A stretch of DNA of 64,000 bases from Macrostomum lignano. Taxonomy: Eukaryota. The DNA lies in the NCBI GenBank assembly GCA_002269645.1, contig NIVC01002532.1:1-64000 (forward strand), given 5' to 3'. The position numbers and the translations under genes were made by a program. Below are positions 1 to 64,000 of this stretch, one piece after another; within the stretch, counting starts at the first letter, position 1; each line of letters opens with the position of its first letter. The notes under the pieces are model-generated. The model made no database searches. It was not told where the DNA came from and saw nothing but the letters and a program-made list of their open reading frames with translations.

Positions 1-3000
1 ACAGTCTTTATTTTATGAGGATCAACAAAATCAATACGCTCGTTTACTATAAGCTTACTATAAGGTTTAAGAAGGTTTACTATACTCTAATTTTAAGAAA
101 ACTTAAATTCGCTTTATAAATAAGTAACTGTAAATAAACATTAATATATAATTATTAGATAAATGAGTTTTCTATTTTAATTATTTATTTTAATACCTAT
201 ACAAATTCTAGTCTAACTATTGCTCTTATTTGTGATATAGTATATTGCAAGCACATAAATATTTCTTAAGGCTATACAAACAAACTTAACACCATACAAT
301 AGAACAATTATTCAATAGGTATATAAACTACATGATAAGTAAAAATTATAAATCAATATCTAAATTAACACAAATAAAGGAATTTTAATTTAATATAATT
401 AAGAGCTGCATTTAAAATTAAGCTTTAACATAAAGTATATACATAAAACTGAAATAGAAAAATTGAATAGTTTCTCTAAATAAAGTAAACTAATTATTTT
501 TAATATAATTCAATCTATAGAAACTAAAAATTTAGAGCTATATATTTAAACTTAAAAAATTGGTTATACTAGCATTATATACTAAACTAGAATTAATTTG
601 TAAGTGATATTTCATTTTTAAAGCTTTAGATACAACATTTCTAATATAAATAAGAATAGGATAAGGATATATTTATTGAATCTTTAAACTAAAAAACCTT
701 TAATAATATGCTTAAAATACTTTAGGGTCTAAAAAATTAACAAATGGAAATTATTTATAATGCTTTACCATGTTGAACAGCTACAATTTCTACTATTAGA
801 ATTAGAAAAAATGTCTTAGACTAAGGGAAAATATTTGCAACTATTATTATAAGTACACATACTCTTTTAGTTAAAAATTAAGCATTCTTATACTTCCATA
901 TGATCTATGTGGTCAAATAAAATTTGCAATTAAATACTGATGGAGATATAAAATTCTTGTCCACTACATTAAAATATAATTCTACTAATATTAATAAGTA
1001 ATAACCTTACATAAATGCTTTTACAGTTTTAGATAAAAGTGCAGCAACATAACTAGCCAAACGCATTCATCAACAAAATCTACTTGCAATTAGTGCTGAT
1101 ATTAAGCGACCTACAGGCAAGTCATATGCATTCATGACAATGTTTTCATACCAATATTAGGAGGAAAAGTCATAAACAAAAAACTAGAACTAGAACTACA
1201 GTCTACACAGTGACAGAAGGCATAAATGTACGAAAATGAGTCAATAAGAACATCAGCCTTAGTCTTAAAATGTCTTGTCTTCTAGCTATACCTCTTCCGC
1301 TTTAATACAAGTGACTTTTTCTAGGCATTTGAAGTCCTCTTGCTCTAGTACACGGTAATTGAAATATTAATTTATAATTAATTTAAGCAACAGAAAAAAA
1401 CTCTAATACGATAATAAAAATCGAATCTCCTAATTTTAAACAGATAATAATGCATTTTTACGAAAACAAAAGTAAAAAAATAGGTATAAATATGCTTTCA
1501 GCTAAGTCTAAAACTTGCATATTTTTACACCTTTGTTTTTACGCATTTGTAAGGGGCTCATTAAAACCCGTTAAATTTCTTTTGTTGCACGTCCTAAGAA
1601 ATACAACAAGAATTTAGAAATATATAATATGGTACCGGACATTTCACTTCTAGGAAATAACCATTGTATATATGATGTCTAAAAAAGATTTACTTTTTAT
1701 TTATAGGTGGCTGGTATAATTTATCGTTGATAGAAGCCTGAAGAGTAATCGATTAGTCCCGAGCTTTTAGTTTCTGAGCTCAGACTCATTTTAGTACTTC
1801 AATTGGCCAACAATTTAAGCTGGCACTGTACTACATGGGATTTAAATGGGCATTTAAAAAACAATTTAAAAGCCTATTACCTGAAAAAACTAGCTGTTTG
1901 ACTTACAATATAATTAAGCACATGCAGCATATAACATGTTCAAGTACATGTTCTTCTATTAGAATATATATTTAGTTCACATCTGAATATCTATAAGCCT
2001 TATAAACTGATATTTGCAGCTGCTTGCAAGAGGCGATCATTATCTTGAGGATAATCCATCGTACCTAGCCGAACTGATATGCGTGCATTAGTAAGAGGCT
2101 AGAGCTGAGGCCTATATTATGATATTCTCTATTGATTAAGGAAAAATCATAAGCAAGTAGCTTATAATTGCCTTTCTAGTATCTAGATACAAAAAACAAG
2201 TCTCGAGAGAAATTTCTGCCTAGAGCATGACAAATAAGCTTAAAGCCTCTTAAAATGGTTGCTGAACTGCAGTCTTGAGATTTGAAAAAGCTGAGAGCGT
2301 TTCAAGTGCTTAAATTTGCTTCACGTCAAGTAAATTGCGCGACTGCCACAGATCATCGCGCGCGAATAATGGGTGCAAACAGGGTGCAGCTTATTCAACG
2401 GCAAGCCATCTCATTTGCCTAACAGCTGTCTGTCTCCAAGCCTTTGACTATTTTTTTTTGTTTTGCGCCATACTCTGAGAGATGCTGCCATGGCTGCCTG
2501 CAGATTGATGCAGTTTGTGAAACTGTTGCTGCTTGCTGATCTGAGGGAGTGGATAGGGGGCTGCTTAGCTCAATTGTTCTACGCGAGCGTTGACTTGGAG
2601 ACGAGATGGCTGGTTGATCCGTGGACCCGTAACCTAGCCTGATTTTAATATCCCTTCTCAAACTGCCTCTTCCTTCTATCCAGGCTTCCATCATGCCCGA
2701 GGCCTCCCGCTGCAAACAGATATTTCCAACCCCTACCTGCTGCGACAGGCATCTGATGGAAGAGGGGTTGCCTGATGCGATAAATGCATAGGCTTTTGCC
2801 CATTCTATCATGAGCGCTAGATGGATTCAGAGATGCTGAGTACAGAATCTATCCTACGTTTTCTCTTGTTCCCAAGTCTGTCCCTCTGCTTTCCACCCAC
2901 AGCCCCGCATGAAACTTTACTGCCTCACCTCACAACCCCTCTTCTCCGATTTGTTGTTATGTTACCATGGCGCTGTTGGATTGATTGCCTGCATACCCTT

Positions 3001-3136
3001 CCTGCAGCCGCCCCACCCCAGTCCGTGCGGGTTCTCACGCCCGCCCTCCTCATCCCGATAAGCATTTTAAAATCCCAACTAGACCGGGACGAGGCCTTTA
3101 ATCTCCCACATCGACAGTCCAATTTTCAAGCCACTC

Positions 3137-6100
3137 ATGCTATCAGTTCTGTTACTGTCTCTGGCCATTTTGGCCGGCCCAGCGGTTGGTCAGACCTTCG
3201 GCAACTTTACCTGGGTGTTTGAGAAACTCGACTACCACCCGACCACTGTGACTTTCGGCAACGTTCTTCGCTTCCGAGTTAACGGCACGATGGACGCCAC
3301 GTCGAGCAGCGAGCTGCGCATCGAAATCTACACGGCTAGCGACAACACGTCCGCCCTTTTCTCTATCTGCTCCCCTACGATCATCAGCATCGGCTCCGGT
3401 CTGAGTGGCAGCATCAACGCCACCGTCCTGAACAGCCAGTGGATCATGGAGTCCAAGGGCAACGACTATCGCAGCGAGAGAGCCATTCTGAACGTTGTCA
3501 ACATCACCAATACTGGGGCCTCCGGAGCTAACAGTAAGATTGTTTTTGAGTTCAGCGCAATTGTCCTGAATTCACCCCGCATGGCCCTAAACACGAGCTA
3601 CTATGTGAGCTTTGGTGCTCGCTACGCCAATCAAACTAAGGTCTGGGTGGGACAGGCAGCTTACCCCTGGCAGAATGTGACCGCTAACACTAGCGCCACT
3701 GTCTCCAACCTGACCCTAACGGGACCATCAAGTCTCATGATTGGCGAGACGGGAGTGTTTACCGCCAAATTTACTACGGGAGTCATGCTGAACCAGATCA
3801 TCATGGATATCTTTGCCCCACTGAACACAACCGACATCATGTCCGTCTGCTTTGCAACTATCGGCGAGGACAGTGGTAGATCATTCAGCTGTGGTCCGAC
3901 CAGCGGCAACCTGACCTTCCCGTCAAGGGTTCTATACGACGCTGCCTCAGGCGAGTACCGCAACGCCATCGCCACGTTTGACGCTGGAGAACTGATCAAC
4001 GGAGCGATGAGAACCGGCTCAACAACCGATGCGGACAACACAGTTACGTTCAAGATCGCGGCTAAGATGCTAAACGGAAGCTCCGTCGGTACGCCCTACA
4101 AGTTCGGCATCGCTTTGCAGCACAACTATGCCCAGATTTGGACGGCCAGCGTTAATGTTTCTGCCGAAGCAGCCAACTGGACAACGCCATCCGCAAACCC
4201 CGTAATGCAGCTTACGCAGAACATGGACTACGTAATGATTGGGTCCACGGCAACTGTATTTTTGAACATGACGCTCCCACGGAACAGCACCACCAACTAC
4301 AAGGTAGAAGTTGCCCTACCTTTTAACGACTCGCAGGCCCTCATGACGTTTCAACGCATTCGTATCCTCCATGTGGGTAGAAACATGCCTTGCTTCTACT
4401 ACAACACCAACAACGTGACGCTAATTAGCTCGGCTAATGACACCAACAAAGACTACATAATTTTCGACTTGGGTCCAATCACTGACACCGGAATCCGCAG
4501 CGGCCTTTATGACGACGACATTGTAATCGAGATTTCTGGGCTTGTTCTGAACCACTCGCTCATCACTTCCGGTGGCAGCCTGAAAGTAGTTGCTGGAGTT
4601 CGCTATGGCAATGCCATCTGGGTTTCGTCTCAGAACTTCACTGTCGTCACGACGCAACCGACTTACCCAATCAATAAGCAGCTGCAGATTACTCTTAAGA
4701 ACGCCATGACAGTCAGTACCATCTATAATGGAACAACCCATGCTTTCTGGCTTGACATCTACCAGCCCATCGGTACCCACTATGGCCCCATGGACATCGA
4801 GCTTATTACTGTCATGGATAACAATCGCGCTGTTTTGTCCATTTGCGATGTGCAGGTCCTGCTACTGGGAGATAATTTTATCAACATCAACACGAGCTCC
4901 TTGACGGTCACAAATGTTTCTACTGCTGATGATGGATTTGTTGATCGAGTGCTCATTCGATTCCCATCAAAATACGTTTCCAACGTGGGCATGCTCGACT
5001 TTCCATGGAGCCGAGAGAAGAATACTATTCGATTCCAAATTTTGACAAGCATAACACCTCATTACATCACGAACACAAGCAATCTCTTCAACGACAGCCT
5101 GTACTGGATTGGCGCGAGTGTGAAGTACGAAGAAAACAAGCTATTTGTGTCCCGTGTTGGAGTCGACTATGATCCGACTACTACGTTCAACAACATCTCG
5201 AGCGTAAACGAATCCTCATTTAGCACAGTCCAGCAGACACCCAATACTACCGTGTGGGTTGGAGGGACATACACAATGCAGTACAACATGACCAGCGTTA
5301 TCCAAAGCTATGGTCGCTACGTCATTGATGTTGTGTCGCTGAATGAGAACCTCCACATTTGCCGCGTGGGCCTGGCTAAAAGGGGTGTGAACGTACCTTG
5401 CCTTGGCCAAATGATTGAACCAAATGTGACCCTCGCTAATGGCAGCAGCACTATCGTTAAGGAGTACCAGTTAGATCTTTTGAACTTTGCAAATGTGGGT
5501 CAACCATGCACCAAGTACAGCGGTAGCGACAACTCCGGTCTGTTCGATGTAGTTCTACAAGTTAAGTCGGGTACTTCAGGATCGGTTGTGTCAGCTGGTG
5601 GGGTCATTTATATCGGCTCGAAAAAGCTCTGGGTGGATGGTGTGAATATAACAATCAACAGCACTCTGCCCAGCATTCAGTTCACGCCTCAATTTAGCCT
5701 TGGACTTAGAAATGGATCGCAGAATTTAGTCCGAAATGGTACCCATACTGTCGTACTGGAAGGATACCTGCCCGTGGATACCCTGGGCGAATACTCGGTC
5801 GACTTCCTCGTTCCATTTAACACAAGCGATCGAGGCAAGCTTCATATTTGTTCTACCAGGGTCGTTCGTGTTGGCTGGAACTTGCCCTGTGTGAATGACA
5901 CCCAGCTGACTAGGGTTTTCAACGACACTTACGATTCTGGGGCTACTGACAGAAGTCAAATTAACCTGGGCTTCATCCAAAACATTGCCACTTCTGGTGC
6001 GGTGGTTCAGGAAGATAACAAAATAATTATTGAGGCCGACATTTACGTGAACGGAACAATGACAAGCGTAGGAGAAACGCTTTGGGTTGGAGCCTCGGTG

Positions 6101-8240
6101 AACATCAGCAACAGTCTTGTTTGGGTCGGCAGCAAGTCGCTAACCGTAACGGACACTCTGCCCACTATAACTGGACTGAATCCCTACATCACCCCGGCCG
6201 TGACAGATACGGTGCAAATGAATATTTTCGAAGAGAGAACTTTCACATTTAATGTCACAATCGCCGAGTCGCTGACCAACTTCACGCTCACTATTTATTC
6301 CAACGCAACTCCTGCTAGTTCGGAGGCAAAGTTCACCTTCCGTGAACTAAATGTTACCTACAAGGGTACCAACATTTGCTGCCAGGACAAACTTAATTTT
6401 GTATATTCCAACGTTTCGACTTTGGGCAATACCCAGGTAGACGTGATCATGGCAAACGCTTATGTTGGTAACACTGGAGTCTTCAGACGTCACCAGTGGA
6501 GCAAGTATCATAAGGATTCTGACGTGCTGCAGTTCAAAGTAAAGGCTCGCCTAATGGATCACGAGGACAACATCGCCAATAGTGTCCAGTACATCTACTG
6601 TAACTTGACTTTCAGTGGAGAGACGGTCTCTACGAACGCTCCTGTGATGGTGAATATTACGGCCACGGATAAGCCAAGCTTACAGATCTTCCAGACGGAG
6701 GTACAGAACCTGTCGGTTTATAGTAAGATACCGGGCGCGGACGTACAGCTGGCTATTCGTCTCAACCACACGGAGACGTCACGCGGAAATGCTTACGGTG
6801 TCAACCTTTTCTGGTACATACCCTACGTCATTGGATACTCGGCTTTTGTGAGCTCCGTCCCATTCACTGTCACCGTCCAGAACAACACAAACGCTAGCGA
6901 GGGAATTCTAATCACTTTCCCTCGCATCACGTACACCGATGATCTGTACATCGTGATCAATGCTACAGTCGATCCTCTGGGCGCCTTGAAGTACGGAAGC
7001 GGCATCACCTTCATTACGCTACTTGCCGATGCTTTTTACACGCACCGAAACAAGCCAGGTTCCGTCGTTACTACAACCGCCGTAAATGCTTACTCGCCAA
7101 CCTTCCGCGCTGGACTGAATGTCTTCGTACCCGACTGCGCAAACCCATTGGGAATGGAGTCGGGTGCTATAGCAGACTGTCAGATCACCTCCAGCGGCTA
7201 TCTGGGCACGGACAGCCCACTCCACAGCCGCTACAACTCCACCGCTGCTTGGACTACGCTTCACCGCGGGCCACCATTCTACGGCAACGAGTTCCTGGAG
7301 ATCAACTTAGGAAATCGAACCCGAGTCAGCGCGGTCAGGCTTCAGTCGCATAAGGATGATACCAACAACAAGGTGGATACCTTCTGGTTTCAATACAGCG
7401 AGGAGGGTCTTCTATGGTTTGATGTCAACAGCAACAACACCAACACCAAGGAGGTAAGTTGCGCAATATTTTTAACTATATTAGAAGCTGTGCAGGCAGC
7501 CATTGTTGCCAGAAAACAGCGCATCAATACAAGCTGCTTTCAAATTTCGATAACTTTCAGGTTTACACGGCTACTTACTCTGGCGGCTCGGCTTACGTGA
7601 AGCTAAACAAGGCCATTGTAGGTCGGTACATCAGGATACTGCCTTTGACTGGCTCGCCAAAGACCTACAGCCGCTCGCTGCGCGTGGAATTTTATGGTTG
7701 TCAGCAGACAACCGACGTGACACCTGCTGAAGCATGCTACGAAGTGACGACCAAGGCCACTGGCTTCAGCCACAGTCGCAGCTACGTCATCAGTCCCAAA
7801 GAGGGCGCCATTTACGCTTGCATGCTCTATAGGCCCGGGGTCGGGCCCACTGCTCTCGCTCTGTGGACTTTGGCGCCAGCTGGGAAGCATTGGACAGCGT
7901 GATCAGCCAGATTGGCTTCGTCCTGCCGACCGACTCGAGCATCTACGGCACCGCCTACGATGAACGGAGCCGCATGAAGTCCATTGACGGCGGTTGGAGC
8001 TGGTTCGCCATCTCGGAGGAGGACTACACGACCAACCTGGCTCTGGGCCGCCGCGCCATTGAGATTCCGTGGCAGGACTTCGGCACCAACAACGCCACTC
8101 TGCTGTGCCCCACATATGGCATGAAGTACAATGACACCTTCACCGTTAGCGTCGACGTCACGGGCCTCCACATCAGCAAGGACGGCCAGAACAAGACCTG
8201 GACGCTGATCGCCGGCTGGGCCGATGCCAACTGGCTCTGA
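3137..8240 (+). CDS. Large secreted glycoprotein: signal peptide, about six ~160-170 aa beta-rich repeats, F5/8 type C (discoidin) domain, C-terminal Asp-box (BNR) region; apparent 1-nt frameshift near 7837-7840
   Basis: Exon 1 is 3137-7453 (GAG|gtaagt), intron 7454-7560 (ttcag|), exon 2 is 7561-8240. N-terminus MLSVLLLSLAILAGPAVG is signal-like. CANPLGMESGAIADCQITSS...GRYIRILP...SLRVEFYGC is a typical F5/8C domain. Asp-box motifs SVDFGASW, SIDGGWSW and SKDGQNKTW lie in a shifted frame after CCCGGGG; adding one G gives RPGGRAHCSRSVDFGASW and ~1665 aa. Confidence 0.8.
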
Positions 8241-10837
8241 GAGAGTCGGCCAGGATAAACCGGAGCACATAAAGTGGAGAACCAACTTTGCCTGAGGAAC
8301 TGAAAAGCATCGACTCCAGAACAGAGAATATTTAGGCTCTCGAGTTAATTTTTTCACGGCTTTATTTAACAGTTTAAAATTTTTCAAATCAAAAAACTCA
8401 TAAACGAAAATTATGTACCTTTAATTTTTTCTTATAAAAAGTAGTCACTTTTTTATACAGTGGTATTTTTCTGAGCTAGCAGTAATTTCATACCAGATAG
8501 CTGGACTGGCAACTCAAGGCTGCCTGATGCTTTTGGAAGAAATTTGGCATCGATCAAATGAGAACCGACACTTTTTATTTAAGCGTTACAGAATCAATGA
8601 ATAATGTCGCGCAAAACCAACTGGATATGAAGGAATGAAATCGGGAATTAGGAAGAGTGGCCTTGGCTGTCCGTCCGACTTTGGTTACTTTCGCTAGTAC
8701 AAGCGCTGCCCTCTTTTTAACCACTTTGCATACAAAAAAACAAAGCAACTGTTTAATTTTGCCTCTTCAAAAATGCCTGTCATTTTTCTGTCAGTTCACA
8801 GATTATCAACTGTTTTTGTTCCGCGAAAATCGATTCGTGTCAAAACTAAGTAACAAAATTCTACTCTTTCAAAAAAGCTAATACAGAATATACTGTCAAC
8901 AGCATCCTCTCCGCAATTCTGCTTGCGCAGTGGCCAGCTTCTCCTTTATTAACAGCAGAGTGACGCCAGAAGCCTCAAGAAGAGAAGAGAGGCTCAAGAA
9001 GAGGTGGCACTAAGAAGGCAAAGCGACTTTTTGTCTTTGAAAGACAGAACAGCTGCAGACATGCGGAGCTGGAGTGAGGGAACAATCGAAGAAGACGAAG
9101 GGGAGGAGAGGGGCGACAGGCCTCGCTAGCAGAGTTCCCGTCCCAGCAGTCCCGCGGCACGGCATGAAAAATTCATGGCGACACCACCGCCCTCCTCCGC
9201 CAGCCGCCAGATCGATGCGGCACTGCTGCTGCAATAAACCAGTCGGCTGCTGGCATCGGAGAGAGAAGGCTTCTGTACCCCCCCCCTGTTTGCAATTTGC
9301 CCCAGCTTCTAGTTACCAGGCGGGCAAACAGCAGCAGCCCCAGCTCAGGTGAGTTGGCATCAGGTGAGATGAAGGGACAGAGGCAGGCAGGCGGCTCATG
9401 CGAGACGATGGGGGCGGCGCTTCGCTGCGCGAGCATGCAGGGGTGGAAAATGAATGCGGGCGGCCAGTGGCGGCGGCCGATAGTTGATTTCTGCTGCATG
9501 GATGCGCAGAAGATGGGGGGAGGTGCCACCGCGCTTCGGCTGATGGGAGCGGTTGCCATGACAAATAGTTGGGGCTCATGTGACTGCCGGCTGATCCCAA
9601 CCCGCAGCCGCTTCGTCCCTCCGTCCTGGCTTCCCACTGCCCTGCGCCAGAATGCAAGAAATCGTCTCTATGAGTGGAGTAGCAGCGGGAATGTTTTGTG
9701 TAAGTCTGTTCTCTCAGTGCGGAGAAGCTGCTTGCTAGCCTCAGACATGGAAAGAGCTCATTAGATGCGACTTCGAATTGAGGAAGCTCACTAAAAACTG
9801 GAGGCTCACCTGTGTATTTTATATACGGACTTTTCTCTAAGATAAACCAAAGCCCGAAGAGCAAAATGCAGAATGGTAAATCTTAGCGACATCTGTCTTA
9901 GTGATTTTGTTCAAAGTTAAAACAGATGAACACGCGGGAGGAGCCCTGCAACCTCGGAAAAGACCTACCCAGGAGCTCAGAAGTTGAGAAATTGTCGCGT
10001 TTGAGTTGGAACAGCTCAGCGCTGCTCAAAGTGAAGGCTTACCTAATGTACCACGCCAGAAAACAGAATATTTTTTTAGCCTGTGTTAGGCCTTTAGTTA
10101 CTATCAGTAGTACTGCCAACAATATTTGTTTTTTTGAGGCGGACTGCCTGACGGCAGAAGGTTAAATATATAAAGTAAAGTAACTCAAAACAAAGGGCAA
10201 AGAGCACTTAACATGTATCCAGACTTCATCAAGGATTTTTAGAAGTACTCGTAGCGGTGTTATCGAGAACGTTGCACTCGCGATAACTGGGATTAGCGGG
10301 CCCTGTCATAAGACCCGACTTGGTCTCGAACTCGCAACTGCAGTTGTTGCACGAGGAAGCGTCTGATTTATTCTGTTTAGAATAAATAAATGAGTTCTGA
10401 CGCTTCCCAATAATCTTCTGATTAATCTTCTAATCTTCTGAATGTAGGCAAAAAATTCTCGGCAGCGGAAGATTTTCTACTAGTATTAACGGTTTTCATA
10501 AACTATTCTTTTAAAACCTTTATTCCAATTACGCTCGTATTTCATCAAAATCACATGCAGTTGACAGCTGCGAAACAGAAGGCACCAGGCGATCCAAGAA
10601 ATTAGCAACAGAGGAAGCGCTCGTACAGTGAGGCACTTCATGGCAACAGCTCAGCAGGGAAAGATAGCATATAATTTACGCTACTGTACTCTGCATCTAC
10701 ATGCATGCACTACGAGTACAGAAAATTGATTTTGCAATAAAAAAGCAGCAGTAATTAATACTGTACCTTCCATATACTAAAAATTTATGTAACTATTAGT
10801 TTAACTTTATAACTATATTAAATTGCTTTTCATGCCT

Positions 10838-13264
10838 TTACATCTGAAAAACCTTCAGGAAGTCTTTGAGAATCCACACAATATCACCGTCTGGCCAAGC
10901 CATGAAATTTTTGACATCCAGCGCTGACAGGCCCCGAGTCCGCCAGGCAGAGTAGTTTCTGCTGGCGAAGAAGTCCACTATCGTTGCTCTGTCAGTTCCG
11001 ACCATGTGCTGCCTCAGAAACTCCATCTGCACTGCAGCCACTCTGAACTGGCTGAACAGACAGCCCGACGTCCTCAGGAAGTCCGCCTCTCCGCCCTCGA
11101 TGTCCAGCTTGATGACGACGTTCCTCGTGCCGATGAGGCCGCACAGCCGCTCGCTCCTTACCGGCATCACGGGGATCGAGTCGATCACGGCTCTGCCGAA
11201 CTTGGTCGCTCCGCCGACGTTGCAGTCGTCAGGGAAGTTGAGGAAGCTCAGCTGGTCTCCGGATCCGATGAAGTTCCACACGAGCGCCGCATCGAGCGCC
11301 GCCGCGTTGAGGCTCAGCCGCAGTCGGAGCAGGTTGCGGATGTTCGCGTCCAGCGACACGACGGGCAGGCCGAGTCTCGCGGCCAGCAGGCTGTAGACAC
11401 CGATGTTGCAACCCGCGTCCAGGAAGGTCGCGTTCGGCACCTTCAGAGCCAGTCTCATGGTTGTATGGACCAGCTCACGCTCCCATTCGTGACTGGTCTT
11501 GATGGCCTCAGAAATCATGTCTTTCCCAGGGTAGACGAACATCTTCACCTTGGTGTTATTCATGTCCAGCAGATCGGCGGTCGCGCTGCCAGACCGCACA
11601 ACACCGAGGATTCTCTCATCGAACGGGTTCTGCAGCCGGCACATGGGGAACCCGCCCGCCGCTTTCTCGTACGCCTTGGCGCCGCTGCACAGGACGTGGC
11701 GGAGCGCCGGCTGCTGGAAGTCCACATTGCGCAGCTCATTGTAGATTTTGCAGTTTGTTTTTATTGTTGCCGGTGTTACACTTTAGACTATCCGGGGTTT
11801 TTTTGTCTGGCCCGGATATCCGAACGCACATACGATATCCGCCCGGATACTGCCAAGCAAAAAACCTGCTTTGTTTTGTCCTTCCCGGATATCTTGAGCT
11901 GCTTTGCATTGTCCGGGCACTTTGAGATGTCTCTCCCGGACATCCTACGGCACTGACTCTGCTATCCGGCCCGGAGATCACAAGAAGGAGAAGTTGTCTT
12001 GGGACATCCGGCTGTAGGTTGAAAGAGAAGGGTCAGCCTGCGGAGACAGAGGTTTGCTTTAGGACATCCGGCTACTGATATCCGGGGCCAGAAATAGCAA
12101 AATTTCGACATCACTTTTCGCAAATTAGGAAATAACTTTTTTGCTACTTTTTCAATGGCAAACATCCGCGTCATGCTTATTTAACGGTGTATGTTTCAAT
12201 ATCAATTTCGCGCTTCACACACTCCAAAAAGAACTAAAATCAAAGCTAATATTCTCAACCGAAAAGCAGTCTGTTACTCCATTCACCAATCTAATTCGAT
12301 AAATCAAAAACTGGCGATCCGCTGATTGAAGCGTGATGAGCCACAGCCTTCTTCCGATGCTTTGATTGAGATGCTTTCCGTTTTCATGTTTTAAGAAACC
12401 AGCCAGCTGATAAGTATTATTGTCGAGACATTTGATGATGCGGTAGACGTCTTCTGCAGATTATCTCTCTCTTTTGTACTGAAATGTTCCGGCAGTTCAA
12501 CATGCTCGTCGCTAAAAACGCTTACGTAGGACTTGGACAAGAAATATATTCCAACTATCTGAAAAGAATGTGTATTATAATTTGCGCAAACATTCCTTTG
12601 CGGGCTATTAGCTCGTACACTGATATTCATGGCATGTACGCTTGTGCGGGTACATTTAACGACAGTCTATTATCGATTTATTCTTAGACTGCATCTTATC
12701 CGCCCCTCCCAAGCACTCTGAGTCAGTCCCATTCTCGCTTAATGATGTCATTCTGCCCCACGCATTCACATGCGCCTTATCTTGTAAATACGAGCTAATT
12801 TGACCAACTTGCCACCCTAATCTTTATTCACCCCGGACAATTCATGACCTAGGATATTTCAAAGCCCGATTTTGTTGTGCCTTGGATTATCTAGGGTAGG
12901 TTATCGCAAAGCGACAATAATTTTGCTTTGCGATGGCCCCCGGATAAATTAAGACCCCGGTGAACAGAAAGCCTAACAGGGTTGCCGGTGCTCTTGTTTG
13001 CAACTCTGTTTGCAGCGGTCGCGTAGCAGCAGCCTTCGCGACCACTGTTTCGTTTTTTCTACTCGAAATCTGTCTTTCACTTTCCTTTGAAGTTTCTACG
13101 ATTTGGATTGGAGTCGGTATATGGGCATCGGAAATGAAATGCTTTTTCGAAGACCGCGGTTCGATATGGTCGCGCCATCGTACCCTGGAGTACAAAATGT
13201 ACGCCATGAAGAGGGCGGTGGCGCACAAGGCGAGCAGCATAATATTTTGCTTTTGCCGAGCCAT
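10838..13264 (-). CDS. FkbM-family (Methyltransf_21-like) SAM-dependent methyltransferase, copy A, type II membrane anchor; interrupted by a ~1.2-kb insertion or intron
   Basis: 5' part 13264-~12978 encodes MARQKQNIMLLALCATALFMAYILYSRV (signal anchor). 3' part ~11780-10838 contains FLDAGCNIGVYSL and VIKLDIEGGE (FkbM motifs). The two parts join in frame either by removing 11776-12990 or by splicing 12977-11781. Confidence 0.75.
11776..12980. mobile_element. Putative non-autonomous transposon-like insertion in FkbM copy A, flanked by a 10-bp direct repeat
   Basis: GTTGCCGGTG occurs exactly at 11766-11775 and 12981-12990. Many (T)ATCCGG/CCGGATA motifs cluster near both ends. No clean TIR and no transposase ORF seen. 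Confidence 0.6.
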
Positions 13265-14742
13265 CAGTGGGAAGTGAACTTCAGTTGTCCCAAATCCTGC
13301 AGTCACTTTGAACTCTGGCCACGACACGACTGGCTTCGTGAGCTTCAGGCAGAAGTATTTCAGTGCGATGCATTATTATTCCAACTCTGCTCACTCGCCA
13401 GCAAGGACTGTTGCTCTGATTCAAGCTCACCAAACCCTATTGGCTGCTGATCGAACAAAAGATTCGGTTAGAAAAGACTGCGCATACTAGACTGCGCAGA
13501 CTGCGCATACAAGACTGCGCAGACTGCGCATTAAGGAGAGCTTACGAAAAACCTTTTACTACCCCCAGTGCAGTGTGCGATTTTTCTTAGTATAGAAAGA
13601 TTGGCGATCACGCTACGCTCGTGTAGACGGCCGCTGCCAGGCATAAGCGCTGAGCTCAGGCACAAAACAGTGTGGGATAGGAATTTCCCTTGCTCCTAAG
13701 TCCGGCGCTAAGTCATAAATGATATTTGCGAGCTGCGCATGCAGTATTGGAAAACGGCAGAGTCGTGCCAATCTACGCATTTTCCTAAGCTCATTGCATG
13801 TCGCGCAGTGCTCCAGAGGCTCCAGAGGTACACTGTAGAGAGGTTCAGAGTCAGAAGAGAAGCATACGGCAAAGCATTAGTGAAGCATTGGTGCCAGGGC
13901 AGCTGGTTACGCGCAATTGTTTAATCGTTGCAGCAGTCCGTACTGAGACGGTGCAAGCCAAACGGCAGTGACTGCAGCATAACTGAGCGGGAGAGTTGAA
14001 CGTTTCATTCCGCACAAGACCAGCTACCACTGCGAGATCGCCTCGTATTACTGCCGTATTGAGAATTACGAGTCGAAGTAAGAGATAAAAGGCAAATTGG
14101 GTACACAGAGATTCACGACTTGTTACACCGTCTCGAGCCTAGTGCATTTACATTGCAACTCACAAACTGAGAGACATCTTGCCGCGCCAAAACAAAATCT
14201 CATTCAAGTGCAATAAGCTACAACCTCACGGCGGGCAGGCCCTCACGCTATGAGTACAGTACTTACATTAAACTTATAGAATCAGTCAATAGAAACGCAT
14301 AAGATCGTTAGCTCATCAAGAGTGACGCAATCCAGTGGAGCCACAGTATTGTCAATCGTTCCTCTGCCCCCCTCCAAATTGAATTGGGAGGAGATGGGGA
14401 AAGCTAAGGCGAGAAAAATTCCTATTAAATGACTTCAGCAAAAGTGGACTGAAGCCGGAATAATGAAGTTCCGGGAATAAAATGCTCAAACGCCGCCAGT
14501 AGTTCCAGAAATGATTTTCTATTTTGACGCAAAGTCTTGATGTCCAATCTAAAACTCTTTGGTCATAAAGTCAGCAATTTCTGTACGCAAGCACCTAAAC
14601 CAATACTACAATGTGTTGTACCAGCTGCAAAGCTTTACCTGGCTTTAATTGATTTGGAATGCCAGAATGGCAAGATAAAGAGCAGAGGCGCAGCCATTAA
14701 ACTCCGCGTCAAGTCAGCCAAGTCTGGGATCTGACATCCGGC

Positions 14743-15879
14743 ATGGCTCTCTCAAGGCAGAAAATTCTGGCTCTCCTACTTACTGCCTGCTGCGTCGCCT
14801 TCTGGGCGCTATTGGAAGAGAGGCAGCCAGCAAAAAGGACTCAGAAGAGCTCGAAATTCAACAGCATCAGCTGCAGGTTGGACTCTACGCTTTGCGACGC
14901 TCTGGTGGAGAGCAGCAGCGGAGCAGCTCAGCATGTAAGGTGCCACAGCCACCTGGAGCTGCGCGAATTTGACTTTCGTCACCCTAAGTTCAGGAGCATC
15001 CTCTGCAAAGATAAAAAAGCATTTGTGAGAGCTGGAGGGAGCTACCCGCTGTGTCGGCTGCAACACCCGTTCAATATTCAGTTGCTGGACGTTGTCAGGA
15101 GAGGAAGTCTGGTCGCGAAACTCCTTGATTTGAGGAATGAGTTTATCCAAATGTTTGTGTATCCTGAGAACGACGCAATTTCTATGCAGATCATGACAAG
15201 CAAGAAGTGGGAGCCAGAAATTGTGCATACAACCATGAGACTGGCTCTGAAGGTGCCGAACGCGACCTTCCTGGACGCGGGTTGCAACATCGGTGTCTAC
15301 AGCCTGCTGGCCGCGAGACTCGGCCTGCCCGTCGTGTCGCTGGACGCGAACATCCGCAACCTGCTCCGACTGCGGCTGAGCCTCAACGCGGCGGCGCTCG
15401 ATGCGGCGCTCGTGTGGAACTTCATCGGATCCGGAGACCAGCTGAGCTTCCTCAACTTCCCTGACGACTGCAACGTCGGCGGAGCGACCAAGTTCGGCAG
15501 AGCCGTGATCGACTCGATCCCCGTGATGCCGGTAAGGAGCGAGCGGCTGTGCGGCCTCATCGGCACGAGGAACGTCGTCATCAAGCTGGACATCGAGGGC
15601 GGAGAGGCGGACTTCCTGAGGACGTCGGGCTGTCTGTTCAGCCAGTTCAGAGTGGCTGCAGTGCAGATGGAGTTTCTGAGGCAGCACATGGTCGGAACTG
15701 ACAGAGCAACGATAGTGGACTTCTTCGCCAGCAGAAACTACTCCGCCTGGCGGACTCCGGGCTTGTCAGCGCTGGATGTCAAAAATGCCGAACTATGGGA
15801 GGACTGCGATATATTGTGGATTCATAAGGACTTTGACCACCTTATTTACAGCGAAGGATTTACACTTTCCACTGGCTGA
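14743..15879 (+). CDS. FkbM-family SAM-dependent methyltransferase, copy B, single exon, 378 aa, type II membrane anchor
   Basis: Intact ORF. N-terminal KILALLLTACCVAFWALL anchor; FLDAGCNIG and IKLDIEGGE motifs; paralogous to copy A. Confidence 0.85.
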   Translation: MALSRQKILALLLTACCVAFWALLEERQPAKRTQKSSKFNSISCRLDSTLCDALVESSSGAAQHVRCHSHLELREFDFRHPKFRSILCKDKKAFVRAGGSYPLCRLQHPFNIQLLDVVRRGSLVAKLLDLRNEFIQMFVYPENDAISMQIMTSKKWEPEIVHTTMRLALKVPNATFLDAGCNIGVYSLLAARLGLPVVSLDANIRNLLRLRLSLNAAALDAALVWNFIGSGDQLSFLNFPDDCNVGGATKFGRAVIDSIPVMPVRSERLCGLIGTRNVVIKLDIEGGEADFLRTSGCLFSQFRVAAVQMEFLRQHMVGTDRATIVDFFASRNYSAWRTPGLSALDVKNAELWEDCDILWIHKDFDHLIYSEGFTLSTG

Positions 15880-16401
15880 TGCACCTTTGCTTTGTATTTC
15901 AAATTGAACATTTAACCTACAAGATTTGTCAGGCTTTCAAGGTAGCTCGTTACTGCTCCCATTGAGATCAATCTGATGAGATCAATAAATGGCAGCAGGA
16001 ATACAAAAAAACGAACATGAAAAACTAACCCCCTTTAAATCCATGCCAAGTATGACATTCAAGATCACACCGCCAATAAAGAGACGCCACCTAACTTTTC
16101 AATGACCACTTAGAAGCTGGACGAGACACAAAGTCTTACATTTTGAGACTGAACTTGCATCTCAAAGCTTTGACTCATTGCTAGTATTAATTACATATCA
16201 ATTGCTCATCCTGGATGTAACTCGCCCGCTCTGCGTCTGTATTGGCTCATTTTTCCTGCAATTTCCGGATTCCGTCTGCCCTGCTCGCCCTACGTACCCA
16301 AGCGAGCGATGCCGCCTTGAGACGGAAATTTTTTTATTGATTTTTCTCCCTAATTACTACGAGTGTCTACAATCATACGACTAAACGGCGTTGCCCTCTC
16401 T

Positions 16402-16762
16402 TTTTTTATTAGAGGCAGGGGGTTGTGTGCACCCTGGCGCACTTTAAGCGACATAGGCACACAACCGGCGAGAGGCATTACTGCCCATTCCGCCGACTCC
16501 CCTGAGCAGGCACACAAGCGCGCGGATACGTACGCAGGCACACACTCACACAGGAGTGTACAGCGGCCCTAACTTTATTTTATCGTTAGGCATGTACACT
16601 TCACTGCGCCTTGGGGGGTTGGCTCTCAAGGCCGTTAATTGCACGAGCAGAGCCAAGCCGAGATTCCAATTCAGCCCCAAATTAATGTGACTGCACTTGG
16701 AATCGAGCCTGGGTCGCTGGCACACCAGAGCAGCTGCGCTACCGCTGGGCTACGGCCCCCCT
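16402..16762 (-). mobile_element. tRNA-derived SINE with 14-bp target-site duplication
   Basis: Minus-strand head GGCCGTAGCCCAGCGGTAGCG...CCCAGGCTCGATTCC has Pol III A- and B-box-like motifs. A-rich tail at 16402-16411. TSD GCGTTGCCCTCTCT at 16388-16401 and 16763-16776. Second copy at 43575-43876. Confidence 0.8.
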
Positions 16763-17735
16763 GCGTTGCCCTCTCTGGTAAGGTACATAATAAAGTACAT
16801 TTACTACTCTTTTAAATAATAAGCGTTTTTGATTCGCATAAGAAATTCGAGAATTTATTCAAATTTAATTCTAATTGAGAATGGCTAAACTGGCTTCAGG
16901 TCAGGCCTGGCAATTGCTATATTTGTATGCTTTCTGATTGTGAAATAAAATATAAAGAAAGCCACTAAGCATTCCCATGGATATTTATTACTAAATACTA
17001 CACAAGCAACGCTACAGCTAAACAAAGCAGAGCGCTAGGGTGACAGGGAAAAATCTCGATGCCAATGAAACAGTCGAATTTCACTGGTGCATGCGACTCT
17101 AATTAGGTAACTACTGACATCTAAGAGCAAAATAGCTGTAAACAATCCTATATACTAAAAATGAAATGTCTGTAACTAACTAGCTATGCGATAGATTTCA
17201 GAAAAAATGGCTCAACCGATTTTCTTCAAACTTGCACCATTCGATCAGAAATTTTCCTGGGACGGTACATGCATCCTGGCTAAGAAATTGCTCAATTTTA
17301 AAGGGATTAAATATTCGAAAAACATGCTTTTTTGCAAAGGTCAAGCAGCTCTTTCGACCTGGAATGCATTGTAAGAATGCTAGAGAAAAAACTGACTGGC
17401 TCAATTCCGATTGTGATAAAGATTGCATCACAACAATTTGAAAACAGTGTCGATGAAATGCACACCCGACTTGATTAAAATTGCGTAACTATATTGCTAA
17501 CTTAAATTGAGACTGATACTGGCTGACTGAGAAATTGATTATGTCATAACTTTCTACTCCAATTGACTTGCTGTAAGAATTGAATTATAAGGGCCACAAT
17601 TCATGTTCTCCAAATGAAAAGAGATAGCCCAGATGCGAACAGACTGGGATGCTAATGTAGTGACCTGGGTTCGAATCTTAGTAGTGCAAAAATATTTTTT
17701 TATTAAAACATTAAAAACACAAAACTGCTAAACAT

Positions 17736-19995
17736 AAAAGAACCACAATGTCAAACATAGAAGAGCCACCATGTTGAACATTAAAGAGCCACCATGTCGA
17801 AAATTAAAGAGCCACCATGTCAAGCATAAAAGAGCCACCATGTTGAACATTAAAGAGCCAACATGTCAAACATTAAAGAGCCACCATGTAAAGCATATAT
17901 GTGACTCCATGTCAAACATATACGTGACTCCATGTCAAACAAAAAAGAGCCACGATGTAAAACATATACTTATGACTCTTTGTCGAACATAAAGAGCCAC
18001 CATGTAAAGCATATACGTGACTCCATGTCAAACACATACGTGACTCCATGTCAAACATTAAAGAGCCACCAAGAAAAAAATTAAAAGCCACTATGTCAAA
18101 CATTAAAGAGCCACCATGTCAAACATTAAAGAGCCACCATATCGAACACTAAAGAGCCACCATGTCAAACATATAAGTGACTCCATGTCAAATATATACG
18201 TGACTCCATGTCACACATAAAAGAGCCACCATGTAAAACATATACATATGACTCCATAACAAACATTAAACAGCCACCATGTCGAACATTAAAGAGCCAC
18301 CATGTCAAACATAAAAGAGCCACCATGTCAAACACTAAAAAGCCACCATGTCAAACAATAAAGAGCCACCATGTCAAACATATACGTGACTACATGTCAA
18401 ACATATACGTGACTCCATGTCAAACATAAAAGAGCCACCATGTAAAACATATACTTATGACTCTTTGTCGAACATAAAGAGCCACCATGTAAAGCATTTA
18501 CGTGACTCCAGGCCAAATATATACATGACTCCATGCCAAACACATACATGACTCCATGTCAAACATTAAAGAGCCACCATGTCACACATTAAAGAGCCAA
18601 CATGTCAAACATTAAAGAGCCACCATGTAAAGCATATATGTGACTCCATGCCAAATATATACATGACTCCATGTCTAACACATACGTGACTCCATGTCAA
18701 ACATTAAAGAGCCACCATGTCGAACGTTAAAGAGCCACCATGTCGAACATTAAAGAGCCACAATGTAGAACATTAAAGAGCCACAATGTAGAACATTAAA
18801 GAGCCACCATGTCGAACGTTAAAGAGCCACCATGTCGAACATTAAAGAGCCACAATGTAGAACATTAAAGAGCCACCATGTCGAACATTAAAGAGTCACA
18901 ATATTTAGAACATTAAAGAGCCACAATGTCAAACATTAAAGAGCCACCATGTCAAACATTAAAGAGCCACCATGTCAAACATTAAAGAGCCACCATGTCA
19001 AACATATATGTGACTCCATGTCAAATATATACGTGACTCCATGTCACACATAAAAGAGCCACCATGTAAAACATATACATATGACTCAATAACAAACATT
19101 AAACAGCCACCATGTCGAACATTAAAGAGCCATCATGTCAAACATTAAAGAGCCACTATGTCAAACATTAAAGAGCCACTATGTCAAACATTAAAGAGCC
19201 ACCATGTAAAGCATATATGTGACTCCATGCCAAATATATACATGACTCCATGTCTAACACATACGTGACTCCATGTCAAACATTAAAGAGCCACCCTGTC
19301 GAACGTTAAAGAGCCACCATATCGAACATTAAAGAGCCACAATTTAGAACAATAAAGAGCCACCATGTCGAACATTAAAGAGCCACCATGTCTAACATTA
19401 AAGAGCCACCATGTCGATTATTAAAGAGCCATCATGTCAAACAATAAAGAGCCACCATGTTGAACATTAAAGAGCCACCATGTCAAATATTAAAGAGCCA
19501 CAATGTAGAACATTAAAGAACCACCATGTAGAACATTAAAAAGCCACCATGTCAAACATTAAGGAGCAAAAATGTAGAAAATTAAAGAGCCACAATGTAG
19601 AACATTAAACAGCCACAATGTCGAGCATTAAAGAGCCACCATGTCGAACATTAAAAAGCCACCATGTCAAACATTAGAGAGCCACCATGTTGAACATTAA
19701 AGAGCCACCATGTCAAACATTAAAGAGCCACCCTGTCGAACATTAAAGAGCCACCATGTCGAACATTAAAGAGCCACCATGTCGAACATTAAAGTACTGC
19801 CATGTCGAACGTTAAAGAGCCACCATGTCGAACATTAACGAGCCACGATGTCAAACATAAATGAGCTACCAAGTTAGACATAGAAGAGCCACCATGTGAA
19901 ACATATATGTGACTCCATGTCAAACATTAAAGAGCCACCGCTTCTAACATTACTGAGCCACCATGACAAACATAAAACTGGCACGATGTCATAAC
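17736..19995. repeat. 23-bp satellite (~95-100 units) with two interleaved variants
   Basis: Units TTAAAGAGCCACCATGTCAAACA and TATACGTGACTCCATGTCAAACA. Confidence 0.9.
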
Positions 19996-20096
19996 ACAGG
20001 AGAGACATTTTCAAACGTAATAAGAAGCGTCATGCCAATCATAAAGCAGCCACTAGAAAGCTAAGGAAATGTTGCACTATATACTTTTTGTCTGGT

Positions 20097-20285
20097 GGAT
20101 GCTTGCTATTTAAGGATAGATACTTGCTATCAATTGGATGCTTGCTATCTGGGGGTTCTTTCTATCTGGGGTGCTTGCTATATGAGGGATGCTTGCTATC
20201 TGGGGGTGCTTGCTATCTGGGGGTGCTTGCTATCTGAGGGTACTTGCTATCTGGGGGGGGGGGGAGGGGGATGCTTGCTGTCTTG
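20097..20285. repeat. Short degenerate minisatellite (TGCTTGCTATCTGGGGG)n
   Basis: Directly visible; lies downstream of the AGL stop codon. Confidence 0.75.
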
Positions 20286-20761
20286 GGATGTTTTATTTTT
20301 GCATTGTGCTTCATTTGAGCAGTTTTTCTGTTGTCTTTGTGAAGACTCTATTTGGCTGTCTTTTTGTTACTTGTAGAGAACAGAAGTTCTATCCAGATGT
20401 CCCCCATCGGGGGGCGAAGATTGCTAGTTCTTACTAAACTGGTTCTGACAGATCAAAATCGATTCATTTTATGGGCATAGCAAGTAAAATAGTTTGTTGG
20501 TTGGACAAAAACAAAATACCAACTAAAATGGTGCAGCTTTTGGGACTACGTGGCAAATCTGAGAGCTCCGTGACAGGTTTGATAAAAATTCTACATGGGG
20601 CTGCTCAGAGCAGGTGCTACTGAAATCAAAGGTATGTTCGCACATCCGGTGTTCTCTAAGATGAAGTTCATATTGAAAAAATTAATACTACAGCAGAGAG
20701 CAGCTCAGAGTCTGCATTCTCTTGGAGTCTCAATAATCCCAAAGTCTCATGGCCAGCGAGC

Positions 20762-23700
20762 TCACAGCTTCAGGTTGCGCAGGTCGCAGGCTGCCTCGAA
20801 CATTGTGGCCATGCTCCAGGCCTGGGCTTGGCAGCTGTGTGGGCAGGGCTGCAGTTCATTGGGGGGGGGGGGGTTGGAGTTGGTCATTGCACGAGATCGC
20901 CTACTAACAAGTAGTTAATAAAGCATCTTGAAGCGAATATCTTATAGCGAGTACAAAAAGGTCAAGACCAGCTTGGACGGTGAACTATGAAGGAATGAAA
21001 AACATTCGCAGGAGGGTTGTGAAAACCTTGGGCGACATCGTTGAGACAATTCAACAGACTCACACACGCGCGTATACGGGGTGTACAGGGTGACTTTCTA
21101 GACTGCCTGTGCCTCATCGGGTGTGAATCGCATGACGGCCGATCTCCCAGCCGACTTTTGTGCACAAGCTTCAAGTAAATGTGGCTGCGCACAAAATAGA
21201 ACCAACTCTGCCCCCCTACACACACTCTGCCCCCTACACATGCTCTGCCCGCCTAAACACACTCTGCCCCCTACACATGCTCTGCCCCCACTACACACAC
21301 TCTGCCCCCTTACACATGCTCTGCCCCCTTACACATGCTCTGCCCCTTACACACGCTCTGCCCCCCTACACACACTCTGCCCCTTACACATGCTCTGCCC
21401 CCTTACACATGCTCTGCCCCTTACACATGCTCTGCCCCCCTACACATGCTCTGCCCCCTTACACATGCTCTGCCCCTTACACATGCTCTGCCCCCCTACA
21501 CACACTCTGCCCCTTACACATGCTCTGCCCCCTTACACATGCTCTGCCCCTTACACATGCTCTGCCCCCTTACACATGGTCTGCCCCCTTACACATGGTC
21601 TGCCCCCTTACACATGCTCTGCCCCCCTACACACACTCTGCCCCTTACACATGCTCTGCCCCCCTACACACACTCTGCCCCTTACACATGCTCTGCCCCC
21701 TTACACATACACATGCTCTGCTCTCTGGATTCTTTACTTGCTACTCTCCAGTAGGCGGTTTTTCATACTGTTGTAGCTGCAGCGGTACTTTTGAGCAGTG
21801 ATTAGATGGAAGCTACAACTAATCAATATGAGCAGAAACAGCTGCTGAAGCCTCACCTCTCCATCCCGGTTGGTGAGCTCGGGCAGGCTGTGCCAGTCGG
21901 AGGCCTCCATGGCGGCCTGGCAGCGGGCCAGCACGGCCTGGACGTGACCGACCTGGCCGGAAGGCGGCTCCGAGAAAGCGAGCCGGGCGCGCAGGTAATA
22001 GCCCACCGGCCACAGCCACTCGGGCCCATTGTGATAGGAGAAGCCGCCGGCCACGCTGAAGTCGCCGGAGTCGTCCGAGTTGTCGTAGCGGCCGCGGTAG
22101 GCCGGGTCGGCGGGGTCGAGCGTCCGCATGCCGAGCGGGCCAAGCAGCCGGCGCTCCGTCAGCTCCAGGGCGGCGCGGGCTCGCTCGGCGCTGAACAAGA
22201 ATGGTGCCGTCACCATGGCAACTAGAAAGTTTGGCCGCAACTGCCGGCCTTCGGGGTCGTCGGCGGGATCCACGTCCGGCAGCCAGCGGTCGCGGTAGTG
22301 GCCGGACTCGGGCAGCCAGAAGCGCGGCTCGAACTGCTTGGCGAGGTCGGCGGCCCAGTCGGCCCAGGAGACGAGCCGGCCGCCGTGCTTGACGCCCTCG
22401 TACGGGTAGGCGGACCTGCGCAGGAGCGATAGGCAGAGCGGCACTCAGATAAAATGGACACGAAAACGGCACCAAGGCCAAGAAGCATCTCAGAGTCACT
22501 TGCGCCGCCCCAGAGTTGTTGCAGGTAACACAGGTAAAAAGGAAAGAAGTTACTCTAGACTACTCTCTAAAACGACGAGATGTTACGGTACATGTCGGCT
22601 GAAAGTCGTCTTTGCGATGCTTTTGCAACGAATCTTGAGGCCGTAGAGCCGTATCTGAGGCGTGCTGGAGTCGCTGTAGAATCTTTGAGCTGCGTCTAAA
22701 GCGCATCTGCATCAATTTTATATATTAGAAACGCACTTCACATCTATAAAAACTTGATTTAGGTTTTTTAATTTACGTTAACTTGCGGAGTATTAACAAT
22801 AGCCAGGACAACAGATACAGGAATTAACTAGATGGGCCACTCAGCACATTTGCGTGCAATAGGTGCATTATTTTGGGCAACTCCCAACGGCAGCTCAGAG
22901 CTGCCACCTTATTGCTGCAGGGTAAGTTGAAGCTCTGATTAATGAAGCATTGGCAGAGCAAATAATCAGAGCCTAACCTGGGAAATTTGGCCAGCCGGTC
23001 CACCACGGCAGCGCACAGTCCCGTCAGCTCAACAGCGCAGCCGTGACGGGGCGTGGCGGGCACGCCGCGGTTGCCGGCCCGCTCCGAGCCGCCCATTTTG
23101 TCCATCCAGGTGCCGCAGTTCCAGCGGTTGCCGCCAACTACGAAGGGCCAGCTGAGGCCGGCGGTGACGCGGAAGCCTTCGGGCCGCATGTGCGAGTCCA
23201 GCTGCGGCCCGGCGTTGCGCTCCACAAAGTCGATGCCGTCAGCGTGGCGCTGCAGGGCCTCCTGCATCACCTGGAGAGGCAGGTAGGAGCTTAGTTAGTT
23301 AACGCTGGCTATGACACTGCGTCAATTGACTTAGCGAGGAACCGAGGTACGCTTGCAGCTGCCTATGATGCTAGAAGATGCTCCATGTGTGCTCAGAAAG
23401 ACAGACAAGAACAGTTATTAGCAGGGCATTGTACTGTGCATCGCACAATGCACCAATGCATCTTGGAAACTCCGCAGAAGAGCGTAAATTGGCTCACAAC
23501 ACCAGCAGCTGCGCATTGGACTCTGTTGCTAACCAAAAAACAAAGCTTGCAAATTTTGCAGGAGAAAAGCTCACCTGGTGCAGCGGCTGCACGCAGTCAA
23601 ACACCGGCTGAGAATCGTCGGTTGGGAAGAGGCGCAGCACGGGATCGGCAAGGACGCTGGCACCGGACGGCGCCATGGCAACGAACTCGCAGACGCAGTG

Positions 23701-26700
23701 CAGCCAGTACCACACGGCATCGCGGCAGTTGTACCTGGCGCCGACGCCGCCGCCGCACAGGTTGGGGATGAGGCCGTGGCGCAGGGCGCCGGCGTAGGCC
23801 AGCAGCACCGAGCGGGCGTCGTCCCAGCGGCCGGTGAGCAGCAGGAGGCCGCGCAGGGAGATGAAGGTGTCGCGGCCCCAGTTGCGGAACAGGCCGGCGG
23901 CGAAGTGCGGGAAGCCGGCCGCGATGGACAGCCGCGGCAGCTGGTCGGCCAGCGCCGGCGCCAACGGCGGCAGCGCCGAGTCGGGCGGGTCGCCGACGAA
24001 CTGCAGGGAGCCGAGAGACAGACAGAACAGCAGGCGGGAGGCGGCCGGACAGGCGGGCAGCAGCACCGAGCGGGCCCGCGCCAGCAGGGCGTCGTGAATG
24101 CGTATGACAGCCGAGCCAAAGTAGGACGGGATGAGGTAGCGCGGGACCTGCCGCATCGCCTTCAGGTACTCGGACAGCCAGGCGGCCAGCTTGGGCGCGA
24201 AGCCGCACCTGTGGTGCAATGCAGGGAGCTGAGGCTAGTCCCCTGTGTTTATTCCCCTTCCCCTTCGACTATAAGACGTATTGGCTATAATGCCAATGCC
24301 TAAATACCAAGCTGCCAGGACGAACCGCTACTGGCGCAATCCAGGGTCTGTGTACACCTGCAGTACAGGCATTTACCAAGTGTAAACTGGCACTACAGCT
24401 GCATCCTCACCTCTCAATCCGGCCCAGAACATAGTTGGGCAGCCAGTCACCCTGCCGCAGATTGCCGCACACCGGATGTCCCAGATCCTTGCGCAGGTTG
24501 ACCTCCCGCATCAGCCGGCCCAGCCGGTGCAGCCCGCAGTAGACGAGGTCGCCGAAGCTCGGCACATTGTAGATGCCGCCGCCCTCCTCGGCTGCGCAGC
24601 GGAACAGCAGGTAGGACAGGTGGTGAGCGTTCAGGCCGGACACGGCGTCCTCAAGAGATACACCGGACTCGGGCGACTTGCAGCTGAGCAGAGACTTCTT
24701 CAGGGCCAAGCAGGCCAGCTCCGAGGGCTTGTCGAGCAGAACCCGGATAGCCACCACCTGGCAGGAGTAAAGTAAACAGCTAACTTGAGCACTGCACGCA
24801 TGCATTGGGCGTTGGCACTCATCAGCGAGAATTACACAAGCCACAGGCCGCTGACGAAATCGTAGCAGGGAAACCCACAGGTGCCAGTCTAGCTACTCAC
24901 AGTGGCATGGGAAATCCACAGGTGCCAGTGTAGCTACTCACAGTGGCATGGGAAATCCACAGGTGCCAGTGTAGCTACTCACAGTGGCATGGGAAATCCA
25001 CAGGTGCCAGTGTAGCTACTCACAGTGGCATGGGAAATCCACAGGTGCCAGTCTAGCTACTCACAGTGGCATGGGAAATCCACAGGCGCCAGTCTAGCTA
25101 CTCACAGTGGCATTGTATTACAACTCACCGCTCCTGGCGGCAGGTGTTTGAAGTGCAGGCGGCCGTCACCAAAAGCCACAAGCTGCGACTTCTCCAGCGG
25201 CAGGCGCTCCCGAGCCTCGATCGAGCAGCCCGTCAGGCCGTTGATGACGCTGGGGTCGCGGACGAATTTGGCCGGTGTCTGGCTGAAGGTGAGCTCGAAG
25301 ATCACCTCACCAATGCTGCCGCTGATCGGCAGGGACGGCACGTGCGGCCGCGAGTCGGCGGTAGGCGCGGAGAAGGCGGTGTGGGCGATGAGGATGACGC
25401 TCTGGTGGCTGGCGGGATTGTGCCGGGTGACGGCCACCACGGAGTCGGTCACCTGGTCAACAAACTGCTCTTCGAAGCCTTCGGCGGCCAGATGGGCGTG
25501 CAATTCGTTCAGCAGGCGCTTGCCCTTGGTCACGGCCGGCTCCTTCTCCACCTGGTGGGGCAAATTAGAGTTTAATTTCAGCGGCACATGCGATTTCCTG
25601 GCATTCAAACAGCACCTACCAGTAGCACCGAGTCATTTTTTGTTCTCAACAAGTACTACTGGTAGTAATAGGATGCAACTCTTTAAACTTTACTTTTCAA
25701 GGCTTAAATTCGCTTTGGCATTTTAGTGCACTATTTAGCACTGAATTGACCATCTTGCAGGCTCAGAACATCCGCCAAGTTACCTGCTGCACAGTCTGGT
25801 ACAGACGAGTCTCCTGCACCACGTGGATGTGATGCGGCACAAGCTCGTCGTAGCCGCGGTTGCTGCCCGTGGCGCAAGCGGCCATGGCCACCAGGGCTGA
25901 GGCGGGCAGCAGGTTGTGTGCAGAGCGGGCCTCCACGGGGCTCGGATTGTCGTGAGTGGCGTCGAACAGCAGGGCGCGCGACACCGCCGAGCAGATGGGG
26001 TGGCTGCGCTCGCGCTGCAGGTCGCCTACAGGCGGGCCGCCGTATCTGCGATGGTTACCGGGCTTGTTAGAGAACTCGGTGATCCAGTGAGAGATAAGGG
26101 ACTGAGTGACGGATACTTGCAAAATACACAAGTGGAAGTCCAACAATTCATAAGACACCAGATTGATAAGGGACTGAGTGACGGATACTTGCAAAATACA
26201 CAAGTGGAAGTCCAACAATTCATAAGACACCAGATTGATAAGGGACTGAGTGACGGATACTTGCAAAACACACAAGTGGAAGTCCAACAATTCATAATAC
26301 ACCAGATTGATAAGGGACTGAGTGACGGATACTTGCAAAACACACAAGTGGAAGTCCAACAATTCATAAGACACCAGATTGATAAGGGACTGAGTGACGG
26401 ATACTTGCAAAACACACAAGTGGAAGTCCAACAATTCATAATACACCAGATTGATAAGGGACTGAGTGACGGATACTTGCAAAACACACAAGTGGAAGTC
26501 CAACAATTCATAATACACCAGATTGATAAGGGACTGAGTGACGGATACTTGCAAAACACACAAGTGGAAGTCCAACAATTCATAAGACACCAGATTGATA
26601 AGGGACTGAGTGACGGATACTTGCAAAATACACAAGTGGAAGTCCAACAATTCATAAGACACCAGATTGATAAGGGACTGAGTGACGGATACTTGCAAAA

Positions 26701-29700
26701 CACACAAGTGGAAGTCCAACAATTCATAATACATCAGATTGATAAGGGACTGAGTGACGGATACTTGCAAAACACACAAGTGGAAGTCCAACAATTCATA
26801 AGACACCAGATTGATAAGGGACTGAGTGACGGATACTTGCAAAACACACAAGTGGAAGTCCTACAATTCATAATACACCAGATTGATAAGGGACTGAGTG
26901 ACGGATACTTGCAAAATACACAAGTGGAAGTCCTACAATTCATAATACACCAGATTGATAAGGGACTGAGTGACGGATACTTGCAAAACACACAAGTGGA
27001 AGTCCTACAATTCATAAGACACCAGATTGATAAGGGACTGAGTGACGGATACTTGCAAAACACACAAGTGGAAGTCCAACAATTCATAATACACCAGATT
27101 GATAAGGGACTGAGTGACGGATACTTGCAAAACACACAAGTGGAAGTCCAACAATTCATAATACACCAGATTGATAAGGGACTGAGTGACGGATACTTGC
27201 AAAACACACAAGTGGAAGTCCAACAATTCATAAGACACCAGATTGATAAGGGACTGAGTGACGGATACTTGCAAAATACACAAGTGGAAGTCCAACAATT
27301 CATAAGACACCAGATTGATAAGGGACTGAGTGACGGATACTTGCAAAATACACAAGTGGAAGTCCTACAATTCATAATACACCAGATTGATAAGGGACTG
27401 AGTGACGGATACTTGCAAAATACACAAGTGGAAGTCCTACAGTTCATAATACACCAGATTGATAAGGGACTGAGTTACGGATACTTGCAAAATACACAAG
27501 TGGAAGTCCTACAATTCATAAGACACCAGATTGATAAGGGACTGAGTGACGGATACTTGCAAAACACACAAGTGGAAGTCCAACAATTCATAATACACCA
27601 GATTGATAAGGGACTGAGTGACGGATACTTGCAAAACACACAAGTGGAAGTCCTACAGTTCATAATACACCAGATTGATAAGGGACTGAGTTACGGATAC
27701 TTGCAAAATACACAAGTGGAAGTCCTACAATTCATAAGACACCAGATTGATAAGGGACTGAGTTACGGATACTTGCAAAACACACAAGTGAAAGTCCTAC
27801 AGTTCATAAGACATCAGAGTGATAAGGGATGGAGTGACGGATAGCTTGTAAGCCGGTGCCAACACTGCAACTCACTTGTAAACCTGCCTGCCCAGCTCAA
27901 ACGGACTCCAAGCGCTTAAAGCCTCCCGAATGCACGAGCTGATGCCCAGCCGGCTGATGAAGATATTGTCCAGCCTCTCCGAGCCGGTGAACAGCTCGCC
28001 AGTAACGTAGAGGTCGGGCCGCACAGCCCGGGCCCTGTCAAGCATGTGCTGCGCCACGTGCAGCGGAGTGGAGTGGCAGTTGTCGAGGCGGACAGCATGG
28101 AACACCCGGGCGGTGCTCTCGGTGTACTCGGCCATGCGCTGCCACAGGTAGGGGCAGTCGTCGGGACCCCGGCCGTAGCGCAGCTTCACTGAGTCGCCCC
28201 AGACGATGAGCTCACGGCGCAGGAATATGTTGCAGTCGGGCTGCTCGGCAAAGTTGCGCATCGGGTCGTCGTTCATCACCCAGCCGTTGTGCGCCATGAC
28301 GCGGACGGCCCGGTCAGGCGAGTCAAGGACCTGCCGCTCGCAGCTGGACAGGGGGATGTCAGGCCACTGGTGCAGGAAGTAGTTCCACACCATCGGCGTG
28401 TCCGCTGTGACCCGGCCGAGCAGCTCGCCATCCGGGTTCACGAACCTGGGGAAAGGAGCAACGCGATGGGTTCATCTTTTGCTGACGAAATGTACCACCA
28501 GCTACAAGCTACACAGTTTGAATTCGCGCCAAAATTTAACTTCTTAGAAACTTCAAACACTGTCAGAAAGCATTAAACAATGTCCCATTTAGCGCGCTAT
28601 TATTAAAAAGCGTGCCGAAGGAGTCTGATGTTGACATTTTATAGAATGTATAAAATGATTTGAAACGACCTAGTTAATAAAGCGAAAGAAATAACGGAAG
28701 AAGCAAACGTAACAGGAGTTAAAGTAAAGTCTTTAAATTCGAGAATCGGCTCGAGCTTCTTTTTCGGTACCAAAAATGAAGCCCAAGGGCATTCTGGCTA
28801 TGATTTTAATTGGACTTATCTAAGAGCAGGCTGATTACCAAATCCGAAAATACAAGAAATACCACAATCAGTCAGTCACCTGTATCTGGCGCCAGCAATA
28901 GCATTGTCCACAGCAGCTGAGATGTGAACCGCAATCTCCTTGGCTCGCTCGGCATTAAGATAGTCCAGGTGCTGGCGCAGGCTGGCAGCGGCCCGGTCCA
29001 CGGAGGCGGGCAGGTGCCTGACGGGCAGGTAGTGGTACTTGGCGGCCAGGTCCATGCGCACCCTACAGCCGTGCCTGCGATAGGCCGGGTCTGGCTGCAG
29101 CAGCAGCAGCTCTGGGGCCAGCGATTCCAGCTGGCCGGTGGTGGGGCAGTGCCCGGACACCAGGTAGGCGGAGAACTCGGCCACCAGGTTGTCCACGTGG
29201 CACAAGTAGAAATCGGAAATATTTAGTCCCTCCAAGATAGCGCGCAGTTTCTGCTTGGCCTAAAATGGGTACGACAGGCTGCCCTTGATTGGCTGACCAC
29301 TTGGGTAGCTACTGAAACCCAAGCTGCTTAAACCCAAGCTACTCAAACCCAAGCTGCTCAAACCCAAGCTGCTCAAACCCAAGCTACTGAAACCCAAGCT
29401 GCTTGAACCAAAGCTGCTCAAACCCAAGCTCCTCAAACCCAAGCTACCCAAACCCAAGCTGCGCAAACCCAAGCTACTCAAACCAAAGCTACTCAAACCC
29501 AAGCTACTCAAACGAAAGCTGCTCAAACCCAAGCTACTCAAACCCAAGCTGCTCAAACCTAAGCTACTCAAACCCAAGCTACTCAAACCCAAGCTGCTCA
29601 AACGAAAGCTGCTCAAACCCAAGCTGCTCAAACCCAAGCTACTCAAACCCAAGCTGCTCAAACGAAAGCTGCTCAAATCCAAGCTACTCAAACCCAAGCT

Positions 29701-31811
29701 GCTCAAACCCAAGCTACTCAAACCCAAGCTGCTCAAACCCAAGCTGCTCAAACGAAAGCTGCTCAAATCCAAGCTACTCAAACCCAAGCTGCTCAAACCC
29801 AAGCTACTCAAACCCAAGCTACTCAAACCCAAGCTGCTTAAACGAAAGCTGCTAAAACCCAAGCTACTCAAACCCAAGCTGCTCAAACGAAAGCTGCTCA
29901 AACCCAAGCTGCTCAAACCCAAGCTACTCAAACCCAAGCTACTCAAACCCAAGCTGCTTAAACGAAAGCTGCTAAAACCCAAGCTACTCAAACCCAAGCT
30001 GCTCAAACGAAAGCTGCTAAAACCCAAGCTGCTCAAACCCAAGCTACTCAAACCCAAGCTACTCAAACCCAAGCTGCTTAAACGAAAGCTGCTAAAACCC
30101 AAGCTACTCAAACCCAAGCTGCTCAAACCCAAGCTACTCAAACCCAAGCTACTCAAACCCAAGCTGCTCAAACGAAAGCTGCTCAAACCCAAGCTACTGA
30201 AACCCAAGCTGCTCAAACCCAAACTACTCAAACCCAAGCTGCTCAAACGAAAGCTGCTCAAACCCAAGCTGCTCAAACCCAAGCTACTTAAACCCAAGCT
30301 ACTCAAACCCAAGCTACTCAAGCCAAGCTACTCAAACGAAAGCTGCTCAAACCCAAGCTACTAAAACCCAAGCTGCTCAAACCCAAGCTACTTAAACCTA
30401 AGCTGCTCAAACGAAAGCTGCTCAAACCCAAGCTACTTAAACCCAAAGCTACCCAAAACGACCAAAATCCAGTCACTGAAGCTCCTCAAACCTTCTCCAG
30501 ATGCTCCTCCGTGGAAACTTTGTCTCCAAGGCCGTCAGCTTTGTAGTCGCCCCTAGCGATGCACTCGGACCAGTGCACGATGGCCCGATCAACCAGATAG
30601 GCGGGTCGCAGGTGCGGTGTGTTCACCAAGTTGTAGGCGCACTCGGGGTGCTCGGCAATCCAGGGCGAATCGTTGGCCGTGTGGTTGAAGACGAGATCGG
30701 CCATAGACAGCAGGCCGAGCTCCGTCTGCAGCCGTTCGATCAGGGCCGAAATCTGCGGCCAATCGGCGGCGAAGGCTGGATTTGGTTTGAGCTGGTCGCG
30801 CAGCGAGTAGGCAGAGTGGGAGTAGCCCAGCTCCTGCAGCGGCGTGAAGTGAATCATGTTGTAGCCGCAGGCTGCCGCCACAGACAGGCGGGGCAGCCAG
30901 CCGGACAGCGGGCCCAGGCTCTTGGCCAGGTAAGTCTGCACCTTCAGGCCCTGTAAGTGGGAATGGTAGAAGGAATCACTTAAGTCAGCTGAAATGCCAA
31001 GCTGACCAGCAGAGCTACTCGTATTACTAAGGAACGAATTCCCGAACTCAAAATAGATTTCTAATTCATCATTAGCCTGATGGCTTTCGAAACCTTATAA
31101 AGATCCTCGCCTTAACAACAGATATGGAATGAAAAGCTGGTGGTGTCCTTAGGTGCAAAAGCAAAAATAGATTGCTTTGATAAAATTTTGCCTTTTACTT
31201 TTCTGGTCACTACTAAAGTCCAACTACCAAGGCGAAGTGTGCAACTCAGACAATGAAGTCAAGGCCGCGGTGCACTCTGTGAGTGCTGTGTGCTCACGGA
31301 TCAGCAAAATAAGCAAAACTCCTTAACTGACGCCTTGATCTGCACCCTGCAAACCAACTCAAGGACTCATTCAACATGCTGGCAAGTTTCAATAAGTTCA
31401 AGCACGAACCTCCAGCGGCACGGAGAGCGGCAGCTGCGGCTCTACCACGAAGCTTCCAACGGCCACAGCAGCCTGGGTCGCCGCCTCCTCGCCACCGACA
31501 GCCGGACGCAGAAGCCGGAAATCAAAGCAGCCAGCCTGGCAGATGAGCAGATCGGCGCAGGCATCGAAACAGTCCAGCGGGTGAGCCGAGGTGAAGCCCA
31601 GGCGGCGCCAGGCGGATCGGCTGAAGGCCGCATCGGCAGCGGGCGGGTGGTTGGTCTCGAGCAGCAGGTTGCTGTGCTGGCCGACCAGGCTGTGGTGCAG
31701 GGTGAAGCGCAGCAAATCGCCAGCCCGCAGGCGGTGCAGGGCTCCCTCTGTGTTCAGGCCGTCGCTGAGCGGCAGCTCCAGCACCTCGCCGGCGTCGCTG
31801 TTGGTGTCCAT
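20762..31811 (-). CDS. AGL: Glycogen debranching enzyme (amylo-alpha-1,6-glucosidase / 4-alpha-glucanotransferase), ~1471 aa, 11 coding exons
   Basis: Exons 31811-31410, 30950-30492, 29259-28880, 28445-27876, 26045-25784, 25551-25129, 24757-24411, 24208-23575, 23270-22978, 22415-21857, 20848-20762; all GT..AG and phase-compatible. Motifs [70 protein letters not shown]. Confidence 0.96.
21205..21722. repeat. ~19-bp minisatellite (CTCTGCCCCCTTACACATG)n in the last AGL intron
   Basis: About 27 units; source of the spurious ORFs at 21123-21801. Confidence 0.9.
24868..25112. repeat. 41-bp minisatellite (6 units) in AGL intron 6
   Basis: Unit GGGAAATCCACAGGTGCCAGTGTAGCTACTCACAGTGGCAT. Confidence 0.9.
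26093..27843. repeat. 63-bp minisatellite (~28 units) in AGL intron 4
   Basis: Unit GATAAGGGACTGAGTGACGGATACTTGCAAAACACACAAGTGGAAGTCCAACAATTCATAAGACACCAGATT-type, highly homogeneous. Lies between AGL donor 27875 and acceptor 26046. Confidence 0.95.
29315..30455. repeat. 15-bp minisatellite (AAACCCAAGCTACTC)n, ~75 units, in AGL intron 2
   Basis: Directly visible; source of the LSSLG and SNPSY ORFs. Confidence 0.95.
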
Positions 31812-31989
31812 GAGTGAGGCCTCTGCAAGAGTCAGGCCAACATATCAGGACATAGAGGGGTGCAGACACAACAGATCGAAACAAATAAAGCTACTCATCA
31901 CAAAGAATGAAACTTTTACAGCGGAATAATCAACAGTGGTTACATGAAGGGCAGATAGTGATGACGTGGAGGGCCAGACACTGGGTGCA

Positions 31990-32850
31990 TAAAGGGTCGG
32001 ACAGCGGGTACATGGAAGGGCGGACAGCGGGCGCATGGGTGTGGACGGTGGGTACATGGAAGGGCGGACAGCGGGCGCATGGGTGTGGACGGTGGGTACA
32101 TGGAAGGGCGGACAACGGGCGCATGGGTGTGGACGGTGGGTACATGGAAGGGCGGACAGCGGGCGCATGGGTGTGGACGGTGGGTACATGGAAGGGCGGA
32201 CAGCGGGCGCATGGGTGTGGACGGTGGGTACATGGAAGGGCGGACAGCGGGCGCATGGGTGTGGACGGTGGGTACATGGAAGGGCGGACAGCGGGCGCAT
32301 GGGTGTGGAAGGTGGGTACATGGAAGGGCGGACAGCGGGCGCATGGGTGTGGACGGTGGGTACATGGAAGGGCGGACAGCGGGCGCATGGGTGTGGAAGG
32401 TGGGTACATGGAAGGGCGGACAGCGGGCGCATGGGTGTGGACGGTGGGTACATGGAAGGGCGGACAGTGGGCGCATGGGTGTGGACGGTGGGTACATGGG
32501 GGCGGAAAGTGGATACATGGGGGCGGACGGCGGGTACAGGGGGCGGAAAGTGGGTGCATGGAGGGGCGGACAATGGGTACCTAGAGGGGTGGACAGTGGG
32601 TACATGGAGGGGCGGACAATGAGTACATAGAGGGGCAGACAGTGGGTACATGGAGGGGCGGACAGTGGGTACATGGAGGGGCGGACAGTGGGTACATGGG
32701 GGCGGACAGTGAGTACATGGGGGCGGACAGTGGGTACATGGGTGCGGACGGGTGGGTACATGGAGGGGCGGACAGTGGGTACATGGGGGGACAGTGGGTA
32801 CATGGGGGCGGACAGTGGGTACATGGGGCGGACGGGTGGGTACACTGAGG
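31990..32850. repeat. G-rich 44-bp minisatellite grading into ~22-24-bp subunits, upstream of the AGL ATG (probable 5'UTR intron)
   Basis: Unit GGTGGGTACATGGAAGGGCGGACAGCGGGCGCATGGGTGTGGAC. An AGL-strand acceptor ttgcag is at 31823. Confidence 0.9.
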
Positions 32851-33426
32851 GTGCGGATAGGCTTCTGAGCGATAGGCTTCCGGCTTCCGGTGCTGATGTG
32901 ATTTAAGAGCGAGAGAAATGTTTCCAACGGGGCGCCCCCACAGGTGCCTGGCACTAGCAAACACAACAGAGGAGCGGCGGAGAAGTCTAGCTGATAGTCT
33001 CAGACAGACAATTTCGGGTCAGGCTTATCAAGCCAGCCAAGAGCTAGCAAATTACTTGTGACTGACGGCCACAAAAGCGTAACAGAAATAAATCTGAGTA
33101 AAGCAAACAGCTTAGCAAGCTGCACTTGTCAGAATTCTCACTCAGGAACACAGGCGGAAAAGCAGAGCAGATCTCCCGCGCCAATGAGTGCACTGGAGTT
33201 CAATCCGGCGTGTATTTTTTGCAAAACTGCAAACTTAGGAAAAATTAATTTATCAAAGGATTTTCTAATTCCAGGCGGCATCAGGCAGCAACAACAATGT
33301 TGCAAAGAATCGCAATTAAAACTAATTTAACTAGCTAACAGATAGCAGTCACTGGGCAGCATAGCACGGAACAGGGGAAGGAGGGAAAAATGCTGAGGCT
33401 GCCGTTTCCTAAACTATAGCAACAAA

Positions 33427-33590
33427 ATAACTGCATGTACAGGTGATTAGCCAGCACTGCGGCCAGGCCAAACTGCATGTACAGGTGATTAGCCAGCACT
33501 GCGGCCAGGCCAAACTGCATGTACAGGTGATTAGCCAGCACTGCGGCCAGGCCAAACTGCATGTACAGGTGATTAGCCAGCACTGCGGCC
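33427..33590. repeat. 42-bp tandem repeat (4 units)
   Basis: Unit AAACTGCATGTACAGGTGATTAGCCAGCACTGCGGCCAGGCC. Confidence 0.9.
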
Positions 33591-33690
33591 AAGACAGGGG
33601 CCAAACTGCATTAACAAAAATAGCATTTATGCAGGAACATCAAACTACAATGAGTGCACTATTCAGATCAGAAAGTACATGTAGCAGGCA

Positions 33691-33924
33691 CAATTGAACT
33701 AAGCCTTGCAAGCATGATCGCATTCGAATACTCTCAGAATGTTAAAGTTAGCCGACAAAAGTCCCAATTGAACTAAGCCTTGCAAGCATGATCGCATTCG
33801 AATACTCTCAGAATGTTAAAGTTAGCCGACAAAAGTCCCAATTGAACTAAGCCTTGCAAGCATGATCGCATTCGAATACTCTCAGAATGTTAAAGTTAGC
33901 CGACAAAAGTCCCAATTGAACTAA
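33691..33924. repeat. 74-bp tandem repeat (3 units plus)
   Basis: CAATTGAACTAAGCC starts at 33691, 33765 and 33839; a partial unit starts at 33913. Confidence 0.9.
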
Positions 33925-34205
33925 AAATTCATTTTAATGGCTGGCCGACTGGAAATCAAAAGCCACGAAAGCGCGGCGAACTCAACGCGGACAAATATTG
34001 GGTGGTAGAAAGCTTATGACCGAGCACGGTAATCTAGCTGCATAGCAACAGCAATCAGTTCCCTTGGATACAAGAGCGTATTTACAGGGCCTACCGCTGC
34101 TGTCTTCTCTATATAAGCATCCCAAAGGCAGCCAGAGTCAATTTGTTCAATGCAGCAAAGATTAGGAAAACACTGGGCATTGATAAGCGGCTGGGAATGC
34201 CCGGA

Positions 34206-36714
34206 TCAACGCAGGCCGCTCAACCCGACGCCGCTCAGCGGGCCGGCCTTCCGCCCGGAGCCGCCGCCAGCCGTGGCCGCCGCCTTGCGCTTCTTGGCGG
34301 CCTCCTGCGACTCGACCAGCTGCTGCTGCCTTAGCCGGAACTCGGCCATGGGGTCCTCGAAGCCGCTGTAGAACTCCAGCACCCCCCGGACATCGTCCAC
34401 TCGCTCGGCCAGCAGCATCCGCAGGAAGGCGGCGAGGTCGATGAGCTCCAGGTCGCGGTCGTCGCCGCGCCAGCGCCGCATCGCCAGGCAGTTGCGCGGC
34501 TGCAACTGGCAGGCCTTGGCGTCCCAGTCCACGAAGATCACCTTGGACAGGTCCCGGTTGAGGCAGGACAGGTCCTTCAGGTGCACGCCGTCTCGGTAGC
34601 GCGTGGACTCTCGGTAGAGCCGGTAGTGCAGGAACTGCCGGTCCGGATCCACCTGCGGACGAGTGGAGATAAACTATTGATAACTACTGTCCACAATTCA
34701 GATTCTTGTTCTAAGTCAACAAAACTTGATGCACAGAAATATTTCAAGCATTGATGGATAAAAGGTGTGCACAGCATGCGACTCTGGTAGGTCGCAGCTC
34801 TCACCCTGTGTTTTAAACACAAACAAAACTGCTGCCCTATCAAAACAGAGTGAACTGCACTTGGAGCTCACCCTGTGCTTCTACCGCAGCTAAGAACTGC
34901 TGCCCTATCACAACAGAGTGAACTGCACTTGGAGCTCACCCTGTGCTTCTACCGCAGCTAAGAACTGCTGCCCTATCACAACAGAGTGAACTGCACTTGG
35001 AGCTCACCCTGTGCTTCTACCGCAGCTAAGAACTGCTGCCCTATCACAACAGAGTGAACAGCACTTGGAGCTCACCCTGTGCTTCTACCGCAGCTAAGAA
35101 CTACTGCCCAATCACAAGTGAACTGCACTTGAAGCACAGCTTAATTTGCCCCATTGGCTGTTTTTTTAGATTGACGCAAGCTGCCTGTTCGCAGCTCTGC
35201 TCAACAGACGAACTACCAAAGCAGCAAAAACTGTCAGCAGAAAAATCCCCCCATAGTAGTTGACGCGCGAAAAATGGCTTTGTATTTCCAGTGTTTTAAA
35301 GCGCTGGGGGGAATTGTTAAGTAAAGTATTACTTAAGAAGTACAATCTTCTGCAACATTGCCACAATGCAATTTAGCCAGCCACAATGCAATCTGGCGAG
35401 CAATAGCCTCGCTGCTAAAGTGTGCTCATTCAATCAGCTAAGGGGTTCGCATGCCACAGAAAACGCTATATAAAAAGCTGACCTGCTTGAGCACCGGGTC
35501 CAGGTTCATCATGGTGTCCTTGGTGTAGACCACAACTTCAAAGTAGGGCGCCACCTGCTGCAAGAAGACGTCCAGACCAGGCCGCTTCTTGAACCGCCAG
35601 CCGGTGCGAAACGACCACTCGCTGTGCAGCAGGATGCCGGTGACCTCCAGCACCAGGGTGTAGGGCGGCTGGTAGTAAGGCGGCTGAGCCGGGTCCGGCA
35701 GCAGCTTGTCGGAGATCGGATCCTTGATACTGCGGTTGAAATCGCGCATGTTGGCCAGGGCGCGCAGCAGGTAGGCGACGGGCAGCGGCCTGTCCGAGAA
35801 TCGGTCGGGCACGGGGCGGCCGGACTCGTCCGCCTCCGGCTGGCCGAACGAAATCAGTGTGCCGGCGGCGCCAACCGAGACAAAAGCGCCGAACAGAACC
35901 AGGCTGAGCTTCCAGCTGTTTTTGCCTGCGGGGTGGTCATGATGCCCCTTGGCTCAGCTCCAACTCCAGACATTTGCACCCGCTTCAACCCCCCCCCCAA
36001 GTTAAACCGCACATTCTTATTGGTGTTTCGAGCTGACGTCATCAATGCAAAGCCAGCCAGCCTTCTGGGACCTTTGAGACATTCAATAAAGATCGCAGTT
36101 TTTCAGCTTCTTCATCTCAAATAAATGAAGACAGATCCTGAAACATGGCCACTGATTGTAGCAAATGCGAACTTCTACGTGTTTCCAAAGTGAGATTCGA
36201 ACTCGCGGTAGGCCAGGACCGGTTATTTAGTTCTTGTGCTCGTAGTCAACTGGCCTTAACCTCAGAGCCAGGACCCTATCCGGTGGCGCACACGTTTGAA
36301 GTTCTATTTAACTATCAGCCCGCAGCCATCTTGCACACACTATCAGAGATTCGCTTTCCCTATCCGGTGGCGCACACGTTTGAACTTCTATTTCACTATC
36401 AGCTCGCAGCCATCTTGCACACACTATCAGAGATTCGCTTCCATTCTCTTGCAACTCTTCAGTAGGCGATCGCTTAATAGCGAACCTTAATTACCTGTCC
36501 ATCGACTCTCTTCAGCGGGAGGCGGCGGCGGCTGCTGCTGCGGCGGGGACCGCGGCTGGCCCTGCGGCTCAGCGGGAGCAGCAAAGCACCGGCAGCAGAG
36601 CAGCTGGCCGGGCAGAGGGGCCAGCAGCGCCAGCGGGCGAATTGGCTGACAGCCACTGCTGGCAAGCAGGCTGAGGAGGCGAGCGCCTCGGGACCGGGAC
36701 AGCACCGAGAGCAT
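34206..36714 (-). CDS. TIMM50: Mitochondrial import inner membrane translocase subunit TIM50, 3 exons
   Basis: Exons 36714-36495, 35925-35483, 34652-34206, phase-compatible. Arg-rich presequence, TM segment [21 protein letters not shown], and [29 protein letters not shown] and KDLSCLNRD motifs. Confidence 0.95.
34795..35130. repeat. 68-bp tandem repeat (~4.5 units) in TIM50 intron 2
   Basis: GAGTGAAC recurs at 34848, 34916, 34984 and 35052. Confidence 0.88.
36185..36272 (-). other. Degenerate tRNA-like segment (pseudo-tRNA or SINE head) in TIM50 intron 1
   Basis: Minus strand TGGCTCTGAGGTTAAGGC ... GCGAGTTCGAATCTCAC resembles A and B boxes; no convincing acceptor stem. Confidence 0.35.
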
Positions 36715-37202
36715 GGGAGACTTGGCGGAATGCGCCACTGCATGAAAGGGTGCGCGCAGCACTGGCAGTCATTTCTGATGGTTTCTACTTGAATTTGTTT
36801 AGCAAGGTTCGAGAGAGAGTAGTAGAGTATAGCATGCTACAATAAGAAATAGCATAATTTGATATAGCAAAGCAAAAATAATATGGCACAAAATAGTATC
36901 TACAAACTATTATAAAAAATACTAGTGCACTAGTTGGTTGTCTAATGCACAATTAGGCATTGGCTAATTTGGCTACAATCAAGCAAGTAACTAAATAAAT
37001 TAATGCCTTCAAACTATTTTATATATAAGGGGACAATGTAAATAATGTAAAAATGATCTAGCCATTAGGGCATCAAAACTAAATAAGTTTATAATGACAA
37101 GTAACAGAAGTATCCACATTAGCTATTAGTCTTAGTCTATGCTCATATTAGATAGGTCCATATTGATAGGACTAATATATTGTAAGCATATCATCCATGC
37201 GT

Positions 37203-37235
37203 AACCTTGGGAATCACTTGGCCGTTTCTATTGGC

Positions 37236-37297
<62 letters not shown>

Positions 37298-37396
37298 TGT
37301 CCCTATTGGCTGAGAGCAGTCATGTGACTACTATTCCATCCAATAGCAACCTACATGTGTGTTGCCAATAGAAATGGCCAGGTGAATCCCTAGGTT
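37203..37396. mobile_element. MITE-like element with ~41-bp terminal inverted repeats enclosing a (CA)n microsatellite
   Basis: Left AACCTTGGGAATCACTTGGCCGTTTCTATTGGCAACACACA versus reverse complement of right AACCTAGGGATTCACCTGGCCATTTCTATTGGCAACACACA. (CA)n at ~37237-37292. Confidence 0.7.
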
Positions 37397-37421
37397 GTGC
37401 CCAAGCATGAGGGAGGATTGC

Positions 37422-37813
37422 TTTCACAAGCTCGAAATTTCACAAACTCAAAAACCATTTTAGCAGCCACTTTCACAGACCCGAAACTTCATAAGCTCGA
37501 AATTTCATATCCTCGAAAATTTTAGCAGGCAACTTCATAAGCTACTTTCATAAGTAGGCAATTTCATATCCTCAAAAATTTTAGAAGCTGGCTTCACAAG
37601 CTTAAAATTTCACAACTTCGAAAATCATTTTAGCAGCTTTTGAAGTTGCCTGGTAAAATTTTTGAGGATATCAAATTTCAAGCTTGTGAAATTTTGAGCT
37701 TATGAAGTCGGCTGCTAAAATTTTTCAAGGTTGTGAAATTTTGAGCTTATGAAGTTTTGGCTTTGTGAAAGGAAGTGCTTTTTGAGGACTTGTGAAATTT
37801 TGAGCTTGTGAAG
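37422..37813. mobile_element. Foldback-like element made of internally repeated inverted arms
   Basis: Left arm repeats CTTCACAAGCTCGAAATTTCACAA; right arm repeats its reverse complement TTGTGAAATTTTGAGCTTGTGAAG. Confidence 0.65.
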
Positions 37814-37917
37814 TGACCCAAGTATGATAAGCATAGGATATCCCCTAGGCCTATCCTTACCTTAACCTTAGGCTTATTAAACATTACTTAATAGCCAAGA
37901 TAGACCTAGGCCTAAAA

Positions 37918-38147
37918 CAGGGGTTGGCAACCTCTGGCCCACAGGCCAGATCTGGCCTGTAAAGACTTTCTCTGGCCCACGAATTTCTTCTATCTTCATT
38001 ATTACAATCTGGCCCAGACCTTTATTGTAACTTTATTAGGTAAAGACTTAGAGGCAAAATAATGGGGGGGGGGGGGCAACCTGTGGCCTATAGTCTTAAA
38101 CTAAAAACCTATCTGGCCTTTAAGTAGAAAAAGGTTTCTAACCCCTA
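37918..38147. mobile_element. Degenerate hAT-type (Charlie/MER58-like terminus) MITE
   Basis: Starts CAGGGGTTGGCAACCTCTGGCCCACAGGCCAGATCTGGCCTG, a CpG-decayed form of the familiar CAGGGGTCGGCAAAC..CGGCCCGCGGGCC..ATCCGGCCCG terminus. Ends AGGTTTCTAACCCCTA. TSD not clean. Confidence 0.6.
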
Positions 38148-39948
38148 TCTAGTCTAAAATGAAAGGTAGTTTTTTCTATAAGTAAATAGCTTTATAATAT
38201 AATTGATTTTTAATTATTGCAATTAATTTGAAAAAAGCAAATATAAACTAGAAAGAAAAAAAACTACTTTGTTATAAAAAAACTAGAAACTAACAATTAA
38301 AAAATAAGGTTTCTATGTTACATTTTTAAAATAGAAAAACAATTAGTAAATTCTAATAAATATAAAAAATAATACAAAGGTATTAAAATGCAAAACTAAT
38401 ATAATTTTGACTAATCTTTTGTTTTTAATTTTTAGATATATACCTCAAATTTTAAGGAATTCTCATTGTTTTGATTTTTTCAAAATGTTAGGGCCTAGTC
38501 TAGCTTAGCCTTTATTGTGCTAGGCCTGTTTTACTTATATTGAAACTTAGATTTAAATTACACCTATTCTATCAATAAATAAAAAATGATAAAAAATAAA
38601 AATGAAAAACAAAAATGGACAGAAAAAATGGATAGGGCCTAGGCCCAAAAATTATTTAAAAAATTAAGAATTCAAGCACTAAGTGTCTATCAATATCACT
38701 TTTGATAAGTTTTTTACATTGCATTAGGCCTAGGCATTGTCAGGCTCTTAGTCTTCATATGCCTACTAGTCTTACTTAAAAAAGTTAGCTATTATAGTTT
38801 ATTTGTTTATTTATACATATTCAAATTTAGGCCTTACTAGTAACAATTTTAATTAAGATGAAAATGGGTCAATAAAAGTAGGCCCTAAAATATTTATAAA
38901 AAGTGAAAACCTAGTTTTTGGACAAAAGTGATCACAGTGCCTAATAATACTAACAAAAATTTTTTTTAAAAATGTTGAAAATTGAATATAAAATATGCTA
39001 AAAAAGTTTTGTAGACCTAACTTTTTTATTACTTAACCAATTTTCAAAGGTGAGCCAGACATTAGACCTACCCTGGCAGGTTTAGGCTTTATCATCAAAA
39101 ATATTAAACAAGGCTTAAACAGAGACAACAGTTGTGGACTAGCTAGGCCAACGCCTAACTGCTAACTCTAATGAAAAAATAGACAAGAATAAATATAAAA
39201 TTAATTTGATTGTCCTGCAGAATTGTTTGTTAAACTCACTGTATGCACATTTCTAGCTATTGAAATGAAACTTTCCAAAAATGAATATTGTCCTTATGCC
39301 AACATTTTAGAAGTGTTTAAGATTTGTCTCATCTGTCTAGGTCCTATTTATGTGTATTATAGTATAGGAATAGGCCTAGTCATGATAAGACGTAAGAGTG
39401 AGATAGAGGAAAGAAGTAAAAAATAAATTAAATTTCCTTAGTAAATATGAGTAAGTTAAGGCAGCATCTTCACTGGGGGAGACTTTGTCTTAGGGTCATG
39501 ACCTTTTGATACGCTTTGGTTAAAACTTAAAAGTGGTCAAAAAGTGCTACCGACCTGCGTGAAAACCCAAAATATTAGGAAAACTTGATTTATTTCCGGC
39601 TTGTTGATAAGTAAACAAAAGGCGGTGTATAGTGCGCTTCTGATCATTTTCATTTTGACAATCATAATTTAGTATTGTATTTTTTATTTTTTGTTTTATA
39701 ATTATGGCAGAACGCTGTTTTGTATGTTAAAGCAGTAATTCAACTTATCGTTTTTTAGTAATTTTCGCGGGGAAATTGAGATTCGACTCGGCAGTGGGCA
39801 GGCAGGCTTCATCATCGCTATCACTTGCCTAAGCCATTATAATAATCCTCAGGCGGTTGTAGTATTGGTAATGTTTTAACAAATATCCGCTTGTTAAACT
39901 GCGTAAATTAAGCTTTTCGTCGACTAAAAAACTTCCATTTTCGTGGCA

Positions 39949-42900
39949 ATGGCGATGATGATAGGGGGGAATACACTTTTCCCACCTAATTTAAACTCTG
40001 CTGGCGGCGTCGCTGCCGCTGCGCCTGTATCCCAGGCACCAGCAGCAGACTTTGTAACTTCATTTGGAGGCACAGTATACTGTAAGTATTTATTGTGTTA
40101 AAAACGATTCACCATGGACAAGTTTTTATACACAAGTTTTTAAAAATTAAAGTTACTTGACAGACTGTTTAGTGTACTGTTTAGTAATACTGTAATAATA
40201 GTTCTTGTGAGGTTAAGATTTAGTTAGTTTACTCTTAAGACTAGGTTTTTGCTATTGTGATTTTTTGGTTTGATTATGATATAATATATAATATTGTATT
40301 TAATAGCTATTCAGGCAATCCTGAAGTTTCCCACATTTAATTATTTTACGCATTTTTATGCACATTTCAGCCACAGAAAAATGAAATCTCTTGCAATCAT
40401 ACTATCTAATAATGCAAAATAGGCTAGGCTAAGCCTTACAAACAGGCCCTACTTTGTTTGTAATTAGAGTAAATTGTATTTTTAGTTTTATCAGATTAAT
40501 AGTAGGCCTAAGTTTTGTCTAGTTGCAGTTTAACTTAACATGATCTTGACTTAAATTTTTATAATTTTTTAAATAAGTTAGCCTAGTCTAGCCTAAGTTA
40601 CCTAACATTGCTTATTGGTATTGGTATAAATGTATCAAACTCCAGATCATATTGTATATGCCCTAAGGGTGTGCATTTGCCTTGTATGCCAAAAGTAGGC
40701 ATGCACAGTTGGCCTATATTACTATTAAGAAAATAGTATGCATATGAATCTACAAGGGCTGCTTAATAAGTTTGTGGAAAATCCCATTTCTGCTCATCCA
40801 ATTTGCCCAAAATTTTACCTGCATAAGCATTAACCTAATGACATTTCTCAACATAATTTCCAGCCAATTCCATAAATTTTTTTCATGTGATGAAACCAAG
40901 CTTTAAAACAATGTCTCAATTCCAGCTGTGAGACACTTTCCAGCTCAGTTCTCAGCACATTTTCTAGCTCTTGATGGCAGCCAAATCATTTTCCCTTCAA
41001 GTTCTTCTTGATCATGTGGTAGCAGTGTCAGCTGAGTCAACTGGAAAAACTGCTGGGTCATCTTGGCAGGTGCATTGTTGTGATTCAGTAGAATCCTGCA
41101 TTCTCTCATCTTTGGATGCTGCTAAGCAAGACTTTTGAGCACTTGCGGCAGACAAATGGTTGAATACCATTCACCAGTCACTGTGGCACAATCCTCGAGC
41201 AGCACGGGTGGTAGGATGCTGCATCATCTGAAGAAAACCACTGCTATGACTTTCCCAATGCTTCACTTGAGACAAAACTTGATAGGTGCATCCTCATCTC
41301 TTGCAATCCACTGCTAGCTCTGCTCTTTGGTTTCTTGGTCATAAAAGTAAACCCAGGTTTCATTACCAGTGATGATGTTATCCACCAAATTTAAAGCTCC
41401 TGTATCAAACTTTTTGAGCAAGTTTGAGAACTCAACCCGAGCCCATATGATCTAGTTTGGGTCCAGGTGGTGGGGGACCCAGCATGCGGACACCTTCCTC
41501 ATGCCAAGGTGATTGTGCAAGATGGAAATGATGCTTAAATCCAAAATCCCCACACTTTTCTTGAGCTCTTGAACTATTATGTGTCTATCCTCGTCTAGTA
41601 GCCTCCAGACTGGCTACAGTTGTGTTAGTAATGGCCACATTTAGATGACCTTCTTGGTCATTGTTGTCCAGAGACATGGAGCTGCAGCAAAAGCAAGCAA
41701 ACCATTTGTGGACCATTGTCAGAGATGAGGCTTCATTGCCAAGGGCTGCTTGAAGTGTCTGTATGCACTTGGAAGCAGACTGGCTAAGACAAAATTAGAC
41801 AAGAATTACGACTCACCTATTTTGATCAGTGAGACTCAGCATAACCTGCAGAGTTTCACTGCTTCTTTGGCCACTGCATTGCAGCATTTTAGCCAATCAA
41901 GCTGAAATTTTGCATAGCTGTTATGAACATGTGGGAAAGTATTGTGTTAAATTTTGTGAGAATTGGGCAAAGGGAAATGGGATTTTCTACAAACTTATTA
42001 AGTAGCCCTCATAGTATATACCTTATAGAATCATGCCAAAGAGTTAGTGTTAAATGGAAAAAAGAAAAAAATTTTTTTAAGCATAAATTCCAAGTTTTAC
42101 AGTTTTTTAAGCTTGTAATTAGGCATTTGAACAAATTTTTGTATAAATAGATTTTGTGCTATAAATAGTATAGGCAAAAAGCAAAAAAAACCTAATTATT
42201 AGGCAAAAAGGTCCCCTATGCAACCCAAAAGGTCATTTATTGTTGCAACACTGGTGTAGATTTGAGAGTCTGAGTGTGTACTCAAATTTTTTTTGGCATA
42301 TATTTATAATTATTCATTTTTTGTTTGGGTGTGTATTAAGCATAATCTGAAATATGGTAAATGCAGTCTCTCAGTTTAAATTATTCTTCATAGAATTATG
42401 TAGTATTATATTAGAATTGTGAATTATTTATGAATTATAAATTATATAGAATTAGCATCACAGTTAAACAAAGTGTCCATTAGCCAGTACTTGGCTAGCC
42501 ACTACATGGCCATAGTACCAAGTAATGCATCCCATAGTTCAGGTGATATCCATAGTTCAGAATACTCTGTATATACCCTGGAAAAAGATGGCCATTTTTG
42601 GTGTAAATTTTTGGGTTTAACTAAATCTAGCATTGTGTTGCAGCTGAAATGAGTGCAAATTTAAGCAAAAAATTAAATGATGACTAAAACCATATGCAAG
42701 GTAATATCCTGTTTACATGTTTAACACCATTGTAAATTAATTTTATCCTCTTTTTCATAATCATAAACTTCTTTTTTAACTAAAACAAAGTGGCAACATT
42801 GTAACTAAAATAAAATTTTTATTTGTAAATTAAAAACTTTTGAATACAAATTCTGCTGCAATTGCCCTGGCAAAAATTGATGACTTACTATAACTGTTAC

Positions 42901-45900
42901 TATCATAGAATGTATCTCTGCTTTTTATTCAATAAGCATTTTAAAGTCAATTTTTCAATCTCGTAATGGCCTAAAATTTATTGGCATATTATTAGTGGCT
43001 TGGGTGTCAATAATGTATTTTAGAGCCAAAATAATCCCTTTAGCACAATGCAACTCTTGTTCCCCAAACTGCTACTCCCAGTGCCTCCTGGCGGCTCCCA
43101 GCAGCAGCAGCCACCACCGCTGGCACTGCCTGGCGGCAGCTTCAATCCGCAGGCACCACCGCCTCAGAGCTCCGGTGGCGCCTCATCCACGGGCGGCGCT
43201 GGCGGTGGTGGCAGCTCCGGGCCCGGCTCCGCCTTCGGCGGCGGCAGCGACTCGGGCGGCGGCGGTGGTGGAGGCGGCGACCAGCTGTCGCCTGTCATCG
43301 TCTTCCAGCCGCCAATGCGACCGGGCCGCGGCCAGGAGGGACGGCCAATCATGTTGCGGGCCAACCACTTCGAGATCCGCCTGCCCAAGGGATTCCTGCA
43401 CCACTACGATGTGGCCATAACGCCCGACAAGTGTCCGCGCCGGGTGAACCGGGAGATCATTGACATCATGGTGAACTCCATGCACCACCAGAACTTGTTC
43501 TTCAACCAGCGGCCGGTGTTTGATGGCAGGAAAAACTTGTACACCAGGTGAGACCCTTATCTTATCTGCTATTCGAGGCAAGGGGGCTGTGCGCACCCTG
43601 GTGCACTTTAAGTGACATTGTCACACAACCGGCGATAGACATTACTGCCCTTGCGCAGACTTCCCTGAGCAGTCACACACTCACAGCGGCCCTAACTCTA
43701 TTTATCCTTTGGCGTACACTTCACTGTGCCTTGGGGTTGGCCCTCAAGTACGATAGTTGCACGAGCAGTTGCAAGCCGAGATTCCAATGTAGCCCCAAAT
43801 AATGTGACTGCATTTGGAGTCAGGCCTGGGCCACTCGCACACCAGAGCCTGCGCTAGACCGCTGGGCTACGGCCCCACTTAATCTTACTGTTAGTGACCC
43901 ACTACTTGGCCAGTAGGTAGCTATGCTCAGTCCGCTGGCTGACCCCTTAGCACGCACACATTTGCGCACATGGCACACGCCCACATAGGGCGCACAGCGG
44001 CCAGGCTTTCTCGTTGCCAGACAGCCTTAGGGGTTTGGCCCTCATCGGCGAGAATTGCACACGCTCAGTATAAATTTCCTTCATGAATCAAAGGCCTAAA
44101 TATAATTTGGTCGCGCATAAGAATAACACCAACCTTGACACGAGAGCCAGACTCAATAACCACTTGTTTACAAACATGCTTATTTTGTTTTAAAACAGAG
44201 GGTAAAGGAGGGAGCTGCAAGTTTAGATAAAAACTATTTAGTGGACTTGTGTGCATTCAGTGTTGGGTTATCAAAGCCTTGGCATTTCTTCTGCCGCACT
44301 GCATGCACTGTGATTCAGCTGAGTCTCGTAAAACTGGCCCGCCCCCGCAGAGACCCGCTACCGTTTGGCACCGACCGACGCGAGCTGGAGGTGACCCTGC
44401 CCGGCGAGGGCGGCCGCGACCGCGTCTTCAAAGTGTCATTAAAATACCTGGGCGAGGTGTCGTTGTTTGCACTGGAGGAGGCCCTTGAAGGCCGCAGGCG
44501 GGGCATCCCGATGGACGCGGTGAACGCGCTGGACGTGATCATGCGGCACCTGCCCAGCCTGCACTACACGCCCGTGGGCCGATCCTTCTTCCAGCCGCCG
44601 CAGGCTGGCAGCGAGCACCCGCTGGGCAGCGGCCGGGAGGTCTGGTTCGGCTTCCACCAGAGCGTCCGGCCCAGCCACTGGAAGATGATGCTCAACATCG
44701 ACGTGTCCGCCACCGCCTTCTACAAGGCGCAGAGCGTCTGCGATTTCCTGCGCGACGTGCTGGACTCGCACGACCTGGAGGAGTACAGCAAGAAACCGCT
44801 GAGCGACTCGAACCGGGTGAAGTTCACCAAAGAGATCAAGGGCCTGAAGATTGAGATCACTCACGGCGGCCAGATGAGGCGCAAATACCGAGTTTGCAAT
44901 GTCACCCGGAAGCCCGCCAGCGCTCAGACATTTCCGCTGCAGATGGAGAACGGCCAGACTCTGGACTGCACAGTGGCCAAGTACTTTGCTGAGCGGTACC
45001 GGATGCGGCTGCGCTACCCCATGCTGCCTTGTCTGCAGGTAATGACCGGGTGAAGGGTTTCCTGTGCGCTGCAGACTGGTATGAAGGGTTTCTTGTGCGC
45101 TACATACTGGGATGAAGGGTTTCCTGTGCGCTACGGACTGGGATGAAGGGTTTCCTGTGCGCTACGGACTGGGGTGAAGGGTTTCCTATGCGCTGCAGAC
45201 TGGGGTGAAGGGTTTCCAGACTGGGTCCAGGATGCAGTAAGCACTCATTCATCCTTGTAGACAAGCAGTGAGCAGCAAGCCACAAATTTGTTGCCAAGCC
45301 GTCACCGTGAACTGTTTCTCGCCCCATTCCCTGTCTGCAGGTGGGCCAGGAGAACAAGCACACCTACCTGCCACTGGAGGTGTGCAACATAGTCAGCGGC
45401 CAGCGCTGCATCAAGAAGCTGACGGACTCGCAGACATCAACCATGATCAAGGCCACTGCCCGATCCGCCCCCGATCGCGAGCGCGAGATCAACAACCTGG
45501 TGCGCAATGCGAACTTCAACCACGACAGCCACCTGCAGACATTCGGCATTCAGGTTTGTCACCGTGGCATGCTTACGAGGAGCACCGGCCGGTGTTGCCT
45601 GCATTCTGGCTGTTTCTAAGCAATTTTCTGGCTTGTGTTTCTTTTTTTGTCGGATAATCTGCTTTGACGCAGGTGGACGCTGAGCGGCGGCAATTTTCGA
45701 TGCGGCAGCCTTAGTGTTTAATGCCTGCATGTAGATTGCAGGCTGGAAGATTTCACTTCCCAACCTCAGTCAGCTCTACATGGGGCTATTTTTTATACTC
45801 GAGCGCACCTGCTGGTGCCCATTTTCACCCTGAGCCTGTTTTCTTTGCTGATTTTCCAAATTGCTGTGAAATGGCGAGACTGCTGCTCGCTTCTTGTGGG

Positions 45901-48714
45901 AAACAGCGGCAGTGCTCCGGCCCCCTTACCTCTGCTTTAATCCGCCTCAGCCTATGCTTTACGAGCTTATCGTGTCAGCATTTAATGATCTGCAAAGGCG
46001 ATTTTAGCCGGAGCTCAGAGCATTGATGCAGCGACTCAGAACTACAAAGCTTGAGCTCAGAGCATTGATGCAGCGACTCAGAACCACAAAGCTTGAGCTC
46101 AGAGCATTGATGCAGCGACTCAGAACTACAAAGCTTGAGCTCAGAGCATTGATGCAGCGACTCAGAACCACAAAGCTTGAGCTCAGAGCATTGATGCAGC
46201 GACTCAGAACTACAAAGCTTGAGCTCAGAGCATTGATGCAGCGACTCAGAACCACAAAGCTTGAGCTCAGAGCATTGATGCAGCGACTCAGAACTACAAA
46301 GCTTGAGCTCAGAGCATTGATGCAGCGACTCAGAACCACAAAACTTGACCTCAGAGCATTGATGCAGCGACTCAGAACCACAAAGCTTGAGCTCAGTGCA
46401 TTGATGCAGCGACTCAGAACCACAAAGCTTGAGCTCAGACAGAGTATTGATGTAGCGACTCAGAACTACAAAGCTTGAGCTCAGAGCATTGATGCAGCGA
46501 CTCAGAACCACAAAGCTTGAGCTCAGAGCATTGATGTAGCGACTCAGAACTACAAAGCTTGAGCTCAGAGCATTGATGCAGCGACTCAGAACCACAAAAC
46601 TTGAGCTCAGAGCATTGATGCAGCGACTCAGAACCACAAAGCTTGAGCTCAGTGCATTGATGCAGCGACTCAGAACCACAAAGCTTGAGCTCAGACAGAG
46701 TATTGATGTAGCGACTCAGAACCACAAAGCTTGAGCTCAGAGCATTGATGCAGCGACTCAAAACCTAGTAAATGTTCTTAGTACATGTATAGCCCGCAGT
46801 AAGGCTGCTGCCAGATCTTAAAGTACATTTACCCCGCCACTCCGCAGGTCCAGACCCGCATGGCGGAGATCGGCGGCCGTGTGCTGCCTGCCCCGAAGAT
46901 CCAGTACGGCGGGCGCACCCGGGCCCAGGCGGTGCCGCAGCAGGGAGTCTGGGACATGCGCGGCAAGCAGTTCTTCGCCGGCATTGAGATCAAGGTGTGG
47001 GCCATCGCCTGCTTCGCTCCACAGCGCACCGTGCGGGAGGACATGCTGCGTCAGTTCACCCAGCAACTGCAGCGGATTTCGCAGGACGCCGGCATGCTGA
47101 TCAGCGGCCAGCCCTGCTTCTGCAAGTACGCCAACGGCCAGGACCAGGTGGAGCCGATGTTCCGCTATCTCAAGAACACTTTTGCTGGCCTGCAGCTCAT
47201 TGTGGTGGTGCTGCCTGGCAAAACACCGGTAAGTGCTCAAGGCCTGCTGATAACTAATGCTCAAGGCCTGCTGATAACTAATGCTCAAGGCCTGCTGATA
47301 ACTAATGCTCAAAGCCTGCTGATAACTAATGCTCAAGGCCTGCTGATAACTAATGCTCAAAGCCTGCTGATACCTGATGCTTGAGACCAACCGCACCACC
47401 TACAGGTGTACGCCGAAGTGAAGCGAGTGGGCGACATCCTGTTCGGCCTGGCCACCCAGTGCGTGCAGGCCAAGAACGTGAACAAAACCTCGCCACAGAC
47501 GCTCAGCAATCTCTGCCTGAAGATCAACGTGAAGCTGGGCGGCATCAACTCCATCCTGGTGCCTGGCATGCGGCCGCCCGTGTTCCGCGAGCCCATCATA
47601 TTCATGGGCGGTGACGTGACCCACCCGCCCGCCGGAGACCGCGCCAAGCCGTCCATCGCCGCCGTGGTGGCCAGCATGGACGCCCACCCCAGCCGGTACG
47701 CGGCCACGGTTCGAGTCCAGGCCCACAGGGAGGAGAAAATCACCGAGCTGTGCGCCATGGTGCGGGAGCTGCTGCTGCACTTCTACCGCAGCACCCGATT
47801 CAAGCCGACTCGCATTGTGTACTACCGGGATGGGGTCAGCGAGGGCCAGTTCATGGCGGTGCAGTCCCACGAGCTGCGCGCCATCCGGGAGGCCTGCACC
47901 CGCCTGGAGATGGGCTACCAGCCCGGCATCACCTTCGTGGTGGTGCAGAAGCGGCACCACACCCGCCTGTTCTGCGCCGACACCGCCGACCGCATGGGCC
48001 GCAGCGGCAACATTCCGGCTGGCACAGCCGTGGACCAGACCATCACCCACCCGACTGAGTTCGACTTCTACCTGTGCAGCCATGCCGGCATTCAGGTAGG
48101 CCCTCAGTGCCTGGTGTACTCGCCTTGTACACAGCTGAATAGGGGCTCAAAGCCTCACCCCGCAGGTAGCCACCATGAGACAGGTGGCAAGTTAGGCTGA
48201 GCCCCCAGTTCCCAGGATAGCAGCTCTGAGTTGCGGTAGAAATACAGGGTAGGAGTTGCGAGTCTCGGCACATTCCAAAGGCTAGATGTACTCAGCCTTC
48301 AGATATTGAGTCCTCAACACCCTGGGCTGCAGCTCCCTGTCAATCTTGTTGTTTCCACGGCAATAAAGACGATCCCTAACCTCCGCACCCGTCCTGCAGG
48401 GCACCAGCAGGCCATCGCACTACCACGTGCTGTGGGATGACAACCGATTCTCGGCTGACGAGCTGCAGGTGCTGACCTACCAGCTGTGCCACACCTATGT
48501 CCGCTGCACCCGCTCCGTCAGCATCCCCGCCCCCGCCTACTATGCCCACCTGGTGGCCTTCCGGGCCCGCTACCACCTGGTGGAGAAGGAGATCGACTCC
48601 GGCGAGGGCTCCCAGAAGAGCGGCAGCAACTCGGACGAGCGGAACAACCCGGCCGCTATGCTGAGGGCCGTCACCGTCCACCCCGAGTCCATGCGGGTCA
48701 TGTACTTTGCCTGA
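39949..48714 (+). CDS. AGO: Argonaute, AGO clade (miRNA/siRNA type), ~961 aa, 7 exons, catalytic DEDH tetrad intact
   Basis: Exons 39949-40081 (putative), 43082-43547, 44351-45038, 45341-45553, 46848-47228, 47406-48095, 48400-48714; all phase-compatible. Motifs [46 protein letters not shown] (D), HREEKI (E), YRDGVSEG (D), PAYYAHL (H), terminal MYFA. Confidence 0.95.
40753..42011 (-). mobile_element. Full-length (~1.26 kb) degenerate mariner transposon with transposase pseudogene, in the putative AGO intron 1
   Basis: TIRs TA-CAAGGGCTGCTTAATAAGTTTGTGGAAAATCCCATTT and, on the other strand, TA-TGAGGGCTACTTAATAAGTTTGTAGAAAATCCCATTT; TA flanks. Minus-strand translation gives [15 protein letters not shown] (WVPHEL motif), [27 protein letters not shown] and LLNHNNAPA, with several in-frame stops. 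Confidence 0.9.
43575..43876 (-). mobile_element. Second copy of the tRNA-derived SINE, in AGO intron 2
   Basis: Collinear with 16412-16757 (GAGGCA.GGGG..GTG.GCACCCTGG ... ACCGCTGGGCTACGGCCCC), lacking a ~45-bp internal segment. Confidence 0.8.
45048..45220. repeat. 31-bp minisatellite (~5 units) in AGO intron 3
   Basis: Unit GGGTGAAGGGTTTCCTGTGCGCTGCAGACTG. Confidence 0.85.
46011..46760. repeat. 42-bp minisatellite (~18 units) in AGO intron 4
   Basis: Unit GAGCTCAGAGCATTGATGCAGCGACTCAGAACTACAAAGCTT. Confidence 0.95.
47234..47375. repeat. 24-bp minisatellite (6 units) filling AGO intron 5
   Basis: Unit TGCTCAAGGCCTGCTGATAACTAA. Confidence 0.9.
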
Positions 48715-48838
48715 CCCCGCAGGTCATGTACTTTGCCTGACCCCGCAGGTCATGTACTTTGCCTGACCCCGCAGGTCATGTACTTTGCCTGACCCCGCAG
48801 GTCATGTACTTTGCCTGACCCCGCAGGTCATGTACTTT
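48696..48838 (+). repeat. 26-bp tandem duplication (5.5 units) of the AGO C-terminal codons and stop
   Basis: Unit GGTCATGTACTTTGCCTGACCCCGCA starts at 48696, 48722, 48748, 48774, 48800; partial at 48826. Confidence 0.95.
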
Positions 48839-51192
48839 TTTCTATCTATGCTTAACGTTTTGTCCTTTCTGTGTGCTAATACAAATAATTATGCTAGAGC
48901 AATTTACAAAAATTACCGAAGCAGATATTTCCAATTGCATGTTTAATCAGGAGTTTCAGTTATTTATAATTGAATTGTTTTGCTGTTAGCTTTTGCACTA
49001 CTGTTCTGTTTTTGACGCACAGATCTCTATGAAGACTCAGAAAATAACTGTTTTCAAAATGCAGAATTATCTAGATCTCTTTTTATTGCATCCGGGGCTT
49101 TCCAGCTCAGCAGGTGTGGGCAGGTAGAGCTGGGCCAACAGCAGTTTGAAACTGATAGCAGAAATTACTGTTAGCCTGTCTCCTCAAACACAGGGGCAGC
49201 TGAGCAAGTGCTGGCCTGGTTCGCAACCGGCTGCTCTCTGCCCCCCCCCCCCCCGACTCGGTCTCAGTTTGCCATCACGGTAGGAAATTTTGTGCAATCC
49301 TTATCTCGGATTGCCCGCATCTGCTCTAAGAAGATAGTTAATGATTCCCAAGGCACATACTATATTGATTAGTATTGTTTTGACATATTTACTGTGCTTA
49401 ATCTGTTGTCTTTGCCTGCTCTCACGCACCGAATTCTTGACCGAGTTTTTTGAACAAGATTTTAACGCCAGCTGCCCGTTTTGGTGCGTGCATAATCTGC
49501 ATAATTATTGTGACATTTGACTTCTGATGACCACTTGCTAATCACGTTACTGTCAGTAGTAAGTCCGCTCGGTCACCGGCTAGTGCAGCTCCAGTATTGA
49601 CTCTCTCACCGTGTTGAGCTCGCGCAACAACTGCACAAAATGCCAATGCCCTGCATACATTTGCCCTACTCATCGTAGCAATATGTGCGAATGATTTCTG
49701 TCTACTGTCGCAGTACCTTTTTTGCTCGAATGGGCCTTTTTAATTGTGAAACATTTATGAACATCTTTGATTTGCTTTCAATTTTTTTAATCAGCTCGAT
49801 ACCGCTTTGATTTTTCATCCTTTATCATAACAAATAGATTCCCAGTCCTGATCCATAGTTGTGGATTCGTGTTTGAACTTCTTTATCCTCGCTTTCATGC
49901 CTGACATTGTATGCTACCCAACTCTGTACACACCTGACAGCTTCGTTCTCCGTGTACTTTTGTCGGTTCGGTCCGCTAGCCAAGTTCAGATCAAGTATTC
50001 AATGTTGTCAGTGCCTATCGGAGTCTTTGTTCCGCTCTGCTGTCACTCTTTTTCCAATTCAATTTTAGCGGCGCACCAACATTTTCACTCAGATTTTATG
50101 ATCAACAAATTTGCTGTTTGTCCTGCTTTGGTCCAGTCGCGCTCCCGCCTTTTACTGCGTCTGTCGCTGTGCGCTGCTCACTATATACTACTGCTAGCAT
50201 TAATTTCCAATCAGTAGCATGTAGCGCGCATTGCTTGTATTCTGTCTGAGGCTGAGTTCTACCTGGCTGCGGCCGTCTGTGATACCTGGCTGTCTGTCCG
50301 AGCCTCCATCTCTGCACTGCTATTCGTTTCACCTTGAATTTCCCAAGCCTGTAATCCGCACACATTTATCCATAGCCATTTTAACCTGCGTGTCAGCAAT
50401 TTTACCGCCTGTCTGCTACTGATTTTCGGTTCAGGTATTCGCTGCGCTTTTGTCCGCTTTCTCTATGCGCAATTTTCACCTTAGACCTTCTAATCCGTTT
50501 GTTTATCTAGCCTGTTCAATCAGCTGATTTCTTACCTTTCCACTTCTAGCACTGTCTGATCCAGTTAATACAGTTGTGTCCTGTCCACTTTCTTTGGAGT
50601 GGTCGGAAAGTTTTGCTCAGCAATGGAAATTATCATTGAGCACAGTGCTCTCCGCCTTTGTCATTTAGTTTACATGGACACGGGACATAAATAACACAGG
50701 AAGCCGGGACTTTTTGATCCGAGGGCAGGCGAGTGTCAAAACCTTTGCTGCTCTCAAGCTGCGGCTCCAGCTGCAGTCGCTCACCGCCTAATCAGCGCTC
50801 AACCGCAGCGCTGCAGGGTAGGCAGCTGCTGATCGCTGCCGTTCAGCGCCCTTGAAGGCGGCCAGCGGCTGCAGCTCCGCCGCGGTGCACTTTTTGTATT
50901 TTAAGTGTCTTGGGGGGTGCAAGGCGCTGGCCGCTAACCACATTAAATAGCTAATGCACTACGCTACTCATAGTGGCTCTCGGCTGCATACAGGCGTGAG
51001 CAGTCTGAAACCCACCGGATGTGCCTGTACTGAAATGCCCCATGAATTCCAATCTCCCATCGATCGTTGCTTTCCATTGGGGAAAGCTCTGTAACTATTG
51101 GGTTGCAGAAACTGCTGCCTGCACTCCGAGGCCCTGTGCTCAATACGCATTCAAAGCATTGCGTCATCATCGCAGTTCAGTTTGCTTGTCCT

Positions 51193-53674
51193 TCAGTCCA
51201 GCGCCTCCGCAATGGTGTCCTGCTTGGCCACCTTGAGCCGGGCGAAGTGCTCAAAAACGACGTCGTCCGACTTTTTGGCCTCGCTGGAGCCGTCGACGGG
51301 CTTCGGATGGCTGAGGATCAGCGGCACCTCCAGCACCGCGTCCCGGCCGCCGAATCCGGTGAACACTCGGGCCTTCACCTGCGGACGGGGGGAGGGGCAG
51401 CTCAGGCGTGAGCGGGAAGTCGTCAGTTTGCATGCGGCTGTGCTGGCGCAACTTCAGGCGCACATTCCTACGCTACAACCGCAGTGCACGCACACTCAAA
51501 CAAGACTCAAACTATGTGCACCTGCCCTGACTTTCCCTCATCGCTGGGCAGCGCACACGGTGTTGTACTCACTCTACTTATCAGACTAATGTATCCGCAA
51601 TGCGAAATCGAACTCCATGAAAAAAGCAAAACTACCGCTGCACTCTGGCCTCTATAAAAACAGCGCATCTTTTACAGAAACACAAAAGAAACCCAGCCTC
51701 ATTAATCTGTTAGTTTGCAGCACGGTGTTCTAATAAAAAAGTCTGCAATACGATTATAAGCTGATTAAATTAAATCCGCGTCTCCCGTCAACTCACCACA
51801 TATTGCACGATGATGCCAATGTTCTCCTTGTTGCGGAAGTCCCGGATGAGGGTGGAGCTGGCCAGGTTCGTGTCCTGGTACTTCATCTTCCCGTCCAGAG
51901 CCACACCAGCCTTTCCGGGTTGAGGATATTTGGGAGGGGTGGGGAAATTTCAAACAAAAGCACTAAATGTACTTGAGCTGAAAGCGGATATGATGCAGTA
52001 CATCATGCTACATATACGCTCGCACGTAAAAGCTAATACCCGTCTAAAGGACTTCCAAGCAGCCTTGTGCAGCATGATTTTCAACTGCCGCACTGGTTCT
52101 CATGTAGAAATTAGGTTGAAAACAACGGATATGAAGGCACAGTGGCAGATCAGAGACCTGCAAAGCACCTGTAACCCCCCACTCTATAAAGCAGGTGGGG
52201 CAGCTCCCGCACCTTGTTGCGGTTGTCAGCCAGGTTGGGCCGCAGCTTGAACGTCTCGCACCAGCCAGCCTGTCCAGGGGCCAGCGGAAAGCCCTTCTCC
52301 ACCGACTCGCTGCAGATGACGTTCTTAATGGCCTTCTCCTTGAACAGCGTGATCTCGATGAGCTGCAGCAGCTTCAGGCTGAGGCCCTTCACCACGTTGC
52401 TTGAGTAGTTGTCGATCACCACGCTGACCAGCACTGGCTCGCCGTGGTGGTGCAGCTCCTTGGCCAGCGAGACCTCTAGCCGCACGCTGCCGGAGTGCAG
52501 GTGGAAGGCCTTGTTGATCTCCGCCAACGGCCTGCCGACCTCTCCGGGCTTTGGGGACACGCAGGTCAGCCGCCGGATGGCCATCTTCACGGACGAGTGG
52601 CCCTGCGGCTGGTCGTCTTTGCGCCTAGCAACGAACACCTGCACGTAGTATTCGACTCCGCAGGGCTCCTCCTCCTGCGAGCCGTCCGACACCGCCGTGC
52701 TCTGGATCATCAGCGACGGCGGGATGTCGTGCGGCAGCTGGAAGCTGAACGGATGCGCGTTCGAGAACTTCGACAGCAGGCTCGACTGCGGCGGACGGGA
52801 GTGAAGTTGATGACTGCGGTGAGCTCAGGTTTAAAGCGCTCATTCTCATCTCTCCCATTGTTCTCCCTATTCCCAGGGTCACCCAAGCCACAAAGTTGCA
52901 GGTTGCGGGGCCGCGGAACAGGGGGCGGAGGGAGGCAAGGGTCCCTGATATTTGAGAATACTGCTGATCTGCGATGGCACCAAATTGGCACAAAATATTG
53001 CGGTCAGGTCTGGGATCTGGGGACTCTTGCCCCCATAGGAAAACATTGCGGTCAGGTATGGGATCTGGGGACTCTTGCCCCCATAGGAAAACATTGCGGT
53101 CAGGTCTGGGATCTGGGGACTCTTGCCCCCATAGGAAAACATTGCGGTCAGGTCTGGGATCTGGGGACTCTTGCCCCCATAGGAAAACATTGCGGTCAGG
53201 TATGGGATCTGGGGACTCTTGCCCCCATAGGAAAACATTGCGGTCAGGTCTGGGATCTGGGGACTCTTGCCCCCATAGCAAAACATTGCGGTCAGGTCTG
53301 GGATCTAAGGAATCTTGCCACCATAGCAAAAAATACATCTACGCTCAATCAGCGCCAAGGCCTTGTGGACGAACCTGCAGCGGCGTGAGCTTCTTGGCTG
53401 GCGTCTCACTCGGGTAGACCTGCGTGGCGGCGAAGAAGAAGTCCTTCTTGAACGAGACGCCGTTCATGACATTGTCCATGTCGCCCCGGCCGTACCGGTA
53501 CTCGCACTTGATGTGCGCGAACACCTTCTTGTCCGGCCCGATCCCGGGGTCCACCAGCACCGCCCCATCGATCAGGTCCATGGTGGCCAGATCGTCGAAG
53601 TAGTCCCGCTTGCCCAGGTAGCAGGTCAGGCGGCTGTTCGAGCTGCTCTTTTTGAATATCGGCCGGCCCGACAT
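51193..53674 (-). CDS. ARRB: Arrestin (beta/visual arrestin family), ~390 aa, 4 coding exons
   Basis: Exons 53674-53375, 52785-52213, 51910-51797, 51378-51193. Motifs [57 protein letters not shown]. Exact orthology not determined. Confidence 0.9.
52992..53325. repeat. 48-bp minisatellite (~7 units) in arrestin intron 1
   Basis: Unit AAAACATTGCGGTCAGGTCTGGGATCTGGGGACTCTTGCCCCCATAGG. Confidence 0.92.
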
Positions 53675-54256
53675 TGTGGCTGCTTCTGCTGCTGCGGGCT
53701 GCCGGGCTGCTGGGGAGATTTCTTCTGCTCCTGTGAGCAGCAGAGCGCGCCCCAATTTTATAGCAAAGCTCCTCCTGGTGTCGAGTTTCTTCCGGGCTGC
53801 TGCCTCACATGCCCCACCTGCCACACCTGTGATCACTTTGACAGACGTTTCGATGCCTCCATCGGCTAATCCCGAACTCTGATCTGCGGCACCTCGCGAA
53901 GCAGCAGCACCCAAGTTGTGGGGAGAAACCCAACTGCCGACTGCAAGCTCGACATCTGATCTGGTGGCGGTGCTGCAGTTGCGTGACTGAACAACTCGAT
54001 GCGACCCAGGCCTCTGCTGCTGCTGCTTCCCTGCTTCTGCTTCTGCTTTGCGAATGAATGCTCTGCGCTTCTCTCTCTTTGACTGAGTTTATTTTTTATG
54101 ATAAGAGTTTTAATTATTGCTGCGCTGGCCCCGGTTGCGTGCGGCATCACGAGTTGCGGTGCGAATTCGCACTTAGTTGAGGAACGCGTGGCGGTGCAGA
54201 TCTTCTATGGAATTGCCTGTTCAATGGATTTCTGACGGATGATGTGCGGTAACTGG

Positions 54257-54930
54257 TAGATCGTGTTGGTGAATTGATGAGTGAGTGAATGAGAGGAGTA
54301 GATCGTGTGGGTGAATTGATGAGTGAGTGAATGAGAGGAGTAGATCGTGTGGGTGAATTGATGAGTGAGTGAATGAGAGGAGTAGATCGTGTTGGTGAAT
54401 TGATGAGTGAGTGAATGAGAGGAGTAGATCGTGTTGGTGAATTGATGAGTGAGTGAATGAGAGGAGTAGATCGTGTTGGTGAATTGATGAGTGAGTGAAT
54501 GAGAGGAGTAGATTGTGTTGGTGAATTGATGAGTGAGTGAATGAGAGGAGTAGATCGTGTGGGTGAATTGATGAGTGAGTGAATGAGAGGAGTAGATCGT
54601 GTTGGTGAATTGATGAGTGAGTGAATGAGAGGAGTAGATCGTGTTGGTGAATTGATGAGTGAGTGAATGAGAGGAGTAGATCGTGTTGGTGAATTGATGA
54701 GTGAGTGAATGAGAGGAGTAGATCGTGTGGGTGAATTGATGAGTGAGTGAATGAGAGGAGTAGATCGTGTTGGTGAATTGATGAGTGAGTGAATGAGAGG
54801 AGTAGATCGTGTTGGTGAATTGATGAGTGAGTGAATGAGAGGAGTAGATCGTGTTGGTGAATTGATGAGTGAGTGAATGAGAGGAGTAGATCGTGTGAGT
54901 GAATTGATGAGTGAGTGAATGAGAGGAGTG
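54257..54930. repeat. 42-bp minisatellite (~16 units) upstream of arrestin
   Basis: Unit TAGATCGTGTTGGTGAATTGATGAGTGAGTGAATGAGAGGAG. Confidence 0.95.
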
Positions 54931-55787
54931 GAATCCATTTAGAATTTTGATTTACTAGAATCAATTTAACCAAAGTTTAGAATTTTCCAAAGTTAAGGTG
55001 GCTCTGAATTCCTGTCGCAGTGGTGGAATTTCATTTACCTTATTTTCATAATTTTATTTAGATTAAGCATATATATGATGAGTTCCAATGCTCCATCAAT
55101 GCTTATCCAGTATGTGCTTTATTTTCATTAATTATAAGATCAATCTTAGACTGAGGCTTTGAAAATCGCATGAATTAATTTTTATCCCAGCGAAATTTCG
55201 AAACTCTACAATAATATCCAATTGCGATTCACTGCAGCTTGACGAATTTATTGGGAAATCACTCGATAGTCACGCTCAACCCCTGCTATTCATCTCGGGT
55301 GCAGGCCTGCTGACGCCTATCTGCGGCTCCAGGCTTTGCAGTGCAGAGCGGGGCCATGATCTGGCCATAAACCCAGCCCTGCACAAAGAAAGCCATAAAA
55401 CTTGGCCTCAGACTGCAGTTTCCGCCTCCCCCGGCCTGGGGCAGGAAAGTTGGCATGAGGCAGCACAGGCATCGATTTCTCTTCCCAGCGCTAACTAATT
55501 AGGCCTGGCTTTGAGGCTGAGTGATTCAGAATGAAGGGTTCAGCCAGTGTACACCCGCTGCGTACACTTGGGGATCTGGGTGGCGGTGAATGCGGGCAGC
55601 CTGGCGTCCTCACGGCCTTCCATCCATCATGCAGTGCTGGGCGGGCATTATAGAGAGCTGCAGAGTTGCGGGGGTCCGGCCGCAATTCCTAACCCAGATT
55701 ACTGTTGCTAGCTGCGTTCGGGTGAAATCATCTGCATTGAATTGCTGATGACTTGGCCACTTTAAATACCGAATTTCACTGTCAGAA

Positions 55788-57280
55788 ATGAGACTCACGG
55801 ATTGTGCTCAATTCCAGCGTCTGCTTTTTGGCCTGCCGCTGCTGCTTCTGCTGCAGCTCGGCTGTGGCAACTGTGAGTTCAGCTTGTTGTTTTTGACTAA
55901 ACTCCAGCACTAACTCTAAACCCAACTTAGAACGCGCTAACACCGCCTAACACCAAATACTATGGTACCCTCATATTAACGCTTCAATACCAGAAGCACC
56001 GTGCTTGAGTTCCCCGTCTGCGGGAATCACAAAAACGCTTCAAATTGTCTAGATGCAATACGCCCTAGTGATTTAGCATTGCACACCAAATGTCCCGTCT
56101 CACACGCCACAAAACATGCCGTCTCACACGCCTCAAAACACCCCGTCTAACACGCCTCAAAACACCCCGTCTAACACGCCTCAAAACACCCCGTTTCACA
56201 CGCCTCAAAACACCCCATTTAACACGCCTCAAAACACCCCGTCTCACACGCCTCAAAACACCCCGTCTAACACGCCTCAAACCACCCCGTCTCACACGCC
56301 ACAAACCACCCCGTCTCACACGCCACAAAACGCCTCGCCTCGGCAGGCCAGGACTTCTCCGTCGACACGATCGAGGGCTCGGACAAGAAGCTGGAGGTTC
56401 AGCCCCGGGCCATCGTAAACGCCACGAAGCCGAAAGGAGCCCAAAGTTTTCACTGCATTGTCTGCGACGACATGCTGGATGCCAACTGTGAGCCGTGGGA
56501 CGAGTTCAGCCACAGCAAGAATTGCTACGAGGATCCGCGCATTGACAAGAGCCAGGCAGTGGGCTGCAGGAAGATGGTGCAGCAAGGTGAAGGGGATTTC
56601 GCACTTTGCAACGCAAGCCAGTCATCGCATTCACTAATTACGCAGCAAATCTGGGTCACATGACTGCCTCAGATGCCAAGAAAACTTAGGGCTAAAAATA
56701 GCCAATAATTACATGCACAAAATAAAGTGGGGCAATGCTTCGCCAACTCTCGCACTTTAGGCAGCAGAAGTACATGAAGGCTTGAAGACACAGCGAGTCG
56801 GAGGCATCCAAAACTCAACGATTTCTCGCAAACTTTGGATTTTCGTATTTCAGGGCAAAAAAATGACAGGTATTTTAGTATTTCCAAGCCTTGATCGACA
56901 TGAGCCTTGCTGCAAATATCCGGATGAACTTGCGAAGCTCTTCTACTGCCCTGCTGCTCTATTGGGTTTCGGGCGCATGCCGCATAAGTGTCAGAAATCC
57001 ATAAAACCGAATCCTATGAATTGATATCCGTTTTAAAAGCGGCAGAAGACAGCAATTCCCCTGCATTCCAGTGCAAGGCCGGGTCTACGTCAGCAGGCAG
57101 TGCACCAACCTGGTGTCCGACAGCGTCCAGGGCTGCGTTGACCGGGTCGGCACCAAGAAGATCAAGGTGACCTACTGCCACTGCCGCGGCCGCCAGAACT
57201 GCAACACGGCTGCCTCACTGCGGGGCGGCCTGCAGCTGATGGGGCTGCCGCTGCTGCTGAGTCTGGCGGCTCTGTTCTGA
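55788..57280 (+). CDS. Quiver/sleepless-like three-finger (Ly6/uPAR) GPI-anchored protein, ~177 aa, 3 exons
   Basis: Exons 55788-55872, 56347-56586, 57072-57280 (both introns phase 1). Signal peptide LLFGLPLLLLLQLGCG; CIVC...C...C...GCRKMVQ...SRQC...GC..RVGT..I.VTYCHC....CN; hydrophobic GPI-signal-like tail. Confidence 0.85.
56085..56330. repeat. 24-bp minisatellite (~10 units) at the 3' end of quiver-like intron 1
   Basis: Unit CCCCGTCTCACACGCCTCAAAACA, ending just before acceptor ggcag| at 56346. Confidence 0.9.
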
Positions 57281-58365
57281 GCAGCTGCTCACTCCAATAG
57301 ATTCACTCGAGTGTTGAATATGACTGACAGGTCTCTGCTCTAATAAGTTTCTCTTTTATAACTTCCTTTAAACAGCAATAGCAATCATTTATCAATGCAT
57401 GTTATAAACTCGCCTTATGCTTTTATAGGTTTCCAAGTTCTTTAATTTTGTAGTAATAAAAATACCCTTTTCAACATAGCAAATGAGACAGCTAGTTTCT
57501 ATTCTGTATGCCGAAAAATGCCCACCCGATTCAGGTAAAATAACAAAATTCCAACAATCAAGTCTATTTACTCCACATGTTCAGTTTTTACTGATGATAA
57601 AATGACAACTCATTTTATAGTTTTATAATATTAGCAACATATATATAATACACCGTTTCTACTTGTGCTATTACTACACGTGATCTCAAACTACCTGACG
57701 AAGAGCAATCAGACATTTTACCCCACGAATACCTTGTACTCGCATCTACGAGTAGCTAGCAGAGCCTGTAGCGGTCACAAAGTACAGTAAAACTGCCATA
57801 CCTACCAGTACTGAAAAGTTTGCCGTCTTTTTTATGCCATTTCTCCTGCCTTTTACTGTCAATTCGCTAGTGGCTTTCTCAGTAATTTTTATAACAAATA
57901 TGCTGTTCTTTGCACATTACTGACAGTAGCACATTGATATATATATAACCTGTTTGTTCTTCGAATAAACAAAAATAAATAACAGATCAGTAAAGAGTGG
58001 ACTCGGGATTTGCTGACTGGCGTCAACACTGGATGCGAGGGAAATAAGCATAATTAGTCTGGGCTAAGCACGCAAGATAGACGTAGTGCAATACTCTAAA
58101 CTTCTAGTGCCATAAAACTGAGAAAATTTTCACGGACAAGCTGGGCTTTCCACCTCAAGATTAAAATAGAAAAAAAACAGCAAAAATTACAGAAGCCACA
58201 TCAGCCTGGTGTGGCTCACCACTAAAAGACAGACTTAGGCGGGGTTGGCTATCAGAAACCTCCATTTCTTAGAAACAAAAATATCAGAAGAATGTCAGAC
58301 TCGGAGATTCAGCGTTGACCTTCGCATGGCCCTGACAGGTGCTCAGCCAGGTGCTCAGCCAGGGC

Positions 58366-59019
58366 TCAGCGCAGCACCAGCAGCTCAAAGTCGTTGCTGC
58401 GGTGCTCCTTGCCGCCCCAGGGGAAGGAAGCGGCCTTGAATGACTCGGCGAAATAGCCGTAGACCCGGCTGCCGTTCACGGCGCCCCTGGCAATGAAGAG
58501 CGGCTCTCCGGTGTCGCTGCAGCCTCCGGCGATGGCGCCAGACGGCGGAGGCCCGGAGCCGTCGGAAGGCTGCCAGTCGAACGCCACGTGACCGAAGGAG
58601 TCGATGGAGGAGTCGCAGAGCACCTCGTACTCGGGGAACGAGAGCTCGGAGCCGGCGTGCGAAGCGTGGCAGCACTTGTGCCCGCGGGCGGCCTGAAAGC
58701 GGTGGCGCAATGCTTTGCGGTCGGATTCAACACTGGCTGCAGACTGCTGCCCTCAGTCATCTCAAAGTCATCTCACCTTGCCAGGCAGCATGTGGTAGCC
58801 ATGGTGCGCCCTGGCCACGAAGGTGCCGGCGGAGTCGCGGCCCTCGATGGCGCGGTCGGGAATCCGGCCACCTCGGGCTACCGGCACCCAGCTCAGGTAC
58901 AGCTGATTGCGGCGGCCCACGCCGAACTGCGCCTGCTTTGATGGGGACGAGTCTAGCGGTGGAGCTTTCTTGCAGTCACCGCTGGACTCGTAGCTTGGCG
59001 GTTGGCCTGGAGTGGACAT
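58366..59019 (-). CDS. DM9-repeat (DUF3421 / natterin-N-like) protein, two repeats; start codon uncertain
   Basis: Exons ~59019-58777 and 58692-58366 (AAG|gtgag ... ttcag|GCC). Repeat 1 LSWVPVARGGRIPDRAIEG..FVARAHH..LPGK..EYEVL; repeat 2 FDWQP..PPSGAIAGG..GEPLFIARG..FELLV. Confidence 0.8.
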
Positions 59020-59039
59020 TGCGGATGCTCGCATGCGAC

Positions 59040-59990
59040 GGGTGGATGGGGTAGACATTGTACATGCGGTGGATGCAGTGGACATTGCAGGCATAGATGT
59101 GGTGGACACAGATGTCGTGGACATAGTAGATTAGGTGGATGCAGTAGACATTGCACATGCGGTGGATGCAGTGGACATTGCAGACATAGATGTGGTGGAC
59201 ACAGATGTCGTGGATACAGCAGATGAGGTGGACATTGCAAATGAGATGGATATAGCAGATGAGGTGGACATTGCAGATGAGATGGATATAGCAGATGAGG
59301 TGGACATTGCAGATAAGGTGGATATAGCAGATGAGGTGGACATTGCAAATGAGATGGATATAGCAGATGTGGTGGACATTGCAGATGAGGTGGATATAGC
59401 AGATGAGGTGGACATTGCAAATGAGATGGATATAGCAGATGTGGTGGACATTGCAGATGAGGTGGATATAGCAGATGAGGTGGACATTGCAAATGAGATG
59501 GATATAGCAGATGAGGTGGACATTGCAAATGAGATGGATATAGCAGATGAGGTGGACATTGCAGATGAGGTGGATATAGCAGATGAGGTGGACATTGCAA
59601 ATGAGATGGATATAGCAGATGTGGTGGACATTGCAGATGAGGTGGATATAGCAGATGTGGTGGACATTGCAGATGAGGTGGATATAGCAGATGTGGTGGA
59701 CATTGCAGATGAGGTGGATATAGCAGATGTGGTGGACATTGCAGATGAGGTGGATATAGCAGATGTGGTGGACATTGCAGATGAGGTGGATATAGCAGAT
59801 GAGGTCGACATTGCAAATGAGATGGATATAGCAGATGTGGTGGACATTGCAAATGAGATGGATATAGCAGATGTGGTGGACATTGCAAATGAGATGGATA
59901 TAGCAGATGTGGTGGACATTGCAAATGAGATGGATATAGCAGATGTGGTGGACATTGCAGATGAGGTGGACATTGCAGATGCAGTGGACA
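59040..59990. repeat. 18-bp minisatellite with 36-bp higher-order period, directly upstream of the DM9 coding region
   Basis: Alternating GTGGACATTGCAGATGAG and GTGGATATAGCAGATGTG units, about 50. Confidence 0.92.
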
Positions 59991-60589
59991 TGTTTTCATG
60001 CTCGAATGCAGCCCTACATCATTATTGAAGAAATAAAAAGACAAGTCTAAGACTTCTGCTAAACAAATCCAACTAGGGCTGCAGCTAAGAAATAGCATTT
60101 ATATTATCGCTAAATTTGGATAAGATTTCGTATTTATTGAAAAATTACTAAGCCAAACGAGATACACTCCAGACAGCATCCCAGTTAGTTGCAGGAGCTG
60201 TCCGCAGTGTCCGCAGTAGCAGGATGATGGGGGAGAGGTCGCAGAGGTCTGAAATACTTCAATTCTTTTGTCACCTGATCCCGCTGAAGGCTCGGCAGGA
60301 CAAGAGATTGACTCGTACTAACAATAGTTTAGTACTGAGAATGAAGTTGCAAAAGGCATTCTTGCTTCTCATAAGCAATTAATTCACAGATGAGGCGCTT
60401 AGGAGGCTGCTCTGCGATGGTGGTTCAGTAAAGTTTTAAGAAAAACAGATTCAGAGGGTACAGAGCGACATTGTGAGGAGTTTGGCTTCTACAAATTTGA
60501 AACAAGGACCACAAATACCGTAAAGATTTGCCCTGGCTCAGCTTAGCTAACTAAACAATGTAACAGTCCGCTTGGCAGCAGTTTAATAA

Positions 60590-61026
60590 GTGATTCACTC
60601 ACTACTTTACTGCAATTCATTCATTCACCACAAAGTGTGATTCACTACTTTACTGCAATTCATTCACCACAAAGTGTGATTCACTACTTTACTGCAATTC
60701 ATTCATTCACCACAAAGTGTGATTCACTACTTTACTGCAATTCATTCACCACAAAGTGTGATTGACTACTTTACTGCAATTCATTCACCACAAAGTGTGA
60801 TTCACTACTTTAACTGCAATTCATTCACCAAAAAGTGTGATTCACTACTTTACTGCAATTCATTCACCACAAAGTGTGATTCACTACTTTAACTGCAATT
60901 CATTCACCAAAAAGTGTGATTCACTACTTTACTGCAATTCATTCACCACAAAGTGTGATTCACTACTTTAACTGCAATTCATTCACCAAAAAGTGTGATT
61001 CACTACTTTACTGCAATTCATTCACC
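60590..61026. repeat. ~39-bp minisatellite (~11 units) between IDH3A and the DM9 gene
   Basis: Unit GTGATTCACTACTTTACTGCAATTCATTCACCACAAAGT. Confidence 0.92.
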
Positions 61027-61277
61027 ACTGATTTTGATTCACCCTATGCTTCAATTAAGCTCCGCACAGCGACAGCCCCAATGCGAGTTTATATCGCAGC
61101 AAAATAAAAATCAAAACAGGCTTCACACAAAATCCCACATAAAAGCAAAAGTAGAGCAAATATACAAAGACTCTATCGCTATGTGAGGTGTCAAACGCAT
61201 GAATTCGAGCCCACAGTCCCACAGCTGCCCAGCCACAGTCGAAGCCGCTCCCCCGAAACACTCAAATCGCCGGTGCC

Positions 61278-62662
61278 TCAGGCCACCCTGGAGCAGATGG
61301 TGTCGGTGAACTGGGAGCAGGTGGCGCCGCCGCCCAGATCCTTGGTGCGGGCGCGCCCGTCACCAATGCTGTCCAGACAGGCCTTCTCGATGCGGTCGGC
61401 GAACTCGCCCAGCTGCATGTGGCGGAGCATCATGACGCCTGACAGCAGCAGGGCAGTGGGGTTGGCCAGGTCCTTGCCCGCGATGTCAGGCGCAGTGCCG
61501 TGGACAGACTCGAAGATGGCGCCGCTTTCCCCGATGTTGCCGCTGGGGGTGACGCCGAGGCCGCCCACCAGGCCGGCGCACAGGTCGCTGAGGATGTCGC
61601 CGTACAGATTGGGCATCACCAGAACGTCGAACTGGGTCGGGTCCTGCGGGGTTCCGGTTCAATGTTGAAGGCATTGGGTTCACTAGCAGCAGCAGAACCA
61701 GGTGTAGGACCCTCGGCATACTCGTGCATAAGCAATAAAACCCATACCTATTAAGCAACAGCAGGAATACCCATGAAGAAAACCCATGACCTCACCTGCA
61801 CCATGTTGAGGCAGACGGTGTCCAGGTAGGCCTCGGCAAACTCAACCCCGGGATGCTTGTGCGCCTCCTCGCGGCAGCACTTCAAAAACAGGCCGTCGCT
61901 GAGCCGCATGATGTTGGCCTTGTGCACCGCCGTCACCTTGCGGCGGCCTTCGCGGAGCGCGAACTCAAAGGCGAACTTGGCCACGCGGCGCGAGGCCGTC
62001 TCCGTTATGAGCTTGATGCTCTGCACCACGCCGTCAACGATGATGTGCTCGATGCCGGAGTACTCGCCCTCGGTGTTCTCCCTGATGGTCACCAGGTCGA
62101 CGTTCTTGTAGGGGGTGGGGTAGCCCTCCAGCGAGCGGCAGGGCCGCACGTTGGCGTACAGGTTGAACTCCTTGCGCAGCGCCAGGTTGAGGGAGCGGTG
62201 GCCCTTGCCCACAGGCGTGGCCAGGGGACCCTTCAGCCCGATGCCGTGCTTGTTCACCGAGTCGATGGCCTTCTGCGGGATCCGGAACTGCCCGTCCGGG
62301 CCCTTCACCGGCGTTACATCGACCTCGTCCCAGGCGATTGGCACCTGCGGGGAGGAGGGCGGCATCTCCGATTCGTGTGCTCCAACGATGCGAATTAAAG
62401 ATAACTTCAGGCAAACACAGGCACAGGGTGCACAAGAAAAACGACAAAGAAAATATTTCTATTGCCTTCTCTATCTGCTTCTCACCTTGGCGGCAGCGAA
62501 AATCTTCTTAACAGAGTTGGAGATCTCGGGCCCGATTCCGTCACCTGGAATCAGCGTGACGGTGCGGGTGCCACCAGCAGCGGCAGCTGACAGACCCCGA
62601 CTGGCCTGCAGCAGCTGGCTGGGCCGCTTCATCAACTGGAGTAACAGCTGGTGGCTGGGCAT
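61278..62662 (-). CDS. IDH3A: Isocitrate dehydrogenase [NAD] subunit alpha, mitochondrial, ~363 aa, 3 exons
   Basis: Exons 62662-62486, 62344-61796, 61643-61278. Motifs [89 protein letters not shown]. Confidence 0.93.
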
Positions 62663-62789
62663 TTTGTAGCTGGGCTGGCAGAGCAGCAATAGATGCGGGT
62701 GAGACAAAGCAGTTGGCCCTATAATGCACAAAATTCCCGCTGGCCACTTTATGGAGCCAGTCGCCACGGAGAGCCCACCACACTTCAGG

Positions 62790-63243
62790 GAACCCGCCTC
62801 CTTAAGAGATCCTACCTTTACAGAGAGCTTGTCTCCTCACAGAGCCCGCCTCCTTCAGAGCCCGCCTCCTTCAGAGCCCGCCTCCTTCACAGAGCCCGCC
62901 TTCTTCAGAACCCGCCTCCTTCAGAGAACCCGCCTCCTTCAGAGAGCCCGCCTCCTTCAGAGAGCCCGCCTCCTTCAGAGAGCCCGCCTCCTTCAGAGAG
63001 TCCAACTTCTTCACAGAGCCCGCCTCCTTCACAGAGCCCACCTTCTTCAGAGAGCCCGCCTTCTTCAGAACCCGCCTCCTTCACAGAGCCCACCTTCTTC
63101 AGAGAGCCCGCCTTCTTCAGAACCCGCCTCCTTCACAGAGCCCACCTTCTTCAGAGAGCCCGCCTTCTTCAGAACCCGCCTCCTTCACAGAGCCCACCTT
63201 CTTCAGAGAGCCCGCCTCCTTCAGAGAGCCCGCCTCCTTCGCT
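62790..63243. repeat. 18-bp minisatellite (~25 units) upstream of IDH3A
   Basis: Unit AGAGCCCGCCTCCTTCAG with variants. Confidence 0.9.
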
Positions 63244-63864
63244 TCCATCCGAGAAACCTTGCTTCTCTTTATAGATACCATTTCCCTCCACAAACGGCCC
63301 GCTTCCCACTACATTGCTCACTAACCTTATAGCAATGCATTCTTAGCCTAGCCCAAAGAATGAAAACGTCATCAAAAAACAAAAAGATGCAGGAAATATT
63401 GCAATTAGCTAAAAACTGCTCATTAATTATTACACCCTTGCTCTGATAAGGCGAAGCAACTTGGTTGCATAAAAAACTCACCCATAAAAATCGGAAACAA
63501 TTTCAATAATAAGGCAGCAAGTTTATACAGTTAAAAAGGCCTCTCTGTACAATAAATTAGAAAACAGAAATGATAAAACGAACGCAATAATTACACGTAT
63601 CATTAATATTACTAAACTATAAGGCTGGGAATGAGCTAGGCCAGCTTCCAGAACGGAAGAGTCAGCAAGAGGAATGCAAAATTCAATTCAAGGCTTCGCA
63701 AATCACAAACTAAGACTTGCGAACTGACAAAATTGTGCGACAAAAAAGGAATATAAAGTAAAGCCAAAAATCAATCGCGCGATCATCAGAATATAAAACT
63801 GGATGGACGGATTCGGTGCATTAATCTATAACTGCAGACTGCACAGCTGGATAATTGACAGGCC

Positions 63865-63944
63865 TCAGTGCCTCTGCGACTGTTTCAGCAGGTTCTGCCT
63901 GGCCCGCATGAAGGCCATGATTTCCGCGTCCGTCTCCTTGTCGC
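63865..63944 (-). CDS. Terminal coding exon of an unidentified gene extending beyond the window (xDKETDAEIMAFMRARQNLLKQSQRH*)
   Basis: Acceptor aatttcag| at 63945, GC3-rich codons like the other genes, TGA at 63865-63867. Confidence 0.5.
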
Positions 63945-64000
63945 CTGAAATTGGCGGGTGAGGCACTGTTAAGCAGACTTGGCCGCGGTTAGTACGAGGC

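Follow-up and report, generated by a model that had tools for sequence, protein, structure and literature searches.

A 1.2-kb insertion flanked by a 10-bp target-site duplication in one copy of an FkbM-like methyltransferase gene of Macrostomum lignano

One copy of a methyltransferase-like gene in Macrostomum lignano is interrupted by a 1205-bp non-coding segment that is missing from three homologous contigs of the same assembly. This filled/empty insertion polymorphism, with a target-site duplication of 9 or 10 bp, is genuine. We consider it reasonably probable that the segment is a non-autonomous mobile element that recently inserted into one of the redundant copies in a fast-evolving methyltransferase cluster, leaving this copy truncated or mis-spliced. 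The interrupted gene lies in the first 64 kb of contig NIVC01002532.1 (assembly GCA_002269645.1), a stretch that we refer to below as the window; over positions 1–17902 the alignment of the window to this contig of 75,194 bp shows 100% identity.

A mobile-element insertion that splits one gene copy is an ordinary event. The locus is of interest as a clean and recent insertion polymorphism between duplicated or allelic copies in a polyploid, repeat-rich genome, and the insert is useful as a marker and as a seed for tracing an element that appears undescribed and makes a 10-bp duplication. If the segment were spliced, it would be one of the rare animal introns born from a transposon, in this case one whose empty site can still be seen. 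Among flatworms, it would be the first documented gain of an intron of the introner type, within a gene family that mixes intronless and intron-bearing paralogs; nothing here favours splicing.

The interrupted gene and its uninterrupted copies

The insert occupies the sole coding exon of gene A, a minus-strand gene, and the period of the flanking repeat is 1215 bp (Table 1). Both halves of the gene are open and carry no other lesion. Deletion of the insert together with one repeat copy restores, on the minus strand, an open frame of 403 residues that reads ..RAPATIKTNCKIYNELRN.. across the junction. Splicing from 12977 to 11781 also yields an open frame, this time of 409 residues, in which 18 additional nucleotides encode LVTPAT (..RAPATLVTPATIK..) and introduce no stop. 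Both claims of the first-pass annotation about the reading frame were therefore correct, and the similarity it had noted between the fused protein and the intronless paralog B was upheld.

Matches to the fused gene A protein are confined to Macrostomum lignano, the best of them being P0001 (BOX15_Mlig015726g1), with 92% identity over the whole protein. Against the Pfam profile PF05050 (Methyltransf_21, FkbM; cut-off 22.7 bits), gene A scores 20.3 bits and paralog B 20.4, and a further paralog, P0003, clears the cut-off at 32.9 bits. The exact protein sequence of paralog B has no database record, and its C-terminal half has been homogenised with gene A. Gene A copies exist in at least three sequence versions, in addition to the paralogs. 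Other haplotypes hold additional tandem paralogs, and gene conversion is active in the cluster. Among the gene A copies dN/dS ranges from 0.6 to 1.1, which indicates that they are under weak constraint.

Table 1. Features of the interrupted locus. Positions refer to the window, except for the empty sites, which are given in the coordinates of the respective loci; a slash marks a putative splice junction.
Feature	Position	Strand	Details
Gene A, 5′ part of coding exon	12981..13264	-	Met at 13264; membrane anchor and linker, 95 native residues
Gene A, 3′ part of coding exon	10838..11775	-	FkbM-like catalytic region to stop, 308 residues
Paralog B	14743..15879	+	FkbM-like gene without introns, 378 aa; head-to-head orientation relative to gene A
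First in-frame stop on read-through	12887..12889	-	ORF 12887..13327; 125 aa = 95 native + 30 insert residues
Direct repeat (target-site duplication), left copy	11766..11775	.	GTTGCCGGTG
Direct repeat (target-site duplication), right copy	12981..12990	.	GTTGCCGGTG
Inserted segment	11776..12980	.	missing from three homologous contigs; no protein, Rfam, tRNA or tandem-repeat match
Weak terminal inverted repeat, left arm	11775..11798	+	GTTACACTTTAGACTATCCGGGGT; first base = last base of the duplication
Weak terminal inverted repeat, right arm	12954..12977	-	GTTAGGCTTTCTGTTCACCGGGGT; ends 3 nt inside the insert boundary
Subterminal motif cluster	11789..12086	both orientations	about 10 CCGGAYAT / ATRTCCGG-type motifs
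Candidate donor GT	12976..12977	-	cct/GTTAGGCT; 4.6 bits, 94th percentile of decoy GTs
Candidate acceptor AG	11781..11782	-	GTCTAAAG/tg; -3.1 bits, 64th percentile of decoy AGs
Empty-site 10-mer	L001 10347-10356; L005 18243-18252; L007 10480-10489		one copy each

The same locus is found on three other contigs of the assembly, NIVC01000543.1 (L001), NIVC01003492.1 (L005) and NIVC01001987.1 (L007/L008), which were reached via cluster members of the neighbouring discoidin-domain protein, the only protein recovered when neighbouring genes were queried jointly. There, it is bounded by the discoidin gene on one side and by AGL, the gene of the glycogen debranching enzyme, on the other. Alignments of the window to the three contigs reach one repeat copy and restart at the other, with an overlap of exactly 10 bases. 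At the empty sites the sequence is ..AAGAGCACCGGCAACAAT..; CACCGGCAAC occurs once there, and a footprint is absent. It had been suggested that an allele lacking the insert be looked for, and such an unoccupied site is present on three contigs of the same assembly. Because these contigs carry exactly one 10-mer at the homologous point, we regard the event as a true insertion.

In the annotation of L001, the gene A copy spans 1308 bp, lacks introns and encodes P0001. Those in L005 and L007 keep an intact frame of 410 residues, yet they are unannotated. Paralog B and two P0003 genes are also uninterrupted at the insertion point.

The direct repeat described by the first-pass annotation was verified in both position and length, and the target is truly duplicated. 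The repeat is perfect and exactly 10 bp long, with no further match beyond either end; the target-site duplication would be 9 bp if the last G were counted to the element instead. As a chance control, we counted exact 10-mer pairs spaced 1000–1500 bp apart in shuffled windows. These contain about 30 such pairs, so that the repeat alone is within chance. If one pair of positions is fixed beforehand, however, a 10-mer matches there with a probability of about 1e-6. The repeat is significant because both of its copies fall exactly on the homology breakpoints relative to the three uninterrupted gene copies.

Other genes were also recognized in the window. AGL comprises 11 exons (31820–20765, minus strand), an Argonaute gene lies at 43.0–48.7 kb on the plus strand, and there are arrestin-like and isocitrate-dehydrogenase-like exons. 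A tRNA-derived SINE at 16403–16761 has an A-rich tail and 12–13-bp duplications, and its presence or absence is polymorphic between contigs.

The inserted segment

A six-frame translation of the insert gave no match among 5.8 billion proteins at E ≤ 1e-3, and on this basis a transposase or reverse-transcriptase remnant, a bacterial insertion sequence and a coding mitochondrial fragment were dropped. Rfam returned no match at E ≤ 1 over positions 11500–13300, ARAGORN no tRNA across the whole window, and Tandem Repeats Finder no repeat in the insert. A second copy was sought by BLASTN (word size 9) in the window and loci L001–L008, i.e., the 64 kb of the window plus about 175 kb from other M. 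lignano loci, about 239 kb altogether. The insert matched only itself. The further copies of the element that had been envisaged, in introns or elsewhere, are thus absent from this sample. Since the SINE shows four distinct copies in the same sample, the family of the element, if there is one, is not abundant.

The ends of the insert are weakly inverted, with 16 of 24 ungapped matches; among 2000 pairs of 40-mers taken at random from the window, only 14 do as well. The ends are out of register with the duplication by 3–4 nt. The end pattern was absent elsewhere in all fetched loci (239 kb), a result of low weight given that the pattern search was post hoc. Additionally, three CCGGAYAT-type motifs at 12832, 12939 and 12956 lie near the end opposite to the main motif cluster. 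The insert holds 9 of the 34 ATCCGG/CCGGAT hexamers of the window, and 8 of these 9 fall within its leftmost ~320 nt. This is the sole cluster in the window with at least four motifs per 300 nt, and there is no other in the 239 kb. The hexamers had been taken as a sign of a DNA transposon; they do cluster near one end of the insert and nowhere else in the 239 kb, but neither a second copy (in 239 kb) nor a transposase relative (among 5.8 billion proteins) was found.

At neither end of the insert is there an A-rich or simple-repeat tail (plus strand ..CCTAACAGG, minus strand ..CTAAAGTGTAA). The lack of such a tail, of a tRNA head and of a reverse-transcriptase remnant argues against retroposition, which, to judge from the tailed SINE in the window, takes another form in this genome. 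A transposon origin is suggested by the weak inverted repeat and the motif cluster, and the insert is probably a non-autonomous DNA transposon.

Other assignments were considered and rejected. A solo LTR (TG..CA, 11774–12978) would have duplicated only 2 bp. A hAT-type duplication of 8 bp needs two chance matches, and the resulting ends are no better. AGL intron 9 has GTTAGGCT in common with the insert, and there is no similarity beyond this 8-mer. The 1.4-kb units of other haplotypes are likewise unrelated to the insert; they carry coding sequence for a third paralog (N-terminal half).

According to the transposon reading, a 1.2-kb non-coding element would have entered the coding exon of gene A, one copy of the multicopy FkbM-like cluster. 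A transposase supplied in trans would cut the target with a stagger, and fill-in of the overhangs would yield the duplication. The ends to which the transposase binds may consist of the weak inverted repeat together with the subterminal motifs of the CCGGAYAT type.

The same arrangement could also have been produced, though we judge this unlikely, by the capture of filler DNA: a staggered break would be closed by end joining with an unrelated fragment, and fill-in of the overhangs would leave the 10-bp repeat. Such a model has been proposed for new introns of Daphnia and Drosophila, and short direct repeats around the captured fragment are its described signature (PMC3020277). An interior that is single-copy in the ~239 kb searched and without coding or RNA-family similarity is consistent with capture, as are inverted ends that are weak and out of register. 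However, an overhang of 10 nt would be long for a staggered break that arose spontaneously. Moreover, dense motifs in two orientations combined with inverted ends seldom equalled by random pairs resemble the binding ends of a transposase.

Splice sites and the fate of the interrupted copy

To evaluate splicing, a PWM was built from only 18 mapped M. lignano introns, and its scores are to be read as indicative. Ten of these introns come from AGL, to which the 99%-identical protein P0010 was fitted in the window, and three from the gene of the P0002 paralog, whose annotated protein was rebuilt exactly. The remaining five were mapped in Argonaute by requiring continuity of highly conserved motifs, with those of animal Argonaute sequences as reference.

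The first-pass annotation had proposed that the insert may splice out as a nascent introner-like intron. In such a case, splicing 12977..11781 would place LVTPAT in a tolerant linker and the gene copy would be functional. We find this quite improbable, even though several observations are in its favour. The frame is kept. The GTTAGG hexamer is indeed that of the AGL exon 9 donor, as had been pointed out, and the match to AGL intron 9 (cag/GTTAGGCT) extends to 8 nt. GTT donors make up 4 of the 18 mapped introns (22%), and the candidate donor, which scores below 16 of the 18 true donors, is yet within their range. Introners that add codons have a precedent in Aureococcus, where 12 bp (4 aa) are gained (PMC9860276).

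The location is also permissive. The insertion point falls in the linker that joins membrane anchor and catalytic domain, a poorly conserved stretch, and P0002 has a real intron of the same phase 4–5 codons upstream of the homologous position. This intron shows no sequence relationship to the insert and contains a SINE copy. The linker thus tolerates introns, but the intron of P0002 is not the same as the insert.

The splice sites themselves speak against the intron. The candidate donor has T at -1, where 16 of the 18 true donors have G. The acceptor resembles a random AG: it is AAG (CTAAAG/T), whereas all 18 true acceptors are YAG and 17 of them CAG. Its pyrimidine fraction is 0.44, lower than at every true site (0.50–0.83), which agrees with the earlier remark that a polypyrimidine tract is lacking. 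One true acceptor scored -3.2 bits, i.e., weak acceptors do exist. Nevertheless, much stronger acceptors are available inside the insert on the gene strand, at 12038 (CTGTCTCCGCAG, 10.7 bits) and 12012 (8.8 bits). In competition with the terminal AG, they would be chosen first and break the frame.

We screened one- and two-intron in-frame solutions with sites of at least 0 bits. The best in-frame alternative joins 12977 to a cryptic exonic CAG at 11685, at the cost of 32 conserved native residues including the CKIYNELRN motif. Solutions with two introns were rejected, as each needs a site below 3 bits. The junction with six additional residues occurs in no transcript or protein among the 5.8 billion proteins searched, and no family of similar introns exists in the 239 kb. 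The missing annotation of the interrupted locus carries no information, as annotation is likewise lacking for the intact copies on NIVC01001987.1 and NIVC01003492.1. Overall, the introner reading is unsupported. Splicing of the insert that is at least partial, from the GT in the inverted end to either the AG near the other end or the CAG at 11685, seems just as doubtful.

An inactivating insertion, mentioned earlier as the alternative to an introner, is the better reading. As a convincing 3′ splice site is lacking in the insert, most transcripts of gene A would continue into it, with translation stopping after 125 residues, or would be mis-spliced. The insertion is probably inactivating, and the interrupted copy may represent a null or crippled allele. 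Its loss would be tolerated in a polyploid genome, since intact copies and paralogs exist.

It is very unlikely that the interruption is ancestral, i.e., an old intron or insertion that the lineage of the other copies lost by precise deletion, either through recombination of the 10-bp repeats with each other or through gene conversion, a process active in this cluster. As dS is 0.011 between the L001 and L005/L007 copies and 0.08–0.09 from either to the window copy, one deletion in the ancestor of L001–L005/L007 is formally as parsimonious as one insertion. However, the outgroups (paralog B and the P0003 genes) are uninterrupted at this point, the repeat is still perfect, and the empty sites bear no footprint. 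A 10-bp flanking repeat would imply an original insertion event anyway. Taken together, insertion is more parsimonious than loss. An assembly artefact, such as a chimeric long read or a mis-join in NIVC01002532.1, is hardly credible: the insert is present on one contig only, and this contig differs from the others unusually strongly in its gene A/B block (~95% identity, compared with 99% in the left flank), but a mis-assembly does not create a perfect duplication at breakpoints whose flanks are collinear and in frame.

Comparison with known systems

Algal introners are short, far below the 1.2 kb of the insert. Introners of Micromonas, Aureococcus, Symbiodinium and other organisms resemble it in that they are exonic insertions of the transposon type, with a target duplication, filled/empty polymorphism and GT and AG just inside the ends (PMC9860276, PMC12130899). 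Some introners of Aureococcus add whole codons, as the insert could (PMC9860276). Nevertheless, introners are families of many near-identical spliced introns, whereas the insert is single-copy in 239 kb and has a poor 3′ splice site. Its duplication measures 10 bp, compared with the 3–9 bp reported for introners (PMC9860276). In the literature, no paper ties introners to Macrostomum beyond an incidental mention, and flatworms are absent from the main text of the 2022 introner survey.

The new introns of Daphnia and Drosophila attributed to end joining share with the insert a unique fragment, a short perfect direct repeat and an otherwise intronless coding region. In these introns, the repeats overlap the splice sites and splicing has been demonstrated (PMC3020277). 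At the insert, by comparison, 3 and 5 nt separate the putative sites from the repeats, which lie outside them, and the ends are transposon-like.

LINE-mobilised retroposons, exemplified by the SINE in the window, show duplications of about 10–13 bp and variable length as well as presence/absence polymorphism between contigs, which makes them similar to the insert. They differ from it by an A-rich or simple-repeat tail, a pol III head (tRNA, 5S or 7SL) or a reverse-transcriptase remnant, none of which the insert has.

Target-site duplications of 9–11 bp are the hallmark of the Mutator superfamily in the Repbase and Wicker classifications. Compared with Mutator-like elements (MULEs), the insert has poorly matching inverted ends, 16/24 and offset by 3–4 nt, in place of a long inverted repeat, and it comes without a relative of the MuDR-type transposase (among 5.8 billion proteins) or further copies (in 239 kb). 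On the other hand, non-autonomous MULEs, including non-TIR MULEs, share with it a 9–11-bp duplication, an interior without coding sequence, repeats of short motifs close to the ends and insertion into a gene. By analogy, the 9–10-bp duplication points to Mutator-like elements as the closest counterpart of the insert among known DNA transposons.

Haplotype differences around the methyltransferase genes

Other haplotypes carry one or two additional 1.9-kb tandem units that the window does not have, and these represent copy-number variation between haplotypes. In each unit, an N-terminal half belonging to a third FkbM-like paralog precedes a 524-bp C-terminal half that is the same as in genes A and B. 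Gene conversion homogenises these C-terminal halves.

The relatedness of the window to the other contigs is a mosaic. Its left 10.4 kb (1–10425) is 99.0–99.3% identical to contigs NIVC01003492.1 and NIVC01001987.1, whereas the gene A/B block (10860–15672) reaches only about 95% identity to every other copy. Gene A also varies at its 3′ end: the window has an A-specific version, and the other three contigs have a B-like one.

The assembly leaves several intact FkbM-like frames without a gene annotation (paralog B in the window and gene A on two other contigs), and a near-identical copy of gene A on NIVC01000543.1 is annotated. Transcript-based annotation evidently assigns the gene to just one of the copies.

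Coordinates of the features described (positions in nt unless kb is stated)
Feature	Location	Position	Remark
Extra tandem unit	NIVC01000543.1	6395–7804	absent from window
Extra tandem units	NIVC01001987.1	13013–14418, 14944–16349	absent from window
Unannotated frame, paralog B	window	14743–15879	intact
Unannotated frame, gene A	NIVC01003492.1	17337–18737	intact
Unannotated frame, gene A	NIVC01001987.1	9574–10974	intact
SINE copy	window	16403–16761	minus strand
SINE copy	window	43572–43876	
SINE copy	NIVC01000543.1	926–1286	
SINE copy	L004 (another M. lignano locus)	10513–10836	
GTT-donor introns, AGL	window	31409–30951, 30491–29260, 22977–22416	
GTT-donor intron, Argonaute	window	45554–46847	
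Minisatellite arrays, long	window	~25.8–27.8, 29.3–30.3, 46.0–46.7 kb	within mapped AGL, Argonaute introns
Minisatellite arrays, long	window	~31.9–32.9, 52.9–53.3, 54.1–55.0, 59.0–60.1 kb	

A tRNA-derived SINE

Copies of a tRNA-derived SINE of about 361 bp, which contains A and B boxes and has an A-rich tail, were also recognized. The window copy at 16403–16761 shows a 13-bp duplication, GAGAGGGCAACGC. AGL intron 9 of NIVC01000543.1 holds a 97.5% identical copy with a 12-bp duplication, TCTGAGTGCCGC; this copy is missing from the window at about 22438–22450. Retroposition of the SINE must therefore have been active in recent times. Intron 1 of the intron-bearing methyltransferase paralog P0002 contains an older copy.

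Splice sites and minisatellites

Several of the long minisatellite arrays are located within mapped AGL and Argonaute introns. On both strands, and in more than one frame, the arrays give rise to spurious open reading frames of considerable length.

Of the 18 mapped introns, four begin with GTT (GTTCGT, GTTTGA, GTTAGG and GTTTGT), an unusually large proportion with T at donor position +3. All 18 acceptors are YAG, with CAG in 17.
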